A stretch of 64,000 bases of DNA from Clostridia bacterium (GTDB lineage: Bacteria; Bacillota; Clostridia; TANB77; UBA1234). Positions 1 to 64,000 of this stretch are shown here, in pieces. Location: contig JAFWVJ010000022.1 in assembly GCA_017518295.1 (NCBI GenBank), forward strand, positions 19,614 to 83,613. Direction: 5' to 3'. How positions within the stretch are numbered: position 1 is the stretch's first letter; each line of letters opens with the position of its first letter. The notes below the pieces were generated by a model. That model saw only the letters and a list, made by a program, of their open reading frames with translations. It was not told where the DNA came from and did not search any database. The translations under genes were made by a program, and so were the position numbers.

Positions 1-354
1 AGCACGGACGAAATTGTTAAACTCAAAGAGACAGCTGTTACGATGGGATTTAGTTATCCAAGGATGTTGCTTCATTGCTTAATTCCTTACATCACACCAT
101 CGCTTGTTGCGTCATTCATCAATTTGTACGCAGTAGGCTGGACCTATGTGGTTATTGCTGAAACAAACAATACACAATATGGTCTTGGACATCTCATGTA
201 TATAGGTGGTGCTCGAGGAAAAACAGCAATGGTTTTTGCAGCAATCATTACGTTGTTTGTTTTTAGCAAACTTTTCAATATGATTGCAACGTGGATAACT
301 CGAAAGATTTTCAAATGGAGGATCGAAGATGAAAAAAAGAGTGTTACGGCTTGA
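1..354 (+). CDS. ABC transporter permease (TauC/SsuC-like inner-membrane component), 5' end cut by window edge
   Basis: Open frame from position 1 with no in-window start; hydrophobic C-terminal permease segment; immediately followed by and overlapping an ABC ATPase gene. Confidence 0.7.
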   Translation, partial: STDEIVKLKETAVTMGFSYPRMLLHCLIPYITPSLVASFINLYAVGWTYVVIAETNNTQYGLGHLMYIGGARGKTAMVFAAIITLFVFSKLFNMIATWITRKIFKWRIEDEKKSVTA

Positions 355-1105
355 TAACATCAGCCTATCATTTGGCGAGAATGAACTCTTTGCCAATATG
401 GATTATGAATTCAAGCCTGGCATTTATGCTTTTTCCGGTCCTTCAGGAGTTGGAAAAACCACATTGATGCGCATGATTGCCGGACTTGAAAAAAGGTATC
501 AGGGAACCATTAGCATCGAAAAAGATGTTGAAAAGAAACTTGATAGTACTCAGCCTGAGTATAGTTTGTTTGGGATTGATCAAATGATTGTCAGTGAAAG
601 GTCTATCATCGAGAAACCTATTCCTGAGATTCATATGGTACATCAACACTATAAAAGTTTTCCGTGGCTTACATGCATAAATAATGTTTTGATGGTATAC
701 AAAGGTCACAAGGTTAGACCGACAGCTAAAGATAGAGAAGAAGCTTTAGAAGTTCTCGATAGACTCGGAATTAAAGAGCATGCAAAAAAATTGCCCACTC
801 AGATTTCCGGTGGACAAGATCAGCGTTTATCACTCGCAAGTGCTTTTGTGAATAAGTGGAGTGATGTAGTACTCTACGATGAACCTACATCTGCACTTGA
901 TGAACAGAATGATATGCTGGTTGTTAATCTTATCAGAGAACATCAAGCTAAATATAATACCATCGAAATTATTATTACTCATGAGCAACACGTTATTGAT
1001 GCACTTAATCCCACGATAATTGAGTTTACGCCAGAGTTTAGGTTAAGACCTTCAAAACCTAAAAAGGAGGTAGCAGAAAATGAAGCTGTTCAAACAGTTT
1101 TATAA
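329..1105 (+). CDS. ABC transporter ATP-binding protein (nitrate/sulfonate/taurine type)
   Basis: Walker A GPSGVGKTT, ABC signature LSGGQ, Walker B LYDEPTSALD; RBS GGAGG 7 nt upstream of ATG. Confidence 0.9.
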   Translation: MKKRVLRLDNISLSFGENELFANMDYEFKPGIYAFSGPSGVGKTTLMRMIAGLEKRYQGTISIEKDVEKKLDSTQPEYSLFGIDQMIVSERSIIEKPIPEIHMVHQHYKSFPWLTCINNVLMVYKGHKVRPTAKDREEALEVLDRLGIKEHAKKLPTQISGGQDQRLSLASAFVNKWSDVVLYDEPTSALDEQNDMLVVNLIREHQAKYNTIEIIITHEQHVIDALNPTIIEFTPEFRLRPSKPKKEVAENEAVQTVL

Positions 1106-1814
1106 GTATTTTATTATTCTGTTTAGTTTAATTCTTTTTATCGTTTTGAGAATCGCTTTTGGTAGTAATATCTTCATCTATATTCTGACTGCCCTGATTG
1201 GCGTTGCTCTTTATTATGGTATTTCATTCTACTTCGATTACAAACAAAAAGAGTTGGAATCGAGTTATGAATATCAGAGCAAAAACATGTCAGAAAAAAA
1301 TGAAAGTGAGCTTTCTCAGATTGTAGAAAAGCTCCAGGAGATGGGCGAGAATAAATCAGGCTTTAGAAATGTCATCCTTGAGTTCTTGAGTAAAGTTGAT
1401 TCTTTTGTTCAAAAAGAAAAAGCACTTAATGAACTCATTCAGATGAATGATGATAAAGCTAAGAGATTTTTGCAAGAACGTAGTCAGGCTACAAATAGTT
1501 TTATTATTGCTAACGCAAAGAAACTTATCAAAGCCATGATTGCATATGATGCACAGTCTAAGAAAAATCGTCCTGCCAGGATTGAAGATGTAGAGATTGT
1601 TCAGGATGTGCTTAAGAGCATGGACAGTCTCACTACAAACTACGATCAGCTTTTGGAAGAAGTTGCTAAAATGGGTGATGACTTTAATCCAGAAGATCCA
1701 GGTTTAAGAGATGTTGTCGAAAATCTTCAAGAGATAAGAAAAACTTCTAACGTCGACGACAGCGATAACGAACCAGAAGAAATTCATCTTTTTGTTAATG
1801 GAGCGTCAAGCTAA
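1080..1814 (+). CDS. XpaC-like membrane protein (5-bromo-4-chloroindolyl phosphate hydrolysis protein family), two N-terminal TM helices plus coiled coil
   Basis: RBS AAGGAGG before ATG; two TM helices followed by a long charged helical region typical of the XpaC family, which co-occurs with TelA. Confidence 0.45.
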   Translation: MKLFKQFYKYFIILFSLILFIVLRIAFGSNIFIYILTALIGVALYYGISFYFDYKQKELESSYEYQSKNMSEKNESELSQIVEKLQEMGENKSGFRNVILEFLSKVDSFVQKEKALNELIQMNDDKAKRFLQERSQATNSFIIANAKKLIKAMIAYDAQSKKNRPARIEDVEIVQDVLKSMDSLTTNYDQLLEEVAKMGDDFNPEDPGLRDVVENLQEIRKTSNVDDSDNEPEEIHLFVNGASS

Positions 1815-1843
1815 CTCGCGGTTTTTTTGAAGGAGTGATAATC

Positions 1844-3337
1844 ATGAAGAATAGAAAGACACGGATCTTAGGTCTTGTTGTGATTGTAGTTATCCTTTGT
1901 GTAGGAATGATTGGAGCAGATAAAATTATTTCTGCTGTCCACAAAGAACCTGCCAAGCCCTACAATCCGAATGACGTTAAAGAAGTTACAATTTCGCTTG
2001 ATGAATGGATCGGATGGAAACCTTTGATTTATGCCAATGGTGGTTTAACAACTACTCAAGATAGTATCAATGCAAGAAATGGTATCAGAGTTCGTTACGT
2101 AGTAATGAATGATGCAAGTACTTCTTCTGCTGGGCTCATCTCTGGAGAACTTCAAGGTGCAGGTTATACAGTTAACCGTTATGCATTCTTGCAGAACAAA
2201 TTTGATGATGCCGGTGTAGAAGTATCAATGCCTTACATCACTAACTATTCAAATGGTGGTGATGGTATCATTTCAAAAGCTTCTATCAAGTCTGTAAAAG
2301 ATCTTGTCGGAAAAAAGGTTGCTGTTCCGAGATTTTCTGAAGCACAAACTTTGGTTGAATGGTTAATCACCAACGCCGGGTTGACTGAAGAAGAAATCTT
2401 GAGTATTCGTAAGAACATGGTTTACTTCGAGACAGCTGATGACACTGCGGAAGCATTCTTTGCTGGAAGCGTAGATGCGGCTGCTACCTGGGAACCTTAT
2501 CTTACACAGGCAGCAAGTTCCACTAATTCGAGAATTTTGTTCGATACATCTATGGGAACAAATCTTATCTTGGATGGACTTGTTTTCAGAAAAGATTTTA
2601 TAGAACAAAATGAAGACTTTATCGTGAAACTGATTGATGGTGCACTCGAAGCAAACAGCATGTACTTGAGAGAATTTGAATCCATTAAAGTTATGCCTAT
2701 GTTTGAACTTATGGATGCAGATGAAATCAAAGAGATGTGTGCTAACGCTTCAGTTGCAACCTGGGCAGATAACATGAATCTTTTGAATACAACTGCTGTA
2801 ACTATCTACAAAGATATGGCCAACATTTGGATTTCGGTTGGAGAAACTGCAAAACCTGAAAAGGCAGAAACAGCTTTTACAACCAAGTATGTAGAAGCTC
2901 TGCAAGCTAAATATCCAAATGATGATGTTACTTCTTTTGCTTTTTCAAGTGAAGGAAGACAAGCTGCACAGCAGATTAATAACAATTCTGCACTGCTTTC
3001 AGTAAGACTCGATATCAAGTTTGAAACAGACTCTTACAAAATCTCTAGTGATTCTTTTCCTGCACTTGTTGAATTTGCAGAAACTGCTAAAGTGCTAAAC
3101 GGTGTATATATCCAGATAGAGGGAAACACCGCAAAAGTAGATGGCGATGATGGTAAAGACTTCTCGTACAAGAGAGCAAGAAGCGTTGCAAAATATCTGC
3201 AAGCTCTTGGAATTGATTCTCGTAGATTTATTATCATAGGTAATGGAGATACTAATCCTATCGATACAAATCTTACTGAAGAAGGCAAGGCCAACAATCG
3301 TCGTACTGAAGTATTCTTCAAAACAATAGGTTACTGA
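1844..3337 (+). CDS. Membrane-anchored ABC substrate-binding protein (NMT1/SsuA-like) fused to a C-terminal OmpA-like peptidoglycan-binding domain
   Basis: N-terminal TM anchor; periplasmic-binding-protein core; C-terminus has OmpA motifs (NGDTNPID... NNRRTEV). Start moved to ATG 1844 (RBS GAAGGAG, spacing 8). Confidence 0.7.
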   Translation: MKNRKTRILGLVVIVVILCVGMIGADKIISAVHKEPAKPYNPNDVKEVTISLDEWIGWKPLIYANGGLTTTQDSINARNGIRVRYVVMNDASTSSAGLISGELQGAGYTVNRYAFLQNKFDDAGVEVSMPYITNYSNGGDGIISKASIKSVKDLVGKKVAVPRFSEAQTLVEWLITNAGLTEEEILSIRKNMVYFETADDTAEAFFAGSVDAAATWEPYLTQAASSTNSRILFDTSMGTNLILDGLVFRKDFIEQNEDFIVKLIDGALEANSMYLREFESIKVMPMFELMDADEIKEMCANASVATWADNMNLLNTTAVTIYKDMANIWISVGETAKPEKAETAFTTKYVEALQAKYPNDDVTSFAFSSEGRQAAQQINNNSALLSVRLDIKFETDSYKISSDSFPALVEFAETAKVLNGVYIQIEGNTAKVDGDDGKDFSYKRARSVAKYLQALGIDSRRFIIIGNGDTNPIDTNLTEEGKANNRRTEVFFKTIGY

Positions 3338-3428
3338 TAACTTTCATGTAGCGGATGTCCAAAAGGATGAAATGACATCCGCTACTTTTTTTGAGGTTTT
3401 TCAATCACCGAAATGGAGGTATAAGGAA

Positions 3429-5102
3429 ATGAAGAATCGGAAAATTACTATTCTTGCCATGCTTGTCGTGTTTGTTTTGATGCTTTCAGGATGCGAACTT
3501 GGTACTTCAACCAAGATTGATCCTGCCGCTGTTAACTACGACAATGTCATTTCATATATCGATGACCTGAAAATCGGCCTTTCAAAAGTAACCCCTGTTA
3601 AAGGAACTGTTCCTGAAAGAGCAGCTACTAATGATACAAGCACGATGGTCATGTATGAGCTTCCGGATATCTCAAGTTATGATCCAGTTGTAATTGGTAA
3701 GGCACCTAACAATGTTGAAGTGTTTTTACCTCTCGAAGATAACAATAGTAAAATCAGCCAAGTTGTAGAAAGTGCTGCGCGTAAGTATAACGAAGAACAT
3801 GAAGGTGTTTCTTCTATAACTCTGCGCATCCTTGAATCTGAACTTGCAAACGATTTTATTAAATCAGGAGCTTATCTTCCTAAGGGCTACATTGCCTCGA
3901 ATGAACTCTATGGCTTGATGCTCAAAGAAAATGGAATCAAAGTCAGTAAAGTTACAGATAGGCTTGTGGGAAATACAATTGGTGTAGTAATCAAGAAAGA
4001 ATCCAGTAACAAGATTAAGATTGAAGATCCTGAAAAAATGTTTGATTCAATCTTCAAATCAGTAATGAATGGCGAGATTAAGATTGGATATCCCAATCCT
4101 ACAAACAATCCGTCAGGACTTAATTTTGTTATTTCGATGCTTTCGTACTTTGATAGCACGAATCCTTTCAGCATGGAAGCAACTACAGACTTTAGCGCAT
4201 TCCAAAGTAAAGTATCAGTTGCATACTCTACAAAGCAGCTTAAAGAATCTGCAAATAGAGGAGAAACAGATGGCTTTGTGATGGAATATGAAGCTTTCCA
4301 AAACGATGCTTCGCTTAAGGACTACGGATTCGTTCCGTTTGGTGTACGTCATGATTATCCGCTGTATGCAGTGGGTGATGTGAGTGAAGCAGAAACGAAA
4401 GTACTTAGCGAGTTTGCCAAAGTATTTGAAGAAACAGGTGTCAAAGAAATGGCAACAGAAGCTGGATTTGATAAAAATGAAAACTACAAATCTAGCGTGA
4501 ATGCTGGTGCTTATGATGGCTTGATTGGTGAAGTGCTTGATTTCTTCAAGACTGAAAAGAAGTCGGGTAAGAAAGTTGCTGTATTTTTTGTATGTGACAA
4601 ATCTGGAAGTATGGCTGGTAAAAAGATTAATGCCCTAAAAGAATCTGCTCTTAATGCTATGCAGTATATAGGAGAAGACAATCTTGTAGGACTAATTACT
4701 TACGATAGTGGTGTATATCTGAACCTGCCTCTTGCAGAGTTTAATACCGAACAGCAGGAATTCTTCGCAGGAAGTATTCAGCAGCTTGGTAGTGGTGGAG
4801 GTACTGCAACAAACAATGCATTGCTTCATGCACTTAAACTGCTTGATGGCTACTACAGAGAACATCCTGATACTATCCCGATGATTTTCCTTTTGAGTGA
4901 TGGCTATACCGAAAGTGGATATTCATTAAGCGGTGTAAAGTGTCTGATTAGTGCTTTTGATATTCCGATTTATACAATCGGTTATGAAGCCAATCTCGAT
5001 GAACTTAAATCTATTGCAAATATCAATAATGGTGTATTTATTAATGCATCTACAGATGATGTAGGATATATTCTTAAATCTCTGTTTGATGCTCAAACCT
5101 AA
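3429..5102 (+). CDS. Lipoprotein with C-terminal von Willebrand factor A (vWA) domain
   Basis: Lipobox LSGC after signal peptide; MIDAS motif DKSGSM, downstream GGGT and LSDG motifs; start at ATG 3429 with GGAGG RBS. Confidence 0.75.
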   Translation: MKNRKITILAMLVVFVLMLSGCELGTSTKIDPAAVNYDNVISYIDDLKIGLSKVTPVKGTVPERAATNDTSTMVMYELPDISSYDPVVIGKAPNNVEVFLPLEDNNSKISQVVESAARKYNEEHEGVSSITLRILESELANDFIKSGAYLPKGYIASNELYGLMLKENGIKVSKVTDRLVGNTIGVVIKKESSNKIKIEDPEKMFDSIFKSVMNGEIKIGYPNPTNNPSGLNFVISMLSYFDSTNPFSMEATTDFSAFQSKVSVAYSTKQLKESANRGETDGFVMEYEAFQNDASLKDYGFVPFGVRHDYPLYAVGDVSEAETKVLSEFAKVFEETGVKEMATEAGFDKNENYKSSVNAGAYDGLIGEVLDFFKTEKKSGKKVAVFFVCDKSGSMAGKKINALKESALNAMQYIGEDNLVGLITYDSGVYLNLPLAEFNTEQQEFFAGSIQQLGSGGGTATNNALLHALKLLDGYYREHPDTIPMIFLLSDGYTESGYSLSGVKCLISAFDIPIYTIGYEANLDELKSIANINNGVFINASTDDVGYILKSLFDAQT

Positions 5103-5104
5103 TC

Positions 5105-5172
5105 GTAACGGCGACTATTAGTCGCCAAACAATAAAAAACTCCGTGAGAAATTTCTCACGGAGCTTTTTTTA
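5105..5172. terminator. Bidirectional intrinsic terminator (two hairpins) between convergent vWA lipoprotein and TelA genes
   Basis: ggcgactattagtcgcc; ctccgtgagaaatttctcacggag plus T7, with an A-run on the other side. Confidence 0.8.
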
Positions 5173-5887
5173 GATTAACAAGAGTTTGTTTTGCACTAAC
5201 AATGTTGTTTATTGAAATTTGATTTTTCAAAAGTGGAATAGTAACGTTTATGATAGTACTAATTCGTTCTAGCACTCTAGTATCTGTTGCAAGGAGCATT
5301 TCAACTTGTGCAATATTTTGCATTACAACAGTACGAGAAACTGCTAAGTTATTAAGCCGCCTTCTAAATGTATCAAGATGTTGGAATGTTTTTGGAGTTT
5401 CTTCAAATTGTGCAATTCTTTTTTGACCAGCTAATATATAAAGAGAAATTTCTTTATAATATTTTTTGTTGGTCTTAAGAATCTTTTTAAGAAAATCCAT
5501 GTCTTGCATAATAGTAAGTTGATAGTCACGTAGCCTTGCAATAATCTCTTCAATGTTATTTTTGATTTTGTTGTACTCAATTATTAAAGTATTTGTAGCA
5601 TTTCTTTTAATAAATCCGATTGGACTATTTAAAGAAGCACTATCTGTCCGCAAAGAATTAAAACTTGCAGTTAAGCTCTCAAAAATTCTATCGATATCTT
5701 CTAAGTCTTTTGTTTTTATCTGACTTAAAATTTTATCACTAGATTCTGAAAGTTTCTTTTGCGGTTCCATACCATAATTAAGCACTAAGTTAAGATCAAA
5801 AATATCAATTTGTGGAACAAGATTATAGGCAAGGGAGAGCTCTTGCTCAGTAAATTCACTCTCATCAATTAGTATCACATCTGCCAC
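5156..5887 (-). CDS. TelA/KlaA-family toxic-anion-resistance protein
   Basis: Coiled-coil protein with TelA-like N-terminal region; GTG start with GGAGG RBS at spacing 8; size like KlaA (about 250 aa). Confidence 0.6.
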   Translation of the reverse strand: MADVILIDESEFTEQELSLAYNLVPQIDIFDLNLVLNYGMEPQKKLSESSDKILSQIKTKDLEDIDRIFESLTASFNSLRTDSASLNSPIGFIKRNATNTLIIEYNKIKNNIEEIIARLRDYQLTIMQDMDFLKKILKTNKKYYKEISLYILAGQKRIAQFEETPKTFQHLDTFRRRLNNLAVSRTVVMQNIAQVEMLLATDTRVLERISTIINVTIPLLKNQISINNIVSAKQTLVNLKKAP

Positions 5888-6061
5888 TTTTATTTCCTCC
5901 TTAATAGAAAAGGTTGATATATCAATATATTATTCACGCATATAATATCATAGATTTACATAAATAGCAATACAACAAGAGTCATTTGTAAACGAAATTA
6001 TGTAAAATATTTTAACGGTTGCAACAAATTGATTTTACGTAACCTTTGGTACAAGCGACAA

Positions 6062-6088
6062 ATGTTTTTAATAAAATATTAAAAACAT
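6062..6088. promoter_or_regulatory. 27-bp perfect palindrome (12-bp arms, 3-bp spacer) in the TelA / kinase-like divergent promoter region; candidate operator
   Basis: atgtttttaata-aaa-tattaaaaacat; 13 bp upstream of the -35 of promoter 6101-6129; outer arms match those of the ~30-bp element family. Confidence 0.55.
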
Positions 6089-6100
6089 TTCAAAAATCGG

Positions 6101-6129
6101 TTGACAAATTGCATTATGCATGGTATAGT
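6101..6129 (+). promoter_or_regulatory. Sigma-A-type promoter for 6199..7275
   Basis: TTGACA-17 bp-TATAGT. Confidence 0.7.
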
Positions 6130-6198
6130 CTTCATGTATTAAAAATAGTTACTCTTTGAATTGTGTACGATTCATTAATTATAAGGGAGGATACTTTT

Positions 6199-7275
6199 AT
6201 GAGGCTTCGGGGCTACCAAGAAATCATGGGTGCTAATCGACCAGAAGAAATCTTTACTATGAATCCTGCTACTTTGCAAAAAGAATATGAAGCATATTGT
6301 GAGCAGTATAAACCGAACCAACAATTTCATGAGATAAGAAATTTTGTTGCAAGTCAGCAAATAAAATTTCTTTTCAAAAAAGCAAAAGAAATTCTTGGTT
6401 CTAAGAGGGAAGATACTGATGACTATGGTTCTACTATTTCGCTTTGCTCTGCAAATGGAGAAAGCATCGTCTTTGAATATGATGATCATATGGATCAGAG
6501 AGTATGTGATACATACATCAATGATCAAGAAATTCTTATGACTGTTGATTCAAAGTACGAAGTAAAAGGATTGTTTTCAAACTTTGTTGAAAAAGTTGAA
6601 GAGTTTATTTCTACTTGGGAGAACAAACTTCCAAACTGGAAAGATTTTCAGTATTCTATTCCACAAGTTGTTAAGTCTTTTAGAACTTCGGATAAATCCA
6701 AATATGTACTGCTTATTAAAAAGCCGTGCAAGATTTATCCTTTAAGAGAAGTACTTAACTTCTTTGGTGGAAGGATGAATGTGAAGCATGTGATTTCTAT
6801 CATCAAGCGGCTTTATAGTTATGCTTGTTGGTTGGATATTGCAGGTATGACTCACAATGGTATCTGTATAGACAATATTTACTTTTCTCCGGGAAGTGAA
6901 GTTGCGCCAGGCGAGAAATATTCTGTTAAAGATATTAGAATAGTTGGCTTGTATGGCGGATGGTTTTTCACCACAAGTAAGAATGAAAAAATTACTGCAC
7001 TTCCTATGGATGTAAGAGATATTGTTCCTGAGTTTGTCGAAAAGACAGGATACTCTTCTTTTGAAGTAGATATGCTTTCCATTAAGAAAGTTGCTCGAGA
7101 ACTTTTAGGTGATGTTACAGGCAAAAACTTGTATGGTGTTCATAGCAAACTTTGCGATTGGTTCAATAGAACCACTTGTCAAAAGAATGCTTATGAGGAG
7201 TACAGCGAATTCGAAAGAATTTGCGAAGAGGTTTTTGGTAAAGCTAGATTCGTCGATATCGACGTTTCTATATAA
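6199..7275 (+). CDS. Hypothetical protein with atypical protein-kinase-like catalytic-loop motif
   Basis: Strong sigma-A promoter TTGACA-17-TATAGT and RBS AAGGGAGG; motif HNGICIDNIYF resembles kinase catalytic loop HxDxxxxN, preceded by a VLLIKK lysine strand; no clear DFG. Confidence 0.5.
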   Translation: MRLRGYQEIMGANRPEEIFTMNPATLQKEYEAYCEQYKPNQQFHEIRNFVASQQIKFLFKKAKEILGSKREDTDDYGSTISLCSANGESIVFEYDDHMDQRVCDTYINDQEILMTVDSKYEVKGLFSNFVEKVEEFISTWENKLPNWKDFQYSIPQVVKSFRTSDKSKYVLLIKKPCKIYPLREVLNFFGGRMNVKHVISIIKRLYSYACWLDIAGMTHNGICIDNIYFSPGSEVAPGEKYSVKDIRIVGLYGGWFFTTSKNEKITALPMDVRDIVPEFVEKTGYSSFEVDMLSIKKVARELLGDVTGKNLYGVHSKLCDWFNRTTCQKNAYEEYSEFERICEEVFGKARFVDIDVSI

Positions 7276-7310
7276 GCTGCCTCAAAATAATTTAAAAGGA
7301 GGAATTTTAA

Positions 7311-8267
7311 ATGGGTGGCAGTCCTACTACATCTGCTCAGGTGAGCTCCTACTATAATACGCACAAGGATATTAAGAAGGCTACAAGTGTGCGGGAAGTA
7401 TTTAAGTCGAGTGGTCTGAATGAACTTATGGATCCTTCGAAACTGAAGAATGGATTCAGGGATTCCAGCGACTCCGTGGAAAGCCCCAACTCTCGGGCTA
7501 TTGCTATCGGATTTGATGAGACCGGTTCCATGGGACATATTCCTTTCACATTCGTGCAGGATGGTTTCCCGAGGTTCATCAATATGATTCAGGGTGGAGC
7601 CCTGGGATATGATCCTCACATTCTCTTCGCCGCGATTGGCGATGTGAAGAGTGATGATTCTCCGCTCCAGGTTTCGCAGTTTGAAGCGGACAACCGTATG
7701 CTGGATCAGCTTCGGCTTTTCTACATCGAAGGAAACGGCGGCGGAAATGATGGTGAAAGCTATCAGATTCCGTGGTACTTCCTGGCCAAGCATACCAAGA
7801 TTGCATGCTTCAACAAGAGGGCCCAGAAAGGTATCTACATTTCTATCGGCGATGATAAGCCGCACCCGGAGACAACTGTGTATCAGTTCAAAAAAATCTT
7901 CGGTGACAAAGAAAGTGTAGAAAGAGCCTACAAGACAACCGAGCTTCGCGATATGGCACTGGAAAAATGGAATCTTTTCCATGTGCTTATTTCCGAACGC
8001 GGATACGGTAGTTACCATGTGGAAGAAACCTGGAAGAGGCTTCTTGGAAATCACATCGTTATCCTGGATGATCACAGGTATGTTGCTGAAGTTTTGGCAA
8101 CCATTCTCAAGATGCAAAATGGTGTTGAGCGCAATGAAGCAATCGACATGATTGAAGACACCGATGCAAAGAAGGTTGTGCGCAGTGCCTTCAAGAATTT
8201 TGAAATCTATGAAGATGGTGCTACCGGAATCGGCGAAGCCACCAAGGAAGGTCTGGAATTCATTTAA
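7311..8267 (+). CDS. vWA-like (TerY-like) domain protein, G+C-rich gene
   Basis: RBS AAAGGAGG; MIDAS-like FDETGSMG, GNGGGNDGES and SIGDD motifs; composition clearly more G+C-rich than flanks. Confidence 0.6.
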   Translation: MGGSPTTSAQVSSYYNTHKDIKKATSVREVFKSSGLNELMDPSKLKNGFRDSSDSVESPNSRAIAIGFDETGSMGHIPFTFVQDGFPRFINMIQGGALGYDPHILFAAIGDVKSDDSPLQVSQFEADNRMLDQLRLFYIEGNGGGNDGESYQIPWYFLAKHTKIACFNKRAQKGIYISIGDDKPHPETTVYQFKKIFGDKESVERAYKTTELRDMALEKWNLFHVLISERGYGSYHVEETWKRLLGNHIVILDDHRYVAEVLATILKMQNGVERNEAIDMIEDTDAKKVVRSAFKNFEIYEDGATGIGEATKEGLEFI

Positions 8268-8353
8268 TCAAATGATACAAAAGAGAAGATGATGATTTTA
8301 TCATCTTCTCTTATTCTTCTTTTAAATTCTTTTTAAGGAAAGGAGAATTTATT

Positions 8354-9586
8354 GTGGTAAAGTCGTGCTCCATAGTTATTGGAGCTGGTCTCGGTGATGA
8401 AGGAAAAGGCCATTATACAGATATTTTGTGTAACAAACCGAACACACTTAATATTCGTTTTAATGGTGGACCGCAAGCAGCACACACTGTGGTGACTCCT
8501 GATGGAATGAAACATGTATTTCGGCATTTAGGAGCAGGGACCTTCACTGGTGCAACCACATATTTGAGTGCAGACTTTTTGATTAATCCTATCGAGTTTG
8601 TGATGGAGAAAACAAAGTTCATTAGAAAGTTTAAATATAATCCTACAGTAATTGTGAATTTGAATTCTCCAGTAACAACTCTTTACGATATGTATATCAA
8701 TCAAGCAGTGGAAGAGTATCGCGACAAATCCCGTCATGGAAGTTGTGGTATGGGCATTTGGGAAACTTGTGAGAGAAACAATAACCCAATGTTTAAAATC
8801 ACTGTAAGAGAGTTGTCTTTTAAAGAAATCTTGAGAGAAAAGCTTAAGAGGATAAGAGACATCTATGTGCCAAAGAGATTGAAAGAAGAGTATGGAATAG
8901 AAATTACCGATTTGGTAAATCTTTCTAAAGATTATCCATCTTTACTTGTAAGCGATGAGACAATCGATATGTTTTTATTCTATGCTGAAGAATTTTTGTC
9001 GATGGTAATAGTAAGAGATGACTCTATCATCAATAGTTTTGAAAACTTGGTATTTGAAGGTGCTCAAGGATTGGGACTTGATGAAAACAATCCTGATTGC
9101 AGTGTGGATTTTCTCACTCCATCAACTACAGGTGTTACAAATGCAATGAGAATTCTTAAGACTGCAAAGTATAAAGGAGAACCGGATATTTATTATATTA
9201 GTCGACCTTATGCCACAAGACATGGTATGGGACCTCTGGAACATGAAGTAGGGAAAACTCCTTACAAGAAGGTTTTAGATGAGACTAATGTAAAAAATGA
9301 ATATCAAGGAGAATTAAGATTTGCTTACATAGATTTTGATATACTTGCTAGAAGAATCAAAAGAGATATCCAAAAAATCAGTATTCCTTCCACTATAAAC
9401 ATTGGATTCACGTGTTTGGATCAGCTAGATGAACCTGTCGGAATTAGCGAAGGTGGAATTCTTATTAATAATCGCTCTGCAGATTTTATTAATAAGGCAA
9501 CTAACTATTTTAGAAAAGCTATTCCGAGTATAAATGGTTTTTCTGGAACGTATGGACTGACACGAGATGAATTTGAAGAATTTTAA
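8354..9586 (+). CDS. Divergent adenylosuccinate-synthetase (PurA)-like ligase
   Basis: GTG start with AAGGAAAGGAG RBS; PurA-like motifs GDEGKGH and RFNGGPQAAHTV but diverged from canonical GDEGKGK/GGHNAGH. Confidence 0.7.
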   Translation: MVKSCSIVIGAGLGDEGKGHYTDILCNKPNTLNIRFNGGPQAAHTVVTPDGMKHVFRHLGAGTFTGATTYLSADFLINPIEFVMEKTKFIRKFKYNPTVIVNLNSPVTTLYDMYINQAVEEYRDKSRHGSCGMGIWETCERNNNPMFKITVRELSFKEILREKLKRIRDIYVPKRLKEEYGIEITDLVNLSKDYPSLLVSDETIDMFLFYAEEFLSMVIVRDDSIINSFENLVFEGAQGLGLDENNPDCSVDFLTPSTTGVTNAMRILKTAKYKGEPDIYYISRPYATRHGMGPLEHEVGKTPYKKVLDETNVKNEYQGELRFAYIDFDILARRIKRDIQKISIPSTINIGFTCLDQLDEPVGISEGGILINNRSADFINKATNYFRKAIPSINGFSGTYGLTRDEFEEF

Positions 9587-9596
9587 ATTCAAAAAT

Positions 9597-9640
9597 AAAT
9601 ACCGCTATGCAAAATTTGCATAGCGGTATTATTTTTATTT
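9597..9640. terminator. Bidirectional intrinsic terminator
   Basis: ataccgctatgcaaaatttgcatagcggtat plus T-run. Confidence 0.8.
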
Positions 9641-9901
9641 GGTTGTATAGGAAAGACCATTTCCCAAAGACATAGTCATGCCTCGATTGGTATTGAAGGT
9701 AGTTCCATTGGGGAGCACGTAGCTGATTGAAGTAAGTCCTTTTTTGCTGTAGTTTGCATAGATTTTGGTCTTTGCAGACTTAAGTTTTGCACCGCAATCG
9801 GGGCAATAACAGCAATCCTGAGAGAATACTTTTTTACAAGCATCACAACTCATAAGGACCGTTTCACTCAGAAGCTGGCGTGCCTTATAGTTGATTCCCA
9901 T
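9635..9901 (-). CDS. Small zinc-ribbon protein
   Basis: CDAC...CYCPDCG Cys pairs; shares a bidirectional terminator with the upstream gene. Confidence 0.5.
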   Translation of the reverse strand: MGINYKARQLLSETVLMSCDACKKVFSQDCCYCPDCGAKLKSAKTKIYANYSKKGLTSISYVLPNGTTFNTNRGMTMSLGNGLSYTTK

Positions 9902-9923
9902 TGTCTTACTCCTTCAAAAATAA

Positions 9924-11606
9924 TCAGCGGGGCATAACGGCCGTTGCCTTTTTCTTGGCAGGAGCCTTCTTGGCGGGCACGGCAGGAGCAGCGGGAGCAG
10001 GTTCAGCAGTGGGAGCAGCAGCCTTATTTACCAGGCCGTTTCCGCAGTAGGGACAGAACTTGGCTTCTTCAGGCACTTCTTTGCCACACGCTTTGCACAC
10101 ATTGGCGCCGATCTTGGCACCGCACTTGTGGCAGAACTTTGCGCCGTCCTTCAGAGGTTCCCCACACTTGGGACACACATTGCCGGCTGCTTTGACTTCG
10201 CCACCACATTCGGTGCAGAACTTGACTTCGGGATCATCGAACTTTTTGCCGCAAGAAGTGCAGACATACTGTCCAGGCACAGCGGCGGCCGCGGCTGCGG
10301 GAGCACCGATTCCGGGAATCACGGAAGTAATTCCGTTCATCATATCACCCAGCGGGTTGGCATTGTTGCCACCACCCAGCAGGTTGGAAAGCAGAGTGAT
10401 CTTCATGAAATCATTCATTCCGCCTTCACCGCCATCGCCCATCATCATCATCATCATCATGATGTTGGGGCTGCCATCGGGATTGGTGATACCCAGGCTG
10501 CCGTCTTTGGAAGCCATCAGCATAGGCAGGAACATACCCAGGCCGTTGAAGCTGTCATCGTTGATGTCATCCAGGCTGAACTCAGCCTTGTCATTGTCCA
10601 TCATCTTCATCATCAGCATAGCGCCCAGGACATTGCCGCCCATGTTCTGCTTGGAGTTCGGATCCAGCAGGGTCTTACCATCGAAGGCGATAACTTCAGT
10701 GTAGAAGTTGAAGTCAGGGATCAGGGAGTCGTTGTTCACGAACGTTTCGATAGCACCAGTCTGGGCATTCACGCCAGTGAAGGTGTTATCATTGTTGATG
10801 CTCTGCACCCAGTAGTACTTGCCATCACGCTTGGTCAGCTTGCCCACGGTCAGGTTCTTAACCGGAACCACGATAATGGGGAAGTTACCCAGCTTCAGAT
10901 TCAGCATATCCTTACGGGTGCGGGTCGCGGGGTCGAAAGCATACCATTTTCCGTTTTCGGGATTCTGAACGACGATGCCGGTCAGAGTGGACTTGATCCG
11001 AGGATCCTTGTTGATACCCATTTCCATACCAGAGAAGAGCTTACCGAAACCTTTCATACTAAATCCTCCTTTATTATCCTCAATGCCGTGATATACGGCA
11101 AGAGCTTCTTTGACTTCGTTCAGTTTAAACTGAACTACACAAGTGACGGAACCTTTGTTGAAGTACATGCTGCTGTTGGGAGTAAGTTTGTTAATACCAA
11201 TACATACTTCTTTTTGACTGCAGTAAGGAAACTGCTGACAATCACGTGCTGAGAGCCAATTGGTACTAACATTCACATCAAAGCTAATATAGTCCGACTT
11301 ACGAGCAAGAACTTTTTCGAGCTGTTCGATAAATTCATTGATAGTAAACTCAACAGTTTCAAAGTAAACATGCTGATGAGGACAAAAACTAGAAAAGTTA
11401 ATCAAAAGCTTGTTGGGTTCTCCTGTCGGAATAGTAGTACGAATATTACCAGACCAAAACCGAACAAGAGAATTATCAAAGAATGGAGTAGTGCACGGAC
11501 TTCTACTGTTTACCTCAACCTGATTTGATGGACCATGAGTATAAAGGTCGAACATCCATCTTGTGGGTACAAGTTTCCGGATCAGAGAAGTATCACCCTT
11601 GGACAT
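9924..11606 (-). CDS. Large protein: unknown N-terminal domain, poly-Met/Gly low-complexity linker, four C-terminal zinc-ribbon (CxxCG) repeats, Ala/Pro/Lys tail
   Basis: RBS AGGAGGG before ATG; CxxCG...CxxCG x4; (ATG)7 trinucleotide run encodes MMMMMMM; the C-terminal half is strikingly G+C-rich. Confidence 0.7.
   Translation of the reverse strand: MSKGDTSLIRKLVPTRWMFDLYTHGPSNQVEVNSRSPCTTPFFDNSLVRFWSGNIRTTIPTGEPNKLLINFSSFCPHQHVYFETVEFTINEFIEQLEKVLARKSDYISFDVNVSTNWLSARDCQQFPYCSQKEVCIGINKLTPNSSMYFNKGSVTCVVQFKLNEVKEALAVYHGIEDNKGGFSMKGFGKLFSGMEMGINKDPRIKSTLTGIVVQNPENGKWYAFDPATRTRKDMLNLKLGNFPIIVVPVKNLTVGKLTKRDGKYYWVQSINNDNTFTGVNAQTGAIETFVNNDSLIPDFNFYTEVIAFDGKTLLDPNSKQNMGGNVLGAMLMMKMMDNDKAEFSLDDINDDSFNGLGMFLPMLMASKDGSLGITNPDGSPNIMMMMMMMGDGGEGGMNDFMKITLLSNLLGGGNNANPLGDMMNGITSVIPGIGAPAAAAAAVPGQYVCTSCGKKFDDPEVKFCTECGGEVKAAGNVCPKCGEPLKDGAKFCHKCGAKIGANVCKACGKEVPEEAKFCPYCGNGLVNKAAAPTAEPAPAAPAVPAKKAPAKKKATAVMPR
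10440..10460 (-). repeat. (CAT)7 / (ATG)7 trinucleotide microsatellite inside a coding sequence (poly-Met)
   Basis: catcatcatcatcatcatcat on the top strand, encoding MMMMMMM in 9924..11606. Confidence 0.8.
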
Positions 11607-11779
11607 GTAATCCCTCCTAAAAAATATTTGTCTCTTAAAAGAGACACCGATTAAGTATCATTACGTGAATATTTATACCATGGATTTTACGTTATGTCAA
11701 TATGTTTTTATTAAATAAAAAATAAAAAATGCCGAAATTTCAATATTTTGAAACTTATTAACAAAATATTAAAAACAGC

Positions 11780-11809
11780 TTGACAAATATTATGTTGTTT
11801 TGATATTAT
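11780..11809 (+). promoter_or_regulatory. Sigma-A-type promoter for 11948..12685, preceded by the shared upstream sequence aaaatattaaaaaca
   Basis: TTGACA-17 bp-ATATTA (or 18 bp-TATTAT); 15-nt identity with 6073-6087. Confidence 0.55.
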
Positions 11810-11947
11810 AGAAATGTTATTAACATTTTGAGAATAACATAAGTGCTGATATATCTTGATAATTATGTTAACGCGTGATATAATCGCGTAGCAAAATATA
11901 GTTTTTTGGGTTACCCTTATCTATTTTGAAAGGAGACAAAAACTGGT

Positions 11948-12685
11948 ATGATGGATCCAACTTGGCAAGCAATAATTGGTGTAACAGCACCTATTGTTGT
12001 AATAACTATTCTTGTTTGTTTAACTTCTTACTTTGATAATGGTTGGGTTCTTGGAATTGGTTTTATTGTTTATTTTGTAGGAACATTTTTACTAGCCTGG
12101 CTAGTAGGTCAATCTAATATAGACTTCGTAAGAGAATATCCGTTTAAAAATATTTGTTTTGCATCTTTGATACAACTTGCAATTATGTTTGTCACACTTC
12201 ATGTCTCAGCTTTTATTGAGGAAATGTTTTGCTCTAGTGAGGGGACAGGTTTTGTTAGTTCTTTTATTGTGATTACTATTATAGTTGCAATAATATCTGC
12301 AGCACTTATTAGTAATCACATCAAGACTTTAGATAGAGAGTTTGTAGAAACAGATGAAGTGGTTGAAGTTAGATACGAACTTTCTAGTGATGAAGATGGT
12401 AAGTTTATTTATTATGCATCTAAAAGTGCAACAGAAGAAGGATACTACTTAGTTATCTATAAAGAAAATAATGAATTCAAAACTATGAAAATAAAAGAAT
12501 CTAAACTTTCTATTTTGGATTCTGTTGAATCAGATGAAAAGAATTTTCTTATAGAGAAAAAAGCAATTCATAAAAAGCAATGCACCAACGATGATTCATT
12601 TAAAACAGAAACAAAAGTTGATACTACATATATGATATATGTGCCAGGTGGTGCAGCTAATATAGGATTTGTTACTGCAAAATAA
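11948..12685 (+). CDS. Membrane protein (4 TM) with soluble C-terminal domain
   Basis: Promoter TTGACA-17-ATATTA upstream; RBS AAAGGAG; hydropathy. Confidence 0.6.
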   Translation: MMDPTWQAIIGVTAPIVVITILVCLTSYFDNGWVLGIGFIVYFVGTFLLAWLVGQSNIDFVREYPFKNICFASLIQLAIMFVTLHVSAFIEEMFCSSEGTGFVSSFIVITIIVAIISAALISNHIKTLDREFVETDEVVEVRYELSSDEDGKFIYYASKSATEEGYYLVIYKENNEFKTMKIKESKLSILDSVESDEKNFLIEKKAIHKKQCTNDDSFKTETKVDTTYMIYVPGGAANIGFVTAK

Positions 12686-12725
12686 AAAGAAAATATATTT
12701 TTGAATTATAATCTAATTTAAGCTT

Positions 12726-12756
12726 AAAAGCAGGGAAGTATTCCCTGCTTTTTTCG
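12726..12756 (+). terminator. Intrinsic terminator
   Basis: gcagggaagtattccctgc plus TTTTTT. Confidence 0.8.
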
Positions 12757-12817
12757 TTGAAAAAAATATATGCTTTATATATAATAAAATCGCAGATTAA
12801 AGTGTGGAGGAGTGCTA

Positions 12818-13117
12818 ATGAATCAGATTAAAAGAATTGAAATCATGGAAGAAAAATATATTAAATCTCAAAAAGCTATTAAAGAATTAAATAAAGCTTT
12901 GAAAGAATATAGCAAAGCTCAAGATAGTATTCGAGAATTGGCATCATATTATTCTAGCCCAGAATGGAAAAAAGATTTTTTAGATGATGAAAAAGGAAGG
13001 CTTCCAAAAGAATTAAAAAGGGGAGTGCTTTCAGAAGATGGAGTATATAATTTATTAGATGATAATATAGAAATGCAAAAGAAGTTGTGTAGAACGGTAG
13101 AAAAAAGCATATCATAA
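12818..13117 (+). CDS. Small coiled-coil protein (DUF4298-like)
   Basis: ATG 12818 with GGAGG RBS at spacing 7 is preferred over the GTG 12812 used by the ORF track. Confidence 0.5.
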   Translation: MNQIKRIEIMEEKYIKSQKAIKELNKALKEYSKAQDSIRELASYYSSPEWKKDFLDDEKGRLPKELKRGVLSEDGVYNLLDDNIEMQKKLCRTVEKSIS

Positions 13118-13140
13118 AAATAAATATTAGGAGTAATAAT

Positions 13141-14502
13141 ATGACAAAGAAATGTGTGATTATTTTATTTGTGTTTATTATGATACTGTCTAATTACGCT
13201 TTTGCAGATGAAATTCCTTCGTTAGGAAGTAAAGCTATATATTTAGTAGAGCCAACAACTGGTAAAGTAATATATGAAAAAAATGCACATGAAAAAATGT
13301 ATCCAGCAAGCACTACTAAAATACTAACAGCATTAGTTGTAATAGAAAATTGCAAATTAGATGAAAAAGCTATAGTTTCTGAGAAAGCAATTAGTATGGT
13401 TCCAGAAGGATATTCAAACGCAGGACTAAAAGTAGGTGAAGAATTAGATATAAAAACTTTGCTATATGCTTTATTAGTTCCTAGTGCAAACGAAGCGGCA
13501 AATGTACTTGCTGAACACGTAAGTGGTAGCATAGAAGAATTTGCTGAGCTTTGTAATAAAAGGGCAAAAGAACTAGGCTGCGAGAATCTTAATTTTGTGA
13601 ATGCAAATGGAATTCATGATGAGAATCATTATTGTTCAGCATATGATTTATATTTAATTGCTAAAGAATGCCAAAAATATGACATATTTAATGAGATAGT
13701 AAAAACAAAAAGTTTTACACTACCTGCAACAAATATATATATAAAAGAAGATAGAACTTATAAAAATACAAATGAATTGTTACTATCTGGAAAATATTTT
13801 TATGATTACTGTACTGGTATAAAAACAGGATTTACAACACCGGCAGGTGAGTGTTTGGTAGGAAGCGCATTTAATAACGATATAGAATTAATATCGGTAG
13901 TGTTAGGTGGGAAAGCAAGAAATAGTAAAGGCTTAAATGAAAGATTTGCAGATACAAAAGAATTATATGAATATACTTATAGCAATTATTCAATAAAAGA
14001 AATTGCAAATTCTGGAGATATAATAGCAACTTTAAAAGTTGGAAAAGGAACAAAAGAAACAGCACAGCTAGATGCAATTGTAGATGACACTATAAAAACT
14101 ATTGTTCCAAATGAGTTAGATAAAGATAATGTTTTAAAAACAGTAATAATAAATAAAGAAATAGTTGCTCCTGTTACACGAGGACAAATTCTAGGAACGA
14201 TAACATATGATGCCGATGGATTAGTTTATACTGCTAATTTAGTGGCAAGTCACGATGTAGAGAAGAAACCATATGCATTATATAATATAATTGTCGTTTT
14301 AATATATGTTTTAACAATTGTACTATTTCTAAAAATGATTAAAAAAAGCAAAAAGAAAAATAGAGTAAGATTGTTAATGGTTGCAATCTTGATTGCTGAA
14401 ACTGCATGTGGAATTTTTATCTGTAAAGCAGAAGAAAAAAATCATATAACTACTACGAATATATTAGTTGATCATCAAATTAGTGAAGACTTAAATGTGT
14501 AG
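13141..14502 (+). CDS. D-alanyl-D-alanine carboxypeptidase (low-MW PBP) with C-terminal membrane anchor
   Basis: SxxK (ASTTK), SxN (PSANE) and KTG (KTGFT) motifs; signal peptide. Confidence 0.9.
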   Translation: MTKKCVIILFVFIMILSNYAFADEIPSLGSKAIYLVEPTTGKVIYEKNAHEKMYPASTTKILTALVVIENCKLDEKAIVSEKAISMVPEGYSNAGLKVGEELDIKTLLYALLVPSANEAANVLAEHVSGSIEEFAELCNKRAKELGCENLNFVNANGIHDENHYCSAYDLYLIAKECQKYDIFNEIVKTKSFTLPATNIYIKEDRTYKNTNELLLSGKYFYDYCTGIKTGFTTPAGECLVGSAFNNDIELISVVLGGKARNSKGLNERFADTKELYEYTYSNYSIKEIANSGDIIATLKVGKGTKETAQLDAIVDDTIKTIVPNELDKDNVLKTVIINKEIVAPVTRGQILGTITYDADGLVYTANLVASHDVEKKPYALYNIIVVLIYVLTIVLFLKMIKKSKKKNRVRLLMVAILIAETACGIFICKAEEKNHITTTNILVDHQISEDLNV

Positions 14503-14517
14503 GAAAGAGAGGAAAAG

Positions 14518-15294
14518 ATGGAACTTTTATATGGGCTTGGAATTCCGTTTTTAGGAACTGCATTAGGTGCAGCAATGGTCTTTTTTATGAAAGACAAAAT
14601 TAATAAAAAGTTAGAGAAACTTCTTTTGGGTTTTGCATCTGGAGTGATGATAGCTGCATCAGTTTGGTCACTTTTAATGCCATCGATGGAAATGGCCAAA
14701 GAACAAAATATGATAGAATGGCTTCCGGCAACGGTAGGATTTTTACTTGGAATTGCATTTTTATTATTGCTAGATAGTATAATTCCGCACTTGCATTTAA
14801 ATAGTGATAAACCAGAAGGATTGAAATCAAAACTAGAAAAAACTACAATGATGGTTTTAGCAGTAACTCTTCATAATATTCCGGAAGGAATGGCGGTTGG
14901 TGTTGTTTTTGCAGGAGCTATGGCACAAAATGCAGGGATAACAATGGCTGGTGCAATAGCTTTAGCTATAGGTATTGCTATTCAAAATTTTCCAGAAGGT
15001 GCAATTATATCAATGCCTTTAAAAAGTGAAGGTATGTCAAAACCAAAAGCATTTTTACTTGGAACATTATCTGGAATTGTTGAACCAATCGGAGCTGCGG
15101 TTACAATTGCATTAACTAGTTTAGTAGTACCTGTATTGCCATATTTTTTGTCATTTGCAGCAGGTGCAATGATTTATGTAGTAGTTGAAGAATTAATACC
15201 AGAAGCGCATTCTGGAGAACATTCAAATATTAGCACAATTGGTCTTGCAATAGGATTTGCAATTATGATGATTTTAGATGTTGCATTAGGCTAA
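14518..15294 (+). CDS. zupT: ZIP-family metal transporter ZupT
   Basis: HNIPEGMAVG and QNFPEGAIIS ZIP signature motifs; 8 TM. Confidence 0.85.
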   Translation: MELLYGLGIPFLGTALGAAMVFFMKDKINKKLEKLLLGFASGVMIAASVWSLLMPSMEMAKEQNMIEWLPATVGFLLGIAFLLLLDSIIPHLHLNSDKPEGLKSKLEKTTMMVLAVTLHNIPEGMAVGVVFAGAMAQNAGITMAGAIALAIGIAIQNFPEGAIISMPLKSEGMSKPKAFLLGTLSGIVEPIGAAVTIALTSLVVPVLPYFLSFAAGAMIYVVVEELIPEAHSGEHSNISTIGLAIGFAIMMILDVALG

Positions 15295-15359
15295 ACAAGC
15301 TTGTATTTTCAAAAAAATGTAGTAGAATTTGCTTACAATATATATTGTGAGGTGAGGAT

Positions 15360-15902
15360 ATGTTAATTGACAAATCTCAACTAATTGTACGAGAACTTGC
15401 TATGGAAGAACTTGATCCTTACTTGGAGTTTATTAAATATGTTAAAGCACATATGGAACATCCTGAATGGCTTGGTGAATTTACAAGAGAAGATTATGTT
15501 TGGATGTTAAATAATGGTTCGCATATTTATATATGGACTTTATTTGAAAATATTAATCGAGTTTTTACTGATATTAATCAATTTGTTGCTTGTGGGATGA
15601 TTATTCCAGCAAGGCAAAAAGATTTAGAAAAGTTTTTGCAGACTGATTTAAAATTTGAAGAAGTTGCAGATTTTGGGCCAGAAGCAGTTCATCCTAATTA
15701 TATTGGAAATGGACTTCAATCTGATGTAATTCAATTTCTTGAAAAAGAAGCAGTTAAAAAAGGCTTTATGCATGGCTTAGGTACTGTAGATCCGGATAAT
15801 ATTTATTCTATTAGGAATCTTATTCAAAATGGATTTAAAGTAGTTACTAGAGTTGAGCTTAAAAGAGGCACAAGAGACGTGCTTAGAAAAGACAATATGT
15901 AA
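15360..15902 (+). CDS. GNAT-family acetyltransferase-like protein
   Basis: Size and motif-A-like region (IGNGLQSDVIQFLEKEAVKKGF). Confidence 0.45.
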   Translation: MLIDKSQLIVRELAMEELDPYLEFIKYVKAHMEHPEWLGEFTREDYVWMLNNGSHIYIWTLFENINRVFTDINQFVACGMIIPARQKDLEKFLQTDLKFEEVADFGPEAVHPNYIGNGLQSDVIQFLEKEAVKKGFMHGLGTVDPDNIYSIRNLIQNGFKVVTRVELKRGTRDVLRKDNM

Positions 15903-15921
15903 TAGCATAATGCTTTTTAAT

Positions 15922-15952
15922 AAAAAGACAGGTATTATACCTGTCTTTTTTA
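15922..15952 (+). terminator. Intrinsic terminator
   Basis: agacaggtattatacctgtct plus TTTTTT. Confidence 0.8.
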
Positions 15953-16030
15953 ATATGACAAAAACAATTAAAAAACATATATATAATTGTATAAGAAGCA
16001 GTAGATTGGTATAATTATTTGGAGTAGGAG

Positions 16031-17107
16031 ATGCGTATGAGAGACTTATATAAAGTGTATCTAAAAAGCCGTTCAATTGATGAAGAAAAACTTACAAAAT
16101 TTGGGTTTAAAAAAGATAAAGAAAAATATATTTATAAAAAAGAGATTAAAGATGGTGAATTTGTAGTTATCATCGAAGTAGATAAGAAAAAGGCAATATC
16201 AAAAGTAATAGATAATTTTGATGAAAGTGAATATGCTCTAGTAGATGTAGAAGAATCTAGTGGACAATTTGTTGGTAGTATAAAAGAAAAATATGAAGAA
16301 GTGTTAGAAAAATTTGTAGAAAAATGCACTTATTTAGATAACTTTAAGTCTCAATCGGCTAAAAAGATTATTTCGTATGTTAAAGAAAAATATAAAGATG
16401 AATTAGAATTTTTGTGGGATGATTATGATGGAGCGGTATTTAGAAATAAAGATAATAAAAAGTGGTATGGCGTTATTATGAAAGTGCGTGAAAAAAGCTT
16501 TGTGACTTCTACACTTAAAAGAATGAAAACAGATGGAGTAATATCCAATCATCCTATATTAAATAAAAAAGAATACTCAGATGATGACTATATGGAAGTA
16601 TTAGATTTGCATATAGATAAAGAAAAATCTAAAAAACTAATAGATTACGAAACAATCTTTCCAGGATATCACATGAATAAAGATAGTTGGATAACTATTA
16701 TTTTAGATAAAAATACAAAGTTAAAAGAAACATATAAACTCTTAGATGATAGCTATCTAATGACTGTAAAATCTGGAGCATATATTGTGCCTTCAAATAT
16801 AAATATGTTTGATGTAATTAGCTATGTAGAAAGCAATAAAAGATTTGTATGGTATAAGCAACCAAAAGAGATGAAAGTAGGAGATTTGGTGTTCATTTAT
16901 GTTGGAGCACCATATTCGCAAATACTATATAAATGTGTAGTTACCAAAGTTAACATGCAAGTATATTCAAATAGAGATATGGAACTAGAATTAATTAAGA
17001 AGTATAAAAATAATGAGTATACTTATAACTTCTTAAAAGAACATGGATGTAGTTTTATACGCACACCAAGGAGCATTCCAGAAAGTGTTGCAAAATTACT
17101 TAAATAA
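16031..17107 (+). CDS. MmcQ/YjbR-family domain protein with C-terminal PUA/EVE-like domain
   Basis: FPGYHMNKDSWITIILD is the YjbR family signature; C-terminus resembles an EVE/PUA beta-barrel. Confidence 0.55.
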   Translation: MRMRDLYKVYLKSRSIDEEKLTKFGFKKDKEKYIYKKEIKDGEFVVIIEVDKKKAISKVIDNFDESEYALVDVEESSGQFVGSIKEKYEEVLEKFVEKCTYLDNFKSQSAKKIISYVKEKYKDELEFLWDDYDGAVFRNKDNKKWYGVIMKVREKSFVTSTLKRMKTDGVISNHPILNKKEYSDDDYMEVLDLHIDKEKSKKLIDYETIFPGYHMNKDSWITIILDKNTKLKETYKLLDDSYLMTVKSGAYIVPSNINMFDVISYVESNKRFVWYKQPKEMKVGDLVFIYVGAPYSQILYKCVVTKVNMQVYSNRDMELELIKKYKNNEYTYNFLKEHGCSFIRTPRSIPESVAKLLK

Positions 17108-17120
17108 TTAGGAGAAGTAA

Positions 17121-18447
17121 ATGGAAAAAAATGATGTTAAGCTAGTGCTAGATGTTAATGAAAAGCCAAAAGCCATACAATGGATTTTCTTAAGTATACA
17201 ACACGTATTTGCAATGTTTGGTGCAACAGTGCTTGTGCCATTATTAGTTAATCAAGGAGTAGTGGAACAAGGCGGAAGTGAATTTTTATCGACCTCAGTA
17301 ACTTTAGTTGCTGCAGGAATAGGTACTTTATTATATATACTTTGTACAAAAGGAAAGTCTCCTGTGTTTTTAGGAAGTTCATTTGCATTTATAACACCAC
17401 TAATAGTTGCTTATATGTCGGGATATGCAACTGGTAATCCAAAAGATGGAGCAGCTGCTGCATTAACTCGGAATAATGGTGGTAGGATTAGTTTATGTAG
17501 TAGTTTCATTTTTGATTCGATTAATAGGAAAAAAATGGATTGCAAAGCTTTTGCCACCTATAGTAATTGGCCCGATGATTATGATAATTGGTCTTGGATT
17601 ATCTAGTTCTGCAATAAAAAATATTGGAATTGGATCAGGGACTGAAGTTTTAGACTATAAAGGGATTATAGTTGCATTTATTACATTTGTAGTTACAGTT
17701 TTGATGCTAGTAAAAGCAAAAGGATTTTTTAAAGTAATTCCATTTTTAGTTGGTATTTTAGCAGGATATTTAACATCAATAGTTTTAGGTATGGTAGATT
17801 TTACAACTGTGTCACAAGCAGCCTGGATCCAAGTACCAAATTTTCAAATTCCATTTATTAGCTACACACCAAACCTAATGGTTGCATTAACTATGGCACC
17901 AATTGCACTAGTAACTATGGCTGAGCATATAGGAGATCATACAGCACTTAGTACTATAATTGGAAAAGACTTATTAAAAGAACCAGGATTAGAAAGAACT
18001 TTGCTAGGTGATGGAGTAGCGACTTTTGTAGCAGGTTTAATTGGTGCTCCAGCAAATACAACTTATGGAGAAAATACATCAGTAGTTGGAATGACAAAAA
18101 TTGCATCAGTTTGGGTAATAGGACTTGCAGCAATTTTTGCAATAATATTTGGATTCTTAGGAAAGTTAATTGCAGTAATTCAAACTATACCAAATCCTGT
18201 TTTGGGTGGAATATCACTTTTGCTATATGGATTTATAGCAGTAAATGGTTTAAAGATATTAATTCAAAATCAAATAGATTTTGGAAAAACAAGAAATGTA
18301 ATTATTGCATCTAGTATGCTTGTAATAGGTTTAGGAGGTGCTGTAATTACAATTGCAACAGGTGGAAATATGTCTATACCAATTTCGGGAATGACATTAG
18401 CTGCAATAGTAGGAATAATACTAAATAAATTATTGCCAGAAGAATAA
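17121..18447 (+). pseudogene. uraA: Uracil permease (NCS2 family), reading frame broken by a +1 shift near 17466-17476
   Basis: ORFs 17121..17606 and 17476..18447 are two halves of a single UraA/PyrP-like protein; each frame turns to nonsense past the junction. Confidence 0.7.
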
Positions 18448-18467
18448 TTAAGGTGGAGGATATTAAG

Positions 18468-19340
18468 ATGACTCAAGAGATAGTTAAATTTTATGCAACA
18501 GATGGAATTACATTAGATGGTTATATAAATAAATGTGAAAATAATACAAATAAGATTTTAATTCAAACTCATGGAATGACTTCTAATTGTTTTAAATATA
18601 AAGCAAATGCTATTTCAAATGAAGTCTTAAAAAATGGAATAGATTCACTTTGCTATAATAATAGAGGAAGCGAAATAGCAAAATTTATTAAAGGAAAAGA
18701 TGGCGTTGTTAGACTTGGCGGCTCTGCTTATGAAGAAATATCAGAAAGCTATTATGATATTTGTGGAGCTATACAGTTTGCTTTAGATAGAGGTTATACA
18801 GATATTTATTTGCAAGGCCATAGCTTAGGATCTACAAAAACTGTTTATGCATATAATAGATTGTTAAAAGAAAATAATGAATTAGCTAGCCATGTAAAAG
18901 CGTTGATATTACTATCACTTGTAGATTTACCTATGGTTGTTAAGTATTATGGAAAGGATTATTTAGAATATGCAAAAGAAAAAATGGAAAAAGGAGAAGG
19001 AAATAGCATGATTGCACCAGACGCATTTCCTTATCCACTTTCTGTAAAAGTATTTTTAAGATATGCAACAAATAATGGTGATATAGATTTTGCAAAGTTT
19101 GGAAATGAAGAAGATGATTTTGAAGTATTAAATAGTTTTAAAATTCCGCTATTTTTTAGATGGGGAAATGTAGAAGAAATACTATCATTAGATGTTGAAA
19201 AACAAGTAGACTTTATAAAAAGAAAAATTCATAACGATAAATTAGATGCATCATTTATAGATGGCGCAAATCATTCTTATTTTGGTAAAGAAGAACAGTT
19301 AGCAAAAGAAATTGCAGAGTTTTTAAATAAAAATATCTAA
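18468..19340 (+). CDS. Alpha/beta-hydrolase (esterase/lipase-like)
   Basis: GHSLG nucleophile elbow; ATG 18468 with GGTGGAGG RBS. Confidence 0.7.
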   Translation: MTQEIVKFYATDGITLDGYINKCENNTNKILIQTHGMTSNCFKYKANAISNEVLKNGIDSLCYNNRGSEIAKFIKGKDGVVRLGGSAYEEISESYYDICGAIQFALDRGYTDIYLQGHSLGSTKTVYAYNRLLKENNELASHVKALILLSLVDLPMVVKYYGKDYLEYAKEKMEKGEGNSMIAPDAFPYPLSVKVFLRYATNNGDIDFAKFGNEEDDFEVLNSFKIPLFFRWGNVEEILSLDVEKQVDFIKRKIHNDKLDASFIDGANHSYFGKEEQLAKEIAEFLNKNI

Positions 19341-19412
19341 CGAAAGAGAAAAAATTATGGATAAAAAATATAAATATAGATTAAAGATACTAAGATTTAT
19401 GGGGGAATAAAA

Positions 19413-19952
19413 GTGAAAATCGAAGTTAAAAAAAGAGGCTCAAAAGAATTTTATGATGAAATGCTTTATGTTATATCTTATTGCAAAAAGTTTATAAAAA
19501 AACCAAATCAAAAGGCATGGAGATATACAAATTATTTATATATGTTTATGGTAATTAGTGTAATTATGTGCGGCATATTTGTTGCTATGTATTTATTAGA
19601 TAATAAATGGTATAACATGGTAATGACCGGTGCATTTTTACTTGCTTTCTTTTTTACACTTATTCTTCTAGTAACAGTCAAAAAGAGAATAAAAATGTAT
19701 ATGGACGATAATAGCGATAAAATAATTGAAATTACAAAAGAATGTATAGATTATAGTAGCGATACAATGAATCTTAAAATGAATAAAGGAGATATAAGCT
19801 ATATAGTAATCAATAAATATTCAATATGCATTTTACCAAAAGAACTTAATAAATATGCAATTTCAATTAGCCATGATTATTTAGAAGACTTCTTAAAAGG
19901 TGCAAAAGAAGAAGGATACGAGGGTATTATAGTAGACAATAGAAAGAAATAG
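19413..19952 (+). CDS. YcxB-like membrane protein
   Basis: GTG start with GGGGG RBS; two TM helices. Confidence 0.5.
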   Translation: MKIEVKKRGSKEFYDEMLYVISYCKKFIKKPNQKAWRYTNYLYMFMVISVIMCGIFVAMYLLDNKWYNMVMTGAFLLAFFFTLILLVTVKKRIKMYMDDNSDKIIEITKECIDYSSDTMNLKMNKGDISYIVINKYSICILPKELNKYAISISHDYLEDFLKGAKEEGYEGIIVDNRKK

Positions 19953-19979
19953 TTTTAAAAGTAAAGAAGGAGATTTTAG

Positions 19980-20894
19980 ATGGTAGACACTAAAAAAGTA
20001 GTAATAATAGGCTGTGGAAACGTAGGTATGAGTTATGCATATGCACTATTAAATCAAAAGACATATGTAAATGAACTTTGCTTAATAGATTTAAATAAAG
20101 AAAGAGTAGAAGGTGAAGTAATGGACTTAAACCATTGCCTTGCATTTTCACCTTCAACAATGAAGATAGAAGTGGGAGATTATCCTTGCTGTAAAGATGC
20201 AGACTTAATAGTAATTGCAGCAGGAGCAAATCAAAAGCCAGGAGAAACAAGACTTGATTTATTAAAAAAGAATGCAAGTATATTTAAAGGAATAATAGAT
20301 AATGTAATGGCATCTGGATTTAATGGAATTTTTATGATAGCAACAAATCCAGTAGATATAATGACATATATTACTCAAAAATATTCTGGACTTCCTCATC
20401 ATAAAGTTATAGGCACAGGTACATCTTTAGATACAGCAAGATTAAGATACTTAATAGGAGACAAGCTAAAAGTAGATCCAGCAAATGTGCATGGATATGT
20501 AATTGGAGAACATGGTGATTCAGAATTTGTGCCATGGAGTAATGTAAATGTTGGACTACAAAAAATCTCTGACTTTTTGTATGAAGACGATATGAAGAAA
20601 ATAGCAGAAGAAGTTAAAAATGCTGCTTATGAAATAATAAATAAAAAAGGTGCTACATATTATGGAATAGGTATGACACTAGTAAAACTTACAAATGCAA
20701 TATTAGGAAATGAACATGCAATAGCAGTAGTATCTAATTATGATGAAACAAATGATGTATATGTTGGACTTCCTGCGGTATTAGATGGAAGCGGAGTTTC
20801 TAGAAAAATCTTTTTTGATTTAAATAAAGAAGAAGAAAAGAAATTGCAAAATAGTATAGATATAATTAAAGAAAATATAAAAGATTTATTTTAA
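19980..20894 (+). CDS. ldh: L-lactate dehydrogenase
   Basis: GCGNVG Rossmann motif, IGEHGDS catalytic His loop, RLD substrate Arg. Confidence 0.95.
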   Translation: MVDTKKVVIIGCGNVGMSYAYALLNQKTYVNELCLIDLNKERVEGEVMDLNHCLAFSPSTMKIEVGDYPCCKDADLIVIAAGANQKPGETRLDLLKKNASIFKGIIDNVMASGFNGIFMIATNPVDIMTYITQKYSGLPHHKVIGTGTSLDTARLRYLIGDKLKVDPANVHGYVIGEHGDSEFVPWSNVNVGLQKISDFLYEDDMKKIAEEVKNAAYEIINKKGATYYGIGMTLVKLTNAILGNEHAIAVVSNYDETNDVYVGLPAVLDGSGVSRKIFFDLNKEEEKKLQNSIDIIKENIKDLF

Positions 20895-20921
20895 TTTAAT
20901 ATCCATATAAGGAGGCTGAAT

Positions 20922-21455
20922 ATGCATATTGAGTTTGAAGAAAGAATTTTAGAAGTAGATAAAGATAAAATGATTTCTAAATTGGAAAGTCTTGGTGCTA
21001 TAAAAAAAGGCGAGTGGTTTCAAAAAAGATATGTTTATGATTTTAATCCAGTAAGAGAAAATGAATGGATTCGCTTAAGAACAAATGGAGAAGTTGCAAC
21101 TCTTGCATATAAAAATGTAGAAAAAAATACAGTTGATGGCACTAAAGAACTAGAAGTAGAAGTATCGGATTTTGAAGAGACAAACGAACTTTTAAATGTG
21201 CTAGGATATAAAGCAAAAGGTTATCAAGAAAATAAAAGAGTACGCTACATGTTAAATGGTGTAGAAATAGATATAGATAGCTGGCCTATGATTCCAACTT
21301 ATATGGAAATAGAAGCAGAAAGTGAAGAAAAAGTTAAAGAAATTGAAAAACTTTTGGAAGTAGATGAAAGCAAAATTACTGCACTAAACTGTGAAGATAT
21401 TTATATACAAATCTATGGAATAAATCTCAAAGAACAAAAAGATTTGAGATTTTAA
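20922..21455 (+). CDS. CYTH-domain protein (class IV adenylate cyclase / triphosphatase-like)
   Basis: ExE N-terminal motif (IEFEER), acidic patches EVEVSDFE and EIEAESEE. Confidence 0.7.
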   Translation: MHIEFEERILEVDKDKMISKLESLGAIKKGEWFQKRYVYDFNPVRENEWIRLRTNGEVATLAYKNVEKNTVDGTKELEVEVSDFEETNELLNVLGYKAKGYQENKRVRYMLNGVEIDIDSWPMIPTYMEIEAESEEKVKEIEKLLEVDESKITALNCEDIYIQIYGINLKEQKDLRF

Positions 21456-21471
21456 TAAAGGGGGATTTAAA

Positions 21472-22752
21472 ATGAAAAAATTATTACTACTAGTTATTAC
21501 AATTATAGTTTGCTTATGCTTAACAGCATGTGGTGGCCAAGAGGAACCAAAAACAAATGATAACAATGCTCAAAATAGTGAAGTAAATAACCAAGAAACA
21601 TCTAATTATGAAGAACCTGCTAAAGAAGAAACAGAGCCTCTTACAAGAGAAGTAAAAGCAGCTAATGTATGGATGAGCTTACCAGAAAATGTAGATATGT
21701 ATTGGAGAGTAGATGAAAAAAATACTTCAAATTATGGTATTGCTGTAGAAAATAAAAGAGGAAATAATGTAATGTATGGAAGTGAAGGTTGGGATTACGG
21801 ATATCCTCCTCAAAGCGAATTTAATAGACTAGAAAATCGCTATAATTACTATGAATATAAAGGCGATTATAAATGGGATTCTTATGCTCATTTTTATGAT
21901 AAAGGTTGGGATACTCATTATTTCAAAGGAAATTATCCATCAAGTCCACAAACATTCTGTATGGGAAGACAATATGTAATTTTGGATAATTATACTGACG
22001 AGCACGAAACAATTAGCATTGAAGGTATTGGCGATGTTGATACAGTTAAAGGAACTTTGGTAGATTATAACGGTACTGATTATACAGTATATTATTCAGA
22101 AAAATTAGGTTTCAACGTTAAAGTAGAAAATACAGTTCAAGCATGGTATTTAACAAAGTTTGATACAAATGTAGGATCTGGTTTTCCACATGCATTACCA
22201 AATCAAAATGAAATAGCAGCAAATTCTTCTCAAACTTATGATGATTATGTTATTGATGATGAAATTATAGAATTTGATGATGTACCAAACGGACCACTTC
22301 CAGAGGATATAATAGTAACAAAAGTAGATGAGTCTGCAGAAGGACTTGTATTTGCATATTATCAAAAGAAAGATGCACAACTAACATTTGGAGATGTTTT
22401 AACAAATTACACAAAAGATTATACTGAAATTAGAACAGGAAGCGGAAGGCAAAGATGTGCATTTTTAGGATTTAAATTAGATGAAAATGATAGAATTCAA
22501 AGAGCTTATGCATGTGTAATATATAAAGGTGTGCTTTATGCAGTTGAAGGAACCACAGACGGAAGTAAATATGAGTCTAACAAAGCAATTATGAATAAAA
22601 TGTATGGACCAGAAGAAATAGATGACAGAGGTTATCGTTATTCAGCTGTAAAAGGAGAAACACATACAGATGTATGGCAAAACGGTCGTGCAGGCACATT
22701 CCATGAAGCTGGTGCACAAATAGATCAGTATGGAAAGATATATTGTGATTAA
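21472..22752 (+). CDS. Lipoprotein of unknown function
   Basis: Signal peptide plus lipobox LTAC; low-complexity N-terminal linker. Confidence 0.6.
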   Translation: MKKLLLLVITIIVCLCLTACGGQEEPKTNDNNAQNSEVNNQETSNYEEPAKEETEPLTREVKAANVWMSLPENVDMYWRVDEKNTSNYGIAVENKRGNNVMYGSEGWDYGYPPQSEFNRLENRYNYYEYKGDYKWDSYAHFYDKGWDTHYFKGNYPSSPQTFCMGRQYVILDNYTDEHETISIEGIGDVDTVKGTLVDYNGTDYTVYYSEKLGFNVKVENTVQAWYLTKFDTNVGSGFPHALPNQNEIAANSSQTYDDYVIDDEIIEFDDVPNGPLPEDIIVTKVDESAEGLVFAYYQKKDAQLTFGDVLTNYTKDYTEIRTGSGRQRCAFLGFKLDENDRIQRAYACVIYKGVLYAVEGTTDGSKYESNKAIMNKMYGPEEIDDRGYRYSAVKGETHTDVWQNGRAGTFHEAGAQIDQYGKIYCD

Positions 22753-22764
22753 TATATAAAAAAT

Positions 22765-22802
22765 AAAAAGTTCGACATATAATATGTCGAACTTTTATTT
22801 TA
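22765..22802. terminator. Bidirectional intrinsic terminator
   Basis: agttcgacatataatatgtcgaact flanked by A- and T-runs. Confidence 0.75.
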
Positions 22803-22803
22803 C

Positions 22804-22977
22804 TTATTTTGTCATTGCCTGGGAAACAAAGAACAGATTGGAGTGCTGAACATAAACGATGTTTACGCCTCCTTCTGGTCTCCAGCCATTTTCAGTAGCG
22901 GCTTTAACTTTTTCTTCAAGTTCTGAGGTGGCAAAATAGATCTGGGAATCGTTGGTTGTGATTACTTTGTAATTCAT
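22804..22977 (-). CDS. Small protein (57 aa, DUF1737-like), below the ORF-track size cutoff
   Basis: RBS AAGGAGG 7 nt before ATG; clean 57-codon frame; forms a pair with the next gene. Confidence 0.5.
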   Translation of the reverse strand: MNYKVITTNDSQIYFATSELEEKVKAATENGWRPEGGVNIVYVQHSNLFFVSQAMTK

Positions 22978-22998
22978 GGTAGAGCCTCCTTAATTTAA

Positions 22999-23232
22999 TT
23001 AAACTTTACGAGAAGAAATAAAGTGCTTTTCTACTTCAAAAGAATTATGACAGGTAGGGCAAGTAATGCTCCAAATTTCATAAGTATCTTCAGCTTTATA
23101 AAACGTATCATCTAAATCGTGCACAGTACAACGTTCGTATTTATTAGTTTTTCTAACATCAGCAGAAGTATATTCAAGTAGTTCGTGACACTTAGGGCAA
23201 GTTACAGTTTTTGATTTTACCTGAACTGCCAT
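22999..23232 (-). CDS. Small zinc-ribbon protein (CPKCH...CPTCH)
   Basis: RBS AAGGAGG before ATG (MAVQVKSK...); two CxxC pairs. Confidence 0.55.
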   Translation of the reverse strand: MAVQVKSKTVTCPKCHELLEYTSADVRKTNKYERCTVHDLDDTFYKAEDTYEIWSITCPTCHNSFEVEKHFISSRKV

Positions 23233-23392
23233 ACTTAGGAGCCTCCTTAAAAAATTTATTTTCAAGCGAATTATAGCATGGTTTATGGAATATGTAAATT
23301 AAAAAAGAGCTTTAATGCACATTTTATAGATAAATTATGTGGTATAATAGCTTAGATGGGACTTTAAATAGAGAATATGGAGACTTTAACAA

Positions 23393-24046
23393 ATGAAAAA
23401 TACAAAAATGGCTTTTGTAATAAATATATTAATAGTGCTATTTGAAATACTTGCGATAAGTTGGATGGCAAGTGGAAGAAGCGGAGGAGTATATTCATTT
23501 CCTGGAATATATATGCTTAACTTTTTTACAATAGATTCAAACATACTTATGGGAATTGCAGCACTGATTTCTATAATAGAGGAGTTTAAAGTAATTAAAG
23601 GTAAAAAAGAAGAAGTATCTAAATTCTCGAGAGCTTTTAAGTTAATGAGCGTAGTTGGAGTAACACTTACAATGTTAGTTACAATGATATTTTTAGCACC
23701 AGCATCACCTTATGGATATTTTTCGTTATTTACTTATAGTAATTTCTTCTTGCACTTATTAAATCCACTACTTAGCATAATAGTATTTGTAATGTTTGAA
23801 AAATCTAAAAGCCTATCTTTAAAACATACATTTATAGGGATAATTCCTATGGTGATATATTCTTTCTATTATGTTTGGGCAGCGGTAACTCATTCACATG
23901 ATGGAATAGTAGAGTCGGGCTATGATTGGTATGGATTTTTTACATTTGGATTAAATAGCATAGTTATTGTACTTCCAATTATGTATGCAATTACCTATGT
24001 AATAAGTGTTGTATTGTGGAAGTTAAATAAAGAAAAAGAAAGGTAG
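23393..24046 (+). CDS. Integral membrane protein (about 6 TM)
   Basis: Hydropathy. Confidence 0.6.
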   Translation: MKNTKMAFVINILIVLFEILAISWMASGRSGGVYSFPGIYMLNFFTIDSNILMGIAALISIIEEFKVIKGKKEEVSKFSRAFKLMSVVGVTLTMLVTMIFLAPASPYGYFSLFTYSNFFLHLLNPLLSIIVFVMFEKSKSLSLKHTFIGIIPMVIYSFYYVWAAVTHSHDGIVESGYDWYGFFTFGLNSIVIVLPIMYAITYVISVVLWKLNKEKER

Positions 24047-24053
24047 TAATAAT

Positions 24054-24617
24054 ATGGATAGAGAAAAAGCTTTTGAATTATTAAAAAAATATAATAAAGA
24101 TGCATTTCATATTAGACATGTATTAACAGTAGAAGGTGCTATGAAATATTTTGCAAGAAAAAATAATGAAGATGAAAACTTTTGGGGATGTGTTGGTCTT
24201 TTGCATGATATAGATTTTGAGAATTGGCCAGAAGAGCACTGCTTAAAAGCACCTGAATTATTAAAAGAAATAAATGCACCAGAAGAATTTATACATGCTG
24301 TATGTTCACATGGTTATGGCTTATGCTGTGATGTAAAACCAGAACTTTTGATGGAAAAGATACTATTTGCAGTAGATGAATTAACAGGATTAGTCGGAGC
24401 AGCTGCGCTAATGAGACCTTCAAAGAGCGTGCAAGATATGGAAGTATCTTCATTAAAGAAGAAGTTCAAAGATAAAAAGTTTGCAGCAGGCTGTTCAAGA
24501 GATGTAATTAGACAAGGAGCAGAAATGCTAGGTTGGGAATTAGATGACTTATTTGCACAAACAATTGATGCAATGAAGGTTGATGAAGAAAAGATAAATA
24601 AATTTATGGTAGAATAA
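24054..24617 (+). CDS. HD-domain phosphohydrolase
   Basis: H...HD motif (LLHDID). Confidence 0.85.
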   Translation: MDREKAFELLKKYNKDAFHIRHVLTVEGAMKYFARKNNEDENFWGCVGLLHDIDFENWPEEHCLKAPELLKEINAPEEFIHAVCSHGYGLCCDVKPELLMEKILFAVDELTGLVGAAALMRPSKSVQDMEVSSLKKKFKDKKFAAGCSRDVIRQGAEMLGWELDDLFAQTIDAMKVDEEKINKFMVE

Positions 24618-24637
24618 ATTGTAAGTGATTTAAATGA

Positions 24638-24667
24638 AAATGATTTTTGGACCTGCCTTAAAAAACA
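24638..24667. repeat. Palindromic ~30-bp element, copy 1 (right arm degenerate)
   Basis: aatgatttttggacctgccttaaaaaacag; about 22 bp upstream of the start of 24689..25423. Confidence 0.8.
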
Positions 24668-24688
24668 GAAACAAAAGAGGAGAACGAT

Positions 24689-25423
24689 ATGAAAAAATTA
24701 ATTCCAGCAATTATAGCAGTAATTATTATAGCGGTAGTTGCAATTATAGTAATGTTAAATAATGCTAACAATGCCAACAATATCAACAATGCAAAGAAAG
24801 ATCCAATTAATTCTACATCAGGAGAGATAATTGAGGTTACTAATAACACTTCTGGTGAAGAAAACAAAGAAGAAAATAAAAACACATTAGAGGATTATTT
24901 AAATGACCAGGTTTGGCTAAGTGAGAACTTATTTATAACAAGTGGTCAATGCGATGTTGGACTGACACAAACACAACAAGTTCATTTTATAAAAACATCA
25001 GATAATACAGGGTTTCTTAAGATTGAAGTAATTGAACCATATGGAATTGATGAATATCTATTGATTGGAATGGATAATGGAACTATTAAAATTGTTGATA
25101 TAAAACGCGATACTGGATACTTTAGTTCATTCGATTTTGCACATGGAGAATTCTTGTATGATACAAATAAAAACACATTTTATTATTGCGTTGAAGATTT
25201 GGATGGAGACTATATAAAACAGGATGTTATTTTTACGATTGATGGATTTGACGTAAATATAATAAAACAAATAATTATAACAGGCGAGGATAATGATTTT
25301 GTAGAAAATAATAAAGAAGTCGAGCAAATGCTTGAAGGATATGATTTTAAAAAGATAGATAATAAGTTGTGCACGATTTATTATCCTGAAATTTATAAAA
25401 AAGATAGTAAATACGATTTTTAG
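24689..25423 (+). CDS. Membrane-anchored secreted protein, paralog family A (with 26275..27900)
   Basis: N-terminal signal anchor; conserved TLEDYLND..WLS and IFTIDGFDVNII blocks shared with the paralog; preceded by palindromic element copy 1. Confidence 0.65.
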   Translation: MKKLIPAIIAVIIIAVVAIIVMLNNANNANNINNAKKDPINSTSGEIIEVTNNTSGEENKEENKNTLEDYLNDQVWLSENLFITSGQCDVGLTQTQQVHFIKTSDNTGFLKIEVIEPYGIDEYLLIGMDNGTIKIVDIKRDTGYFSSFDFAHGEFLYDTNKNTFYYCVEDLDGDYIKQDVIFTIDGFDVNIIKQIIITGEDNDFVENNKEVEQMLEGYDFKKIDNKLCTIYYPEIYKKDSKYDF

Positions 25424-25512
25424 ATAGTATATTATGAATTATTAATCATTAATGGAAATATAGATAGTGAGTATAGCTTTAAAAATAATGCTAGAGCAAA
25501 GTCAAAAAAATA

Positions 25513-25544
25513 AAAAGACAAGGAAATGATTCCTTGTCTTTTTT
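25513..25544. terminator. Bidirectional intrinsic terminator
   Basis: aaaagacaaggaaatgattccttgtctttttt. Confidence 0.8.
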
Positions 25545-25556
25545 CGATTTTAATCA

Positions 25557-25778
25557 TCAAAGTGGAGTGCTAATTGGCACCTGCTTCCCATCTTTCCAAC
25601 ATTCAATCAGCTGGCTCTCCAATTCAGAAAGTTGCATGCAAAACGGACACTGAAAATATTTTATTCTATAAACATGCTTCATTCCGATGAATGGGAAGTG
25701 TTCATTCCGGTGAGATTCGTGGATTTGCTCCTCGCTTACACTTACTTTCTGCTTACAGTTAGAACACAAACGCTCCAT
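25557..25778 (-). CDS. Small Cys-rich (zinc-finger-like) protein
   Basis: CSNCK...CPFC; GGAGG RBS. Confidence 0.45.
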   Translation of the reverse strand: MERLCSNCKQKVSVSEEQIHESHRNEHFPFIGMKHVYRIKYFQCPFCMQLSELESQLIECWKDGKQVPISTPL

Positions 25779-25888
25779 AATATAAATACCTCCAAAATTA
25801 TTTTTATTGTTATACGGGAGATAAGAATTAATGTGTCAAACACAAATAATATTATACCACAAGTTTACATAACTTTCAAGAAATTTTT

Positions 25889-25914
25889 GAGTTTACATAC
25901 GAATTTAACATATA
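25889..25914 (+). repeat. 26-bp direct repeat, copy 1 (gagtttacatacgaatttaacatata)
   Basis: Exact 26-bp match to 33254-33279; both lie in non-coding DNA about 100-400 bp upstream of palindromic-element copies. Confidence 0.7.
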
Positions 25915-25990
25915 CAGAAACAGAATATATAGAAGCAAAAAAGATTTGAGAAGGTAAAGTAGTGCTATCGAGTCTCCTTGCCAAATTGAA

Positions 25991-26020
25991 AATGTTTTTT
26001 GGACCTGTCCCCAAAAACAA
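25991..26020. repeat. Palindromic ~30-bp element, copy 2
   Basis: aatgttttttggacctgtccccaaaaacaa; about 30 bp upstream of ATG 26051. Confidence 0.85.
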
Positions 26021-26050
26021 GCATCTTTATGGTAGAAAAGGAGCGAAGAA

Positions 26051-26273
26051 AATGAATGAAGAAAGGAAAAATGAACAAAAATCAAAAGCAGATGAACTAA
26101 CTGAAAGTCTAGATAAGGTTTTAGTAAAAGCAGGATACGGACCAACAAAAGTGACAGAAAAGATTTGTATCAAGAAGAAGTGTGGTATAATAATTCCAAG
26201 AGATTTAATTATGTTTTTCGGACCTGTCCCAAAAAACAAGTCCCAAAAAACAAGAAGCAAAAGAGGAGAATGA
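26051..26273 (+). CDS. Small hypothetical protein, C-terminus read through palindromic element copy 3
   Basis: RBS AAAGGAG before ATG 26051; the ORF-track ORF 25962..26273 starts inside element copy 2, so the internal start is preferred. Confidence 0.3.
26209..26254. repeat. Palindromic element copy 3 plus tandem duplicate of its right arm (tcccaaaaaacaag x2)
   Basis: tatgtttttcggacctgtcccaaaaaacaagtcccaaaaaacaag; upstream of 26275..27900. Confidence 0.85.
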
Positions 26274-26274
26274 C

Positions 26275-27900
26275 ATGAAAAAAATAATTCCAGCAGTTTT
26301 AGTTGTAATAGTTATTGTGGTGGTTGCAATTGTGGTTATGCTTAACAATGCAAATAAAGAAACAATTATTAACACATCAGGAGAAATTATAGAAAAAATT
26401 GAGAACACTTTTGGTGAGGAGAATAAAGAAGAGGAAGTAGAATATAATCCACAGTATGATACTTTGGATGAATATCTAAATGACACAAAATGGCTTTCTA
26501 AACTATATATACCATATTATGCAATGCGAAATGATTTATACTCAACATATGATTGGGATTATGAATATTTAACAAAGCCACAAATAGTGAGCTATGTTAA
26601 AGCAGCAAATGATATTGCTCTTGTTAAAGTACATGTTTTAGAAGAAGAAGTTCGAGATGAATACTATATTGTAGGACTTGAAAATGGAAAAATAAAAATA
26701 GCAAAAATTCCAGAAGATTATGATTGCATTAAACTACCAGAACAGGTAGGTATAAAATTATGTTATGATAAGTCTAATAATGTTTTTAAATATATTTTAG
26801 AAGGTGAAGACTATTACTATGAGGATATTTTTACTTTAGATGGATTTAATGTAAATATTATTAGTCAAGGAAACTCTTTGCCATCAGGAGATTATCATTT
26901 TGAAGATATTGATAGCAATCAATGTGAAATAGAAAATCCTTATCCGCTCAGGTATAGCAAAGAAGGTCGTTACATAGGGGAAAATTTTGAGGGAAAATAT
27001 TTTTGGAAATATGATAATTTAATTAGATATATTAATGAAACAACTAAAGATGATTACACAGATTTTATTAACAAAAACCGTAATAACTTAAAAGATTTTG
27101 CTGCAAGTCATGTAAATTATTCTTATGAACATTATAATGGTGAACGTGCACTGGACGATAGTTTAATTGATGACATTTTGGAACGTGATGGAGATTCTGC
27201 TGGATATATTGAACAAATAACTAACTATGATAGCGCCTTACCAGTAAATTGGAAAGTAGATTTTAAATTTGCAGCTATATTATATAATTTACCATTTTAT
27301 ATGGAGAATTTAATTGTAAATGGTAAAAATTCAAATACATATAAAGGATATAAAGAAACAATTGAAAAATATAAAAATGGAACCTTAGGCAATGATGAAG
27401 AACAAGAGTTTTATAAAAACTTTGATTTAGAAAAATTTATGCAAGATATAGCAAATGACAAAAAATTGAATGATTTAAGAAAAAGAATTAAGACAGATGA
27501 ATATAGTGGATTTACTTTTGAAGAAGAAGCATATTGTACAGCTGTGTATTCGGATTTATTTCAATATATGCCACCAAATCCTTCTGAAAAATACTATAAG
27601 GTTTTTTCGATTACCTTTATGAACGGAAAAAGCGATTCAATAGATGATTATTATGACAATGCTAGAGCGAAGAAAATAAAAATAAAAATAAATGATTGGG
27701 AAAAAGAAATAATTCTTAAAGATACTCCTGAATATCAAAATGTTTGGATAAATTGGGAATCAAAAGGTGATGAATATCAAAAACCAGTTACAGTATCAAT
27801 TGAAGTTTTGGAAAAATATGATGGCGATATAACAGATGATGTGTATTTCTCAGGCATATATATTAATAAAGATCAAAACTTTGTAAGTTTTGCAATTTAA
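26275..27900 (+). CDS. Membrane-anchored secreted protein, paralog family A (longer member)
   Basis: N-terminal and leader DNA nearly identical in layout to 24689; conserved YLND and DGFNVNII blocks. Confidence 0.7.
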   Translation: MKKIIPAVLVVIVIVVVAIVVMLNNANKETIINTSGEIIEKIENTFGEENKEEEVEYNPQYDTLDEYLNDTKWLSKLYIPYYAMRNDLYSTYDWDYEYLTKPQIVSYVKAANDIALVKVHVLEEEVRDEYYIVGLENGKIKIAKIPEDYDCIKLPEQVGIKLCYDKSNNVFKYILEGEDYYYEDIFTLDGFNVNIISQGNSLPSGDYHFEDIDSNQCEIENPYPLRYSKEGRYIGENFEGKYFWKYDNLIRYINETTKDDYTDFINKNRNNLKDFAASHVNYSYEHYNGERALDDSLIDDILERDGDSAGYIEQITNYDSALPVNWKVDFKFAAILYNLPFYMENLIVNGKNSNTYKGYKETIEKYKNGTLGNDEEQEFYKNFDLEKFMQDIANDKKLNDLRKRIKTDEYSGFTFEEEAYCTAVYSDLFQYMPPNPSEKYYKVFSITFMNGKSDSIDDYYDNARAKKIKIKINDWEKEIILKDTPEYQNVWINWESKGDEYQKPVTVSIEVLEKYDGDITDDVYFSGIYINKDQNFVSFAI

Positions 27901-27903
27901 ACT

Positions 27904-27933
27904 TGCCTTTTTGGACCTGTCCCAAAAAACAAG
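27904..27933. repeat. Palindromic element copy 4 (left arm degenerate), overlapping the stop of 26275..27900 and upstream of luxS
   Basis: ttgcctttttggacctgtcccaaaaaacaa. Confidence 0.8.
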
Positions 27934-27963
27934 TTTCAAAAACAAGAAGAAAGGGTTGAAGAA

Positions 27964-28453
27964 TATGAAAAAGATTGAAAGTTTTAAAGTTAATCATGAG
28001 TTGCTAAAAAGAGGTGTGTATGTTTCGCGAAAGGATTACAATTATGAAACAGGTGAAGTGATAGCAACTACTTTTGATATTCGAATGAAGGAACCTAATA
28101 GAGAGCCTGTAATGAATATTGCGGAGGTTCACACTATTGAGCATTTAGGAGCAACCTTTTTGAGAAATCATAAAGATTATAAGAAGGAAACGATTTATTT
28201 TGGACCAATGGGTTGTCGCACGGGCTTTTATGTAATTTTTAAAGGCGATTTGGATTCAAAGGATGTAGTTGGAATTATTAGAGAAATGTTTGAATTTATT
28301 TCAAAATATGAAGGAAAGATTCCAGGAGCAGATCCAAAATCTTGCGGAAATTATTTAGACCAGAATTTGCCAATGGCTAAATTTGAGGCAAAGAAATACT
28401 TGGATGAAGTTTTGAAGAAGATTAAAAAAGAAAACTTAGTTTATCCAAATTAA
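27964..28453 (+). CDS. luxS: S-ribosylhomocysteine lyase LuxS
   Basis: HTIEHL metal-binding motif, PMGCRTG, CGN; ATG 27964. Confidence 0.9.
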
Positions 28454-28454
28454 A

Positions 28455-28484
28455 AATGATTTTTGTACCTGTCCCAAAAAACAC
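28455..28484. repeat. Palindromic element copy 5
   Basis: aatgatttttgtacctgtcccaaaaaacac; between luxS and the Mbeg1-like gene. Confidence 0.85.
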
Positions 28485-28505
28485 GACAAGAATGGTGAGG
28501 TGGCT

Positions 28506-29624
28506 ATGGCAAATATAAATGATTATTTAAATTGGAGAGGCGATCTTCCAATCAACAAAAATTTCCCTTTCAATGAAATTGATGCGTTGATTTTGGCAAG
28601 ATTTTCATATTTGCCTTTTCATAAAATAAAAATGAACTCGAAAGAAACGATTGAAAACATTTCAAAAAGGATGAAAGATTTTTCGAATGATGATTTTATA
28701 TATAATGGCGACAAAGAGCTCATTTCTAATCTTGGAAAAAGCGCGAGATTCAAAGAAATGCTCGTGACGGATTTTGTAAGAAATACGAGCAAAAAACATG
28801 AAGAGCAGTTTTGCGCTATAACAATTCATGTTTCTAATAAAGAAATTTATGTTTCATATATTGGAACCGATTCCACAATAAATGGGTGGAAAGAGGATTT
28901 CAACATGATGTTTTTAGAAAAAATTCCTTGTCAAATCTCAGGTATGAATTATTTGACAAAAATTGGTGAAAAACATCCTTTTTGCAAAATAAGAATTGGC
29001 GGTCATTCAAAAGGTGGAAATATAGCAATTTTTTCTGCGTTGAATGTTGCCAAAAAAATTCAGTCAAAAATAATAAAAGTTTATAATTACGATGGTCCAG
29101 GGTTTAGAAAAGAGATCATCGAGCAGTATGAAAATAGCAGTATTTTGAATAAAGTAGAAACTTATATTCCTCAAGATTCAGTTGTTGGAAGGCTTTTGTA
29201 TCACAAAGAAAAAATAACAATAGTTCATAGCCTAGAAAAAGGCGTTTTGCAGCATGATATTTTTTCTTGGGAAGTTTTGAATGATGATTTTATTTATTCT
29301 GAAAAAATCACAGAGGAAAGCGAAGATATCGACAAGACTATAACGACATGGTTTGAAGAAACATCAAATGAACAAAGAAAAATTGTTGTTGATACGGTAT
29401 TTGATATTTTGTATTCAACAGAAAATGAAAATGTTAAAGATTTAACGCAAAATATTGCGAAAAAAGTGACAAAAGCAATAAAAGCGTATAACTCGATTTC
29501 GAAGGAAGAAAAAGAAACCATAAATAATACGGTTTCGTTGATAGTTAAAAAATATATTAATATAAGAACGGATAGAGAAAAGAAGAAGATTAAAGATTCG
29601 ATAAAAACAATTAGGAAAAGATGA
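28506..29624 (+). CDS. Mbeg1-like / DUF2974 lipase-class-3-like alpha/beta hydrolase
   Basis: GHSKGG nucleophile elbow; family-typical N-terminal region; RBS GGTGAGGTGG. Confidence 0.7.
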   Translation: MANINDYLNWRGDLPINKNFPFNEIDALILARFSYLPFHKIKMNSKETIENISKRMKDFSNDDFIYNGDKELISNLGKSARFKEMLVTDFVRNTSKKHEEQFCAITIHVSNKEIYVSYIGTDSTINGWKEDFNMMFLEKIPCQISGMNYLTKIGEKHPFCKIRIGGHSKGGNIAIFSALNVAKKIQSKIIKVYNYDGPGFRKEIIEQYENSSILNKVETYIPQDSVVGRLLYHKEKITIVHSLEKGVLQHDIFSWEVLNDDFIYSEKITEESEDIDKTITTWFEETSNEQRKIVVDTVFDILYSTENENVKDLTQNIAKKVTKAIKAYNSISKEEKETINNTVSLIVKKYINIRTDREKKKIKDSIKTIRKR

Positions 29625-29649
29625 TTTTTGGGACAGGTACGAAAAACAT
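29621..29649. repeat. Palindromic element copy 6a (opposite orientation), overlapping the TGA stop of 28506..29624
   Basis: atgatttttgggacaggtacgaaaaacat. Confidence 0.85.
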
Positions 29650-29653
29650 GTAA

Positions 29654-29684
29654 AAATGTTTTTCGGACCTGTCTCAAAAATCAT
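29654..29684. repeat. Palindromic element copy 6b, overlapping the stop of the LysR gene; full-length 31-bp palindrome
   Basis: aatgtttttcggacctgtctcaaaaatcatt. Confidence 0.85.
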
Positions 29685-30565
29685 TTAATAGTTTTAATAA
29701 TTTCTTTAATAAATTTATTATTCTCGTTATTTTTATTTGTAGCTAAATAAATTGTTCTTGTAGGGAAGGCTATGTCGCTTTTAATTTCGACTAGCTTTCC
29801 TTTTTTAATTAAGTCACTAATATAAGGCTTGTTAAATAAAGCAAAACCATAGCCTTGCACAATTAAATCTAGCGCCATTTCAAAAGAATCTATGTCTAAA
29901 AATGGCGTGATATATAGATTGTTTTCAGATAAGAAGTCATCCAAGAGAATTCTAGTAGCAGACTTTTTGCCTGTGGCAATAAAAGGATATTTTGAAATAT
30001 TATCCTTTGTGATTTTTTTGATATTAAATTTTTCAACAAATTCTTTAGAAGCAACAAATACTCTTTCGACTTTTTCCCACTCAATATATGAAATATTTTC
30101 TCTAAATAGATCATTTCTATTGATAAACCCAATATCTACAGAGTTATTAATAATAGAATCAAGAATTTGTTCATTAGACAAAATTTCAAGTTTAATATTT
30201 AAGCCAGGATTTTTTTTAATAATCTTTGGTATGGCAGGAGCTAAGATTATCCTTGCACTTCCGAAGCTGCTTGCAAAATTAAGATTCTTTGGAGATGTAC
30301 TGAATTTTGATAAAGCTTCCGGCACATTCTCTAATGATAAAATAGAATTTTCAATTATCTTAAAGATTTCTTCGCCTTCTTTAGTAAATTCAACACCATA
30401 TTTAGTTCTATAGAATAAAGTGCAATTTAATTCACGTTCTAATTTTTTTAATTGATGGGTGATGGCAGGCTGTGAAATAAAAAGATTGCTAGATGCCTTG
30501 GTGATATTTTTAGTTTTTCCAACTTCGTAAAAAATTTTATATAAATCAAGATTAATATTGTTCAT
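29681..30565 (-). CDS. LysR-family transcriptional regulator
   Basis: N-terminal HTH (ITKASSNLFISQPAITHQLKKLE); start at ATG 30565 with AAGGAG RBS rather than ORF-track 30652. Confidence 0.9.
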   Translation of the reverse strand: MNNINLDLYKIFYEVGKTKNITKASSNLFISQPAITHQLKKLERELNCTLFYRTKYGVEFTKEGEEIFKIIENSILSLENVPEALSKFSTSPKNLNFASSFGSARIILAPAIPKIIKKNPGLNIKLEILSNEQILDSIINNSVDIGFINRNDLFRENISYIEWEKVERVFVASKEFVEKFNIKKITKDNISKYPFIATGKKSATRILLDDFLSENNLYITPFLDIDSFEMALDLIVQGYGFALFNKPYISDLIKKGKLVEIKSDIAFPTRTIYLATNKNNENNKFIKEIIKTIK

Positions 30566-30716
30566 ATGGACTCCTTTTAAATATAAATATTTTAAATAAC
30601 TGATATAAAAACTATGTATTTTATTTATATCACAAAACGCACTATAATTCAATTGTAAAGTAAAAAATTATAGTAGTTTTTCGAATGTCTTAAGAAAACA
30701 AAAGGAGGAAGCATCT

Positions 30717-31748
30717 ATGTATACGCCTATTGCCTTAGATAACAAAATATCTACTAAGATCTATACTCATGGTGCAGATGTGGATGGAGTAAGTTGTGCA
30801 ATCCTTGCAAAGTTATGCTTTCCCAATGTGGATTATGATTTACTTGCCAATCCTGAGGAGTTAAATAAAAAACTTGTGGAGGATATTTATAGTCATAAAC
30901 TAGATAAATATGCGTCTATATTTATTACTGATTTGCCAATTTTTAAAAAGAGCTTAGAAGCAATTAGTGCAAATCCTACTTTGAGTAAAAAGATAGTAAT
31001 ATTTGATCATCATTTAAAGTCAATTGATGAGGGCGCAGAAAATTACGATTTTTGTAATGTTGAAGTCAAATTAAACGAAAGATATACATGTGCAACTGAG
31101 CTATTTTATAAATGGCTATATATGAAAAGATTTATTACCGAAATAGATTTGGTATATGACTATGTAGAACATGTACGTGAAAATGATACATGGGAATGGA
31201 AAAATCATTCTGCATTTGGAGTGTTTTCTCATAGGCTTTCGTATTTGCTAGATGAACTTGGCGCAGATGAATATATAAAAGTATTCTATAATAAGTTTTT
31301 ATTTGATGTGTTTCTAGGGTTTTCTAAAGAAGAAGAGAGGATTATTAATCAACATGAGGAAAAGATATTAGCTGAGCTCAGAAAGAGTAGTAACACTATT
31401 GAATACTTTGTGGATAAAGAAGGCAATAAAGTTGCAGCAATGTTTGCACCCTATTTTATAAGAAATGAGATTTCAGATTATTTAAGAAATATTCAAAAAA
31501 ATATTTCTTATGTAATAATAGTCTCCAAAGATGTAGGCAAATATGGACAAAAATCATATAGAAAGGTGGATGGCGAATGTGATTTAAACAAGATTGCTTC
31601 TATGATGAATGGAGGAGGCCACAAAAATTCTGCCAGGGTCTTGATAAGTCAAAGTCAACGACAAAAAATGGATTCTTTTGAAAGTCAAAAACAAGCACTT
31701 CAATATATAATAAATCAAAAATATATTGAAGAAACCGATCAACTATAA
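30717..31748 (+). CDS. DHH-family phosphoesterase (NrnA-like)
   Basis: DHH motif (IFDHH) and DHHA1 GGGH motif. Confidence 0.75.
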   Translation: MYTPIALDNKISTKIYTHGADVDGVSCAILAKLCFPNVDYDLLANPEELNKKLVEDIYSHKLDKYASIFITDLPIFKKSLEAISANPTLSKKIVIFDHHLKSIDEGAENYDFCNVEVKLNERYTCATELFYKWLYMKRFITEIDLVYDYVEHVRENDTWEWKNHSAFGVFSHRLSYLLDELGADEYIKVFYNKFLFDVFLGFSKEEERIINQHEEKILAELRKSSNTIEYFVDKEGNKVAAMFAPYFIRNEISDYLRNIQKNISYVIIVSKDVGKYGQKSYRKVDGECDLNKIASMMNGGGHKNSARVLISQSQRQKMDSFESQKQALQYIINQKYIEETDQL

Positions 31749-31765
31749 TTAGAGGAGGAATAACA

Positions 31766-31954
31766 ATGAGTTATGGTCTTGATAATCAGTATCATTTCAA
31801 TGGGTGCGGAGATTTCACTCGTGATGATGATTTTGAAAACGCAAAAAACAATGGCGATCTGGTACCGTGTGGAAATCACTGGAGAGATCCGATCACGGGC
31901 AAAGAATACTATAGTAATGGTGATTATGTGCCTGGAACTGGATACGATTGTTAA
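31766..31954 (+). CDS. Small Gly/Asp/Tyr-rich protein (62 aa)
   Basis: Strong RBS GAGGAGG; followed by a strong intrinsic terminator. Confidence 0.5.
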   Translation: MSYGLDNQYHFNGCGDFTRDDDFENAKNNGDLVPCGNHWRDPITGKEYYSNGDYVPGTGYDC

Positions 31955-31984
31955 TCGTGGAATGCACAATATTTTTGTTCTACT

Positions 31985-32021
31985 AACCTTGAGGTCGCAA
32001 ATTGCGACCTCAAGTTTTTTT
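31985..32021 (+). terminator. Intrinsic terminator
   Basis: cttgaggtcgcaaattgcgacctcaag plus T7. Confidence 0.85.
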
Positions 32022-32133
32022 CCAATAATTTCATGTGTGTCCCCAAGTCAAATTTTTGATTTTATCTCCGTCCCGAAATCATAATATAGACAAAAGAGGC
32101 GATATTGGGTATAGTAAAAGAGGAGGAGAAGAT

Positions 32134-33102
32134 ATGATTTTTTGGTTTATCCTATGCTTTTTGCTAGGTGGAGCAGCGGCTGGAATTGAATATTATTTAA
32201 AAATCAAAAGAGATAAAGACCAGTATTATTCATCTACTTATTACCGCTTTACGCAAAAGGATTATAAAGCTGTAATGAATGATACAGGCGCTTTAGGTGA
32301 ATATGATACATATAAAAGTCTTAAAAAGCACGAAGATATAGGTGGAAGGTTTTTATACAATGTGTATTTGCCTAAAGAGGATGGAACGACGACAGAAATA
32401 GATATGCTACTTATCACGCCAAAAGGAATCTTTGTCTTCGAAAGCAAGAATTTTAGTGGAATAATTTTTGGAGAATATGATCAAAAGAATTGGACACAGT
32501 ATTTGAATCGTCACACAAAAGAGCATTTTTATAATCCAATAAAACAAAATGAAACTCATATAAAATATTTAAAAGAACAACTGAAAATGATTTTTGGACC
32601 TGTCCCAAAAAACATAGCGATATATTCGATGGTGGTGTTTTCGAAAAGATGCAAGCTAGGGAAGGTGCCAGAATTCACGGCTGATACATTTGTAATTAAA
32701 AGAGAAAATGTGGAGCGAGTAGTAGATAATATAATAATGAGCAAAGCATCAAATGATATTACTTATAAAGAGGTAGATGAAATACAAAAAGCATTATTTG
32801 CTTATACACAAAAAACTAAGCAAGAAAAAGAGAAGCATGTAGAGGATATAAGAAGTAAAAGTGCCATTAATTATGAAAGAACATCTAAAGATGATGCACT
32901 AAAGAATAGGCTAAAAGGATTTCGCACAGAAACGGCAAGAAAATATCGAAAGCCACCATATTATATATTTAATGATGAAGAACTAGAAAAACTGATTGCT
33001 ATAAAACCAAAAACACAAGCTGAAGTATATAATATATTGCCAAAAGTAAAAGCAAATTATTATAGTAAAGAAATAGTGAAGATAATAAATGAAGAGAAGT
33101 AG
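32134..33102 (+). CDS. NERD-domain protein with C-terminal HRDC-like domain; contains an in-frame copy of the palindromic element
   Basis: RBS AGAGGAGGAG before ATG 32134; NERD core (EIDMLLITPKGIFVFESKNFSG); C-terminus like RecQ HRDC. Confidence 0.75.
   Translation: MIFWFILCFLLGGAAAGIEYYLKIKRDKDQYYSSTYYRFTQKDYKAVMNDTGALGEYDTYKSLKKHEDIGGRFLYNVYLPKEDGTTTEIDMLLITPKGIFVFESKNFSGIIFGEYDQKNWTQYLNRHTKEHFYNPIKQNETHIKYLKEQLKMIFGPVPKNIAIYSMVVFSKRCKLGKVPEFTADTFVIKRENVERVVDNIIMSKASNDITYKEVDEIQKALFAYTQKTKQEKEKHVEDIRSKSAINYERTSKDDALKNRLKGFRTETARKYRKPPYYIFNDEELEKLIAIKPKTQAEVYNILPKVKANYYSKEIVKIINEEK
32586..32615. repeat. Palindromic element copy 7, in-frame inside the NERD gene (encodes MIFGPVPKN)
   Basis: aatgatttttggacctgtcccaaaaaacat. 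Confidence 0.85.
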
Positions 33103-33133
33103 AAATGTTTTTTGGGTGTGCCCAAAAAACAAG
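33102..33133. repeat. Palindromic element copy 8 (degenerate core gggtgtgccc), directly after the NERD stop codon and before a terminator
   Basis: aaatgttttttgggtgtgcccaaaaaacaag. Confidence 0.7.
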
Positions 33134-33135
33134 TT

Positions 33136-33166
33136 AAAAAGAGGCAACTTATGTTGCCTCTTTTTT
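33136..33166 (+). terminator. Intrinsic terminator after NERD gene and element copy 8
   Basis: agaggcaacttatgttgcctct plus TTTTTT. Confidence 0.8.
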
Positions 33167-33253
33167 GATTATTAAATTATTATTACAGTTTTTTACTTCA
33201 CATATTCAATATACACATTTTTTATGAGCACAAAAATCAATAAAAAAATATAG

Positions 33254-33279
33254 GAGTTTACATACGAATTTAACATATA
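33254..33279 (+). repeat. 26-bp direct repeat, copy 2
   Basis: Exact match to 25889-25914. Confidence 0.7.
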
Positions 33280-33677
33280 GTCTTTACGATTGAAATTTTA
33301 ATTTAAGGTTTTGTTCGCTTTAAAATTCCTTCTCATAGATGATAACATTTTAAGTGAATTAAAAAATAGCTATAAAAAATCATTTTAAAAAAGAGGAGGA
33401 GATAATTATGAATAAAGAATTAGTTTTAGATTGGTTGTTAGCAAAAGAACTTATGGAACAAGAAAATGAATGTGTTGAAATTGATAGTTGCCTAAAAAAC
33501 TAAAACCATTACTTATAGATGAAGATAAATTTTATTTTGAAGCAAGTACACTATATCAAAAACGTGTTATAGAAAAATGATATAAAAAATTAATGGAACT
33601 CGCTTTGTTGAAAGTGACAGGAAATTTGTATGATGTGAAGATTGAGGTTCTTGGAAGCCGTTGTTGTGCGGAATAAA

Positions 33678-33708
33678 AAATGTTTTTTGGACCTGTCCCA
33701 AAAAACAT
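33678..33708. repeat. Palindromic element copy 9, upstream of the WG-repeat gene
   Basis: aaatgttttttggacctgtcccaaaaaacat. Confidence 0.85.
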
Positions 33709-33717
33709 AAAAAAGGG

Positions 33718-35493
33718 ATGAGCTTTATGGAGATATTTGAAATTGGCGAAGGCTATTGTGATGTTAAGCCTTTTAATACCAAACCAGATATAAATAGTAT
33801 GAAAAGTGGATTATGGGGAATAATGGATCAAAAAACAGGTAAAATAATAGTTGAGCCACAATTTATTTATGAGCCAGTTTATTTGTTTGATAACAAGATG
33901 CTTGCATGTAAAAGAAATAACAAATATGGAATTATTTCATTTGATGGAAAAGAACATCTGCCATTTGAATATGACAGCATAGAAAAAATTACTGATAACA
34001 ACAAAAATTATTTAATATGCAAAAATGAAAAAAACGGTGTTTTAAATGAAAAGCTAGAGATAACGGTTCCGTTTATTTATGATAACATTGAAAAAGCCGC
34101 CAATAGTAGTTTAGACAAAAGCAAAACCACTTTATTAGTATTAAAACAAGAAAACAGATTTGAGCTAAGAACCACTAATAATGAATTACTAGTTCCAAAT
34201 GGAATGTATGATAAATTTAGCAATGATATAACAGATGAAGAAATACTTGTGTATAAACATGATAGAAAAACAAATACAAATCTGATTGGTGTAAACAATT
34301 ACATAACACAAAAAGAGACAATAAAGCCTAAATATAAAGAATTAGAACTGTTAGATACACATTACTATTTAGTTTATAACAATGATGTTGAAGCATTTGA
34401 TATTATAAATGATAAAGAAGAATTCATTGATACTGAAAACTATTATTTTATTTATGTTGAAAAGAATGAATCAAATGATACTCATCCGGAGTACAAGTAT
34501 CGCGGCTTGAATATGGGCGATGATTTTTGCTATGTTTATTTTAATATCCTAGATGATAATACAATTGAAGGTATCGAAGAAGAAATTAATATTAGTGCGG
34601 ATGATTATAATTATGAATATAATGCACTTAAAACTATCGATGAGAAAATTAATGAAATTATAGAAGATAACAATAAAATTGATTATGATTATGCATATCT
34701 TTTTAAGAACAAACCCAAAGAAAACTATGTTAACGAGATGAATCATTTATTAAATGTGGATATTAGTTATTGTTTGGAAGAGGCAGGATTATCTGACAAG
34801 GTTATAAAGCAAATTACTTCTCTATTTTATAATGAAAAGAACAAAATAAGATTTATTGAATATCTAATTGGCGAGCATCCAACAGATGAAGAAGAAATAT
34901 TGAGACAAGCATATACTGCTTGTAGAATGCCTATAAAAGTACAAATTCCTAGTAGAGATAATAAGTTCAATTTAACATATACTGAAGAATACGAATTAAA
35001 TTGTATTTACGAAGATGAAATAAATACTATAGATCAACTCTTTAAAGATAGTGATTGTTATTTTTATGAAGATATTGAAAAAATAGTATCAATTCTTACC
35101 AGGATGATAAATAATGCTAAATATGTTGAAAGAAAAAAAGAGTTAGTCATAATAAAGAATAAATTAATGCCAAATATAGAAGCAGGAAAAGGAAAGAGTA
35201 TTTATATACACTTATCCAATAGAGTAGTTAAAAAGTATGATTTAACAGCCTATAATTTAAATAGAATAGTAGGGCAGAAGTGCAAATTGGCACTGAACGA
35301 TGGCAAAATTGTAGTTGGATATGCAGGATATGATTTTATAGATGATGAAGCAGAAGATTGTGTATGTGTATATGAAGCATATAAGAGAGAAAAAGGATTT
35401 TATTTAATGAAAAGATATAAGATTAATGATATAGGTAAAATTGATGCTAAATTGGATTTCGAAGGAGAAATTGATTTTATATTTGATGTGTGA
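33718..35493 (+). CDS. WG-repeat (KWG-like beta-repeat) protein
   Basis: Repeated ...GLWGIMDQKTGKIIV... and ...KYGIISFDGKEHLPFEYD... units; start at 33718 or 33727, downstream of element copy 9. Confidence 0.6.
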   Translation: MSFMEIFEIGEGYCDVKPFNTKPDINSMKSGLWGIMDQKTGKIIVEPQFIYEPVYLFDNKMLACKRNNKYGIISFDGKEHLPFEYDSIEKITDNNKNYLICKNEKNGVLNEKLEITVPFIYDNIEKAANSSLDKSKTTLLVLKQENRFELRTTNNELLVPNGMYDKFSNDITDEEILVYKHDRKTNTNLIGVNNYITQKETIKPKYKELELLDTHYYLVYNNDVEAFDIINDKEEFIDTENYYFIYVEKNESNDTHPEYKYRGLNMGDDFCYVYFNILDDNTIEGIEEEINISADDYNYEYNALKTIDEKINEIIEDNNKIDYDYAYLFKNKPKENYVNEMNHLLNVDISYCLEEAGLSDKVIKQITSLFYNEKNKIRFIEYLIGEHPTDEEEILRQAYTACRMPIKVQIPSRDNKFNLTYTEEYELNCIYEDEINTIDQLFKDSDCYFYEDIEKIVSILTRMINNAKYVERKKELVIIKNKLMPNIEAGKGKSIYIHLSNRVVKKYDLTAYNLNRIVGQKCKLALNDGKIVVGYAGYDFIDDEAEDCVCVYEAYKREKGFYLMKRYKINDIGKIDAKLDFEGEIDFIFDV

Positions 35494-35546
35494 TAGAGTG
35501 AAGCTAGATATGAGTTTATATTTTAAAATAAAAAGGGGGAACTAAA

Positions 35547-36131
35547 ATGCCTGATATACCCAAACCATGTAAACAGGAAGTTGAAAAGTATCTTGAACAA
35601 TGGAAAAATAACGATAAATTTGTTGATTTAGACAAGTGCTTAAATCATATGTTTGAGAAATATCCAAATAATAATGATTTAAATGGCATTTTAATAAAAG
35701 TCACACTTTTAAACACTTTTTATGGAACGAATATTAAAGATGTATATACTGTTGCTAAACATATTTTAGAATGCAATATAGATGTGTCTTTGAATAAAGG
35801 TGACGAAGCTATAATAGACAAGATTGCAAATGTAACATTCGTGGATAAAAATAATAAACAAAAAACTATGCGTCTATATTCATTTGCAACAAAATATTGC
35901 AGTTTTCATAAACCGGATTTTTACCCAATGTACGATTCTTATTTAGAAAAATTACTTAGATATTTTAGAGATGAATATAAATTTGATAATTTTAAAACTG
36001 AAGATTTAAAGAATTATTCAAAGTATAAGCAAATATTGGAGAGATTTAAAAAGCATTATCAAATTAATAATTATAGTGTTAAGGAAATTGATGAGTATCT
36101 GTGGCAGTTGGGAAAAAAGGAGTTTGCATAA
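35547..36131 (+). CDS. Hypothetical protein
   Basis: RBS AAAGGGGGA; terminator follows. Confidence 0.55.
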   Translation: MPDIPKPCKQEVEKYLEQWKNNDKFVDLDKCLNHMFEKYPNNNDLNGILIKVTLLNTFYGTNIKDVYTVAKHILECNIDVSLNKGDEAIIDKIANVTFVDKNNKQKTMRLYSFATKYCSFHKPDFYPMYDSYLEKLLRYFRDEYKFDNFKTEDLKNYSKYKQILERFKKHYQINNYSVKEIDEYLWQLGKKEFA

Positions 36132-36137
36132 AAACAT

Positions 36138-36178
36138 GAAGATGAACAAAGTATATTATTCATCTTCTTTTTGTTTTG
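36138..36178 (+). terminator. Intrinsic terminator
   Basis: gaagatgaacaaagtatattattcatcttc plus T-run. Confidence 0.8.
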
Positions 36179-36269
36179 ATTTTTTGCCATAAATGGCATA
36201 TATACAAAAAAATATTGTGATTAACTCTTAAAATAAATATAATAAAAGTATAAAAAGGAGGAAATCGAT

Positions 36270-36836
36270 ATGGGGAAGAAAAAAGTATTAAATGTAAAAG
36301 TAGCTGAAAGTAAGACAAAAGAGATTATTAAAGATGGAGAAATAGAATCTAAAAAAATAGTAGGAGATAGTAAAAAACTTGGTGATTTAATTGATCAGTT
36401 TGAAATAATTAAAAAATCAAATTTTACTAAAGAGATCTTTAATTATATTGAATTAATGACATCAATTGTAAAAAGCTATTATAGAAAAGAGTATCGTAAA
36501 GTGCCTGTTGGAACAATAGTGTCTATTGTATCAGCATTGGCTTATGTAATAAATCCTTTTGACTTGATTCCTGATGTGATTCCTGGCATTGGACAATTAG
36601 ATGATGCATTGGTTGTAGCATTTTGCTTTAAAATGGTCCAATTAGATTTAGATAAATATGCACTGTGGTTAGAAGAAAATCCAAAATTAGATCCAAGAAA
36701 AAATAGTAAAAAAGAAACTAAAAAGAAATTAACCAAAACTTCTACAGCAAAGAAATCATCTGTAAAAAAAGCAAATGCAAAGAAAGATACAGCGAAGAAA
36801 ACTGCTTCGAAGAAGCAAACTGAAAAGAAGAAATAA
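36270..36836 (+). CDS. DUF1232/YkvA-family membrane protein with Lys-rich histone-H1-like tail
   Basis: LIPDVIPGIGQLDDALVVAFC family signature; KKxxAKK repeats at C-terminus. Confidence 0.7.
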   Translation: MGKKKVLNVKVAESKTKEIIKDGEIESKKIVGDSKKLGDLIDQFEIIKKSNFTKEIFNYIELMTSIVKSYYRKEYRKVPVGTIVSIVSALAYVINPFDLIPDVIPGIGQLDDALVVAFCFKMVQLDLDKYALWLEENPKLDPRKNSKKETKKKLTKTSTAKKSSVKKANAKKDTAKKTASKKQTEKKK

Positions 36837-36885
36837 AATAAGTATAAAGCAGTAAGCATAAGTGCTTAATGAAGGGATATTATCA

Positions 36886-36922
36886 TAGTTCCCGCGGCAA
36901 AAGTCGAAGGGAACTATTTTTT
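36886..36922 (+). terminator. Intrinsic terminator
   Basis: tagttcccgcggcaaaagtcgaagggaacta plus TTTTTT. Confidence 0.8.
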
Positions 36923-36930
36923 ATGCCATT

Positions 36931-36963
36931 GACATATTATTACCTACTATGTTATAATATGTA
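36931..36963 (+). promoter_or_regulatory. Sigma-A-type promoter for the HigB-like / HTH-ImmA pair
   Basis: TTGACA-18 bp-TATAAT. Confidence 0.7.
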
Positions 36964-36988
36964 AAAGCAATTCAAAAGAGGTAATAAA

Positions 36989-37315
36989 TTGGAAATACGC
37001 AAGTCAAAAAACTATTTGAAGGATTATCAAAAGAAACTGGTAAGACTTCATAAAAACAAAGAAATACAGACTATAGAAAGTATAGAAACATTAATCATAA
37101 ATTCTATCAACTTAAAAGAACTATTACAAAATCCACTCCATATAGTTTATGGGATAGAACAAAAGCATGGTGATTTAAAAGAAATTTTTACAGCAAAAAT
37201 TAATAATAAATTAAGACTTCGAATGCGACCGGTAGGAGAATATCCATATAATTTGGTTGAAATCGAAGCAATAGAATTTTGCGAAATAGATGATAAGCAC
37301 TATGGAGAAGGTTAG
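36989..37315 (+). CDS. Putative HigB-like (RelE/ParE superfamily) toxin
   Basis: TTG start behind a perfect TTGACA-18-TATAAT promoter; C-terminal ...LVEIEAIEFCEIDDKHY resembles the HigB DYH end; next gene is an HTH-XRE protein. Confidence 0.4.
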   Translation: MEIRKSKNYLKDYQKKLVRLHKNKEIQTIESIETLIINSINLKELLQNPLHIVYGIEQKHGDLKEIFTAKINNKLRLRMRPVGEYPYNLVEIEAIEFCEIDDKHYGEG

Positions 37316-37326
37316 GAGGAAGTAGT

Positions 37327-38358
37327 ATGGTTGGTTTTGGAAGTTTCTTAAAAGATTATTTAGAATTTCATAATATTTCACAATCAGAGTTTGCTATTCG
37401 ACTTGGAATTACTCAAAAGCACATGAATGAAATTGCAAATGGCAAAGTTCCTATTACAGCTGAATTAGCAGCAAACATTAGTCGTTTAACTGGTATAGAT
37501 GCAAGCTTTATTATCAATGTTGAAAATGACAAAAAGCTAAAAGAAACTATAATAAATGACTTAGGCACAGAAAAAGCAGTAGATAAAATGCTTAAAGAAA
37601 ATTTTTCTTTAAAAGAACTTAAAGAAAGAGAATGGGTGAAGTTTTTAGATATTACTTCGCCACTTCAAAACTATTTAGATATTCTAAAGTTTTTAAAAAT
37701 AAAGGACTTGTCTATAATTCCATCTTTAGAAAAACAAGTATTATTTAAGAAGGATGGAGAAGACTTTAACAAGCTTGCATTATGGATTGCGCATTGTGAT
37801 GAAATTTGTGCAGATCAAAAAGTTAATGAATATAACAAATTAAATCTTGCATTTTTAGTAGAGGACTTAAATAAACTTGCTTATAAAGGAATTCATGATA
37901 TAAATGAAATACAAGATATTCTTAACAAATATGGATTTTATTTTGTATGTGATAAAGCACTAAAAGGAACAAAAGTAAGAGGTTGCTTTAAAGTAAGAGG
38001 ATTAACACCTACAATTTATAATACAGCAAATTATGCTGGACTAGATTCTCTATATTTTGAGATATTACATGAAATAGGACATTGCAAATCTGATTATAAC
38101 GAAGCAAAGAATAAAACTATAATAGAATCAACAGAAGAAAAGGAAAAAAGAGCAGATAGCTTTGCAATTAACAATATGATAGGTGAAGAAAAATGGATGT
38201 TAATTTTAGACTCTGATTTAACAGAAAAATCACTTTTAGATATTTCTAAAAAGTATAAAATACCTATGTGCTATATTGTTGGAAGATTAGCTAAATTTAA
38301 GAAAATTCCTTATAATAGTACTTTATATAATAAATATGACGTAATAAAAAGCGCATAG
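37327..38358 (+). CDS. HTH-XRE DNA-binding domain fused to ImmA/IrrE-family zinc metallopeptidase
   Basis: N-terminal HTH (QSEFAIRLGITQKHMNEIANG); HEIGH zinc-binding motif (ILHEIGHC). Confidence 0.85.
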   Translation: MVGFGSFLKDYLEFHNISQSEFAIRLGITQKHMNEIANGKVPITAELAANISRLTGIDASFIINVENDKKLKETIINDLGTEKAVDKMLKENFSLKELKEREWVKFLDITSPLQNYLDILKFLKIKDLSIIPSLEKQVLFKKDGEDFNKLALWIAHCDEICADQKVNEYNKLNLAFLVEDLNKLAYKGIHDINEIQDILNKYGFYFVCDKALKGTKVRGCFKVRGLTPTIYNTANYAGLDSLYFEILHEIGHCKSDYNEAKNKTIIESTEEKEKRADSFAINNMIGEEKWMLILDSDLTEKSLLDISKKYKIPMCYIVGRLAKFKKIPYNSTLYNKYDVIKSA

Positions 38359-38453
38359 AAGTAATTTGCAAGGCAATTTAATAGTAGTATTAGTTGAAGC
38401 AAATCACTTGAAGTATGGGTGGTTTGCTTTTTTGAGTAAGGAGGTATGATTAA

Positions 38454-38834
38454 ATGTATAAAATTGTTCGTATAATAGGAATAATCATTAGAAGTCAATT
38501 TTTAGCAAATGCTTTTGAATTTTATTTTGGCAAAGATGGGATGGGCTTGCTGTATGCATATATTATAAATGCTACAATTGGAGAAGCATTACTTTATATG
38601 ACTTCATTTAGTTTGGTAGGAACCTTTTATGAGAAGAATTCATTTCCTACAGTAGGAAGCTTATCATATACGGCATTTTATATATTAAATAATTGTATAT
38701 TAATTGCTTCATGTCTATTATGCAGATATTTCAACTTGCATATAGCAATTTCTATTGTTATATATACAATAATAGAAATGATATTGTATTACTTGTTTTT
38801 TAAAATTAATAACAAATCATATTTTACAAATTAA
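38454..38834 (+). CDS. Small integral membrane protein
   Basis: RBS AAGGAGG; 3-4 TM. Confidence 0.55.
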   Translation: MYKIVRIIGIIIRSQFLANAFEFYFGKDGMGLLYAYIINATIGEALLYMTSFSLVGTFYEKNSFPTVGSLSYTAFYILNNCILIASCLLCRYFNLHIAISIVIYTIIEMILYYLFFKINNKSYFTN

Positions 38835-38846
38835 TGAGGTGATTAC

Positions 38847-39614
38847 ATGGGTAGACCAATTGGAAAATGTCACATTTGTGGAAAAGAATGTGAATTAACA
38901 TATGAACATATTCCACCAAAGAAAGCATATAACCATAAACCTACAAAAATGTATATAGGAAAAGAGTACTTTAAAGATCTTGAAAAAAGAGATATCAAAG
39001 ATACAAGTAAGTTGAGATATACAGATTTTCAAAAAGGAGTAGGTGATTATACTTTATGTGAAAGGTGCAACAGTACTACTGGTAAATGGTATGCAGGAGA
39101 ATATATTAAGATATCTAATGCCATTTATGATTATTTAGGTCATCATCTAGAAGAATTAAAAGATGCTAAATCGGTTGAATTAGATTTTAAAGATGTATAT
39201 CCCTTAAAATTCTTTAAACAAATAATTGCTATGTTTTTGTCTATAATACCAAATGAATATTTGGAAAACCATAAAGAATTAAGGAAATATGTATTAGATA
39301 GAGACAGTGTTGAATTTTCTAACAAAAAATATAGAATAAGTTTGGGACTTTTGAAACAAGATTTTGAAGGATGGTCTGGAATTAATCATTTATTAATGTG
39401 TAATGGAAAAATAAAACTAATATCATTTCTTGTTGTGGCTCCATTTTATTTTGTGTTGGAATTTAATCCGGAAGAAATTGTTTTTGATAATTTGCTTGAT
39501 ATAACTAGTATCGGACACCAATATAACTATAATGATAGGATAGCTTTAAATATAAAGTCAAATCTATTTTTAGAAAGTGAAGTTTTTCCGATAAACTTGT
39601 TTTATCATAAATGA
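38847..39614 (+). CDS. HNH-endonuclease-domain protein
   Basis: CHICGKEC...EHIPPKKAYN...CERCN matches the HNH CxxC...H-N...CxxC architecture. Confidence 0.5.
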   Translation: MGRPIGKCHICGKECELTYEHIPPKKAYNHKPTKMYIGKEYFKDLEKRDIKDTSKLRYTDFQKGVGDYTLCERCNSTTGKWYAGEYIKISNAIYDYLGHHLEELKDAKSVELDFKDVYPLKFFKQIIAMFLSIIPNEYLENHKELRKYVLDRDSVEFSNKKYRISLGLLKQDFEGWSGINHLLMCNGKIKLISFLVVAPFYFVLEFNPEEIVFDNLLDITSIGHQYNYNDRIALNIKSNLFLESEVFPINLFYHK

Positions 39615-39764
39615 AATATGCATTTTTAAGCTCTAAATAATGATCGAAAATGTAAAAACCGTAGTTGACAATAATTGAAAATGCATTTTCGAGTATTATG
39701 ATATCATATGAAAACGTAAGCCAGTAATACCAATACTTTTATCAAAAATATTTTTTCAAAAATG

Positions 39765-39793
39765 TTGACATAATTGTTGCTACACAATATAAT
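39765..39793 (+). promoter_or_regulatory. Sigma-A-type promoter for the HEPN (pseudo)gene
   Basis: TTGACA-17 bp-TATAAT (perfect consensus). Confidence 0.7.
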
Positions 39794-39828
39794 AACTATA
39801 CAATAATTCAAAGGAGAAAATGAACATT

Positions 39829-40369
39829 ATGTATGAACTTAATTCTGATAATATAATGAATAAATTTGGTGATGACATTCGAAAAATGATAGGTGACTTT
39901 TCTATATTGTGGAATCTGTATGAAAAAAGTCTTTTTAAGGATGCAGAGGAAAAATATAGAATAATAAATAATAAGAGAAAAAAATGATAAGATTTTTCAA
40001 GAGAACATACATGATGGTATTATAAAAATAAAAAGTGAAAGCAGTTTTTTTCAAAATAACGAAAATGAAATAGACAAATGCTTTTTAAATTTAAATTCTT
40101 TTCTTCGAAACTATTATCATAATGATTCATATAAATATAGTGCCCAAGGTATAATTGATTTTTTTAGGGTAAATGATAATGAAAATGCAAAAAAAGAAGT
40201 TGAAAACTTGTTTGATAATCCTGTTGAGCAATGGGGGTCAAAAGAGAAGTTTCATTTATTATTAATTGTTATTTATAGGGTTAGAAACAATATGTTTCAT
40301 GGAGAAAAAGATGTTATAAAGTTAAAAGATCAAAAGAGCTTTTTTGCATATGTAATAGCATGCTTCTAA
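39829..40369 (+). pseudogene. HEPN-domain (Abi/RiboL-PSP-like) gene interrupted by a frameshift in an A7 homopolymer (39978-39984)
   Basis: Perfect promoter TTGACA-17-TATAAT; N-terminal 52-aa ORF stops at 39985; the +1 frame continues to 40369 and encodes the HEPN Rx4-6H motif (YRVRNNMFHG). Deleting one A restores a single ORF. Confidence 0.55.
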
Positions 40370-40477
40370 TGATTATTGATAATATAGATATAAAGTTGCA
40401 AAACTTATTGTAGAACAAAAATCCTTTCTTTTATCAAATTAGTGTGAATTTCTTAATAGAAAGGAGAAATTAAAATG

Positions 40478-40501
40478 AATAAAAGAATAAAAGAATAAAA
40501 G
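40478..40501 (+). repeat. Tandem 8-bp repeat (AATAAAAG)x3 between a strong RBS/ATG and the GGCT-like ORF
   Basis: Three perfect units; the unit is not a multiple of 3, so copy number sets the reading frame. Confidence 0.85.
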
Positions 40502-40545
40502 AATTATTCAGAGGTGCCAATGTAATCATAGATTACCCTGGCCAA

Positions 40546-41193
40546 TTGTACACAAATGATGAAGCAGATATTTGCGTAGAAACAAAATACGCACAAGAAT
40601 TAAGCATCATTTATTTCCAATTAAGAGATTACTTTGTTAAAGAAATCGATTATTTGAACAAATATGATTTCTATGGCAGCTTGGCTGAAAACTACAATAG
40701 GCTAATAAAAAAGAATGGAGATATTAAAGAAAATCTTCAAACATTTTTATTAACTATAAAAACAGCCTTATACTTTGCTTATGGATTAAACATGGATAAG
40801 GAACAAATGAAAGAAAGATGCCCTGGAGCTATTCCTGTTGGTATAGCAACATTGGACAATTACAAATTTGTTTTAGACTCTGCAGGAACAGCTAGTGTTG
40901 TTCCTGAAAAAGGTTCAAAAGTTGAAGGATTACTTTGGCTAATTAATACAGATGGGGAAAAGGCACTAGATAGATATGAAGGCACAAATTTGACAACTCC
41001 ATGCTATATTAAGAAACACTTAGAAATCGAATTCAACAATGAAAAATCTAAGGCTTTAGTCTATGTTTCGAATAGAGACATTATAGACAAGCCTATTAGA
41101 AAAGACTACATCAATAGAGTAGTCCAAGCAGCAAAAGATGTTAGACTTTCATCAAAGTATATCAAGGATAATCTTGATAAATATACAAATTAA
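40546..41193 (+). CDS. Gamma-glutamyl cyclotransferase (GGCT/AIG2)-like protein with N-terminal extension
   Basis: YFAYGLNMD...E GGCT motif; the in-window frame has only a TTG start with no RBS. An upstream ATG with a strong RBS is out of frame because of a 3-unit 8-bp repeat (see findings). Confidence 0.7.
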   Translation: MYTNDEADICVETKYAQELSIIYFQLRDYFVKEIDYLNKYDFYGSLAENYNRLIKKNGDIKENLQTFLLTIKTALYFAYGLNMDKEQMKERCPGAIPVGIATLDNYKFVLDSAGTASVVPEKGSKVEGLLWLINTDGEKALDRYEGTNLTTPCYIKKHLEIEFNNEKSKALVYVSNRDIIDKPIRKDYINRVVQAAKDVRLSSKYIKDNLDKYTN

Positions 41194-41196
41194 CTA

Positions 41197-41233
41197 AAAA
41201 TAGACCATTGTATAAGCAATGGTCTATTTTTAT
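41197..41233. terminator. Bidirectional intrinsic terminator
   Basis: atagaccattgtataagcaatggtctat flanked by A- and T-runs. Confidence 0.75.
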
Positions 41234-41520
41234 AAATCTATTATACTATAAACTTCAACATTATTCGCAGAAAATGCTTCAAAGTCAACTACTTTCATAT
41301 CAAAACCGCCTATATTTGGTGAAACTTCAAAAATGTTTTCTTTTGTCATAATACTACCAACATGATTTACGAAAACAGATGGTTCAATAGAGGCAATGAA
41401 TGCGATTGAATTTTTTTCGCTGCCATCATAGCCTCTTAAATCATTTATGAAAATTCCTTGATTTAAATATTTTTGTTTTTCTTCATTTATATATCTTTTA
41501 CTATCAATATAATAATTCAT
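41230..41520 (-). CDS. Hypothetical small protein
   Basis: RBS GTGAGG; bidirectional terminator shared with GGCT-like gene. Confidence 0.5.
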   Translation of the reverse strand: MNYYIDSKRYINEEKQKYLNQGIFINDLRGYDGSEKNSIAFIASIEPSVFVNHVGSIMTKENIFEVSPNIGGFDMKVVDFEAFSANNVEVYSIIDL

Positions 41521-41656
41521 AATAAAAACCTCACTTTTTGAAGATTATATAATAAAGTTTTTAGATCGTAAATATCTGTCTTATGGAAACTTAATTTTTC
41601 TTAGTATGTTCGCTAGATCTTTACAATTTGTTGTGCTAATCTAGTTGTGAAATAAA

Positions 41657-42577
41657 ATGAAGGAAGAAATAATTATGGAAACTATAGAAAAAGCAAGACC
41701 TTTTGTTAAGTGGGCTGGAGGTAAAGCAGGACTTATTCCTCAAATAACAAAGTACTATCCAGATGCTTTAAAATCAGGTCAAATAGAAAGATATATTGAA
41801 CCATTTCTTGGTGGGGGAGCAATTCTTTTAGATGTACTTCAAAAGTATGATGTAAAGGAAGCCTATGCTTATGATACAAATCAAGATTTGGTTAATGCAT
41901 ATAATGTGATAAAAACGGATGTAGATAATCTTATTAAGAAATTGCAAAAATATGAAAAAGAATATTTGCCATTGGATGAAGAAGAAAGAAAAGAGTACTA
42001 CTACGATTTAAGAGATGAATATAATTCTGCAGAAGTTAAGTCTGGAAAGCTATCATATAAAAGAGCAGCACAGTTTATATTCTTAAACAAAACATGCTTT
42101 AATGGTTTGTACAGAGTAAATGCAAGTGGTGATTTCAATGTGCCAATGGGTAATTATAAAAATCCGACAATTTGCGATACTGAAAACTTACTAAAGCTAT
42201 CTAGATTACTACAAAATGTTGAAATTATCTGTGGAGATTACCATGATACATTAGAGTTAGTTAATCCAAAAACTTTTGTGTATTTTGATCCACCTTATAG
42301 ACCATTACCGGATACTAATGGTTTTACTTCATACACAAAGGATGACTTCAATGACGAAGACCAAAAGAGGTTGGGAGAATTCTATAAGCAACTAAGTCAA
42401 AAAGATGCAAAATTGATGCTAAGTAATTCTAATCCAAAGAACACAAATGAAAGTGATACATTCTTTGATGACTTATACAAAGGCTTTTATATAAATGAAG
42501 TACAGGCGAATAGAGCAATTAATTCAGATGGCGCAAAGAGAGGCAAAATTTCTGAGCTACTGATAATTAATTATTAG
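41657..42577 (+). CDS. Dam-like N6-adenine DNA methyltransferase (DpnM-like, GATC)
   Basis: FVKWAGGK motif and DPPY catalytic motif (VYFDPPYRPL). Confidence 0.9.
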   Translation: MKEEIIMETIEKARPFVKWAGGKAGLIPQITKYYPDALKSGQIERYIEPFLGGGAILLDVLQKYDVKEAYAYDTNQDLVNAYNVIKTDVDNLIKKLQKYEKEYLPLDEEERKEYYYDLRDEYNSAEVKSGKLSYKRAAQFIFLNKTCFNGLYRVNASGDFNVPMGNYKNPTICDTENLLKLSRLLQNVEIICGDYHDTLELVNPKTFVYFDPPYRPLPDTNGFTSYTKDDFNDEDQKRLGEFYKQLSQKDAKLMLSNSNPKNTNESDTFFDDLYKGFYINEVQANRAINSDGAKRGKISELLIINY

Positions 42578-42585
42578 AGGTTACA

Positions 42586-43380
42586 ATGAAAGAAAAAACT
42601 TATTATTTTAATAAAAAAGATTTTAAGTTAATAAATAAAGATACATTAAAAGCTACTAAAAATATGAAGGATAAAACATTTGATATGATTTTTGCAGATC
42701 CTCCATATTTTTTGTCTAATAGTGGCATAACTTGTAGTGGCGGTAAGATGGTAAGTGTAAATAAAGGCGAGTGGGATAAAGCAAAGTCGCTTGAAGACAA
42801 GCATGAGTTCAACAGAGAGTGGATTAGAGAGTGTTATAGAATTTTAAAAGATGATGGAACGATTTGGATAAGTGGAACACTTCACAATATTTATTCTATT
42901 GGTATGGCACTTGAAGAAGAAGGTTTTAAAATCATTAATAATATTACATGGCAAAAAACAAACCCACCACCAAACTTAGCTTGCAAGACTTTTACACATT
43001 CAACAGAAACAGTATTGTGGGCTAGGAAAGATATTAAAGGAGCAAAATATAAATTTAACTATAAATTGATGAAAGAGCTAAATGGCAACAAGCAAATGAA
43101 AGATGTATGGACAACTTCTTTGACAAAACCATCAGAGAAGAAGTTTGGCAAGCATCCTACACAAAAACCATTAGAGTTGCTTGAAAAAATTGTACTAGCT
43201 TCAACTAATGAAAATGATTTGATATTAGATCCTTTTAGTGGAAGCGGTACTACTGGAATTGCAGCTGCAATGCATAATAGAAAATATATTGGAATTGATT
43301 TGGATAAAAGCTATTTAGATATTTCTATTAAGAGATATGAAAGCTTAAATGGAGGACTAGATGGAGAAAAGAAATTTTGA
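42586..43380 (+). CDS. Second N6-adenine DNA methyltransferase (DpnA-like, beta class)
   Basis: DPPY (IFADPPYF) near N-terminus; AdoMet motif DPFSGSGTTG at C-terminus. Confidence 0.85.
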   Translation: MKEKTYYFNKKDFKLINKDTLKATKNMKDKTFDMIFADPPYFLSNSGITCSGGKMVSVNKGEWDKAKSLEDKHEFNREWIRECYRILKDDGTIWISGTLHNIYSIGMALEEEGFKIINNITWQKTNPPPNLACKTFTHSTETVLWARKDIKGAKYKFNYKLMKELNGNKQMKDVWTTSLTKPSEKKFGKHPTQKPLELLEKIVLASTNENDLILDPFSGSGTTGIAAAMHNRKYIGIDLDKSYLDISIKRYESLNGGLDGEKKF

Positions 43381-44209
43381 TGAATGGATTGGTGGATTTA
43401 GAGAGAGCATTGCAAATTATAAATACTATGTTGATTTTGATGTTGTTTATGAAAATGTCGAAAAATTCAAGGTTGAATTGAATATTTTGAACAGCTTGAT
43501 AGGTTCGAAGAATATAGAAAAGGAGTTCTTGGATATTATTAAGCAATATCCTAATACTTTGAAATGTGTACCATTTTTATTGGCTGTTAGAAGATTGGAA
43601 ATTTTAGCTCAAGATGAAGACATGCAATACATTTATAAATTTGCTCAAATGAATTACGCTCCAGAACAATATGCTGTATTGATGAAAGAGACAGGATTAT
43701 TTGAATTGCTTGAAAACCATTTGGTAAGTAGTTTGATAGACTATGCGCTTGGCGTTGAAGTAGGATTAAACTCAAATGGAAGAAAAAATCGTGGTGGGCA
43801 TTTGATGGAAGATTTAGTCGAAAGCCACATAAAAAAAGCTGGATTTAAAGAGTATTATAAAGAGATGTACTTAAATGAGATTGAAGAAAAATGGGGACTC
43901 GATTTATCGAGTATTTCAGGAGATGGAACTTCAACAAAGAGATTTGATTTTGTTATAAAAACCGACAATATGGTTTATGGAATTGAGACTAATTTTTATG
44001 CTTCTGGTGGTTCTAAACTTAATGAAACAGCTAGAAGTTATAAGATGATAGCTGAAGAAGCCAAGAATATTAAAGAATTCAAATTTGTTTGGATTACTGA
44101 TGGAAGTGGCTGGGTGTCAGCTAGAAGAAACTTGAAAGAGACATTTGATGTGTTAGAAAATATATACTGCATAAAAGACTTAGAAGAGGGAGTACTTAAG
44201 AAATTATAA
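43361..44209 (+). CDS. DpnII-family type II restriction endonuclease (GATC)
   Basis: Size, position after two GATC-type methylases and family-like sequence; overlaps the methylase gene by 20 bp. Confidence 0.8.
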   Translation: MEKRNFDEWIGGFRESIANYKYYVDFDVVYENVEKFKVELNILNSLIGSKNIEKEFLDIIKQYPNTLKCVPFLLAVRRLEILAQDEDMQYIYKFAQMNYAPEQYAVLMKETGLFELLENHLVSSLIDYALGVEVGLNSNGRKNRGGHLMEDLVESHIKKAGFKEYYKEMYLNEIEEKWGLDLSSISGDGTSTKRFDFVIKTDNMVYGIETNFYASGGSKLNETARSYKMIAEEAKNIKEFKFVWITDGSGWVSARRNLKETFDVLENIYCIKDLEEGVLKKL

Positions 44210-44297
44210 TATAAAATACGAGAGCAAAGTATTTAGGTGAGTAGTTGGCGCATAGATGCTTTGCTTTTTTATATATAATAAAAAAGGAGGAGAGAGT

Positions 44298-45149
44298 TTG
44301 AAATTAAGTAAAGAAAAAGTGACAGATATTTTTCTTGAAATTAACGCAGTATTTGTCAATATGATTTTACAAGTAAAACCATCTATCACCGAGTTTATGG
44401 AGAAAGAACTGTTCGATGACTTTGTAGAATCATATAATAGAGCATTTAGAATGATCAGTAACAACAAGATGTTAGATGGAATGGTTATACTAAGAAACTC
44501 GTTTGAATTGATGCTAATGTTGTTTGGTGTTAGAATTGATTCAATAGTTAGAGAAGAGTATTGCAGGGAAGATAGCTATAAAAGATATTTGAAGAGAAAA
44601 GATAAAGATGATAAAGCTATAGATTATTTATCTCCAGCATATTTAAGAGATTTAATTCATAAAAAATATCCTAATATTGATGCAAATTATTCTCAACTAT
44701 ATGGAGCTTTATCAAAATATGCTCATCCGACATTTTATAGGAATATAATGAGATTTTATGAAAGAGAAAAAATAGATGTTATTGTAAGTAATTTGAACCT
44801 AGCCAATATGATTCCGACGTTGTTTTTGGAAGTTCTTTATGAACAGGGCTTAGTTTTAAAAGATAGATTTGATGACGTTTTGATGCTAAGATTTATAATA
44901 GATCGATTATCTACTTTGTATCTTGTTTATATGGACAAAAGTGATATATTAAAGGCAAATAAATACGTTTTTTCAGAGATAAATCAAGATTTTAATCGCA
45001 AACAGATTGAAAAGATGAAAAACGATTTTCTTAATACGGAAAAAATAGTAAAAGATTATAATCAAGAATTAAAAGAATCATTAAACAAATTACTATCTAA
45101 AGTAGAGTACTATAATTTAGCGAAAAAACTATCTGGCTTAGGGTTCTAG
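44298..45149 (+). CDS. Hypothetical protein adjacent to the restriction-modification system
   Basis: TTG 44298 with AAGGAGG RBS preferred over ORF-track ATG 44256. Confidence 0.5.
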   Translation: MKLSKEKVTDIFLEINAVFVNMILQVKPSITEFMEKELFDDFVESYNRAFRMISNNKMLDGMVILRNSFELMLMLFGVRIDSIVREEYCREDSYKRYLKRKDKDDKAIDYLSPAYLRDLIHKKYPNIDANYSQLYGALSKYAHPTFYRNIMRFYEREKIDVIVSNLNLANMIPTLFLEVLYEQGLVLKDRFDDVLMLRFIIDRLSTLYLVYMDKSDILKANKYVFSEINQDFNRKQIEKMKNDFLNTEKIVKDYNQELKESLNKLLSKVEYYNLAKKLSGLGF

Positions 45150-45262
45150 GAGGCTCGCAACCGCGCCGATGTTTTTCACTATGATATCCCTACCGCCATT
45201 CAAGATTTACCAAATGTTGCTGAAGATAACGAAGAATACCATACATAATAGGAGTGATTCTT

Positions 45263-45427
45263 ATGCCATTCTATATGATTGAAATTAATGAAAACCTTTC
45301 TAGAATTATAGATATTGAAGCGGAGGATGAAGAATCTACTTTGAAGATTGCTAGAGAGAAATATAAAAATGGAGAAATAGTTTTAGATAGTGATGACTAT
45401 GTTGATACAACGTTCACTGTTCAATAG
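45263..45427 (+). CDS. DpnD/PcfM-like small protein (54 aa), below the ORF-track size cutoff
   Basis: RBS AGGAG; ...IEAEDEESTLKIAREKY...DSDDYVDTTFTVQ fits the DpnD/PcfM family pattern; sits next to the DpnII-type system as in pneumococcal dpn cassettes. Confidence 0.4.
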   Translation: MPFYMIEINENLSRIIDIEAEDEESTLKIAREKYKNGEIVLDSDDYVDTTFTVQ

Positions 45428-45449
45428 AATAAGAGAGGATGTGATAATA

Positions 45450-45944
45450 ATGGCTGAATTAAGAGATTTGTATGATATAAATAGTAATAAGACAGATAAA
45501 ACATATATGAAAGGTGATCCGATTCCCGAAGGTTATTATCCAATGGTGGTAATGGTTGTTATTAGAAATTCTAAAGGTGAATTTTTAATGCAAAAAAGAG
45601 TGGAATCTAAAGGTGGAGATTGGGGAGTAACTGGTGGTCACCCTAAATCTGGAGAAACGCCTATGGAAGGTATTATTACCGAAGTTAAAGAAGAATTAGG
45701 ATTAGATTTTTCTAATGAAAGATTTGTTGAATATGATTCTGGTTGTGACGGAAAAGATTGTTACAAGATGTATTTTGTTACTAAAGATATAGATATTAGC
45801 GAAATCACAATTCAAGAGGAAGAGTTAAGTGAAGTAAGATGGTTTACCATGGATGAATTAAAAAGTATGGTAGAGTCTGGCGAACTAAACGAAGACCAAA
45901 TCGCATGCTTTAATAAAGTGTGCAAGTTTCTTGGTCGCAAATGA
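45450..45944 (+). CDS. Nudix hydrolase (paralog of the C-terminal domain of 50923..51918)
   Basis: Nudix box GGHPKSGETPMEGIITEVKEELG; about 85 percent nucleotide identity to 51437-51918. Confidence 0.85.
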   Translation: MAELRDLYDINSNKTDKTYMKGDPIPEGYYPMVVMVVIRNSKGEFLMQKRVESKGGDWGVTGGHPKSGETPMEGIITEVKEELGLDFSNERFVEYDSGCDGKDCYKMYFVTKDIDISEITIQEEELSEVRWFTMDELKSMVESGELNEDQIACFNKVCKFLGRK

Positions 45945-45970
45945 TTCTTGGGACAGGTCTCAAAATCATT
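45940..45970. repeat. Palindromic element copy 10 (opposite orientation), overlapping the TGA stop of Nudix gene 45450..45944 and preceding the truncated kinase fragment
   Basis: aatgattcttgggacaggtctcaaaatcatt. Confidence 0.8.
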
Positions 45971-46003
45971 CTTATGATATAATTACTGTTGGAGATGATA
46001 CAA

Positions 46004-46147
46004 ATGTCAAAATTATATATTATTACTGGTCCTGCTGGAGTGGGCAAGAGTACTATTTCAAAAAAGATTGCAGAGAGCCTTTCTAAATCGGTTTTAATTG
46101 AAGGTGATGATATTTATAGTCAAGTTATAGAGATTAAAAGGAGATGA
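46004..46147 (+). pseudogene. Truncated duplicate of P-loop kinase gene 48515..49024 (first about 45 codons only)
   Basis: About 95 percent nucleotide identity over about 105 bp to 48530-48640, then diverges and stops at the amylase RBS. Confidence 0.6.
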
Positions 46148-46154
46148 ATTTGTT

Positions 46155-47627
46155 TTGGAAGAAAATAATTTAAATAAAACTATGATGCAATATTTTGAAT
46201 GGTATCTTCCAAAAAATTGTGATTTATGGAATAAATTATCTAAAGAAGCAGTTAGTATCGCAAGCGCCGGCATTACATCAGTGTGGCTTCCTCCAGCATA
46301 TAAGGGAGCAGGAGGCAATCAAGATACTGGTTACGGTGTATATGATATGTATGATTTGGGAGAGTTTCTACAAAAAGGTTCTATTGGTACCAAATATGGA
46401 ACTCGTGAAGAATATTTGAATGCTATTAAAATTTTGAGAGCAAATAATATAGAAGTTATTGCAGATATTGTTTTAAATCATAAAATGGGTGCCGATAGTA
46501 CCGAAAAAGTTTTTGCATATAAAATGGATTCTAAAAATAGAAATAATAGAGTTGGAAAATTAAGAGAAATAGAAGCTTATACTAAATTTGATTTCTCTGA
46601 AAGATATAATAAATATTCATCTTTTAAATGGGATTCATCACACTTTGATGGCGTTGATTATGATGCAAAAAACAAACAGACTGGAATATTTTTGTTCTAT
46701 GGAAAATCATGGGATAAGGACGTTGATTTAGAAAATGGTAATTACGACTATTTGATGGGTGCAGATGTTGATTTCAATAATGTTGAAGTTATCGAAGAAT
46801 TCATTAATTGGGGAGTATGGTATGTCAATACAACTAATATAGATGGATTTAGACTAGATGCAGTAAAACATATTAGAGCTGAGTTTTTTAAAGAGTGGTT
46901 AGAAAAAGTCGAAGAACGAGTTGGGAAAAACCTTTATTGTGTAGGTGAGTATTGGTCTACATATCGAGATGCATTAGAATATTTTATCAATAAAAATGAT
47001 GAAAGAATTCAGGTGTTTGATGTGCCACTTCATTATAATTTATATGAAGCATCCAAACAGCATGAAAAATATGATCTTAAAAATATATTTAAAGGAACAT
47101 TAGTACAAAGTATGCCTAAAATGGCTGTGACTTTTGTTGATAATCATGATAGCGAAATTGGTCAATCACTTGAATCTTTTGTTGAAGATTGGTTTAAACC
47201 ATTAGCTTATGCATTAATCTTACTTAGAAACCAAGGGCTACCTTGTGTTTTTTATGGAGATTATTATGGCATTGAAAAATATAATTTTAAGGGTTTCAAA
47301 CTCTTAATTGAAAGAATGTTATCTATTAGAAGAAAATATGTGTATGGTACTCAAAATGATTATTTTAATGATAGAGGATTAATAGGTTGGACATTAGAAG
47401 GTGATCCATACGGAAAAGGATATGGTTGTGCAGTTGTTTTATCTAATAAACCAGGAATTCATACAAAGAAAATGTTTATTGGAGAAAGATATGCTCATGA
47501 AAAATTTGTAGATATTTTAGGTTACATGCCAAAGCCAATATATATCGATGCAAATGGTTATGGACAATTTAAATGTGACGGTATTTCAGTTTCGTGCTGG
47601 GTTCGAGAAGAAAGCATTTTTGATTAA
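46155..47627 (+). CDS. Cytoplasmic alpha-amylase (GH13)
   Basis: MQYFEWYLP N-terminus, GFRLDAVKH catalytic-region motif, FVDNHD; no signal peptide; start ambiguous (TTG 46155 or ATG 46182). Confidence 0.9.
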   Translation: MEENNLNKTMMQYFEWYLPKNCDLWNKLSKEAVSIASAGITSVWLPPAYKGAGGNQDTGYGVYDMYDLGEFLQKGSIGTKYGTREEYLNAIKILRANNIEVIADIVLNHKMGADSTEKVFAYKMDSKNRNNRVGKLREIEAYTKFDFSERYNKYSSFKWDSSHFDGVDYDAKNKQTGIFLFYGKSWDKDVDLENGNYDYLMGADVDFNNVEVIEEFINWGVWYVNTTNIDGFRLDAVKHIRAEFFKEWLEKVEERVGKNLYCVGEYWSTYRDALEYFINKNDERIQVFDVPLHYNLYEASKQHEKYDLKNIFKGTLVQSMPKMAVTFVDNHDSEIGQSLESFVEDWFKPLAYALILLRNQGLPCVFYGDYYGIEKYNFKGFKLLIERMLSIRRKYVYGTQNDYFNDRGLIGWTLEGDPYGKGYGCAVVLSNKPGIHTKKMFIGERYAHEKFVDILGYMPKPIYIDANGYGQFKCDGISVSCWVREESIFD

Positions 47628-47836
47628 AAAACTAATTCTAATTTTACTAGGAAGTTTTTGATGGATATGTAAATATATAAGTAATCTTATATTTGTTATA
47701 TCATATCAGAAAGTAATCGGGGACTATAACCATTTTCATAAAGGAATGAAACCTCATACGCATCATGGAGCAATACATAATGAAAATGATGGACCGAAAG
47801 GTGCTACAAATTTGACAACCAAAGAAAGATAAATGG

Positions 47837-47865
47837 TTGAAAGAGTCAATAAGATTTGGTATAAT
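47837..47865 (+). promoter_or_regulatory. Sigma-A-type promoter driving the tRNA-like small transcript
   Basis: TTGAAA-17 bp-TATAAT. Confidence 0.6.
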
Positions 47866-47873
47866 TATATCAA

Positions 47874-47940
47874 TAGGTAGGAGTTAGTGTGGAAAAACAC
47901 TCATTTATGAGAGTTCTGGGTTCGAGTCCTAGCTATCTAT
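47874..47940 (+). other. tRNA-like fragment (acceptor stem, T-arm GGTTCGAGTCC, no canonical anticodon or D arm) with its own promoter and terminator
   Basis: 7-bp acceptor pairing taggtag/ctatcta; T-arm ctggg-ttcgagt-cctag; about 66 nt, too short for a cloverleaf and with no 5-7-5 anticodon arm. Confidence 0.4.
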
Positions 47941-47944
47941 TATA

Positions 47945-47970
47945 GACACTGTAAAAGGTGTCTTTTTTTG
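47945..47970 (+). terminator. Intrinsic terminator ending the tRNA-like transcript
   Basis: agacactgtaaaaggtgtct plus T7. Confidence 0.8.
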
Positions 47971-48024
47971 ATTAAGCAGATGAGTTATAATAAAAAAGGA
48001 TAATTATTATAAGAGGTTTGTTTT

Positions 48025-48489
48025 ATGATTAAAGTTTTATTTGTTTGCCTTGGCAATATTTGTCGTTCACCAATGGCAGAGATGATGTTTAAAGATTTTG
48101 TTAAAAAGCATGGTATGCAAAATAAATTTCATATTGAGTCATGTGCAACTAGTTACGAAGAAGAAGGTAATGGTTTGCATTATGGGGCGATAGATATTTT
48201 AAATCGTCATAACATTCATATAGATCCTCACAAAGCTCATCGTTTGCAAAAATCAGATTACGATAAGTTTGATTATTTAATCGGTATGGAAGAGAGCAAT
48301 ATATATAACATTATGCGAATAATTGATGAAGATCCTAAGCACAAAGTTTATCGTTTGTTAGATTTTTCAAATAATCCAAGAGATATTACAGATCCTTGGT
48401 ATACAGGAAACTTTGTTAAGACTTATGATGATTTGCAAGAAGGTTTAAATGCTTTTTTAACAAGTATAATATCTAAAATTAATGATTAA
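48025..48489 (+). CDS. Low-molecular-weight protein-tyrosine phosphatase
   Basis: CLGNICRSP P-loop motif; DP motif (DITDPWY). Confidence 0.85.
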   Translation: MIKVLFVCLGNICRSPMAEMMFKDFVKKHGMQNKFHIESCATSYEEEGNGLHYGAIDILNRHNIHIDPHKAHRLQKSDYDKFDYLIGMEESNIYNIMRIIDEDPKHKVYRLLDFSNNPRDITDPWYTGNFVKTYDDLQEGLNAFLTSIISKIND

Positions 48490-48514
48490 TAAAATTTTAA
48501 AGGAGGCAAAAATC

Positions 48515-49024
48515 ATGCCAACCCTATACATTATTACTGGCCCTGCTGGAGTGGGTAAGAGTACAATTTCAAAAAAGATTGCAGAGAGCCTTTCTAAATC
48601 GGTTTTAATAGAAGGTGACGATATATATAACCATGTTGTAGGTAGCTATGTTTCACCTTGGAAAGAAGGCAATCACTTAGATATTTTTTGGAAGGTTTCT
48701 GTTGATGTTATTAAAGATTATTTAGATGCAGGTTATGATGTAGTTTTTAATTATATTATAAATCCTTCAAATCTAAATTTTCTAAAGCAAAGTTTAAAAG
48801 ACTACAATAAAAGATTTATAGTTTTACTAGTTGATGAAGAGACTTTGCTTAAAAGAGATGCTATGCGTCCGGAAGATTGTCAGATGAAAGAACGCTGCAT
48901 TGTGCTTTTAAATCATTTTAAAGAGCATAATTACGATGAAAAGTTTATTATAGATACTGGTAAGACTAGTATAGAAGATTCAGCTAAACAAGCTATAGAA
49001 GGTGATAGATTTTTAATGATATAA
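48515..49024 (+). CDS. P-loop NTPase / small-molecule kinase-like protein
   Basis: Walker A GPAGVGKST; ATG 48515 with AAAGGAGG RBS preferred over ORF-track 48482. Confidence 0.65.
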   Translation: MPTLYIITGPAGVGKSTISKKIAESLSKSVLIEGDDIYNHVVGSYVSPWKEGNHLDIFWKVSVDVIKDYLDAGYDVVFNYIINPSNLNFLKQSLKDYNKRFIVLLVDEETLLKRDAMRPEDCQMKERCIVLLNHFKEHNYDEKFIIDTGKTSIEDSAKQAIEGDRFLMI

Positions 49025-49130
49025 TACTCATATAAAAAGTTGAAAGGAGTTTTTTATAGAAATCAAAGCTATTAATTTTAGAGAAGGTGGATTTGCTACT
49101 CAGCCATTTGCATTTGGTGGAGAAGACGGA

Positions 49131-50015
49131 ATGGATAAATTTGATAAATCTATCAAATACCGTTCTGGACTTACCAATTATTTATTAGATACAGGAGATG
49201 AAGTTATCCTTGTAGATACTGGATTACCTTTTGGTACTCCAGAAGAGATACCAGATGAAAACACTCCTATATATACTGGAAAAGATATTTCTAGTTATAT
49301 GGATGCTTTTAAAGCACTTGGTTACAAACCGGAAGATGTTACTAAGATTCTTTTAACTCACAGACACGTAGATCATTCTGGAGAATTAAAAAGTTTTCCA
49401 AATGCCAAGATATACGTTAACGAAGAAGAATTAGATTCAGAAGAATTAAAAGGAATAGAAAATATTGTTCCTGTCAAATTCACAGATGGTGCTTATTATA
49501 ACTTCCCAGAAAGTCAAAAGATAGCTGATGGAGTTTATTATATAAAAGCTAAAGGTCATATTAAAGGAAATAGTATTGTTATAGTAGAAAATGATGGACT
49601 ATTATACATGATTCATGGAGATATCACTTATACAGATGAAGCTTTGTATGAAAATAAACTTTCAATAGTTTTTGATGATAAAGAAGCTGCTAGAGTAACT
49701 TTAGATAGAGTTCGTGAATTTATATCTAACCATCCAACAGTATATCTTTCAACTCATACTCCTTTAGGTCATGAAAATCTAGAAAATAAAAAAGTGGTTG
49801 ATTTAAATAATCCTCCAGAAACAATTCCTGTAGGTGAGGTTGTTTTTAAAACTGCAACTGGTAAATATGTTTGTTCAATTTGTGGTTATGTGTATGCCCC
49901 TGAAGTAGGTGATCCAAGTAATGGTATTCCTGCTGGTACAAGATTTGAAGATTTGCCAGAAGATTGGCATTGCCCAAGATGTAAGCAAGGAAAAGATAAG
50001 TTTAATAGAGCATAA
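49131..50015 (+). CDS. MBL-fold metallo-hydrolase fused to a C-terminal rubredoxin domain
   Basis: HxHxDH (THRHVDHSG); rubredoxin CxxCG...CPxC (CSICGY...CPRCKQG). The frame is open upstream to an ATA codon at ideal RBS spacing (see findings). Confidence 0.8.
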
Positions 50016-50089
50016 TTTATTGTGGTTGACATAATTTTAAATCTGTGATAGAATACTCTCGAATTAAAATATTTTAGGAGGTGCAACTC

Positions 50090-50533
50090 TTGGTAGACAA
50101 GCAACGGGTGAAAATTGAAAAGTCTCCACGGTTTCAAGATAGTAAGGTGATAGAAAATAAAACTTATGAGAACCTTGCTATTGAAGCGTATTTTCATGGT
50201 ATGTGTGGCTATCTTGCTTTTAGGAATGTTACTTTCAAAAATTGTGATTTTGTTGAAAGGCCTCACGCAGCTTCTTTTTTCGATTGTGTTAACTTTGAAG
50301 GATGTACTTTTGAAAACTGTCATTTTAAAGAAACACAAATTCGTTGGTCTTACTTTAAAAAGTGCAAGTTTATCGGATGTACTGGCTCCTTTGGTTGGTT
50401 TTATGGTGTTCGCTTTTATAAAAGCTGCACATATGAAGCAACCCATATAAACATTTTGAATCCAACTAGCTATGTTGGTTATTTCAATTTGTACAAAGGA
50501 GTTAGACAGGCACCAGCTTTTATTGGGGAATAA
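50090..50533 (+). CDS. Pentapeptide-repeat protein
   Basis: Repeated A[DN]LxF-like units (FKNCDFVE, FEGCTFENCHF, FKKCKFIGC); TTG 50090 with AGGAGGTG RBS. Confidence 0.6.
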   Translation: MVDKQRVKIEKSPRFQDSKVIENKTYENLAIEAYFHGMCGYLAFRNVTFKNCDFVERPHAASFFDCVNFEGCTFENCHFKETQIRWSYFKKCKFIGCTGSFGWFYGVRFYKSCTYEATHINILNPTSYVGYFNLYKGVRQAPAFIGE

Positions 50534-50572
50534 ATTCCTCAATGAAAAATAAAAAATTTGGAGGTATCAACT

Positions 50573-50827
50573 ATGAGTCTCAACAGCAATGATCGTGTCG
50601 GCCGGTTTGAATTCATGAGGGTTTTCGGTAGCGGTTGCTTTCCCTGCAATTGTCACAATAACCGGTTTGCCCTGGAATCTTATAACGTAAGTTACAAGGT
50701 CCAGAGCCCCTACGACAATCCGCAGAAGATTACCGAAATCCACGTCTACTGTAACGAGTGCTCCAAGCGCAAGACCTTTAATGTTGAATCCAAGGGTCTC
50801 ACTGAATTTGATGTAAGTGGTCTTTAA
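50573..50827 (+). CDS. Small Cys-rich protein, G+C-rich gene of apparently foreign composition
   Basis: RBS GGAGG spacing 8; CxxC...CxxC; clearly G+C-rich relative to flanks; strong terminator follows. Confidence 0.45.
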   Translation: MSLNSNDRVGRFEFMRVFGSGCFPCNCHNNRFALESYNVSYKVQSPYDNPQKITEIHVYCNECSKRKTFNVESKGLTEFDVSGL

Positions 50828-50828
50828 T

Positions 50829-50866
50829 AAAAGGGCTCCTATACTTTTGTATAGGAGTCCTTTTTG
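50829..50866 (+). terminator. Intrinsic terminator
   Basis: gggctcctatacttttgtataggagtcc plus TTTTT. Confidence 0.8.
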
Positions 50867-50922
50867 TATTTATTTATAATTATATTTAGTGATATAATAA
50901 AGCCGACTTAGGAGGTGCTAAT

Positions 50923-51918
50923 TTGAAACACAAAATTTTTAATGAAGATAATTTAAAAGATGAAGATATGGATGGCTCTGTTGTTAGAGTTAAAGCTTTT
51001 ATCATTAATAATAATGACGAAGTTATTATGGCTTCGTCTAATGGTGGTGTTCAATTAATTGGCGGACATGTCGAAGATGGAGAGTCAGAAGTTGAAACTC
51101 TAAAGCGTGAGATATTAGAAGAAGCTGGTATCGAAGTTTCAAATGAAGAAATTTCGAATGTCTTTTACGAAGTTAGGCACTATACAAAAAATTATTATAA
51201 TTCTGGTAAAAACGTTTTATCTATAATTCATTATTATTTAGTTCATACAGATAAATCTCCAAATCTAGAAAAAGTGCATCGCACAAGTCAAGAAAAAAGA
51301 TATGCTTTTGAATTAAAATATATTCCTTTAGATTCTTTTGAAGAAGTTTTAAGCGAATATCTTAATAACGACAAAGAAATAAACAGAATAATTGCTGCTG
51401 AAACTATAGAAGCATTTAAAAATATTCCTGAGCTAAGAGATTTGTATGATATAAACAGTAATAAAACAGATAAAACATATAGAAAAGGTGATAAGGTTCC
51501 TGAAGGTTATTATCCTATGGTAGTTATGGTTGTAATTAGAAATTCTAAGGGCGAATTTTTAATGCAAAAAAGAGTAGAGTCTAAAGGCGGAGATTGGGGA
51601 GTAACAGGTGGTCATCCAAAATCTGGAGAAACTCCTATTGAAGGAATAATTACCGAAGTAAAAGAAGAATTAGGATTAGATTTTTCTAATGAGAATTTTA
51701 TCGAATATGATTCTGGTTGTGATGGAAAAGATTGCTACAAGATGTACTTTGTTACAAAAGATGTAGATATAAACGACATCAAAATTCAAGAAGAAGAGCT
51801 TACTGAAGTTAGATGGTTTACTATGGATGAACTAAAAAGCATGGTAGATTCTGGAGAATTAAATGAAGATCAAATAGCATGCTTTAATAAAGTGTGTGAT
51901 TTTTTAAATAAAAAATAA
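50923..51918 (+). CDS. Tandem double Nudix-domain hydrolase
   Basis: TTG start with GGAGG RBS; two Nudix boxes (GGHVEDGESEVETLKREILEEAG and GGHPKSGETPIEGIITEVKEELG). Confidence 0.8.
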   Translation: MKHKIFNEDNLKDEDMDGSVVRVKAFIINNNDEVIMASSNGGVQLIGGHVEDGESEVETLKREILEEAGIEVSNEEISNVFYEVRHYTKNYYNSGKNVLSIIHYYLVHTDKSPNLEKVHRTSQEKRYAFELKYIPLDSFEEVLSEYLNNDKEINRIIAAETIEAFKNIPELRDLYDINSNKTDKTYRKGDKVPEGYYPMVVMVVIRNSKGEFLMQKRVESKGGDWGVTGGHPKSGETPIEGIITEVKEELGLDFSNENFIEYDSGCDGKDCYKMYFVTKDVDINDIKIQEEELTEVRWFTMDELKSMVDSGELNEDQIACFNKVCDFLNKK

Positions 51919-51973
51919 TTTTAGAATAGATTTAAAAATATGGATTTGAAGAAGTTATTATAAGGAGGTTTTT

Positions 51974-53020
51974 ATGAAAATGATTTCAAAGATTATTTTA
52001 CCAATTATTTTTTCTATAATTATTACAGGTTGCAATGCAACTAATAATACGATTGAACCAGTTAAAGAAGAAGTAAAAGAAAGTAATGTTGAAGTTGTAA
52101 ATAAAGATACTAATACAGAAATTAAAGAAGAAAATAAAGTAGATAATAAAGAAGAGCAACCAGTTGATGAGAAAGATTTAGCTGTTGTGTATTTTTCGGT
52201 TACAGGTAATACAAAAACAGTTGCTGAATACATTAAATCTGAATTAGATGCAGATATTTTCGAAATTGTTCCAAAACAGCAATATGTAGATGCAGATTTA
52301 CAATATAATGATAGAAATACAAGGGCTACGAAAGAGCAAGACGATAAAACCTCTAGACCAGAAATAAAAAATGATATAGATATTTCTAAGTATGATACTA
52401 TTCTTTTGGGTTATCCAATTTGGTGGGGTGATTGCCCAAGGATTATTCAAACTTTTATAGAAACAGATAAACTAAATGGAAAAAATGTTATTCCATTTTG
52501 CACTTCTGGAAGCTCTGGCATATCTGGTAGTGAAAGCACGCTAAAACAATATAAAGATGTTAATTGGCAGCCTGGTAAAAGATTAACTACTTCTAAAGAT
52601 GAAGTTACTAATTGGGTAAGAAGCTTAGATATAAAAAGCTCTGATAAATCAAAGGAGAATAACAATTTGAATACAATTAAGATAGAAGTAAATAATAAAG
52701 AATTAATAGTTGAATTAGAAGAAAATGAGGCTACAAACGAATTAGTTCAAAAACTTAATTCTGGAAATGTAGTTGTAGAAGCAAATGAGTATGGCGGATT
52801 TGAAAAAGTGGGTTCACTAGGTTTTTCACTTACAAGAGAAGATAAACAAGTAACAACTAAGGCAGGTGATTTAGTGCTTTATCAAGGAAATCAAATTTCT
52901 TTATTTTATGATTCTAATTCATGGAGCTATACAAAGCTTGGAAAAGTTACCAATATGTCTGCTAATGAATTAAAAGAAGTTTTGGGTAGTGGAGATGTTA
53001 CTCTAACATTGAAAAAATAA
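51974..53020 (+). CDS. Lipoprotein with flavodoxin-like and cyclophilin-like (non-PPIase) domains
   Basis: Lipobox ITGC; flavodoxin motif SVTGNTK; C-terminal cyclophilin-like family block. Confidence 0.65.
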   Translation: MKMISKIILPIIFSIIITGCNATNNTIEPVKEEVKESNVEVVNKDTNTEIKEENKVDNKEEQPVDEKDLAVVYFSVTGNTKTVAEYIKSELDADIFEIVPKQQYVDADLQYNDRNTRATKEQDDKTSRPEIKNDIDISKYDTILLGYPIWWGDCPRIIQTFIETDKLNGKNVIPFCTSGSSGISGSESTLKQYKDVNWQPGKRLTTSKDEVTNWVRSLDIKSSDKSKENNNLNTIKIEVNNKELIVELEENEATNELVQKLNSGNVVVEANEYGGFEKVGSLGFSLTREDKQVTTKAGDLVLYQGNQISLFYDSNSWSYTKLGKVTNMSANELKEVLGSGDVTLTLKK

Positions 53021-53052
53021 ATAGTATATATAGCAAGGGAGATAGTTTTAAA

Positions 53053-53790
53053 GTGAAAGTAGAATGCAAAAACAATTTTAAGATTTTTTATTCATTTTTA
53101 AATAGAGGATTAAGTTTAAGAGTTCAAGATGCTTTTAACTTTGCTCAAAATAATGCAACTGAGTATTTCAAAAAATTTGATGGTGACAATATGTCAGTTA
53201 GAATAAAAGATAATGCCGTTTGGGTAGTTGCTAAGAGTAGAGTTCATTTTTATAAAGATCTTACTTGGCTAGACCAAGTTCAAGGTGAAACATATACTAC
53301 CATGGTTAAAGCTGCTAAAATAGAAACAGAAACAAAATTTACTAATGAAAATGGTGATGTAGTTTTTGCTATAACTCATCAACATTGTCCTTTAAATATG
53401 GAGACAAGAAGAATTATCCGAGTAGACGATATTACTTTTCCAAAAGATATGGAATTAGATCCTTCTCTTTTTGAAGATGATTATCTAAAGATGCGTGATA
53501 CTTTTGATGAAGAAGATTTTGTATATGAACAAAAGGCTTATTCTCAAGATATTGACTATAGCAATCACGTAAATAATGTTGCTTATATAAGATTTATGAT
53601 GAATGCTTTAACAAATGACTATATAGATAGCATCAAAATTACTGATGCTGAAATTCATTATTTAGCAGAAAGTAAAGAAGGCCAGGTTTTGAGAATCTAT
53701 AAAAAAGATTTAGATAATGAGATGAGATTTTTAATCAAAGAAGTCGAAAGAGAGATAATTAGAGCTAGTGTAAGATATGAGAAAAAATAG
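53053..53790 (+). CDS. Acyl-ACP thioesterase (FatA/B-like, hotdog fold)
   Basis: GTG start with GGAG RBS; C-terminal DYSNHVNNVAYIRFMM motif. Confidence 0.75.
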   Translation: MKVECKNNFKIFYSFLNRGLSLRVQDAFNFAQNNATEYFKKFDGDNMSVRIKDNAVWVVAKSRVHFYKDLTWLDQVQGETYTTMVKAAKIETETKFTNENGDVVFAITHQHCPLNMETRRIIRVDDITFPKDMELDPSLFEDDYLKMRDTFDEEDFVYEQKAYSQDIDYSNHVNNVAYIRFMMNALTNDYIDSIKITDAEIHYLAESKEGQVLRIYKKDLDNEMRFLIKEVEREIIRASVRYEKK

Positions 53791-53806
53791 GAGTATATAT
53801 TAAAAT

Positions 53807-53849
53807 AAATGCGCATTGTTAACATAATTGTTGACAATGTGCGTTTTTT
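53807..53849 (+). terminator. Intrinsic terminator (imperfect long stem)
   Basis: gcgcattgttaacataattgttgacaatgtgcg plus TTTTTT. Confidence 0.6.
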
Positions 53850-53926
53850 ATTATATTATGCTCGTACAAGTTTAATTCTTTTTATATAAATTCTTTATCT
53901 ATGACTGTAGAGAAGGAGGAGATGGC

Positions 53927-55069
53927 ATGCAGACTGTTGTTAAACTTTCAGGAAGAATTACTACTATAAATGGTAACCAAGTAGAAGAATACATTCGTAG
54001 CCAAATCTCTAGCGATACAGATAGCTTAATACTCGATGCTGAAAATTTGGAATATATTTCTAGTGTTGGTCTTCGGATTACTCTAAAGCTCAAGAAAGAG
54101 ATTCCAAATACTTCGGTTATAAACTGCAATTCAAATGTTTATGAGATTTTTTCGGTTTCTGGTTTTGCAGAAATGATGGAAATTACAAAAGCTTATAGAC
54201 AGATTTCTATTAAAGGATGCCAAAAGATTGGCTCCGGATTTTTTGGAGATGTTTATCGGCTAGATGATGAGACTATTGTGAAAGTATATAAGCGTCCAGA
54301 TTGCTTAGAAATGATAAAAAGTGAGCAGCAGCTTGCTAAAAAAGCTTTTGTCATGGGAATTCCTACTGCAATTCCTTACGATATTGTAAGAGTAGGAAAT
54401 CTTTATGGCACTGTTTTTGAACTTTTGGATGCGGTTACGGTTGTTGATTTAATTAATGATGAAGACTCTATTAAAGAGTTTTGTAAAAAAGCAGTTTCGG
54501 TTTTAAAGCAGATGCATTCAACTCATGTAGATAAAAAAGATTTTCCGCGTAAAGTTGATCAGGTCTTTTTGCAATTAGAAGGCTGCAAAGAATGCTTCTC
54601 GGAAAAGACATATCAAAAGCTTATGATGCTTTTGCAAAATCTTTCAGAAGTTGATACGCTCATTCATTCAGACTTTCATATTAAAAATATTATGATGCAA
54701 AATGATGAGCTACTCTTAATCGACATGGACAAGCTTTCTATTGGGCAACCGCTCTTTGAGTTTGCTGCTATGTATGCTACGTATGTTGCTTTTGGATGCA
54801 TAGATAAAAATAATTGCATGGAATTTTTGGGCATCCCGAATGAAAAAGCAGAGCTTATTTTTAATACTACTTTTGATTTATACTATGAAGACAAGACTAA
54901 ACATCAAAAAGCAGAAATCTTTAAGAGAATAAAGCTTTTTGCATACTTGTTTGTTTTGTATCTTCGTAAGCACTATGGCAATTTGGAGGATAAGTTAGTA
55001 AGAGATACAATTTCTTATTCTGCAAACTATGTTGCAAACCTTGCAAATCAAATTGATTCGCTCGAATAA
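53927..55069 (+). CDS. STAS domain (anti-sigma-antagonist-like) fused to an APH/eukaryotic-like kinase domain
   Basis: STAS features including conserved Ser (LEYISSVGLRI); Gly-rich loop GSGFFGDVY, Lys strand VKVYK, catalytic loop IHSDFHIKNIM, IDMD. Confidence 0.7.
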   Translation: MQTVVKLSGRITTINGNQVEEYIRSQISSDTDSLILDAENLEYISSVGLRITLKLKKEIPNTSVINCNSNVYEIFSVSGFAEMMEITKAYRQISIKGCQKIGSGFFGDVYRLDDETIVKVYKRPDCLEMIKSEQQLAKKAFVMGIPTAIPYDIVRVGNLYGTVFELLDAVTVVDLINDEDSIKEFCKKAVSVLKQMHSTHVDKKDFPRKVDQVFLQLEGCKECFSEKTYQKLMMLLQNLSEVDTLIHSDFHIKNIMMQNDELLLIDMDKLSIGQPLFEFAAMYATYVAFGCIDKNNCMEFLGIPNEKAELIFNTTFDLYYEDKTKHQKAEIFKRIKLFAYLFVLYLRKHYGNLEDKLVRDTISYSANYVANLANQIDSLE

Positions 55070-55074
55070 TTTAA

Positions 55075-55108
55075 AAAAGACGACCTATAAAAGGTCGTCT
55101 TTTTATTA
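55075..55108. terminator. Bidirectional intrinsic terminator
   Basis: aaaaagacgacctataaaaggtcgtcttttt. Confidence 0.8.
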
Positions 55109-55115
55109 TATTTCA

Positions 55116-55685
55116 TTAGTTTTCTGTAATCGTACATTCGCAAAAATATCCTTGGTCATCATACTTGAAATCGCCAATCGTATATTTTTTAGCTGCATTA
55201 ATTATATCTGGTTTATGTACAATTATTATCGGAAATACATCTCCATTAGCTTTGGTTTGTGTATTTTGCTCTTCAATCGTTTTGATAAAAGCATTAACTA
55301 TTGAACCAGACTGAGAATTGCCTTCAAAATATATAAATCTATTATTATAGCTTAATCTTGTATTATAACCGGTATAAGGTTTGTCTTTTTCTAGCTCTAT
55401 CTTTGCCTTAAAATCGCTAAATACTAGTAGTCTATTTTGCACAAAGAAGATACCAAAGGCTATTAGCACGCAATTGACAATTATCTTTGCTTTTTTATTT
55501 TTAATTATTATATTTAGAATAAACAGTAATACTACAAGTATTACTACTGTAACTATCATTGCTGTCATGAATTCATTATTATCATATCTATTTGATGCAT
55601 GGCCGACCATTTGGTGCATTCCATACATAGTGTCAAATCCATAGCTTTCATACACAATATCTCCCAAAATCCAATTATTAAACAT
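55116..55685 (-). CDS. Membrane-anchored hypothetical protein
   Basis: One TM helix; shares a bidirectional terminator with the upstream gene. Confidence 0.55.
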   Translation of the reverse strand: MFNNWILGDIVYESYGFDTMYGMHQMVGHASNRYDNNEFMTAMIVTVVILVVLLFILNIIIKNKKAKIIVNCVLIAFGIFFVQNRLLVFSDFKAKIELEKDKPYTGYNTRLSYNNRFIYFEGNSQSGSIVNAFIKTIEEQNTQTKANGDVFPIIIVHKPDIINAAKKYTIGDFKYDDQGYFCECTITEN

Positions 55686-55876
55686 CTTTAAATCACCTCA
55701 TTACTATTATAACTTAATTTTATGATAATATCAAAGTTCGTAGTGGCGACATTTGGTCATCGATTTTATTAAAAATATGTTACATTTTCCTGATTAATTT
55801 GTAGTGTTTTCAATACTTTTGTAAAATTATTATGAGAAATTATAGTTTAGTTTGATAAACGAAAGGTTTTGAGAAT

Positions 55877-58030
55877 ATGTTAAACAAAAACACTTTTAAA
55901 AAATATATATTTATAACGATGCTAATAACATTATTTATGCTTATTAATTCGGTTTCATATGCGTATATGATTGGTTATATTGAAAATTCAGATGTTGGTG
56001 AGATATCTTTTGATGATAATGATTATTATACAGTAGATTTAGAAAACTCATTTTCAAATGATATGAATGATGTATATGAAAAATTAATTATCTATTCGGA
56101 ATGTGAGTCTGGTAGTTATGACTTTGTTGTTCATGCGTGCGTTTCGCCAGAATACCTAATTAATGCACCGGTTGTATATTATAAAGAAGGTGCTCTTATT
56201 AGAATTTCTGGTGGTCCTTTAGCTGGATTGATAGATTGTGAAGATTCTAGTAGTGAAAAAATGACTGCTTATGCTGATTATGTAGTGGCTCAAATTAGTG
56301 GTAAGGCAATGAATACTATGTATCACTTGGGTATTAACAATGAAGTAACCATTTATGATGGAAGCCTTTGTTTAACTAATGGCTTAGGTGCAGGAAATTA
56401 TAATGTAGGAGATAGAATTTATGTAGATGACAATCTAAAAATTGTTTATGTTTTTTCAATTGAAGGATTGAATTTATTAGATAGTGTTGCATTATGTGAA
56501 AGTAATCATAATTATGCAGTTTATGAAAGATATGTTCCATATAGTTTTATGCTTCCTGATGATTACGAATCTACTAGTGTAATAGTTGCAAATGGTGTTT
56601 CGTATGATATTAATGAGAATTTTATTCAAGATGGTTCGCTTTCAGTTTCAACATCACAATTAAAGAATAGGATTATAGCATATAAAACAAGAAAAGATGG
56701 AGAGATTGATGTATATAGTTGGCTTATTCCAAAGATGCTTTATTATTCTTCAAATGTTAAATCAATAAATGGTAATACTATTACTTTTGAAGGTGGATTT
56801 TTGGATGGCGAACATATTATAAATAGTCCTTTTGATGAAACTGTTAATAAGTATTGGGATTATACAGTGTATCATTCTAATGGTACAGTAGTAGCAGGAA
56901 GTTATAATTCTAACATAATTACGTTAGATGAAGATGAGGTTTTCGGACGTGGTTTGACTTCAGCAACTTTTAGTAGTGGTGATAGAATTTGTGTAGATAA
57001 TAATTCTAAAGTAATATATGTATGTACAATAGAAAATCTTGGAATTAAAGATAGCATTGATAACCAAGGCGAGGTAGTACGTTATGTTCCACCAGTTTAT
57101 TACGATATTTCTTACGATAAAAATGGTGGAAGCGGAGATATGTCTGGTGACACTGTTTTAGAAAACACAGTTTATACAATTTTAGAAAACGGATTTGAAG
57201 CACCAGAAGATAAGCAATTTAAATGTTGGGAGGTTGGTTCATCAGAAAAACAACCTGGTGATGAAATAACAATTTCTGGTGATACAATTATAAAGGCAAT
57301 CTGGGAAGAAATTCCTGATGTTGATCCTTCAGAAGGTAACGAACCTGGAGATAATGGTTCAGGTGATAATGGTTCTGGAGATAACGGCTCAGGAGATGTT
57401 AATCCAGGTAATAGTGGTTCGCAAAATAACTCATCTTCTAAAAAATCTTCTGGTACTGTTGTAACTAAAAAGAAAAAAGAAGAAATTAAAGATGCGTGGA
57501 GCAATGCAGATGATTGGGCAGTAGAAGAATTAAAAAGAGCACAACAAAAAGGATTAATTCCAGCAGTATTAAATGGAAAAGATTTTTCAAATGCAATCAC
57601 AAGAGAAGAATTTGCTGCTGTTTCATTAAAACTTTATGAAACAATTAGTAATAAAAAAGCAAAGTTACCAAAAGAAAATCCATTTATAGATACTCAAAAT
57701 GAAGAAGTTTTAAAGGCATATAGTGTAGGAATTACAGTTGGTATTTCAGATAATGAATTTGGTAATGGAACTATTACTCGTGAACAGATGGCTACCATGT
57801 TGACACGTGCTTTAAAAGCAGCAGGTATTAATGTAAAAGAAAATTTAAATTCAATTCCAAAGTTTGCAGATGATAGTCTTTTACAGGATTGGTCTAGAGA
57901 TTCAGTTTATTTCATGGCTTCTAAACAAATTATTTTAGGTACAGGTAATAACGAATTTAGTCCACTTGGCACAGCCAAAATAGAAGAAGCTTTGCTAATT
58001 GTTTTAAGATGTGTTGAATCCTTTAAATAG
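55877..58030 (+). CDS. Surface (S-layer-associated) protein with three C-terminal SLH domains and a (GDNGS)3 linker
   Basis: Signal peptide; SLH repeats; 15-bp x3 tandem DNA repeat encodes GDNGSGDNGSGDNGS. Confidence 0.8.
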   Translation: MLNKNTFKKYIFITMLITLFMLINSVSYAYMIGYIENSDVGEISFDDNDYYTVDLENSFSNDMNDVYEKLIIYSECESGSYDFVVHACVSPEYLINAPVVYYKEGALIRISGGPLAGLIDCEDSSSEKMTAYADYVVAQISGKAMNTMYHLGINNEVTIYDGSLCLTNGLGAGNYNVGDRIYVDDNLKIVYVFSIEGLNLLDSVALCESNHNYAVYERYVPYSFMLPDDYESTSVIVANGVSYDINENFIQDGSLSVSTSQLKNRIIAYKTRKDGEIDVYSWLIPKMLYYSSNVKSINGNTITFEGGFLDGEHIINSPFDETVNKYWDYTVYHSNGTVVAGSYNSNIITLDEDEVFGRGLTSATFSSGDRICVDNNSKVIYVCTIENLGIKDSIDNQGEVVRYVPPVYYDISYDKNGGSGDMSGDTVLENTVYTILENGFEAPEDKQFKCWEVGSSEKQPGDEITISGDTIIKAIWEEIPDVDPSEGNEPGDNGSGDNGSGDNGSGDVNPGNSGSQNNSSSKKSSGTVVTKKKKEEIKDAWSNADDWAVEELKRAQQKGLIPAVLNGKDFSNAITREEFAAVSLKLYETISNKKAKLPKENPFIDTQNEEVLKAYSVGITVGISDNEFGNGTITREQMATMLTRALKAAGINVKENLNSIPKFADDSLLQDWSRDSVYFMASKQIILGTGNNEFSPLGTAKIEEALLIVLRCVESFK

Positions 58031-58187
58031 TTTAAATATTTGGATTTAAAGAATATTATGAAGTCGCAGTTTTGCGGCTTCTTTTTTATAGGTTACAAAG
58101 AAAAAGTTGACATAAATATTGACATTAGCCTCTTTGCCATTATAAAATACAGCATGTGTTAAAAAATTTTATAAGGAGAGAGACAAA

Positions 58188-58814
58188 ATGACTATTTTTG
58201 ATCTTAAGGAATCACCACTTTCACTTTATCGGAGCCAGGATTTTGATTTTGCTTATGAAGAACGAATGGCTATAGGAATGGCTTCGACTATCTATTTTTT
58301 ATTTAGTGGCATTAATGCAAGTAAAAGAGGTTATAAAAGTTTAGTTTGCTTTCCTACTTTTGATAGGATTAAAAAAGTAGATTTTAGTGTGCTAAAAAAT
58401 CTTTTTGCTGCTGGTATTGAATATTGTAAGACCAGAGATGTTTCTATACGTAGTCATAAAGTTGCTGATATGATTCTTTATTTCAATTTAGAGGGAAATG
58501 TTTGTGGAAGTCATACTTTTTTATCTATTGCTCAAGTTCGTAATGTTAAATCGACTCATGATATCGAAAGAAATATCTATTTAACAGTTAGTATGTTGGG
58601 AGAATTTCTTTTGAAAAATGGAATTGAAAAACTTGTTTCTGCTCCAAAGAACAAGAAGGTTTATTCTATTAATGCAAAACCAGTTGATACTAAGCATAAA
58701 AAAAGCAATGTAAGCAAGGCTGAATTGCTCGATCTTATAGATGGAGCTGTTGAAACTATCGAAAAGAATCTTGCAGTAATCAAAAAGGTAAGACAAGAAT
58801 TGGCGAAGGAGTGA
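58188..58814 (+). CDS. Hypothetical protein (first gene of a two-gene unit)
   Basis: RBS AAGGAGAG; 4-bp overlap with next gene. Confidence 0.55.
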   Translation: MTIFDLKESPLSLYRSQDFDFAYEERMAIGMASTIYFLFSGINASKRGYKSLVCFPTFDRIKKVDFSVLKNLFAAGIEYCKTRDVSIRSHKVADMILYFNLEGNVCGSHTFLSIAQVRNVKSTHDIERNIYLTVSMLGEFLLKNGIEKLVSAPKNKKVYSINAKPVDTKHKKSNVSKAELLDLIDGAVETIEKNLAVIKKVRQELAKE

Positions 58815-59497
58815 ACAAAGTGGCATACTTTTTTGAAACTCTTGATCAGTGGATTGCCGATGTTGATGCTTATATTAATGAGCTTAGTAAACATACTTTT
58901 GTGAAAGATGGCGTAGCACAGGAGCAGCTTATTGGTATTGATGGCAAACCTACCGAAGATAAAAGTCTTTTTGGTAGCCGTAATAGTATATTTAAAAATT
59001 TTAAGTTTAACTATAGCATCTATATTCGGGAAAATGATAGACACGATATAGATAAATTCCAGCAAGAAAACTCTTATCAGTATCTTTGGCGTGATAATCA
59101 TTTTGATAATGCAATTGCTCATTTTAATACTATTCATAATACACTTGTTGAAGCCGATAAAGAAATTATCGCTATGAAGGCAGAGTATGAATCAGAAGAT
59201 GCTGACAAAGCAGCTATCGATGATTGGGCACAAGACAAAGTGGAAGAAATGCTTAGGCTTGTCCTATTGCTTACTAAGATTTTTGAAAAGGCACAATATG
59301 CTGGCAACGCTGGTATTATGACTGATATGATGATGAGCTACACCATGAAAGGACGTGCATTTTTGGATGATCCTGAATGGCAAGATGTCAAAGGTCTCAA
59401 AAAGATAGAAGAGATGCGTGGCATTATTGCTCATGTTACTGATGTTATTGAAAATAACTTAAAGTGTAAATCTATTAAAGATTTTCAAACACTATAA
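58811..59497 (+). CDS. Hypothetical protein (second gene of a two-gene unit)
   Basis: Translationally coupled (ATGA overlap) to 58188..58814. Confidence 0.55.
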   Translation: MNKVAYFFETLDQWIADVDAYINELSKHTFVKDGVAQEQLIGIDGKPTEDKSLFGSRNSIFKNFKFNYSIYIRENDRHDIDKFQQENSYQYLWRDNHFDNAIAHFNTIHNTLVEADKEIIAMKAEYESEDADKAAIDDWAQDKVEEMLRLVLLLTKIFEKAQYAGNAGIMTDMMMSYTMKGRAFLDDPEWQDVKGLKKIEEMRGIIAHVTDVIENNLKCKSIKDFQTL

Positions 59498-59534
59498 TAA
59501 AAACTCGGAGATTTTTCTCCGAGTTTTTTATTTT
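59498..59534. terminator. Bidirectional intrinsic terminator (twin of 60374-60406)
   Basis: aaactcggagatttttctccgagtttttt. Confidence 0.8.
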
Positions 59535-59560
59535 GCTAAATTAATTTTGCAACCATTAGA

Positions 59561-59752
59561 TTATTTTTCCCAAGGTGCAGGGTTTTTATTTTTTGATTTT
59601 GGACATCTTATTTTTGCCTCAGTTACTTCATCTGGAATTTTTTCATACATCTCACATGTATCTGGTGTTTCTGGATTATAGTAAGCACAAAATTCGCATT
59701 GAGTTTTGGCAAATTGAATGTCGCCTTTTTGCCAAGTAAATTTATCGTTCAT
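59561..59752 (-). CDS. Small Cys-containing protein (63 aa)
   Basis: ATG 59752 with GGAGG RBS preferred over ORF-track 59815; CEFC...C...C. Confidence 0.45.
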   Translation of the reverse strand: MNDKFTWQKGDIQFAKTQCEFCAYYNPETPDTCEMYEKIPDEVTEAKIRCPKSKNKNPAPWEK

Positions 59753-59849
59753 AATATTCCTCCGTGTTTTAAAAACTTCATAATAATTATACCATAACCA
59801 TTTTGCTAAGGCCAATAAAATGGTATAATCTTACGAGGAGAGGGATTTT

Positions 59850-60323
59850 ATGAAACAAGAAAAAACTAATGTGATGCGTATTTTGGATGCGCAAAAAATT
59901 GAATATAAATCTTATAATTATGTAGGTACAAATGCTATTTCGGGAGTAGAGGTTGCAAAAGTTTTAAATCAAAATGAAGCACAAGTTTTTAAGACTTTAG
60001 TTACAATAGGACATTCAAAAGAACACTATGTTTTTGTAATTCCGGTTGCCAAAGAATTAGATCTTAAAAAAGCTGCAAAAGCAGTTGGCGAAAAAAGCAT
60101 TGAGATGCTAAAGCAAAAAGATTTACTTGGATTAACTGGATACATACATGGTGGCTGTTCGCCAATTGGAATGAAAAAGTTTTTTAAGACCACTATTGAT
60201 AGTTCGGCAGCTAACTTTGAAACGATTATTTTTAGTGCTGGTAAAATAGGATACCAAGTGGAAGTTGGTTTAGATAATCTTAAAAAAGCAATTGAGTTTC
60301 AGCTTGCTGAAATTTGTATTTAA
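59850..60323 (+). CDS. ybaK: Cys-tRNA(Pro) deacylase YbaK
   Basis: YbaK/EbsC family motifs (GYIHGGCSPIG). Confidence 0.85.
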   Translation: MKQEKTNVMRILDAQKIEYKSYNYVGTNAISGVEVAKVLNQNEAQVFKTLVTIGHSKEHYVFVIPVAKELDLKKAAKAVGEKSIEMLKQKDLLGLTGYIHGGCSPIGMKKFFKTTIDSSAANFETIIFSAGKIGYQVEVGLDNLKKAIEFQLAEICI

Positions 60324-60373
60324 TAATGTATGCAGAAATTTATATTTAATGGATAAGCATTATATTTAAATAT

Positions 60374-60406
60374 AAAAAACTCGGAGAATTTTCTCCGAGT
60401 TTTTTG
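60374..60406. terminator. Bidirectional intrinsic terminator (twin of 59498-59534)
   Basis: aaaactcggagaattttctccgagtttttt. Confidence 0.8.
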
Positions 60407-60408
60407 TC

Positions 60409-60921
60409 TTAATTATCGTTTGAGTTAATATAGTAGGAAAGGCCTTCAGCATTCGGATCAATAAATCCATTGAAGCCTTCTTCAGTAACAACGAAATAAT
60501 AGCCATCTTGTTCAAAAAGAACAATTGCAATTTCTTCATAGCGCATTCCACACGCGCCATAGCCGAATTCTTCGGGTGTCATGCCAGGCTTGGGAGAAAG
60601 ATATACAGGAGTTTCACCAATATAGATCAATGGATAATATGTCTCAACAATAAAACCAGTCGTAACATATCCTGTTTTACCATCGTCATATTCGATGTTG
60701 GTATATTCTCCACGGCGTTCCAGAATCTTTACTTCTTCAAGAAAATGCAAAGTAACAAATTCTTCGTTGTTTTCGAGACTCCGGCATTTTACATTAGGCC
60801 GACAAAGGTAGCAGGTAGGTTCGCTATTAGGAGTAAAAAGTCCTTCATCTTCTTCAGCCAAGCAGGAAAAAACAGTTGCACAAAGAATCAGCGTGAGAAC
60901 GATGCAAAGAATCTTTTTCAT
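60409..60921 (-). CDS. Secreted/lipoprotein of unknown function
   Basis: Signal peptide; Cys-containing mature region. Confidence 0.6.
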   Translation of the reverse strand: MKKILCIVLTLILCATVFSCLAEEDEGLFTPNSEPTCYLCRPNVKCRSLENNEEFVTLHFLEEVKILERRGEYTNIEYDDGKTGYVTTGFIVETYYPLIYIGETPVYLSPKPGMTPEEFGYGACGMRYEEIAIVLFEQDGYYFVVTEEGFNGFIDPNAEGLSYYINSNDN

Positions 60922-60974
60922 TAGTCATTATCCTCCATTTTTTTATTTAGCAATTTTTGCTAGATAACGAACAA

Positions 60975-61484
60975 TTAATTGACCTTAAGGATAATACCAT
61001 TATAAGTACAGTTCTGCACCGTATAGGTGAAGGAGTCACCGGCCCTTTTGCCCATCAGATGCTGACCAATCAGGTCGTAAGGAGCAACAAGCTTAATGCC
61101 ACAACCGTACATAGCCTGAATGTCACCATCCTCACTAGAGAAATGGCCAAGGCTGATCCGGTAATACTCATCGTAATCTTCCTGATTAGGAGCGACAACA
61201 TGAGCCTTCACGAAATCACCAGGACGGATAGCATCGGGAGCGTAGTCAGCAAAATCTTCTTTGATCATTTTGCGAAGCTGATCATCATAGCCATAAAGTA
61301 CATCACGAAGAGTCTGTTCTTTAACAGAATAATGCATCATGGCTTCAAACTTAGCTTCAACAGATTCATACTTAGATTCATCAGCGTCATATGTATCGTA
61401 CATAAGCTGTTCAAGAGCTAATTCAGAATCAGAAATCTTGTTGTAAATTTCGGCGTATTTGTCATACTTGTTAGAATCAAACAC
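60975..61484 (-). CDS. GreA/GreB-family-like protein (C-terminal FKBP-like domain), G+C-rich gene
   Basis: C-terminal ...VAPYDLIGQHLMGKRAGDSFTY... resembles the GreA C-terminal motif; AAGGAGG RBS; composition more G+C-rich than flanks. Confidence 0.5.
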   Translation of the reverse strand: MFDSNKYDKYAEIYNKISDSELALEQLMYDTYDADESKYESVEAKFEAMMHYSVKEQTLRDVLYGYDDQLRKMIKEDFADYAPDAIRPGDFVKAHVVAPNQEDYDEYYRISLGHFSSEDGDIQAMYGCGIKLVAPYDLIGQHLMGKRAGDSFTYTVQNCTYNGIILKVN

Positions 61485-61713
61485 TACTAAAACCTCCTTT
61501 TCGTTGCTAAAATTTTGTCAAAGGTAAAAATCTTTAAAGAAGTTATAAAATCTTACATACATGTAAAAAAGTAATATATAGTGAAGTACGTGGCCATTAT
61601 AATATGGATTTACATAAAAATCAATAAATGCGTGACATTTGTCTATTTTTTTGCTATTATTTACATGTTATAGCTAAAATTTAAGCATAAAAGCCTAAAA
61701 GGAGGTAATAAAT

Positions 61714-61965
61714 ATGAAGCATTATACATATCATCCAGAAGGGGTATGTTCAGTACAAATTGATTACGATATAGAAGATGGAAAGATTTATAACTTAAAA
61801 TATATTGGTGGATGCAATGGAAATCTAAAAGCAATCGGTTCTTTAGTAGAAGGAATGAAGGTAGAAGATGTAATTGCAAAATTAAAAGGTATTGAATGTG
61901 GTATAAAAGAAACTTCTTGTGGAGACCAATTAGCAAAAAGCTTAGAAAAAATTATTAATGAATAA
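61714..61965 (+). CDS. TSCPD-domain small protein (TIGR03905-like)
   Basis: GGCNGNLKAIGSLVEGM...GIECGIKETSCGDQLA family pattern. Confidence 0.6.
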   Translation: MKHYTYHPEGVCSVQIDYDIEDGKIYNLKYIGGCNGNLKAIGSLVEGMKVEDVIAKLKGIECGIKETSCGDQLAKSLEKIINE

Positions 61966-61967
61966 AG

Positions 61968-61998
61968 TAGTGGCGGCCATTGGCCGCCATTTTTTTAT
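61968..61998 (+). terminator. Intrinsic terminator
   Basis: tggcggccattggccgcca plus T7. Confidence 0.8.
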
Positions 61999-62074
61999 GC
62001 GTTAAAAAATAAATCATATTATTGTGAAATTGATTTTTTATTAATATAATTAAAAATAGAGCGGAGGGATTTTT

Positions 62075-62848
62075 ATGAAAAAAATATTATTGATTTTGAT
62101 GAGTGTTTTATTATTAGTAGTTCTTTCTGGTTGTTTTGAAGGTAAGCCATCAGGAAATGATTCTGGTGAAAAAATAGTAGAAACTAATAATACTAATATA
62201 GAAAATAATGTAGAAGATAATAATGAACAAGAAAAAATAGATGAAGCTTTAGCAGCAATTAGAGCAGCTTTAAAAGATGAAGAATGGGTTAATAATAATC
62301 TTAAACTTCAAAAGAACTGTTTTGGTGAAGATGTTGTTTCTGATGAACAAGAACTTACTTTTGCTAAGTTTGGTAAAGATAAAGCTATTGTTTGTACATA
62401 TTCTTATGGAAGTGAAAATTTTGGTATAGCAGCCACTGTAGTTTATTATAAAGATGGCAAAGTATATACAGTAGGAAATCCTAGCGTGCAAGAACCATAT
62501 CACCCAGGCCATTCTGGATTTAGTTATGATTTTGAAAAAGAAGCAATGATTTCTCACTATATGCACATGGGATATTATGGCCAAACTGTTTATAAGTATC
62601 ATGATGGTAGTTTTGAAAAACTTGCAGATTATGAATGGGCAGAATTTGACGATCAAGGAAACTTTATAGAAAACGAATCAGGAGATCCTCAAGCAGATTA
62701 TACTTTCACAATAGGTGATGAAGTAAAAAGAGGAAGAGATGATTTCTTAACTGTTGAAAAAATGATCAAAGAAGATTTAAAAGATTATGATTTTAATATA
62801 ATGGATACAGTTTTAACACCAGAGAATGTTGATTTGATATTAAAATAA
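62075..62848 (+). CDS. Lipoprotein of unknown function
   Basis: Signal peptide plus lipobox LSGC. Confidence 0.6.
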   Translation: MKKILLILMSVLLLVVLSGCFEGKPSGNDSGEKIVETNNTNIENNVEDNNEQEKIDEALAAIRAALKDEEWVNNNLKLQKNCFGEDVVSDEQELTFAKFGKDKAIVCTYSYGSENFGIAATVVYYKDGKVYTVGNPSVQEPYHPGHSGFSYDFEKEAMISHYMHMGYYGQTVYKYHDGSFEKLADYEWAEFDDQGNFIENESGDPQADYTFTIGDEVKRGRDDFLTVEKMIKEDLKDYDFNIMDTVLTPENVDLILK

Positions 62849-62859
62849 GGAGAAGTTAT

Positions 62860-63129
62860 ATGACTAATAGTGAATATTTTGATAAATTAAAATTAAAAAA
62901 TGAATTAAGATTAATTGATGAGGTTAAAGTTAAACTTCCAGATGGAACTTTTGGAAGTATAATTACAGATAGAATAGTCGGCTCTGATGGAGAAGTTGAA
63001 ATCTTGTTAGAGGATGGAAATAGAGTAAAAGCAAATCTTAAAGATTTGGTATACGTTGATCCTGGAATTACGCTAAAAGACATAGATGAAGCATTAGAAG
63101 CACGTAAAGAGAACGAGCGTAAAATTTGA
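62860..63129 (+). CDS. Small hypothetical protein
   Basis: RBS AAGGAG; 89 aa. Confidence 0.5.
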   Translation: MTNSEYFDKLKLKNELRLIDEVKVKLPDGTFGSIITDRIVGSDGEVEILLEDGNRVKANLKDLVYVDPGITLKDIDEALEARKENERKI

Positions 63130-63154
63130 CATAATTTTGTCGCTTTGGTATAAT
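63126..63154 (+). promoter_or_regulatory. Sigma-A-type promoter for 63197..>64000
   Basis: TTGACA-17 bp-TATAAT. Confidence 0.7.
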
Positions 63155-63196
63155 TACAACGTTGCGCTAGGTTAAAAGTGCAACGTAGGGGGAAAA

Positions 63197-64000
63197 ATGA
63201 GAAAAAGTACTATTCTAAAGATGGGTAGAAACTTAGCATTTTTCGTTGCTCTTATTGCAATCACGTTTTACTTTGTTTTTAAAGATCAAGATTTATTTGA
63301 GCTATGGGAAGTGTTAAAGTCTTCTAATTTAATATATATATCAGTAGCAATTCTTTGTATGTTTGTTTATTTCTTTATGGAATCATACAATGTAAGAAGG
63401 ATTCTTTATGTGTTTGGCGAAAAGAAGATTTCTATTTTTAGAGGCATAAAATATACTCTAATAGGATTTTTCTTTAGTGCTATTACACCTTGTGCATCTG
63501 GTGGACAACCAATGGAAATCTATTATATGAATAAAGATGGGCTTTCTATTGCAAGATCTACGATGGCACTTTTAATTCAGCTTTGTGGATACCAAATTTG
63601 CACAATTTCACTTGCGGTAATTAGTGCATTTATAACTCCTTCTTTATTACAAGGTAGCGTTTTGTGGCTGCTTATATTAGGTCTTTTATTAAATGGTTCA
63701 GCATTAACTGTAATGCTTATTTGTATATTTTCAAAAAGACTTACAAGAAAATTAATTAATTTAGTTATAAAGATTGCAAAAGCATTTAGGAAAAAGAATA
63801 TAGAAGCTTTTAAGAAAAACTTAGAAGATGGTCTTAAAAAATATGAAGATAGTGCAGAGTTTATACACACACATAAAAGTGAATTTGTAAAAGCAATTTT
63901 AAGAGTGCTTGTTCAAATAATCTTTTATCATTCAGTTCCATATTTTGTATATAGATCATTTGGACTTGATGCATTAAATTACATACAATTCTTAACTATG
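63197..64000 (+). CDS. Flippase-like / lysyl-phosphatidylglycerol-synthase transmembrane-region (UPF0104) family membrane protein, 3' end cut by window edge
   Basis: Perfect promoter TTGACA-17-TATAAT, RBS GGGGG; multi-TM with ITPCASGGQPME block; open to position 64000. The ORF track shows only a spurious antisense ORF here. Confidence 0.6.
   Translation, partial: MRKSTILKMGRNLAFFVALIAITFYFVFKDQDLFELWEVLKSSNLIYISVAILCMFVYFFMESYNVRRILYVFGEKKISIFRGIKYTLIGFFFSAITPCASGGQPMEIYYMNKDGLSIARSTMALLIQLCGYQICTISLAVISAFITPSLLQGSVLWLLILGLLLNGSALTVMLICIFSKRLTRKLINLVIKIAKAFRKKNIEAFKKNLEDGLKKYEDSAEFIHTHKSEFVKAILRVLVQIIFYHSVPYFVYRSFGLDALNYIQFLTM

Follow-up and report, generated by a model that had tools for sequence, protein, structure and literature searches.

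The first 11,606 nucleotides of the window, which is the whole 64,000-nucleotide stretch of Clostridia bacterium DNA analysed here, hold two unrelated gene modules that are neighbours by chance and do not form one Ter/TelA system. Module A runs from the window start to position 5887 and specifies an ABC importer, two SBP-OmpA proteins, a protein with two transmembrane (TM) helices, a vWA lipoprotein and a short TelA. Module B (6101–11606) has at its core a gene for a divergent vWA protein, followed directly by one for a PurA-like ligase.

At its left end the window cuts into the gene for an ABC importer permease, leaving the C-terminal part (1–354, forward strand; BPD_transp_1, E = 1.7e-6). 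Module A extends beyond this point: the remainder of the permease gene and another gene for an SBP-OmpA protein lie upstream, as seen in locus L001, where the full-length permease has 261 aa. On the same strand follow an ABC transporter ATPase (329–1105; ABC_tran, E = 6.6e-23), 34% identical to gp245 of Bacillus phage G; the 2-TM protein (1080–1814); a membrane-anchored SBP (NMT1/SsuA-type)-OmpA fusion (1844–3337; OmpA, E = 4.5e-14; NMT1, E = 3.6e-9; phrog_25518, 1.5e-166), 50% identical to phage G gp249; and a lipoprotein (3429–5102, its gene start adopted from locus L001) with an SBP-like domain, a C-terminal vWA domain (VWA, E = 5.3e-16) and the lipobox LSGC in its translation. A bidirectional terminator-like hairpin (5134–5169; 16-pair stem, T runs on both strands) lies between the lipoprotein gene and that for TelA (5156–5887, reverse strand), whose 243 aa cover positions 4–239 of the 332 in the Pfam TelA profile (E = 3.9e-34); the same short form, of 224–252 aa, is found in two other loci (L093 and L095). 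The permease, ATPase, SBP-OmpA fusion, vWA lipoprotein and TelA had been named in a first-pass annotation made from the sequence, and each is backed by a Pfam match. The 2-TM protein, which was there called XpaC-like, has 244 aa, of which the N-terminal part forms two TM helices and the tail is helical, and has no significant family match: Pfam PF10112 (XpaC) reaches only E = 0.028 and 14.8 bits, under the cut-off of 29.8, and hhalign with authentic XpaC proteins, those of Listeria and C. butyricum, gave probabilities of 3% and 0.9%. Its family is narrow (16 clusters). Module A is an envelope module: besides the ABC importer and the 2-TM protein it has two SBP-OmpA proteins that bind peptidoglycan, a vWA lipoprotein outside the cytoplasm and the short TelA inside it.

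Module B begins with a promoter-like site (6101–6129, forward; TTGACA-17-TATAGT with an extended TG, 11/12 matches), upstream of a gene whose ATG at 6199 is preceded by the ribosome-binding site AAGGGAGG. The product (6199–7275, forward) joins a degenerate J-like N-terminus, with KPN in place of HPD, to a protein-kinase fold without the HRD and DFG aspartates. The AlphaFold2 model (pLDDT 86) has kinases as its top PDB matches, the first being a DnaJ-PKA chimera, and so bears out the earlier label 'kinase-like'. Relatives have WHPD and give sub-threshold Pfam DnaJ matches, and hhalign relates it to the 'kinase' gp247 of Bxz1 (E 2.5e-5). Neither it nor the vWA protein that follows (7311–8267, forward; phrog_2971, 8.6e-43) has a match in Pfam, NCBIfam or PADLOC. 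For the latter, described at first as a second, TerY-like vWA, the fold is confirmed by an AlphaFold2 model (pLDDT 91) whose top PDB matches are vWA domains only; the likeness to TerY is not, as no TerY or PADLOC model matches. The protein has a conserved DxTxS MIDAS motif (D69/T71/S73), further invariant acidic residues and an invariant N-terminal Met-Gly, a start seen in 153 of 162 homologues. A hairpin with a 14-pair stem (8281–8312, forward), a possible attenuator, lies between its gene and that for the PurA-like protein.

This PurA-family ligase (8354–9586, forward; phrog_1211, 7e-47), correctly recognised from the start, belongs like PurA and phage PurZ to Pfam PF00709 (Adenylsucc_synt, E = 1.2e-29), and it keeps the P-loop GDEGKG, the catalytic histidine motif QAGHT, the TRHGAGP loop and the FEGAQG motif. 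In one phage an intein sits exactly between QAGH and T, which argues that QAGHT is functionally important. Unlike either enzyme, the protein falls far under both equivalog cut-offs (NCBIfam PurA, 85 bits against 402; PurZ, 27 against 300) and has the segment GTTGRGIGP swapped for an invariant RHGSCG..ET; its constant partner is a vWA gene, and DatZ, MazZ and DpoZ neighbours are absent. The residues T129 and R143, two of the contacts of E. coli PurA with the 5'-phosphate of IMP, both have their equivalents replaced, that of R143 being lost, and because of this plain IMP is, to judge from the sequence, an unlikely substrate. The Asp-binding loop TR(H)G has been preserved, so the protein may yet prove an ordinary adenylosuccinate synthetase whose phosphate contacts are unusual.

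Module B comprises two convergent transcription units with a further bidirectional terminator-like hairpin (9598–9630; 15-pair stem, T runs on both strands) in common. The second unit, on the reverse strand, contains two clade-specific genes which co-occur in 13–14 Clostridia loci, for an 88-aa protein with one zinc ribbon (9635–9901) and a 560-aa zinc-ribbon protein (9924–11606; DZR, E = 4.4e-16; Zn_Ribbon_1, E = 1.3e-17). Both had been noticed earlier, when four ribbons were ascribed to the larger protein; it has three CxxC...CxxC units (residues ~449–523), preceded by a unique N-domain and a Met/Gly-rich beta domain (~248–415) and followed by an Ala/Pro/Lys tail. Residues 248–415 are homologous to a ~236-aa Met/Gly-rich phage protein (hhalign 91%, E 1e-6) that is encoded just 5' of the vWA gene. 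The mosaic G+C content reported for the region is real, at 47% in 7311–8267 and 55% in the C-terminal half of 9924–11606 versus 30% downstream. Its interpretation as piecemeal horizontal acquisition is argued against by the finding that the same two genes are GC3-rich in 14 of 14 orthologous Clostridia loci; across these loci the protein identities of all five module B genes fall together.

The core of module B is widespread. Its vWA protein is encoded in no fewer than 591 genomes and 476 viral contigs, many of the latter longer than 100 kb, and among loci drawn from these the PurA-like gene adjoins the vWA gene in 78 of the 81 from bacteria and 77 of the 80 from viruses, often with an overlap of 4 bp. 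Cultured carriers are Bxz1-type mycobacteriophages (gp247 kinase, gp248, gp250), Vibrio phage Va1 and Rhizobium phage RHph_Y65; all cluster C mycobacteriophages listed carry the pair. The pair is distributed patchily among phyla, with copies on plasmids too. This is an obligate, recurrent and uncharacterised gene pair of hundreds of bacteria and large phages, which we did not find described in the literature. The slot upstream of it is taken by a J-kinase-fold protein, a ~120-aa coiled coil or the ~236-aa Met/Gly-rich protein, which are mutually exclusive; the commonest occupant is a J-domain/kinase-fold fusion without catalytic aspartates, and no adaptor could be recognised in 12 loci from bacteria and 23 from viruses. 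The HPD motif without the zinc-ribbon pair occurs in 36 loci, the zinc-ribbon pair without HPD in 14 and the two together in none; the clade of the window has lost the HPD of its J domain and gained the zinc-ribbon pair. An NrtR-type NUDIX-wHTH regulator, the sole enriched neighbour family of the bacterial loci, is divergently encoded upstream of the pair in 17 of 85. NadV-like genes lie within 5 kb in 9 viral loci and NadM/Nudix-like genes in 6, calls made by reading sequences and not by a family scan; large phages often have genes for NAD salvage in any case. The window's clade has neither the HPD motif nor the NrtR regulator, and therefore the links to DnaK and to ADP-ribose rest on relatives. 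Known RNA elements, riboswitches included, gave none that points to a ligand. One pair locus adjoins an AbiEii toxin gene, and another T6SS and MoxR-type genes.

The first-pass annotation took all of 1–11606 for one Ter/TelA-type stress or conflict system, with TelA, XpaC and a TerY-like vWA acting alongside a kinase and a nucleotide enzyme. The TelA is genuine, the genes adjoin in more than 20 assemblies of this species, and xpaC-telA pairs are real envelope-stress clusters of Firmicutes (PMC6811118). Like that xpaC-telA (yaaN) pair, module A groups TelA with envelope proteins and a small helical protein that has two TM helices; unlike in that pair, the 2-TM protein shows no detectable relation to XpaC, TelA is short and convergently transcribed, the module is dominated by the ABC importer, SBP-OmpA fusions and extracytoplasmic vWA lipoprotein, and part of it is present in Bacillus phage G. 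Against a single system stand the lack of support for XpaC and TerY, the division of the region by terminators and a separate promoter, and the separate recurrence of its halves: module A is found as a block at other chromosomal sites in related Clostridia without module B, module B recurs in other genomes without module A, and in none of 85 other loci is the vWA/PurA-like pair accompanied by the genes for TelA, the 2-TM protein and the SBP-vWA lipoprotein. In the MAG RGIG6952 the TelA block and the kinase-like/vWA/PurA-like/zinc-ribbon block are ~1,000 locus tags apart. The single system is already largely refuted and hardly tenable, and we hold the two-module anatomy and the conserved pair with high confidence. 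Much of the original description nevertheless survives. TelA, two vWA proteins, a kinase fold, a PurA-like protein and zinc ribbons are present, with HMM matches to TelA, VWA (3429–5102), Adenylsucc_synt and DZR although not for the second vWA; XpaC, the TerY-like label and the fourth ribbon have to be given up. The linkage of TelA to a vWA protein, an ABC transporter and the 2-TM protein is a conserved block in related Clostridia. The second half of the region does have the look of a mobile conflict or stress module.

How module B acts is less certain. The PGAP name of the ligase, adenylosuccinate synthetase, and its intact catalytic motifs would suit a second housekeeping purA copy among unrelated passengers, which is highly improbable given the strict adjacency of the vWA gene across phyla and viruses, the score far below the PurA cut-off and the invariant motifs specific to the family. 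The TerY-P triad of a TerY vWA, a PP2C phosphatase and a Ser/Thr kinase is an anti-phage entry in the PADLOC and DefenseFinder catalogues, and module B resembles it in placing a cytoplasmic vWA beside a protein-kinase-fold protein in a patchy, mobile three-gene operon. It might by analogy cause abortive infection, the vWA sensing a phage protein, the kinase fold transducing the signal and the PurA-like protein serving as toxic effector; such an effector could drain GTP, IMP or Asp, or make a toxic nucleotide. The AbiEii and T6SS/MoxR-type neighbours of two loci fit this. It is nonetheless unlikely, for module B lacks PP2C, its kinase fold is without the HRD and DFG aspartates and bears a J domain, its vWA matches no TerY, VWA or PADLOC model, its third gene encodes a PurA-family ligase, the closest neighbours in 79 loci are housekeeping and not defence genes, and large lytic phages frequently carry the pair. 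This last fact, with the nearby NadV-like and NadM-like phage genes, the ADP-ribose-type regulator at bacterial copies and the altered 5'-phosphate contacts, which fit a non-IMP substrate, would agree with a mainly phage-borne counter-defence or auxiliary metabolic module, domesticated in bacteria. By re-aminating deaminated adenine nucleotides (IMP, dIMP, ITP or deamino-NAD) or raising the supply of AMP, it might overcome host immunity based on ATP or NAD depletion or on adenine deamination. Bacterial copies, however, are chromosomal and at least as numerous, which leaves this reading doubtful though better placed than abortive infection; it also overlaps with a ligase under adaptor control and does not exclude it.

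MoxR AAA+/vWA chaperone-adaptor pairs include NorQ/NorD, CbbQ/CbbO and the MoxR-vWA ternary conflict systems (PMC7159879), and NorD is among the top structural matches of the vWA model. As in those pairs, module B encodes a MIDAS vWA protein beside a presumed enzyme client, with a chaperone-recruiting partner present; unlike them it has no MoxR ATPase, the chaperone role being filled in most lineages by a J domain that would recruit Hsp70, and its client would be the PurA-like ligase, a pairing not found described in the literature. There is precedent for vWA domains as co-chaperones, and Hsp70/DnaJ substitutes for MoxR in some conflict systems (PMC7159879). The reading that we tentatively prefer, at a probability of about 0.38 (range about 0.35–0.4) for a mechanism that we infer, is that module B is a chaperone-adaptor-controlled nucleotide ligase linked to NAD/ADP-ribose. 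The PurA-like protein would be its catalytic component, in which NTP activates a purine-type carbonyl and an amine replaces the oxygen. The vWA protein may use its metal site to bind the ligase, or the ligase's target, and act as a co-chaperone or adaptor in the way of the vWA proteins that partner MoxR ATPases. The slot in front of the pair holds an interchangeable adaptor gene, here for a J-like domain fused to a kinase fold, and this clade has in addition the convergent zinc-ribbon gene pair. In most lineages the remodelling motor would be DnaK/Hsp70, recruited by the J domain, and in the window's clade, with HPD lost, the zinc-ribbon/Met-Gly-rich protein may take over the role of the J domain. 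Module B would then serve adenine-nucleotide or NAD-linked homeostasis during nucleotide-depleting stress, to the benefit of bacteria and large lytic phages alike.

The first 11,606 nucleotides of the window, presented in the first-pass annotation as one candidate Ter/TelA-type stress or conflict system, are two unrelated modules that are neighbours in one genome and were mistaken for a single 'Ter-like' system. The five genes of module B, which encode a kinase-fold protein (6199-7275), a vWA protein (7311-8267), a PurA-like ligase (8354-9586) and two zinc-ribbon proteins (9635-9901 and 9924-11606), recur in other Clostridia MAGs in unrelated surroundings, for example between rplS and the gene for RNase J, and the TelA, ABC and SBP genes are absent from those loci. 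The seven-gene block that represents module A (window start to 5887), in the order SBP-OmpA, permease, ATPase, 2-TM protein, SBP-OmpA, SBP-vWA and convergent short TelA, is found elsewhere without the five module B genes, and in the MAG RGIG6952 the locus tags of the two blocks are about 1,000 apart. A strong promoter-like site at 6101-6129 and terminator-like hairpins at 5134-5169 and 9598-9630 are consistent with separate transcription units. Pfam scans of the ten proteins of 1-11606 and of ten sampled downstream proteins gave no match to TerB, TerC or TerD. With the halves occurring apart in related genomes, and with TelA, the 2-TM protein and SBP-vWA present at none of 85 additional loci with a gene for the vWA-like protein of module B, a single Ter/TelA system is hardly credible. 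The lesson is methodological: adjacency in a single genome had fused two unrelated modules into one apparent system.

The chromosome is that of a low-G+C member of the Clostridia, and proteins identical to those of the window come from rumen and gut metagenome assemblies and from one 'Clostridia bacterium' MAG. HMM scans bore out most of the original gene list: an ABC permease whose 5' part is missing at the window edge, an ABC ATPase, an SBP(NMT1)-OmpA fusion, a lipoprotein bearing a vWA domain at its C-terminus (3429-5102; Pfam VWA, 5.3e-16), TelA on the minus strand (5156-5887), a PurA-superfamily protein and the zinc-ribbon proteins, the larger of which has three zinc ribbons by our count rather than four. 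Megablast of 1-12000 against phages returned no match, and Rfam scans were negative for riboswitches and other RNAs in 1-13000, with no RNA recurring at seven related loci. Downstream, beyond 11.6 kb, lie genes for PBP5, a ZIP transporter, lactate dehydrogenase and a xanthine/uracil permease. The last consists of two overlapping ORFs (17121-17606 and 17476-18447), split identically in an independent metagenome contig (L001), and may be a frameshifted or a genuinely split gene. Further on, 26275-27900 encodes a 541-residue protein whose C-terminus weakly matches the NAD glycohydrolase translocation domain (PF25302, 7.7e-8).

The simplest reading of module A is as an envelope-associated ABC/SBP-OmpA/vWA/TelA module. 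Its TelA (PF05816) scores 118.7 bits against a gathering cut-off of 30 (E 3.9e-34), which confirms the original assignment; the protein is a short form of 243 residues covering profile positions 4-239 of 332, and in tblastn searches it matches genes annotated 'toxic anion resistance protein'. The 2-TM protein (1080-1814) had been called XpaC-like, and this had to be abandoned: XpaC/Halogen_Hydrol (PF10112) reaches 14.8 bits where the cut-off is 29.8 (E 0.028), with the TM region alone matched, hhalign gives probabilities of 3% with Listeria XpaC and 0.9% with C. butyricum XpaC, and none of 16 homologue clusters contains the PF10112 domain. The xpaC-telA envelope-stress cluster (PMC6811118) is the nearest analogue of module A, which is no member of that pair. 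In giant phages (Bacillus phage G and the Prevotella Lak megaphages) the ABC permease, the ABC ATPase and two SBP(NMT1)-OmpA proteins are 37-50% identical to those of the window, which argues that the transporter part of module A itself moves between phages and Firmicutes. In phage G the ABC genes and both SBP-OmpA genes fall within gp243-250; gp246-248 and gp251 showed no detectable homology to the 2-TM protein or TelA, so that only the ABC and SBP-OmpA part is held in common.

At the core of module B are the vWA gene and the PurA-like gene directly downstream of it. The 'kinase-like' and 'second vWA' calls were upheld at the level of fold, by AlphaFold2 models built from alignments of 39 sequences (pLDDT 86 and 91, respectively), and found no match in Pfam, NCBIfam or PADLOC. 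The top PDB matches of the vWA model are all vWA domains, and its MIDAS residues D69, T71 and S73 are invariant. The protein's family, phrog_2971, is large and lacks annotation (944 clusters at E<=1e-3), and pattern scans placed relatives at a minimum of 591 sites in species-representative genomes and on 476 IMG/VR contigs. When linkage was scored with HMMs built from relatives, over the best 80 loci of each scan together with additional loci, the PurA-like gene was directly downstream of the vWA gene at 78 of 81 bacterial and 77 of 80 viral loci, often with a 4-bp overlap. The module is spread over hundreds of bacterial genomes of at least seven phyla (hosts include Clostridia, Cyanobacteria, Melainabacteria, Alpha- and Gammaproteobacteria, cable bacteria, Acidobacteria, Longimicrobia and plasmids of Actinobacteria) and over hundreds of large phages. 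All Bxz1-type mycobacteriophages carry it, some 200 of them cultured, with gp247 ('kinase'), gp248 and gp250 ('adenylosuccinate synthetase'); Vibrio phage Va1 and T4-like phages of Rhizobium are other cultured phages with the pair. Tractable carriers are the M. smegmatis phage Bxz1, Allorhizobium ampelinum S4, Rhodococcus jostii RHA1 and Clostridium carboxidivorans P7; RefSeq labels the first two genes 'hypothetical protein'. In a subset of cluster C1 mycobacteriophages (e.g. NC_054721.1, 151935-152399) the match covers no more than the first half of the vWA-like gene, at a site annotated as carrying an HNH endonuclease, which suggests a homing-endonuclease insertion.

Three alternative proteins, unrelated to one another and mutually exclusive, occupy the position upstream of the pair: the kinase-fold protein (57 bacterial loci, with three more at a contig end where the PurA-like gene is out of sight, and 22 viral loci), a coiled-coil protein of about 120 residues (nine bacterial loci, in cable bacteria, and 16 viral) and a Met/Gly-rich beta protein of about 236 residues (16 loci, all viral). 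No upstream partner was recognised at 12 bacterial and 23 viral loci. The best PDB matches of the window's kinase-fold model are protein kinases, the top one being a DnaJ-PKA chimera, and in most lineages the protein starts with a putative J domain bearing WHPD. HPD is present in 36 of 56 bacterial and 21 of 23 viral relatives; Pfam DnaJ stays below threshold in them (20-24.5 bits against 27.8). The Clostridia clade of the window has lost HPD, now KPN or FKPxxY, and the window protein itself has KPN, with helices predicted at the J position. The clade with this loss is exactly the one in which the convergent zinc-ribbon gene pair occurs: HPD without the pair was counted at 36 loci, the pair without HPD at 14 and both at none, counts that reflect essentially a single phylogenetic event and so are not independent. 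In MAGs of Lachnospiraceae/Butyrivibrio (L068, 8754-9827, and L080) an N-terminal CxxC...CxxC zinc ribbon stands in place of the J domain. The Pkinase profile does not match the window protein, and because HN(A/G)I replaces HRD and GGW replaces DFG throughout the family, the kinase fold is probably inactive, judging from these motifs.

The Met/Gly-rich protein of the phages has a homologue in residues 248-415 of the 560-residue zinc-ribbon protein (hhalign 91%, E 1e-6), a link backed by intermediate sequences, and this places the zinc-ribbon protein within the system rather than next to it by chance. Pairwise BLAST between these proteins was swamped by low-complexity Met/Gly runs, so that profile methods alone were usable, and the middle domain's distant homologues matched no Pfam family.

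The G+C mosaic noted at first is real, and the piecemeal horizontal acquisition proposed to account for it is not supported. GC3 is 0.51 in the vWA gene and 0.56 in the large zinc-ribbon gene (0.65 in its C-terminal half), against 0.30 in the kinase-fold gene, 0.27 in the PurA-like gene and 0.13-0.20 in housekeeping genes downstream. The vWA and large zinc-ribbon genes are likewise the GC3-rich ones, with closely matched values, at 14 of 14 orthologous Clostridia loci (L003, L012-L026), and outside this clade the excess is small. Since the five module B proteins diverge in step, separate acquisition of the GC-rich genes is unlikely; saturation of synonymous sites is to be expected at 35-45% protein identity, and the excess therefore points towards selection or another gene-specific force. 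Long antisense ORFs within the two G+C-rich genes (7191-8117 on the minus strand, 308 residues; 10128-11252 on the plus strand, 374 residues) are an expected by-product of G+C richness, which lowers the number of stop codons, and nothing supports them as genes.

An NrtR-type NUDIX-wHTH regulator, encoded divergently upstream at 17 of 85 bacterial loci, is the sole enriched family in the set of 143 genes that most closely flank 79 loci. The remaining nearest neighbours are housekeeping genes rather than phage or defence genes, and the placing of bacterial copies in prophages or defence islands was rejected accordingly. NrtR regulators sense ADP-ribose (PMC9503650). Among the viral loci, NadV-like genes occur within 5 kb in nine and NadM/Nudix-like genes in six, as assigned by reading of the sequences, and phage RHph_Y65 has NAD salvage genes close to the module. 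On plasmid pAtS4e of A. ampelinum S4 (L178), genes for an AAA ATPase, DUF5682 and DUF4132 (7330-10825) lie directly downstream of the NUDIX-regulated triad and may be a MoxR-type system; a T6SS VgrG gene is nearby.

The PurA-like protein has the Pfam domain at 103.8 bits against a cut-off of 27, and falls far short of the PurA equivalog models of NCBIfam (85 against 402 and 77 against 396). Read against what we take to be the roles of the aligned E. coli PurA residues, the family retains GDEGKG, RFNGGAQAGHTV, FEGAQGLLLD and the TRHGAGP loop; the GTTGRGIGP segment is exchanged for an invariant RHGSCG..ET, the equivalents of T129 and R143 are lost, and TCLD stands where PurA has TKLD. A plain second purA, for which the retained motifs would speak, is therefore very unlikely. 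PurZ of the 2-aminoadenine pathway was rejected (27.4 bits against 300): no chain of that name is among the PDB sequence matches, and DatZ, MazZ and DpoZ are absent from the neighbour families of the pair loci. One viral PurA-like gene (L129, 3403-5925; IMG/VR UViG_3300035181_001311) has an insert of about 440 residues exactly in the catalytic QAGH|T, apparently an intein containing a LAGLIDADG-type endonuclease.

Module B shares a vWA and a kinase fold with the TerY-P triad; yet the triad has a TerY-type vWA where the module B protein has the fold but matches neither Pfam VWA nor a PADLOC model (PADLOC models matched no module B protein), its Ser/Thr kinase is competent where HRD and DFG are here replaced, and its PP2C has no counterpart among the ten window proteins scanned or conserved near the 85 loci. 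A TerY-P-like abortive-infection system is thus unlikely. MoxR-vWA systems encode a MoxR AAA+ protein with the vWA, whereas the conserved neighbourhood of module B has no AAA+ gene; the AAA gene downstream of one locus seems to belong to a system of its own. Because the tested features of TerY-P, MoxR-vWA and PurZ were not found and membership of the PurA equivalog is in doubt, with scores below cut-off but several motifs retained, we class module B as a module of a new kind, with a function that we infer. The vWA/PurA-like pair and the J-kinase-fold adaptor are undescribed in the searchable literature, which most subscription-journal papers lie outside, and in which only phage genome announcements list 'kinase' and 'PurA-like' genes.

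For the mechanism, the MoxR-vWA adaptor pairs (PMC7159879) serve as a model, NorD being among the vWA fold matches. Taken with the observed anatomy, folds, motif states and co-occurrence of module B, this analogy would make the vWA protein a metal-dependent adaptor for the PurA-like ligase or for the target of that ligase. The J domain would recruit DnaK, and could be replaced by the alternative upstream proteins or, in the window's clade, by the zinc-ribbon protein. The substrate of the ligase may be a purine nucleotide other than plain IMP, and its context NAD, ADP-ribose or adenylate homeostasis, exploited by bacteria and lytic phages alike. To this adaptor-ligase mechanism as a whole we give a tentative probability of about 0.38. 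A role in phage counter-defence or in re-amination overlaps with it and is, as a separate account, rather doubtful. A long shot is that the ligase joins a purine nucleotide through C6/N6 to the alpha-amine of the N-terminal glycine of its vWA partner, and not to free aspartate alone; that such attachment is a new protein modification and an on/off switch of the vWA adaptor is equally speculative. The vWA-like protein begins with Met-Gly in 153 of 162 bacterial and viral homologues (consensus MGxGRW(D/S)), which would start with glycine once Met is removed, and the strict pairing, frequent translational coupling and remodelled substrate pockets are compatible with such a modification; the retained Asp-binding TR.G loop speaks against it.

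If the pairing of vWA and PurA-like proteins is functional, then module B is a widespread and unstudied module, which couples the chemistry of a purine ligase with proteins of the chaperone-adaptor kind and, in many bacteria, with a regulator of the ADP-ribose type. It would thereby take its place among the nucleotide- and NAD-centred conflicts between phages and their hosts, which have repeatedly been a source of new enzymology.

Follow-up and report, generated by a model that had tools for sequence, protein, structure and literature searches.

A cassette of five genes, arranged as two convergent units, was located in the window (the whole stretch of 64,000 nucleotides that was analysed), next to a TelA-family gene. 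The first unit was annotated with Pfam, translations, and AlphaFold/Foldseek, the second with Pfam and translations. The genes, and the hairpin between the two units, are as follows:

5156-5887, minus strand: TelA-family gene, neighbour of the cassette
6199..9586, plus strand: operon of the kinase-fold, vWA-like, and PurA-like genes, under the promoter downstream of palindrome P1
6199-7275, plus strand: kinase-fold protein, 358 aa, no Pfam hit
7311-8267, plus strand: vWA-like protein, 318 aa, with the vWA-type motif DETGSMG and no Pfam hit
8354-9586, plus strand: PurA-like protein (Pfam)
9598..9630, no strand assigned: bidirectional terminator-like hairpin between the convergent units
9635..11606, minus strand: second cassette unit (zn560 and zn88), kept with the operon in all loci
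9635-9901, minus strand: zn88, small zinc-ribbon protein
9924-11606, minus strand: zn560, four zinc ribbons and a Lys/Ala/Pro-rich tail

A protein-kinase fold is confidently predicted for the 358-aa protein: its AlphaFold model has a pLDDT of 85.7, and Foldseek assigned it a probability of 1.0 to PKA, CK1, Aurora, and PknB. When the kinase-like and zn560 sequences were compared with those of solved structures, no significant match was obtained. PADLOC and NCBIfam returned no informative family for the cassette proteins except PurA-like and zinc ribbons; searches with Pfam, PADLOC, and NCBIfam found neither a canonical DNA-binding regulator nor a helix-turn-helix domain encoded in the cassette. 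The kinase-like protein has only 41 related clusters at E ≤ 0.001 among 5.8 billion protein clusters. The window derives from a genome of uncultured rumen or gut Clostridia, and the records closest to it were metagenome-assembled genomes from sheep rumen and similar samples.

All five genes were found together in every one of more than 25 loci fetched by tblastn, and operon gene order was kept in more than 25 loci. The surroundings were not. The cassette neighbours tRNA-Thr in locus L002, rplS/Cu-oxidase in L026, mnmE and jag/yidC in L029, a second kinase/AdSS-like/PRK module in L023 and L025, a kinase and a vWA-like gene in L062, and FtsH in L027 and L068, so that it occurs in at least five unrelated genomic contexts. 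It is also compositionally foreign to its hosts, with a GC content above that of its flanks in nearly all of them (here 41.5% against 29%; a difference of 5-17 points in most). Neither the domain search nor the neighbour genes of the fetched loci revealed a recombinase or transposase in or adjoining the cassette, and a search of phage and plasmid collections for DNA nearly identical to positions 5000-13000 gave no match. A literature search on TelA/vWA/kinase clusters and on the core of a 30-bp element repeated elsewhere in the window (see below) found nothing relevant.

Palindrome P1 and the kinase-fold operon promoter

The intergenic region upstream of the kinase-fold gene contains these features:

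6062..6088, no strand assigned: P1, a 27-bp dyad ATGTTTTTAA-taaaata-TTAAAAACAT, centred at about -60 from the predicted start site
6092..6096, plus strand: conserved A-tract between P1 and the -35, with AAAA invariant in alignments
6101..6129, plus strand: near-consensus sigma-A-type promoter, TTGACA (6101-6106), 17-nt spacer, TGgTATAGT (6121-6129, extended -10)
6158..6173, plus strand: 5'-UTR hairpin/dyad, GAATTG-TGTA-CGATTC; the ribosome-binding site follows after about 25 nt

An earlier note on this DNA had described a perfect palindrome at 6062-6088, ATGTTTTTAATA-AAA-TATTAAAAACAT. The palindrome is present as described, and the perfect inverted repeat proved to be longer, with 14-bp arms spanning 6060-6090. 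The promoter that the note had placed downstream was likewise found, with a gap of 12 nt between the end of P1 and the -35 rather than the 13 bp originally given. The 3' edge of P1 lies 110 nt before the start codon of the kinase-fold gene. The promoter scores 11 of 12 matches to consensus, with the TG present, and its start site is predicted at about 6134-6136.

P1 is real and non-random, because only 0.1 perfect inverted repeats of its class (arms of at least 12, loop of at most 5) are expected per 64 kb under a third-order Markov model of the window, and because P1 is the sole case with at least 90% A+T. Under a model of intergenic composition, 0.07 are expected per 10 kb. The window was observed to hold 12 such repeats; in 8 of the 11 others, a G+C-containing stem has A-runs and T-runs on its sides. 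As DNA hairpins, P1 and a further palindrome described below, P3, fold better than shuffled sequences (z = -5.8 and -3.2, respectively).

The A-tract at 6092-6096 looks like a proximal UP-element subsite; a similar arrangement, CAAAAATG-TTGACA, was observed at an unrelated promoter at 39765. Of the 16 strongest promoters in the window, just one, the outward promoter of the cassette at 11780 (see below), has the motif AAAAACA within 16 nt of its -35, and the motif is thus not a general promoter feature of this genome; the AAAAACA of P1 itself ends 14 nt upstream of its -35. The 5'-UTR dyad was found in all cassette clades with symmetric (compensatory) changes, and the copy in the window has a weak fold energy. 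Rfam 15 covariance models gave no match at gathering score anywhere in the window, and at E ≤ 1 nothing in 5890-6200 or 11600-11950.

Upstream regions were compared for the window and six relatives, five retrieved through protein homology (protein identity to the window: L026, 83%; L002, 81%; L023, 73%; L024, 66%; L025, 58%) and one, L062, through a DNA pattern search. P1-bearing relatives range in identity to the window from 54 to 83%. One P1-bearing contig is JAFYBZ010000041, from the metagenome-assembled genome RGIG6952. All six have ATG(T/A)TTTTA(A/T)-N7-TTAAAAACAT, and in all seven sequences the dyad stands exactly 12 nt before an invariant TTGACA. Invariant positions number 18 of 20 in the arms and 6 of 6 in the -35 hexamer, against 0 of 7 in the palindrome centre (AATAAAATATT in the window, different between species) and 2 of 30 in the 30 nt upstream of the palindrome (arms versus non-motif positions: Fisher p = 3e-9). 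In L025 only 4 bp separate the dyad from the end of a preceding terminator, and the conserved block there therefore begins at the dyad. Judged from this alignment, P1 is an evolutionarily conserved control site. Its arms equal the -35 hexamer in conservation, its centre is free, and its distance to the promoter is fixed; P1 thus behaves like a protein-binding dyad, with the conserved half-sites, free spacer, and fixed register across orthologous promoters of a generic operator.

L024 and L026 share a T-to-A change in the left arm for which the right arm carries no compensation. The constraint on P1 is thus on sequence rather than on pairing, and a function driven by a hairpin was ruled out. 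Descent from two back-to-back promoters, as found in L016, was also ruled out, since none of the loci has a minus-strand -35 at the corresponding mirror position. Neither L027 (54% identity) nor any clade at 48% identity or less has the dyad, which is therefore dispensable for the cassette. When a metagenome collection was scanned for the dyad followed by 12 nt and TTGACA, two contigs were recovered, in both of which the site lay upstream of the kinase-fold gene. Among viral contigs, the dyad by itself gave 31 unrelated matches, none followed by TTGACA and none resembling the cassette promoter.

The palindrome had originally been assigned to a TelA promoter and taken to tie the TelA/vWA cluster to the accessory genes marked by the 30-bp element. 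The assignment to TelA did not hold: TelA adjoins the cassette in this species only, which rules out P1 as a TelA regulatory site, and P1 instead travels with the kinase-like operon, which has other neighbours in other genomes.

The second control region

The outer side of the second unit carries a further group of sites and promoters:

11672..11700, minus strand: zn560 promoter, TTGACA (reverse complement of 11695-11700), 17 nt, TGgTATAAA, directly preceded by AATAAAAACAT-A
11752..11778, no strand assigned: S2, a P1-like site, AACTTATTAA-caaaata-TTAAAAACAG
11780..11809, plus strand: near-consensus promoter on the edge of the cassette, facing outward: TTGACA, 18 nt, TGaTATTAT
11814..11840, no strand assigned: P3, ATGTTATT-aacattttgag-AATAACAT, in the 8+11+8 layout of P1, overlapping the predicted start of the outward promoter

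That a 15-mer from the P1 region, AAAATATTAAAAACA, recurs here just upstream of a second promoter had been reported before. The recurrence is exact and lies 2 nt before TTGACAAAT, within S2; the coordinates required correction by one position, to 11763-11777 from 11764-11778. With an expectation of about 18 pairs of exact 15-mer repeats per window, the recurrence alone is not significant. The suspicion of related sites in this second divergent region was nevertheless well founded. S2 (11751-11780, in register) matches the 30-mer of P1 at 24 of 30 positions, as does P3 on the minus strand (11811-11840), which had been missed earlier; each comparison has p ~ 0.002 against simulated AT-rich intergenic DNA. 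P3 is also the sole other match in the window, at up to two mismatches, to ATGTTTTT-N11-AAAAACAT, with 0.011 expected in the 341-bp region. For both S2 and P3, the arms match at only 16 of 20 positions, per-locus p is 0.01-0.03, and the orthologous loci are not independent tests.

S2 ends 1 nt before the TTGACA at 11780, its centre falling at about -50 of the outward promoter and about -100 of the zn560 promoter; compared with P1, it is shifted relative to its -35 by exactly 11 bp. Together with P3 (at about +11), 62 bp away, it flanks the outward core promoter. Start sites are predicted at about 11665 (minus strand) for zn560 and about 11816 (plus strand) for the outward promoter. S2 was found in five species, namely in the window and at orthologous sites in L002, L066, L024, and L067, and in L024 it forms a better palindrome, AAATTATTAA-N7-TTAATAACAA. 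The zn560 promoter is kept in those same four relatives. The outward promoter is kept in L002 and L066 (TTGACG) and has decayed in L024, while P3 is kept in L066 and L002 and absent in L024 and L067.

Among the window, L002, and L066, homology extends no further than 0-1 nt beyond P3, and the 115-bp block that ends there is 90-100% identical, against 74-81% for the proteins. At the left end of the cassette homology, about 5998, nothing comparable was found; P1 is situated about 60 bp inside it. A scan of viral contigs for the right-end block gave 0 matches. In L029 (48% identity), both cassette promoters share one sequence of about 34 nt abutting TTGACA, which suggests that an upstream element common to both units co-regulates them in another clade too.

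The 30-bp element and rival readings of P1

The 30-bp element is dispersed through a different part of the window:

33680..33708, plus strand: best copy, ATGTTTTTTGG-ACCTGTC-CCAAAAAACAT, not part of the P1 system
24640, 25992, 26211, 27904, 28456, 29621 (minus strand), 29656, 32587, 33105 (a variant), and 45941 (minus strand): other copies

Copies read AAAATG(A/T)TTTTTGGACCTGTCCCAAAAAACA, with a conserved core, GGACCTGTCC(C), between a T-run and an A-run, and the best copy gives the fold of the element. Eight of ten typed copies are aligned with plus-strand genes. They stand 20-40 nt before the start codons of unrelated genes (HD-like, NADase-translocation domain, LuxS, Mbeg1-like, WG-repeat) and not upstream of a -35; one copy lies inside a NERD-HRDC open reading frame. 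The element was absent from 325 kb of cassette-bearing loci, a scan of viral contigs for its core gave 0 matches, and it was also absent from the loci with Mbeg1-like orthologues at 72% and 64% identity, which include the syntenic region of the nearest relative found. In the 72% locus (L063), the Mbeg1-like gene directly abuts a gene of 610 residues, equal to the window's open reading frame 33661-35493 in length. In the window, LysR, DHH, and NERD genes, bounded by elements, lie between Mbeg1 and that reading frame. REP-like dispersed intergenic palindromes, which are multi-copy, lineage-specific, oriented, and imperfect, are the best-fit category for the element; P1, in contrast, is present once per promoter, accompanies its operon from species to species, and varies in its core.

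It had been proposed that a single regulator recognises ATG[A/T]TTTTT half-sites at fixed spacing in both the palindrome and the 30-bp element, and so links the TelA/vWA region with the genes at 24-34 kb. The resemblance on which this proposal was built is genuine. The 8-mers ATGTTTTT and AAAAACAT are common to P1 and the best element copies (e.g. 33680-33708), the outer 8-10 nt being shared (left, AAATGTTTTT; right, AAAAACAT); in both features a 7-nt centre is framed by arms of 10-11 nt; and by a rough estimate, derived from about 26 occurrences of ATG[AT]TTTT in the 64 kb outside P1 and the element features and made before correction for the many features compared, the chance of such shared arms is a few per thousand. 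The spacing, however, is not fixed: the gap between the 8-mers (ATG[AT]TTTT to AAAA[AT]CAT) is 11 nt in P1 against 13 nt in every element copy having both, so that ATG and CAT span 27 bp in P1 and 29 bp in the element, and the terminal CAT itself is found in only 4 of about 10 copies. A search of the window with the suggested half-site pattern, ATGNTTTTT-N11-AAAAANCAT, did recover six element copies (0.04 expected) but missed P1 even at one mismatch. The inner arm bases are GG/CC in the element and conserved AA/TT in P1; the core that is conserved in the element has no counterpart in the variable centre of P1; and P1 is not a co-oriented site 20-40 nt before a start codon and travels with a compositionally foreign cassette in whose loci no element was found. 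With spacing, core, orientation, position, and synteny all different, we consider the single-regulator proposal very improbable. The view that the common arms indicate one regulator is not supported, and the likeness is probably coincidental.

The conservation pattern refutes a purely accidental origin for P1, a functionless AT-rich palindrome being scarcely credible. Intergenic DNA of this genome is about 72% A+T, and the viral contigs demonstrate how readily a relaxed dyad pattern is matched, but the expected number of such repeats per window is low and the arms are invariant across 54-83% protein identity while the flanks drift. It is also highly unlikely that palindromes of the P1 type serve a mobile cassette as structural or recombination signals, with hairpin or cruciform ends recognised in trans as in passenger elements flanked by palindromes. 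The variety of contexts, the raised GC content, the abrupt end of homology at P3 with its nearly identical 115-bp block, and the stability of the P1 and P3 hairpins would all suit such ends. Against them stand the lack of a recombinase or transposase in or near the cassette, the location of P1 inside rather than at the left homology end, the absence of P3 in L024 and L067, the uncompensated arm change, and the fixed register of P1 with its promoter. Rather unlikely, in our judgement, is that P1 is promoter architecture, its phased A/T-tracts recruiting polymerase alpha C-terminal domains as curved DNA or an extended UP element, and its symmetry being incidental. P1 does share AT-rich upstream DNA, phasing, and a TGn extended -10 with UP elements and phased A-tracts at sigma-A promoters of low-GC Gram-positive bacteria. 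Its A-tracts at about -42, -53, and -62 (6092-6096, 6081-6085, and 6073-6076) are about 10-11 bp apart, a phasing reportedly described for Bacillus sigma-A promoters; the AAAAA at 6092-6096 supplies an A-rich proximal subsite (about -46 to -38), and AAAA before the -35 is invariant. An alignment anchored on TTGACAAAT alternatively pairs the 15-mer of S2 with this proximal A-tract (23 of 30), every zn560 promoter of the relatives has an A-tract and then ACA just before TTGACA, and a strong consensus promoter would suit a constitutive enhancer. The UP distal subsite has the consensus AAAWWTWTTTT at about -57 to -47. P1 there reads TTAAAAACATT, and its constraint extends beyond -60: the left arm is conserved from -75 to -66, with ATG at -74 to -72, outside the usual UP range of -38 to -59. 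P1 also differs in its dyad symmetry, and its only G and C never vary among the loci, in contrast to the A/T positions of the centre, which are unconstrained; in L023, for instance, a T-run replaces an A-run. AAAAACA is lacking from the other strong promoters in the window.

A putative regulator site of the cassette

The remaining interpretation, that P1 is the binding site of a putative dimeric regulator specific to the cassette, is on balance the probable one, and the best reading of P1, S2, and P3 together is that they may be sites for one such regulator. A dimer would bind half-sites of roughly WTGTTWTTAA, 7 bp apart, and would control the mobile five-gene cassette with its two convergent units. 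At about -60, on the upstream face of the operon promoter, it could contact RNA polymerase, as in class-I-type activation; alternatively, it could block upstream polymerase contacts. S2 would act from upstream of the zn560 promoter, where it also abuts the outward promoter, and P3 from over the outward start site; the placement of S2 and P3 around the outward core promoter would be a repressor-like layout. The binding of a protein to P1, the identity of that protein, the direction of regulation, and the start sites are what we infer from these arrangements. Several observations weigh against a regulator. No regulator gene was recognisable in the cassette or identified elsewhere; a near-consensus promoter with an extended -10 should need no activator; polymerase cannot be occluded from -60 alone; the cassette can do without the dyad, as L027 and the more distant clades show; S2 and P3 resemble P1 only in part; and an AT-rich dyad alone arises by chance in large AT-rich collections, as the viral contigs illustrate.

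Known systems resemble P1 in part. Class I activator sites (CRP at -61.5 of lac) and LysR-type sites near -65 likewise place a dyad about 60 bp upstream, its distance from the -35 being fixed and its location confined to one face of the helix, but P1 is 27 bp long, is without TGTGA-N6-TCACA, precedes a promoter that is already near-consensus, and has no linked CRP/FNR- or LysR-type gene. CIRCE, at which the repressor HrcA acts on several promoters of a single regulon, is a 27-bp Firmicutes inverted repeat (9-N9-9) and is like P1 in its size, conserved arms, and variable spacer; its sequence is unrelated (mismatches at 8 of 18 consensus positions), and its location, over or after the start site, is like that of P3 but not that of P1. 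PadR-type operators (ATGT-N8-ACAT) have an outer ATGT...ACAT dyad like that of P1, whose spacing is N19 rather than N8 and which has no PadR gene nearby. In a scan of 6040-6136 against consensus sequences for CRP/FNR, CIRCE, CodY, Rex, ArgR, TnrA, LexA, NrdR, PadR, LytTR, WalR, and PhoP, no match was convincing; the best had 1-8 mismatches, and those with two or fewer were only short, low-information, AT-rich patterns.

Recognition of P1, S2, and P3 by a protein of the cassette itself would leave zn88 and zn560 as the only candidates and would make one of them a non-canonical autoregulator, which we regard as improbable. If it were true, the cassette would be regulatorily self-contained while moving between hosts, and the 115-bp block ending at P3 would be both its control region and its end.

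P1 is an ordinary kind of feature, a promoter-proximal dyad, of which this is a new example in an uncharacterised cassette. The present analysis does away with a misleading idea, control by P1 of both the 30-bp repeat and a TelA cluster. The value of P1 lies in the handle it offers on a rare and strictly co-conserved cassette of five genes, encoding kinase-fold, vWA-like, PurA-like, and two zinc-ribbon proteins: the putative operator, the near-consensus promoter, the 5'-UTR hairpin, and the ultra-conserved end block are concrete targets in which the switch of the cassette may be sought.

Make-up and composition of the cassette

The five genes of the cassette (window 6199-11606; loci L002-L029 in other genomes) are strictly co-conserved, and the cassette is confined to a few dozen protein clusters, in every case from uncultured Clostridia. 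One product has a protein-kinase fold with an atypical loop, HNGIxxDN; two others are vWA-like and PurA-like, respectively. The remaining two contain zinc ribbons: one is just 88 aa long, while the other, of about 550 aa, has four such ribbons and ends in a Lys/Ala/Pro tail. A PADLOC search returned no match for the cassette.

In most hosts the GC content of the cassette is 5-17 points higher than that of its flanks. The window itself contains a GC step, from 34-44% in the first 12 kb (1-12000) to 26-32% in 12000-64000, which falls at the right end of the cassette; the higher-GC portion encodes an ABC transporter, OmpA-domain proteins, vWA, TelA, and the cassette.

Ends of the cassette homology

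At the left end of the homology, L002 carries a perfect 15-bp palindrome, ATGTAAATTTTACAT (~5786-5800), of which the window retains a decayed counterpart, ATGTAAAATATTTTAAC (~5999-6016). The following feature lies at the right end:

Window 11725-11840: non-coding block at the right end of the cassette

This block contains the P1-related site S2, an outward-facing consensus promoter, and a second related site, P3. Among the window, L002, and L066 it is 90-100% identical, whereas the cassette proteins of the same loci share just 74-81% identity. Homology among the three ends 0-1 nt past P3, beyond which the flanking DNA is unrelated. Inspection by eye found no ORF longer than 10 codons in the block, and Rfam held no match to it.

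Leader dyads and promoters

Two dyads and one promoter pair were observed upstream of cassette genes:

Window 6158-6173: hairpin/dyad ahead of the kinase-like gene, with the ribosome-binding site ~25 nt downstream
Window 11629-11646, minus strand: hairpin TGTCTCTTTTAAGAGACA then AATATTTTTT, directly 5' of the ribosome-binding site of zn560 (zinc-ribbon gene)
L029 ~1700-1760 and ~7150-7215: promoters of the kinase operon and zn560

The dyad of the kinase-like gene is retained, with symmetric changes, across all cassette clades (34-100% protein identity; window, L002, L010-L017, L022, L027, and L029 compared), in variants such as GAATTG-TGTA-CGATTC, GTGAAAT-GCTA-ATTTCAC, GTAAGAT-TGTA-ATCTTAC, and AGAATTGAA-CTA-TTCAGTTCT. 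It is more broadly conserved than P1, the 27-bp dyad upstream of the kinase-operon promoter, which the L029 clade lacks. The leader dyad looks like an RNA-level control element; it has no match in Rfam. The zn560 hairpin, retained with changes in L002, L024, L066, and L067, may serve as an attenuator in the leader or as a translational hairpin. In L029, the kinase-operon and zn560 promoters have in common a ~34-nt upstream sequence, TAGTAACA-N6-AAATAACTTG, abutting TTGACA, and their spacers are also similar; the pair looks to be duplicated or co-regulated.

Possible lineage-specific insertions and a second module

Window 24640-33708 and 45941-45969: 30-bp elements (multi-copy intergenic repeat)
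L023 396-5702, L025 519-5813, L062 28-1499: second module preceding the cassette

Genes bracketed by 30-bp elements do not occur in the syntenic region of the closest relative identified. There, in L063, a 610-residue gene directly adjoins the Mbeg1-like gene; in the window, Mbeg1 is separated from a 610-residue ORF by LysR, DHH, and NERD genes, with elements at 29621/29656 on one side and at 33105/33680 on the other. Lineage-specific insertions may be what the elements mark. One copy (32587-32615) lies in frame within the NERD-HRDC ORF.

The second module, found in some genomes, comprises genes resembling pyruvate kinase, AdSS (527 aa), and PRK/uridine kinase, together with a Pkinase gene and a vWA-like one of ~320 aa. 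Its presence ahead of the cassette suggests a larger nucleotide-related system.

Follow-up and report, generated by a model that had tools for sequence, protein, structure and literature searches.

An inverted doublet of a 29-nt palindromic repeat carries the stop codons of two convergent genes in an uncultured Clostridia bacterium

Results

The window (the whole stretch of DNA that was analysed, 64,000 nt of contig JAFWVJ010000022.1 from a low-GC member of the Clostridia) contains an Mbeg1-like gene and a gene for a LysR-family regulator that point towards each other, and between them lie two copies of a palindromic repeat, inverted and back-to-back (Table 1). The initial annotation had described this pair, and it was recovered both by direct reading of the sequence and by a repeat finder (29621-29684), which returned 29-nt arms that are 93% complementary and 6 nt apart. 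Read in the same orientation, copies 6a and 6b are identical at 27 of their 29 positions. Relative to the minus-strand LysR gene, copy 6b stands in the reverse orientation, which is the 3'-end type.

Both genes terminate inside the repeat. The Mbeg1-like reading frame ends with the TGA at 29622-29624, within the ATGA of the outer arm of 6a, as had been claimed. For the LysR gene, the initial annotation had taken a TAA in the last bases of 6b as the stop codon, and here it has to be corrected: that TAA (29686-29688) is neither on the strand of the gene nor in its frame. Since the LysR reading frame starts its span at 29681 on the minus strand, its stop is the tca at 29681-29683, i.e. a TGA within the ATGA of the 6b outer arm (TCAT on the plus strand). 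The two convergent genes thus end on the same outer-arm ATGA, and the arrangement is more symmetric than first described. A third gene end of this kind, proposed at 45942, was also found: the Nudix A reading frame (45390..45944) stops at the TGA 45942-45944 within aTGAttcttgggacaggt, inside a reverse-orientation copy. In its paralogue Nudix B the stop falls on the corresponding codon but is a TAA, not a TGA, and the copy at 45941 marks the joint between a partial Nudix B duplicate and a 130-nt 5' fragment of a kinase gene. Comparison with homologues places the end of the Mbeg1-like protein within a variable tail, and the Mbeg1 orthologue in the related locus L058 has no copy of the repeat and is followed by an ordinary terminator.

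Table 1. Repeat copies and adjoining genes in the window, in order of position
Feature	Coordinates	Strand	Description
E1	24640..24668	+	centre ACCTGCC, degenerate right arm, no fold; 20 nt upstream of ATG 24689
E2	25992..26020	+	31 nt upstream of small ORF at 26052
E3	26211..26253	+	copy 26211-26239 plus 14-nt repeat of right arm; second TCCCAAAAAACAAG ends at 26253
E4	27904..27932	+	odd left arm TGCCTTTTTGG; 3 nt past stop of 541-aa gene; left boundary of luxS segment
E5	28456..28484	+	2 nt past luxS stop, 21 nt before Mbeg1 ATG; right boundary of luxS segment
Mbeg1-like (DUF2974) gene	28506..29624	+	flanked by inverted copies: E5 (forward) upstream, 6a (reverse) at stop
Copy 6a	29621..29649	-	ATGATTTTTGGGACAGGTACGAAAAACAT; reverse orientation, plus-strand centre GACAGGT; 43 bits, E 6.5e-06
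Doublet spacer	29650..29655	.	gtaaaa; 6 nt between inner (left) arms, loop of long hairpin
Copy 6b	29656..29684	+	ATGTTTTTCGGACCTGTCTCAAAAATCAT; forward; 49.7 bits
LysR-family regulator gene	29681..30565	-	ORF to 30565/30652; convergent with Mbeg1-like gene
Degenerate copy	32055..32082	+	by eye, about 21/29 matches, weak model match; upstream of NERD gene; preceded by right half-site 32040-32052
E7	32587..32615	+	inside NERD-HRDC gene (32134..33102), in frame, encodes MIFGPVPKN
E8	33105..33132	+	variant centre GTGTGC; 2 nt past NERD stop, just before ordinary terminator 33136-33165
E9	33680..33708	+	best consensus match; 18 nt upstream of ATG 33727
Nudix copy	45941..45969	-	reverse orientation; its ATGA gives the Nudix A TGA stop

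The repeat is a 29-nt imperfect palindrome with the consensus ATGwTTTTyGG-ACCTGTC-CCAAAAAwCAw, in which two 11-nt arms enclose an asymmetric, well conserved 7-nt centre (11-7-11; in copy E8, 11-6-11). Read 5' to 3' it runs ATGTTTTTT ... AAAAAACAT, so that GTT comes first and AAC last. In an alignment of the copies the left flanks are A-rich, with (T)(G/A)AAA leading into the ATG, and resemble the spacer of the doublet. The 18-mer ATGATTTTTGGGACAGGT occurs 10 times in the window when up to 3 mismatches are allowed; shuffled sequences have an expectation of 0.09, and none of 100 shuffles reached 10. Scanning with a covariance model, filters off, gave 11 significant copies, 10 of them extragenic. 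The same number, 10 of the 11, fall inside 9.1 kb, in one variable region of the genome, a degree of clustering equalled in only 2 of 200,000 random placements. No copies were present at 1-24.6 kb or 46-64 kb of the window, or in the flanks (84 kb covered), and in particular the model recovered no copy from the roughly 19 kb of genome on either side; one model match in the upstream flank (L068, position 6505) proved to be an ordinary terminator.

The placement of the copies follows the gene boundaries. Forward copies precede start codons by 18-35 nt, at a near-constant distance from the ribosome-binding sites, reverse copies lie at or past stops, and most copies are within 0-4 nt of a stop codon. 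Four consecutive units, containing a 73-aa ORF, the 541-aa gene, luxS and Mbeg1, are each built as element, 18-35 nt, ORF and a further 0-4 nt. In the paralogous genes at 24689 and 26275, element and ribosome-binding site are shared as one duplicated unit. The copies of the window lie either between promoter and ribosome-binding site or where no promoter is near, and the divergent promoter region of LysR and DHH (30566-30716) held no copy in the model scan. The start-proximal ATGs of the initial annotation do belong to the palindrome (ATG...CAT), but none serves as a start codon; the starts that were called are located downstream at the distance given above. Several other identities of the repeat were considered and rejected. 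As a promoter, it has by eye no sigma-70 -10 box correctly spaced from the TTGAAA that flanks it, no GC at -12 for sigma-54, and too short a spacing for an ECF-type factor. An upstream leader peptide (MFFGPVPKN...) would lack a Shine-Dalgarno sequence before the element ATG, and its frame relation to the downstream gene varies. Hin/Gin hix sites have the opposite A/T-tract polarity.

Comparison with homologues and related loci revealed several changes that involve copies. The MIFGPVP stretch encoded by E7 is a 7-aa insertion in the NERD protein, missing in all 19 homologues of a protein-level alignment, one of which comes from a relative whose genome carries a sister family of the repeat. At the E3 site, L048 and L040 have a single copy, the window has one copy with 14 nt added, and L062 has two in tandem. 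In L062 the order is 577-aa gene, reverse copy, gctaaa, forward E5 and Mbeg1, and in the window it is 541-aa gene, E4, luxS, E5 and Mbeg1. The presence or absence of luxS thus falls exactly between two direct copies, and E4 corresponds to the inverted doublet of L062 minus 34 inner nucleotides, i.e. a single hybrid copy left by collapse. Homology between L040 and the window sets in about 12 nt upstream of E2. Other strain-specific indels of the region have no bounding copies (window 22229-25505, missing in L062). Among the relatives compared there was no nucleotide-level pair of an empty and a filled site for a simple insertion, and no target-site duplication could be defined. Judged from the in-frame 21 nt of the NERD gene and the variants of the E3 site, the sequences show that copies have been inserted or duplicated. 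The initial annotation had offered three functions for the doublet, a bidirectional transcription barrier, an RNA-stabilising 3' structure and a marker of recombination junctions; it is the last of these that finds direct comparative support.

A sister family with the centre ATGTGTC was found in one other uncultured lineage, with 5 copies in 4.5 kb of locus L055. These include an inverted doublet of the same geometry, and its spacer (agaaaaa), like that of the L062 doublet (gctaaa), is of the same length class as gtaaaa. Three consecutive gene modules of L055 are each bracketed by forward and reverse copies, and L055 differs from the window in the genes that it carries between the conserved NERD gene and a 108-aa gene. 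The L055 copies lie outside transcription units, past terminators and ahead of promoters, which points to an element acting at the DNA level; two of them precede -35 boxes, by 8 and 20 nt. Copies within one genome are more alike than they are to the copies of the related lineage. In GTDB representative genomes, the exact pattern had single chance matches only, mostly in a Collinsella coding sequence. When JGI metagenomes were scanned for the arms only, two true relatives, L040 and L048, were recovered alongside simple hairpins that are unrelated. No match to the element pattern was found in viral contigs, and BLAST searches of plasmids and phages with the region and with the doublet returned no meaningful match. 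Mbeg1 homologues (72% and 64% identity), further NERD homologues and a 43% homologue of the 541-aa protein likewise had no copies at their loci.

In-silico folding bore out the earlier suggestion of a long cruciform or double hairpin to the extent that the pair forms a very stable 29-bp hairpin, with -42.3 and -33.9 kcal/mol and z = -12 and -10 on the two strands. A terminator scan did not flag the doublet, in which the anatomy of an intrinsic terminator (A-tract, stem, U-tract) is not found. No Rfam family matched at the gathering score, and a permissive scan returned only microRNA-precursor noise with E > 0.1 on the long hairpin.

Discussion

The 29-nt family is, apparently, previously undescribed. 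The interpretation that we prefer, with a probability of about one half, is that it represents a small, mobile and recombinogenic palindrome of the REP/BIME/REPIN type, specific to its lineage. Like those repeats of Proteobacteria, which are mobilised by RAYT proteins, it is a short imperfect palindrome (in the range of 20-40 nt) that recurs many times between genes, as singlets, as tandem clusters and as inverted doublets folding into a long hairpin (6a/6b, and also in L062 and L055). In both cases the copies of one lineage are alike and those of different lineages diverge, and copies are present at the joints of duplications and rearrangements and at gene 3' ends, where mRNA can be affected. 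The spread of the repeat would require an enzyme acting in trans, encoded elsewhere, that recognises the hairpin or its arms, for example a single-strand transposase of the IS200/RAYT type. The later rearrangements may then have come about by recombination or slippage between copies, together with deletion of palindrome centres. At the convergent gene pair, the doublet would consist of two copies in the 3'-end orientation, one for each gene, abutting head-to-head. With ATGA as the letters of the outer arm, both genes would have come to terminate on a TGA of the element, and the resulting 29-bp hairpin would occupy the place of the usual bidirectional terminator. There it probably influences where the two mRNAs end, as an exonuclease block or processing site, though as a by-product and not as the purpose of the element.

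Several features set the family apart from classical REPs. It is tightly clustered, in about 9 kb, in contrast to their genome-wide dispersal, and it lacks the 5' GT[AG]G foot of RAYT-recognised REPs. Neither a RAYT (Y1_Tnp) nor another domain of a transposase or recombinase turned up in those window ORFs that were tested or among the precomputed Pfam matches of the flanks of about 19 kb. The 29-nt copies of the doublet are separated by a 6-nt spacer, compared to 71-110 bp in the REPINs of P. fluorescens. The host is an uncultured low-GC member of the Clostridia, one copy is genic and in frame, and the orientation is tied to gene ends. The last point, together with the copies that abut stop codons, is not predicted for a purely selfish element, and is predicted for a cassette system.

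The main rival explanation is a minority possibility in our estimate: the 29-mers may be the sites of a dedicated site-specific recombination of single-gene cassettes, comparable to integron attC arrays or to the pdif modules of Acinetobacter plasmids. The 11-bp arms would bind the recombinase, the 6-7-bp crossover region would give direction, and a doublet would represent the abutting end-sites of two modules. The 11-7-11 (in E8, 11-6-11) architecture with its asymmetric conserved centre fits this reading, and so do the strong local clustering, the four consecutive element-plus-ORF units, the duplication of element and ribosome-binding site as a unit in the 24689 and 26275 paralogues, the luxS segment that is gained or lost exactly between direct copies, and the bracketed modules of L055 with their different content between the NERD and 108-aa genes. 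Stop codons in or beside the site point the same way, since integron cassettes commonly have stop codons within or right beside theirs. The lone in-frame copy inside the NERD gene, however, is unlike a cassette site, the 22229-25505 indel is not bounded by copies, and the junctions are non-conservative: the 14-nt partial repeat, the 35-nt tandem and the 34-nt collapse resemble slippage or palindrome deletion rather than precise exchange. The 84 kb examined yielded no recombinase, and by eye the element is unlike attC or the dif arm consensus. In its full form this explanation would make the 29-mers the sites of an undescribed single-gene cassette exchange system of low-GC Clostridia, a functional analogue of integrons and dif modules that reshuffles chromosomal accessory or defence-type genes (luxS, the Mbeg1-like lipase, NERD, TspO and others), and this we consider unlikely.

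Comparison with the two known systems bears on the same question. With integron cassettes, such as those separated by the repeats of the Vibrio cholerae super-integron, the locus shares unrelated ORFs in the same direction, separated by imperfect palindromes in one orientation, with a very short distance from site to start, stops in or beside the site, and gene-sized presence/absence bounded by sites. The attC sites are 57-141 nt long, with RYYYAAC as inverse core at the 5' end and GTTRRRY as core at the 3' end. They have R''/L''/L'/R' boxes, extrahelical bases and the order AAC...GTT, whereas the present element has 29 nt and the order GTT...AAC, with no integrase in the window ORFs scanned and no attI nearby. 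The pdif/dif sites acted on by Xer recombinases are similar in size (about 28-29 bp, with 11-bp arms around a 6-7-bp centre), and they too bracket, in inverted orientation, modules whose content is shuffled between relatives, as in L055 and around Mbeg1 in the window. The luxS, 541-aa and 73-aa units, by contrast, are bounded by direct copies. The arms of our element are identical palindromes (TTTTTGG/CCAAAAA) that by eye differ from the XerC/XerD consensus, which may not be that of this host. Adjacent modules here each own a site, resulting in doublets, and the context is chromosomal.

Two further explanations concern transcription and RNA. The element could serve at the RNA level, single copies acting as hairpins of 5'-UTRs or intercistronic regions in mRNA stability or processing, and the doublet as a substitute terminator or 3' stabiliser. 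The doublet is indeed the sole structure between Mbeg1 and LysR, while a canonical bidirectional terminator stands between the genes of each of the 8 further convergent pairs of the window, and a canonical terminator follows the L058 orthologue of Mbeg1; the hairpin of the doublet is very stable on both strands, and the distance of forward copies from ribosome-binding sites is near-constant. We nevertheless find this improbable as the function of the element, as the stems show no compensatory variation (pairing of 80.7%, vs 79.7% in shuffles), E1 and E5 do not fold, E7 is inside a coding region and the L055 copies are outside transcription units. The order of the runs, T in the 5' arm and A in the 3' arm, is opposite to that of the 8 canonical terminators. 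Since the element has no intrinsic-terminator anatomy, it is only its position that suggests a barrier to transcription or a stabiliser of RNA. Alternatively, the palindrome could be the operator of a dimeric transcription factor, for which the adjacent LysR-type regulator is one candidate, the neighbouring genes forming its regulon. The arms, with TGG-N7-CCA, fit the T-N11-A of LysR-type sites, copies cluster around the LysR gene, and the two L055 copies near -35 boxes would be suitably placed. The positions relative to promoters are inconsistent, however, tandem and partial duplicates exist, the LysR/DHH promoter region has no copy, and the doublet between two gene 3' ends has nothing to regulate. 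The initial annotation had already remarked that this is not the behaviour of an ordinary operator, and one copy in frame in coding sequence, others between terminator and promoter, and a pair between convergent genes uphold that judgement; we regard an operator as very improbable.

The presence of a copy within the NERD gene has parallels elsewhere. Rickettsia palindromic elements (RPEs) and very small dispersed repeats of cyanobacteria can sit in frame in genes without destroying them, as small palindromes tolerated within coding sequence in the manner of E7. RPEs have 100-150 nt, and the cyanobacterial repeats are dispersed and nested; we know of neither being associated with the supply of stop codons or with gene-module boundaries.

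To the best of our knowledge, small palindromic repeats have been well studied in Proteobacteria, barely in Firmicutes, and not in this gut- or rumen-type lineage of Clostridia. In gene calling and annotation, it is to be expected that the repeat creates ends of ORFs as well as small spurious ORFs (MFFGPVPKN...). If the cassette explanation were true, the locus would represent a new gene-capture system in Gram-positive anaerobes. Within a few kilobases the family combines an in-frame insertion in a conserved protein, a change of copy number at one site between strains, an inverted pair collapsed to one hybrid copy and a whole gene gained or lost exactly between two copies. It thus preserves, in little space, a natural history of the ways in which these repeats reshape the boundaries of genes, provide them with stop codons and take over from terminators.

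A clustered family of oriented palindromes

The element is a 29-nt imperfect palindrome with the consensus ATGwTTTTyGG-ACCTGTC-CCAAAAAwCAw over all copies, in which two 11-nt arms flank a 7-nt asymmetric centre that sets its orientation. Its 18-mer core is present at 10 places in the window, where 0.09 would be expected; the site singled out in the initial annotation (29619-29686) is real and non-random. A covariance model built from 16 copies and run on the window with filters off returned 11 significant copies. Ten of these lie within 9.1 kb, a clustering matched by 2 of 200,000 random placements (5 of 200,000 if only intergenic bases are used), and no copy was found in ~19 kb of flanking genome on the same metagenomic contig. 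Where forward copies precede genes, they lie directly 5' of the ribosome-binding site, with 18-35 nt from copy end to same-strand start codon; reversed copies lie on or past a stop codon. Most copies begin 0-4 nt after an upstream stop codon.

Copies of the element and the genes that end in them (window coordinates)
Feature	Position	Orientation or strand	Start codon served or remark
E1	24640	forward	24689
E2	25992	forward	26052
E3	26211	forward	26275
E4	27904	forward	27965
E5	28456	forward	28506
6a	29621-29649	reversed	
6b	29656-29684	forward	
E7	32587	forward	
E8	33105	forward	variant, centre GTGTGC
E9	33680	forward	33727
Reversed copy	45941-45969	reversed	
Decayed copy and half-site	32040-32082		
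Mbeg1-like gene	28506..29624	+	Pfam PF11187
LysR gene	29681..30565	minus	
Nudix A gene	45390..45944		stop inside reversed copy

A 73-aa ORF in public gene predictions (26052-26273) runs through E3, and the element accounts for its last 21 residues, MFFGPVPKNKSQKTRSKRGE; an in-frame 5' extension from the GTG at 25962 would read through E2 too. It is uncertain whether this ORF is a real gene. A 37-nt direct repeat (25878-25914 and 33243-33279, 89% identical, core AGTTTACATACGAATTTAACATATA) lies ~80 nt 5' of E2 and ~400 nt 5' of E9, and is also conserved in two related-strain loci, L048 and L062. It may serve both transcription units as a promoter or operator; no sigma-70 spacing at it was convincing.

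A doublet between convergent genes

Read directly, 29621-29684 is ATGATTTTTGGGACAGGTACGAAAAACAT gtaaaa ATGTTTTTCGGACCTGTCTCAAAAATCAT. The repeat finder resolves this stretch into a pair of 29-nt arms (93% complementary, separated by 6 nt); each arm is one whole copy of the palindrome. Placed in the same orientation, 6a and 6b are identical at 27 of 29 positions and have in common the variants TTTTTCG and AAATCAT, which are absent in most other copies. Folding confirmed that the pair can form a hairpin, of 29 bp on both strands (plus, -42.3 kcal/mol, z = -12; minus, -33.9 kcal/mol, z = -10).

The window has 8 further convergent gene pairs, and every one is served by a canonical bidirectional terminator (A-tract, G+C stem, T-tract), while the Mbeg1/LysR pair has the doublet alone between its genes. 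Because its T-run is 5' and its A-run 3', and because the terminator scan did not flag it, the doublet takes the position of a terminator without the anatomy of one. In that position it may halt polymerase, impede exonucleases or be cleaved by a double-strand RNase. Relative to its own minus-strand LysR gene 6b is reversed, and the doublet therefore consists of two 3'-end-type copies, one per convergent gene. Two of the canonical terminators (59494-59534 and 60370-60410), belonging to different convergent pairs, are 88% identical copies (AAAAACTCGGAGAnTTTTCTCCGAGTTTTTT).

The Mbeg1-like gene stops inside 6a, as had been noted, at the TGA 29622-29624 within the outer ATGA. The TAA named as the LysR stop was wrong: since the ORF lies on the minus strand, its stop is tca 29681-29683, which reads as TGA within 6b's outer ATGA. 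Nudix A does end in the same arrangement. Its longer paralogue Nudix B (89% identical over 300 nt) ends at the exact same codon position, with TAA instead of TGA, so Nudix A was not truncated by the element, whose ATGA overlies the ancestral stop. The Mbeg1 C-terminus falls within a lysine-rich, length-variable tail, 1-3 residues shorter than in several homologues and 17 shorter than in the closest ones; no copy is present at the locus of the closest homologue (L058), where the gene is followed by an ordinary terminator. In L062 and in a sister lineage, reversed copies lie 3-88 nt past stops and not on them, suggesting that stop supply is an occasional consequence of the ATGA in the outer arm, probably kept owing to a near-unchanged protein.

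Insertion, duplication and rearrangement at the copies

E7 lies in frame inside the NERD-HRDC gene. Of the residues it encodes, MIFGPVP form a 7-residue insertion that 19 of 19 aligned homologues lack, among them P0002 from the sister-family organism. The E3 site, 5' of a 541-aa gene, holds a single copy in L048 and in a third related-strain locus, L040. In the window the single copy is extended by 14 nt that repeat its right arm, and in L062 there are two complete copies in tandem (period 35 nt). The paralogous genes 24689 and 26275 have element and ribosome-binding site in common as one duplicated unit.

The claim that the element marks recombination junctions was upheld. In L062 the 541-aa orthologue is followed by a head-to-head doublet (reversed copy, gctaaa, forward E5) and directly by the Mbeg1 start, and luxS is missing; the window has the order E4, luxS, E5, Mbeg1. 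Therefore, two direct copies are the exact bounds of the gain or loss of luxS. E4, which has an odd left arm, equals the L062 doublet minus 34 inner nucleotides, indicating that hybrid singlets can arise by collapse of a doublet. Homology between L040 and the window begins ~12 nt 5' of E2, and the L040 DNA before it differs from that of the window, carrying instead a terminator hairpin and half-site found upstream of NERD in the window. The reversed copy at 45941 is placed between the partial Nudix B duplicate and a 130-nt 5' fragment of kinase gene 48482. Copies do not delimit all differences between strains: L062 lacks window 22229-25505 (3.3 kb; L062 685/661), and neither junction of this gap is at an element.

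The hairpin (cttgaggtcgcaaattgcgacctcaag) with its right half-site (window 31988-32052, L040 755-818, 92% identical) is a second small repeated module of the variable region. Nudix A (184 aa) is a partial duplicate of Nudix B (50923..51918), from its C-terminal half, and the P-loop kinase fragment after it resembles what is left of a pseudogene; the two make up a small mosaic of duplicated segments at 45450-46133. The segment missing from L062 holds the 3' part of a 426-aa lipoprotein gene, two minus-strand genes, a 217-aa membrane protein, an HD gene, E1 and a 244-aa gene; L048 has an ADP-ribosylglycohydrolase gene in its place. The secreted NADase_transloc (F5/8 type C) protein of 26275-27900 is 60% identical to its positional orthologue (L062 1451-3184, 577 aa), with flanking DNA 88-98% identical, and has three detectable homologues among 5.8 billion protein clusters searched, which suggests a fast-evolving or swapped surface protein.

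The stretch 41657-44209 encodes a DpnII-type restriction-modification system (D12-class N6-adenine methyltransferase, DpnII endonuclease, and a second methyltransferase, of DPPY type, assigned by eye). Nearby are an HTH-domain gene (37327), which the precomputed Pfam annotation of L027 lists as a weak Peptidase_U49, and NERD, HD, CYTH, DUF1737 and Nudix genes; the whole resembles an island of defence or accessory genes. Strand asymmetry is very strong (GC skew ~+0.25 over most of the window, ~85% of ORFs on the + strand), a higher-GC block (0.37-0.44) occupies 1-12 kb, and no tRNA, rRNA or riboswitch exceeded Rfam thresholds in the 64 kb.

Nature of the element

A primary function in RNA is improbable: in the 16-copy alignment 80.7% of cells are paired against 79.7% in column shuffles, pair counting found no excess of double changes, single copies fold at -13.3 to -1.6 kcal/mol with E1 and E5 forming no hairpin, and three copies in L055, from the more distant organism, each sit between an intrinsic terminator and a -35/-10 promoter, outside transcripts. 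An operator is less probable still, in keeping with the initial annotation, as promoter-relative positions differ between loci, one copy is inside a coding region and the doublet sits between two gene 3' ends; the covariance-model scan found no copy in the LysR/DHH divergent promoter region. That annotation's interpretation was right in part: the hairpin, the junction marking and the rejection of an operator stand.

We favour, with a probability of about 0.5, a REP-like mobile or recombinogenic repeat. REP/BIME/REPIN sequences are short extragenic palindromes with hairpin-forming inverted doublets, lineage-specific populations and a presence at rearrangement joints (PMC3116915, PMC3337134), and they are the closest kind. 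The element is only a candidate member of that class: unlike REPs, it has no GT[AG]G foot and its copies are clustered, not dispersed. Clostridia are reported to have RAYT transposases of group 1 (PMC5581495); no RAYT was found in the 84 kb examined. The main rival, a system of cassettes comparable to integrons or dif modules (PMC6449649, PMC13141974), would account for the 11-7-11 architecture, the series of element-plus-ORF units, the stop codons adjoining sites, the luxS indel and the bracketed modules in L055. We consider it unlikely, given that a lone copy lies in frame, that the junction variants are non-conservative and that no recombinase was found nearby.

Few true relatives were found. 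ENA contigs encoding the window's LuxS, small ORF or end proteins were all 99.97-100% identical to the window. The exact core pattern gave only single chance matches among 185,579 GTDB representative genomes and none in viral contigs; plasmid and phage collections contained nothing similar, and Rfam no match. True relatives are L048 (88.7% identical over 1.1 kb), L040 and L062 (80-98% identical). L054/L055, whose NERD protein is 56% identical to that of the window, carry the sister family ATGATTTTTGG-ATGTGTC-CCAAAAATCAT, of which five copies lie within 4.5 kb. Copies are absent from the loci of other relatives (43-72% protein identity). E8, which directly follows the NERD gene and is similar to the sister type, may represent an old copy. 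Copies of one genome have their centre in common (ACCTGTC in the window, ATGTGTC in L054/L055), which is the pattern of amplification or homogenisation inside lineages. The element is new and narrowly distributed, and belongs to an already known kind of bacterial repeat.

Follow-up and report, generated by a model that had tools for sequence, protein, structure and literature searches.

The locus analysed here raises the question of how a short and almost perfect palindrome came to lie in frame within an otherwise intact protein-coding gene, and of what kind of element it represents. The window, by which we mean the whole stretch of 64,000 nucleotides (64 kb) under analysis, belongs to an uncultured rumen Clostridia host and has a G+C content of ~30%; its GC skew is positive throughout, with no change of sign, and the window is therefore not the terminus. 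At positions 32586-32615 of the forward strand, direct reading gives aatgatttttggacctgtcccaaaaaacat, as a preliminary description of this DNA had it. This sequence comprises two inverted arms of 11 nucleotides (nt), ATGATTTTTGG and CCAAAAAACAT, which differ from perfect complementarity by a single mismatch at the position denoted W in the repeat consensus and are separated by an asymmetric 7-nt centre, ACCTGTC. The consensus of the repeat, ~30 bp in length, joins arms of the form ATGWTTTTTGG and CCAAAAAWCAT to the same highly conserved centre in an 11-7-11 layout. A search of the window with the 21-nt core TTTTTGGACCTGTCCCAAAAA recovers 10 matches at up to 3 mismatches, where 100 shuffled sequences lead one to expect 0.00. 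A profile made from the copies gives exactly 11 significant matches, the best of which is the intragenic copy (E8; position 32582 in the list of copies; E = 4.8e-11), an exact match to the core, and a relaxed-pattern scan of the 64 kb adds no copies to these 11. Positions 32586-32615 are thus a true member of a repeat family, as had been proposed.

The gene that holds this copy (32134..33102, forward strand) encodes a 322-aa protein of the NERD-HRDC type, defined by Pfam matches, alignments and an AlphaFold2 model with a mean pLDDT of 95.2. The alignment shows that no family-invariant residue has been lost, E88, D90, E103 and K105 included. The NERD domain is placed by Pfam at residues 52-170 (E = 5e-30) and the HRDC domain at residues 256-318 (E = 3e-10). 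The element encodes residues 151-161 and is read, with no break in the frame of the gene, as K-MIFGPVP-KNIAIY; it lies within the NERD domain rather than between that domain and the HRDC tail, where it had previously been placed. In the model the insertion occupies the end of a helix (135-154) and the following loop (155-162), ahead of a strand (163-169), with a local pLDDT of ~80. The predicted site is accordingly a helix-to-strand loop at the surface of the NERD domain, joining the final helix of the fold to its final conserved strand, and not the interdomain linker formerly suggested.

The protein has 774 database homologues, the closest non-identical one being 56% identical, and was aligned in a set of 24 sequences and in another of 120 (the window protein and 119 homologues). 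In both alignments the extra segment MIFGPVP is confined to the window protein, and its five central columns contain residues in none of the 119 homologues. The stretch from Q138 to R172 measures 28 residues in 111 homologues and 27-30 in the other eight; only in the window protein does it reach 35. The insertion is thus missing from orthologues, as the preliminary description had anticipated, and the same residues in orthologues, which it had named as the mark of chance similarity, were sought in these columns and not found. When its codons are aligned with those of the two closest homologous genes, the gene shows a net gain of exactly 21 nt (32587..32607, forward strand), the window reading CTG AAA / ATG ATT TTT GGA CCT GTC CCA / AAA AAC ATA at a point where the homologue in locus L085 has CTT AAT / AAA GAT ATT and that in L083 has TTA ACA / AAG CAA TTA, neither with inserted codons. 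The gain corresponds to residues 152-158, and its placement is ambiguous by a few nt because it is flanked by an A-run. An addition of 9-10 residues had been forecast at this position; the alignment bears out the position and reduces the size to 7 residues. Given the 21-nt gap in both homologous genes, the site before insertion was probably an A-run of the form CTG AAA / AAA AAC.

The same homologues are nearest for both flanks of the insertion, and a chimeric gene fused at the element can therefore be ruled out. Every contig of this species that was read encodes the identical protein, and the same copy is present in all four of the loci of this species that were scanned. The database record holds no insertion-free allele, the 90% cluster consisting of the same protein and an N-terminally extended ORF call, so that the event is neither datable nor visible as a polymorphism. 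No clear target-site duplication is visible at the NERD site, since the flanking A-runs also belong to the palindrome and no duplication can be separated from them. As for the host protein itself, PADLOC returned domain-level matches only, to PglW and DpdF, and its membership in a defence system was rejected on that basis.

These observations bear directly on the simplest alternative, that the likeness is accidental or that the residues are native coding sequence belonging to the NERD family. The 21/21 core match with matching flanks, where none is expected, the empty columns in 119 of 119 homologues and the 21-nt difference in the codon alignment together refute this view, to which we assign almost no probability. 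No point in favour of a chance likeness was found. We conclude with high confidence that the palindrome arrived within the gene by insertion, as a true copy of a repeat that moves or duplicates, and that the gene survived because the gain is a multiple of three, the element is free of stops in the frame used and the site is a loop. It is the only clear intragenic copy seen in the repeat family.

The other copies show where the family is usually found. Ten of the 11 copies in the window lie between 24.6 and 33.7 kb, within 9 kb, and occupy nearly every intergenic spacer of that stretch; the extragenic copies likewise number ten of 11. E1 (24635..24668, forward) is situated between the stop codon of an HD-domain gene and a 244-aa gene, and E2 (25987..26021, forward) upstream of a 73-aa ORF. 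The 3' tail of this ORF, read as MFFGPVPKN, is overlapped by E3 (26206..26240, forward), which precedes a 541-aa gene and has a 14-nt tandem duplication in its right arm. E4 (27907..27934, forward) separates the 541-aa gene from luxS, and E5 (28451..28485, forward) separates luxS from a Mbeg1-like gene. Between two convergent genes, E6 (29621-29651, reverse) and E7 (29651-29686, forward) form an inverted doublet (29621..29686) that folds as one long hairpin of -41.4 kcal/mol (z-score -11.5). Beyond the intragenic copy, E11 (33104..33133, forward; position 33100 in the list of copies; GGGTGTGCCC; profile E = 1.5e-6) lies directly 3' of the TAG stop of the NERD-HRDC gene and ahead of a canonical terminator (33136-33165); this copy, with its degenerate core, had been correctly recognised as "copy 8" after the stop codon. 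E9 (33676..33708, forward), upstream of a 588-aa gene, is common to a related genome within a 95%-identical segment, and E10 (45939..45974, reverse), the sole copy outside the cluster, abuts a NUDIX gene.

Copies abut or overlap stop codons, and the ATGA flank of the element supplies the TGA stops of the genes ending at 29624 (by way of E6) and at 45944 (by way of E10). Nine of the 11 are co-oriented with the genes, and six lie, in sense orientation, 22-39 nt upstream of the next start codon. A further candidate, E0 (32050..32082, forward; aaatttttgattttatctccgtcccgaaatcat), scores below the profile threshold and precedes the ribosome-binding site of the NERD gene; since the metagenome contig L073 shows an intact copy where the homologous junction falls, E0 may be a decayed copy.

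The folding energy of the consensus copy is -11.3 kcal/mol for RNA and -9.2 for DNA, at a z-score of about -4.5, and the RNA folds of single copies range from -1.3 to -13.3 kcal/mol. Folding is poor in several copies, which contain uncompensated mismatches in the inner stem (TTTTCGG, TTTTTGT; C at column 15, T at column 17). In a comparison of 27 distinct copies the centre and the inner arms (TTGG-A..TGTCCC-AAAA) keep their sequence, and the outer arms show both variation and covariation. In these outer arms double changes occupy 28 cells, as against 17.5 +/- 2.8 after shuffling, a count reached in none of 500 shuffles; the covariation score is 0.181 against 0.119, and the register of the pairing beats every slid register. 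Pairing of the outer arms independent of their sequence argues for a hairpin over a protein that recognises each arm. Conservation of the core sequence extends to three genomes, and a subfamily variant, TTTTCGTACC, occurs at non-orthologous sites in two of the genomes, as expected for copies from a common source.

Related copies have a narrow distribution. A sheep-rumen metagenome-assembled genome resembling RGIG6952 has at least 11 co-oriented copies within 13 kb; they surround the same LysR and DHH genes in syntenic sequence (loci L001 and L077), and 10 co-oriented ones lie in L077. Inspection by eye added a variant copy at about position 7700 in this relative. A more distant relative, whose NERD gene is the 56%-identical one, has six variant copies with the centre ATGTGTC in 4.5 kb beside that gene, including a doublet and copies between terminators and promoters; the inverted doublet that is second to the one in the window lies at positions 3252-3319 of L084. 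The exact pattern has 68 hits across 185,579 species genomes, mostly single matches in unrelated phyla, and about 20 of the 68 represent one conserved Collinsella site. We take the single matches to be mostly due to chance, and the only related-looking hits come from the RGIG6952 representative genome (2) and RGIG5831 (1). The exact pattern was also found in two short metagenome contigs, both from close relatives. The viral, phage and plasmid collections scanned contain no match to the repeat, and a scan of 22-36 kb against Rfam at E <= 1 gave chance hits only, with microRNA models on the doublet and no matching family. A literature search retrieved no paper with the repeat sequence. The family is lineage-restricted, occurring in a few related uncultured rumen Clostridia at apparently low copy number and clustered in one variable chromosomal region, and has not been described before.

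Comparison of the window with its relatives shows that several breakpoints in gene content coincide with copies or fall near them. Window positions 32948-33151, which include the 3' end of the NERD gene and E11, align with L001 4435-4231, and positions 33097-33707 with L001 3661-3047. Between these two blocks the relative has a His-phosphatase gene flanked by two copies, and the window has the single copy E11; the crossover point cannot be located in this case because the three sites are too diverged. In the same relative the NERD gene is reduced to a 155-bp remnant with an in-frame stop. In L073, the sequence upstream of NERD is joined at a copy to the unit formed by E2 and the 73-aa gene. 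A 3.8-kb block (about 25893-29681), comprising E2-E7 and four genes, has no counterpart in the relative, where the Zn-ribbon and LysR genes lack it between them; the right end of the block falls at E7 and the left end ~90 nt before E2. The relative in turn has a block ordered copy - HD gene - copy - 83 aa - copy - 592 aa, located after a 242-aa gene whose window homologue is the front half of a single 426-aa gene. The NUDIX gene has a copy upstream in the relative and downstream in the window (E10).

The two genomes are ~75% identical over the LysR and DHH genes and 95% identical over 33097-33707, much of which is non-coding, a difference that points to recent exchange of the latter segment. 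Copies at the same position in related genomes are found only inside this 95%-identical segment, and in the ~75%-identical core a copy found in one genome is lacking in the other. That copies are not fixed in position in the diverged core argues against a fixed regulatory role at particular genes.

Given the above observations, we consider it probable that the intragenic sequence is a copy of a REP/MITE-type repeat, non-autonomous and specific to this lineage, which is moved by an enzyme encoded elsewhere and was tolerated as an in-frame insertion; the MITE-like origin that the preliminary description had offered as one of two options is likewise the better reading. The family normally resides in short intergenic spacers of one variable chromosomal region in a few related rumen Clostridia. 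The element may fold as a hairpin in single-stranded DNA, with its conserved centre TTGG-ACCTGTC-CCAA serving as the likely recognition site of an enzyme encoded elsewhere in the genome, the likeliest candidates being a recombinase or an HUH/Y1 transposase like those that mobilise REPs. Such an enzyme would copy or move the element. One copy entered the probable A-run (CTG AAA / AAA AAC) of the NERD-HRDC gene, giving a protein longer by the seven residues MIFGPVP. The intragenic copy presumably has no function of its own.

The conserved centre, the covarying outer stems, the occurrence of singlets as well as inverted doublets, the lineage-specific variants and the orientation bias together most resemble the REP/REPIN type of element. 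Against a REP/MITE origin count the lack of a nearby transposase or recombinase, the absence of an insertion-free allele from the databases, the seemingly low and clustered copy number, the uncompensated inner-stem mismatches and the absence of a clearly visible duplication. Pfam detected no transposase or recombinase, Y1_Tnp included, either across the 64 kb of the window or across 21 kb of L077, the related locus, and none is apparent among the ORFs of L019.

The breakpoints described above lend themselves to a different account, in which the element is the recombination site of an integron-like cassette array, and a recombinase encoded elsewhere integrates circular units of an element plus a gene at resident elements and excises them there. 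In that case the NERD copy would be either a scar or the result of a stray event at a secondary site. This account, which we regard as unlikely, draws on the 11-7-11 layout with its asymmetric centre, and on the nearly uniform orientation of the copies in both genomes, where they separate single unrelated genes. The copy - His-phosphatase - copy arrangement facing a single window copy with flanks that match on both sides, the junction in L073 of the left flank of NERD with the right flank of E2, the 3.8-kb block that is absent from the relative and has its right end at E7, the recent exchange indicated by 95% identity of the cassette segment beside core of ~75%, and the low copy number at one locus all fit it as well. 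The same stretches of 64 kb and 21 kb of the relative, however, contain no integrase or recombinase; the site is not attC-like in length, polarity or conserved part; and the crossover points are not resolvable. Moreover, a clean 21-nt insertion in the frame of a gene is not expected of a recombination site alone, and REPs too mark variable regions, so that breakpoints at copies are no proof of site-specific recombination. In its fullest form, the account would make the 30-bp hairpin the site of a previously unrecognised cassette system of rumen Clostridia with no integrase nearby, through which single genes, defence-type ones among them, would be taken up, excised and passed from species to species as units of site and gene at one chromosomal hot spot, the NERD copy being a by-product at a secondary A-rich site; to this more specific proposal we give slightly less weight again.

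A cis-regulatory role, which for the NERD copy would mean an internal operator or promoter as the preliminary description had also proposed, appears decidedly improbable, and among the serious rivals an operator or RNA element ranks last. The element could on this account be the operator of a dimeric regulator, for example the LysR-type protein of the cluster, or a protein-bound RNA hairpin in 5' untranslated regions. The arrangement TTGG-N7-CCAA fits the T-N11-A form of LysR sites, a LysR-family gene, at 29681-30652 in the window, is found inside the cluster in both genomes, six of 11 copies precede a start codon in sense at the short distance given above, those of the distant relative lie just upstream of good -35/-10 promoters, and the core is conserved in three genomes. 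On the other hand, the divergent spacer between LysR and DHH (30653-30716), which would be the classical LysR target, has no copy, and where copies adjoin the LysR gene they do so on the 3' side. Copies are also found inside a gene, after stops and between convergent genes, occur in both orientations and are not kept at orthologous positions in the diverged core. Their identity over ~30 bp with flanks and their shared subfamily variants fit common descent better than independently selected sites, and no Rfam family matches. Promoter-like sites are not enriched: sigma-70-like matches number 57 against the 57.2 expected from shuffles, and the one at 32508-32535 is unremarkable, so an internal promoter was rejected; for the NERD copy the promoter-or-operator option has no support. 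A leader peptide starting at the ATG of the element was likewise set aside, its frames and stops being inconsistent among copies, and none of the consensus sequences compared by eye, namely those of dif/Xer sites, parS and sigma-54 or ECF promoters, fits.

The finding itself is of moderate interest. Selfish palindromes inserted in frame are one route to new protein loop sequence, which is well documented in Rickettsia and in a small number of other bacteria. The present case is unusually clean, with an exact gain of 21 nt, 119 insertion-free homologues and a confident model, and indicates that a 30-bp repeat suffices. The behaviour of the family at cassette boundaries is the part most worth attention and the more consequential, in that copies cluster at the boundaries of variable genes, some of them defence-related, in segments recently exchanged between species. 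If a dedicated enzyme acts on these sites, they would constitute a new cassette-shuffling system in gut anaerobes. If none does, the family would be an ordinary REP-like one, whose value for annotation lies in explaining odd C-terminal tails, stops supplied by a repeat and spurious ORFs such as the reading MFFGPVPKN.

Compared with known systems, the element behaves like a REP or a MITE, yet its match to the defining features of each named family is incomplete. attC sites have the organisation R''(RYYYAAC)-L''...L'-R'(GTTRRRY), span 57-141 bp and contain extrahelical bases, and CALINs are clusters of attC sites without an integrase. Like these, the copies are co-oriented structured sites between single genes (E1-E5, E9 and E11 in the window, and the 10 in L077) that abut the upstream stop, and the gene content between them differs among related genomes. 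Judged on architecture, however, they are unlike attC in their 30-bp length, in a polarity of GTTTTTT...AAAAAAC rather than AAC...GTT and in having no purine/pyrimidine boxes; the R''-L''/L'-R' organisation is missing, and the centre is conserved and the ends variable, the reverse of attC. With this architecture, a cassette system built on them would not belong to the integron attC family. Unlike complete integrons, the window and L077 give no Pfam hit to the integrase IntI, although such an absence is the very definition of CALINs. The PeSLs of T4-type phages, reportedly described by Arbiol and colleagues in 2010 as "mobile regulatory cassettes" that carry an early promoter, are comparable as short repeated stem-loops that flank small variable genes and mediate the shuffling of these genes between related genomes; the present element differs in having no promoter and in being chromosomal rather than phage-borne.

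Closer parallels are offered by the small dispersed repeats. REPs are imperfect palindromes of 20-40 bp, mostly extragenic, often located after stops, dispersed and mobilised by RAYT (HUH/Y1) enzymes, whose gene lies elsewhere in the genome with REPs on its flanks. The present family shares with REPs and REPINs the short imperfect palindrome with a hairpin, the mostly extragenic position, often just after stops, and the lineage-specific variants, and with REPINs in particular the combination of singlets and inverted doublets that form long hairpins (29621-29686, and L084 3252-3319). It is unlike REPs in that the 5' flank is AAAATG rather than a conserved tetranucleotide of the GTAG/GGAG type, no RAYT is present in the DNA examined, the copy number looks low, the copies are clustered in one variable region and the orientation is near-uniform. 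With MITEs it shares terminal inverted repeats (ATGWTTTTTGG / CCAAAAAWCAT); MITEs, in contrast, measure 50-500 bp and have an IS-derived interior, and the element, at about 30 bp, consists of arms and a 7-nt centre only.

For the intragenic copy the nearest precedent is the RPE of Rickettsia. Ogata and colleagues are said to have found in 2000 that RPE palindromes were inserted in frame in unrelated protein-coding genes, which gained a peptide and remained intact. With a length of about 100-150 bp, RPEs specify a conserved peptide (30-50 residues) and are found in dozens of alpha-proteobacterial genes; other intragenic MITEs include intragenic ERIC and the QMITE1 of Coxiella. In-frame palindromic elements within genes have been documented for Rickettsia RPEs and for other MITEs (PMC10969869). 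As with RPEs, a palindrome lies here in frame in an unrelated gene, at a tolerant site, with the gene intact (a 21-nt gain in a helix-to-strand loop); unlike RPEs, it is 30 bp long, adds 7 residues, is represented by one clear intragenic case and belongs to an uncultured rumen Clostridia host. We know of no report of an in-frame insertion of a selfish palindrome from the Clostridia. Much smaller than the earlier examples, the NERD-HRDC copy is a new instance of a known phenomenon, in a phylum other than that of Rickettsia.

Two copies of the ~30-bp palindromic element, E3 (26206..26240) and E4 (27907..27934), carry a tandem duplication of the right arm, at 26228-26255 and 27922-27950 respectively. 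In E3 the unit GTCCCAAAAAACAA is present twice, as against once in the orthologous copy on contig L074, while in E4 the second arm persists in a decayed form, TTTCAAAAACAAG. The 3' end of a called 73-aa ORF (26052-26273) lies inside E3, which it reads as MFFGPVPKN, in the same frame as that used by the copy within the NERD-HRDC gene. The tail of this ORF differs between the window and L074 owing to the 14-nt duplication, which implies that the element provides the C-terminus of the ORF and that this end lacks conservation.

The 426-aa lipoprotein-like gene (21472-22752) is single in the window, whereas its matches in the relative (a sheep-rumen MAG locus, L077; 3956-4684 and 7799-8515) form two genes of 242 aa and 238 aa, lying 3.1 kb apart with element-bounded genes between them. 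The window sequence at the join of the two halves, CCAAATCAAAATGA, resembles the extended left flank of the element. The spacer filled in the window by a 54-aa DpnD-PcfM gene (45263-45427) is exactly that which holds a palindrome copy in the relative's locus L019 (5217-5260), and GTGATTCTT, directly before the DpnD-PcfM ATG in the window, looks similar to one of the element's arms. Next to copy E10, the NUDIX protein of the window ends in five residues that differ from those of the relative.

At 33408-33677 the window carries a pseudogene of an 89-aa gene whose intact form is present in the related genome (L077 13934-14203). The window version shows a frameshift past about 26 codons and a CGA to TGA change, and its called ORF is only 31 aa. 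Only the final ~155 bp of a NERD-HRDC gene are left in the related species (L001 4279-4435; L077 12846-13002), with 87% identity to the window and an in-frame TAA, and a 265-aa gene stands in place of the remainder.

A second repeat, GAGTTTACATACGAATTTAACATATA, unrelated to the palindrome, occurs at 25878-25914 and 33243-33279 (26 nt exact; 89% over 37 nt). Each copy lies in a long spacer upstream of a palindrome copy, E2 and E9 respectively, and contig L074 also carries the repeat, which may represent a promoter or other junction sequence. Of the promoter-like matches in this region, the best (25879-25851; TTGAAA-17-TATAAT plus a TG upstream of it) belongs to an uncalled 73-aa minus-strand ORF (25557-25778) with four-cysteine zinc-ribbon features, which is conserved in the relative, adjoining the LysR gene.

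A palindrome, GGGATTTTTAGGACCTGTCCCAAAAATCCC, is conserved in Collinsella as one copy per genome in about 20 species genomes of ~59% G+C (loci L003, L009, L010, L013, L016 and about 17 others). It has a 20-nt core in common with the window's family, which is probably a coincidence.

The element cluster is surrounded by defence-type genes (37327-45149 in the window; L077 18968-21029). One is a Peptidase_U49-like gene matching PD-Lambda-2_B (E 5e-19); others encode DpnII-type methyltransferases and endonuclease, and in the relative there are the BREX genes brxA, brxB and brxC. The behaviour of the region is that of a variable or defence island.
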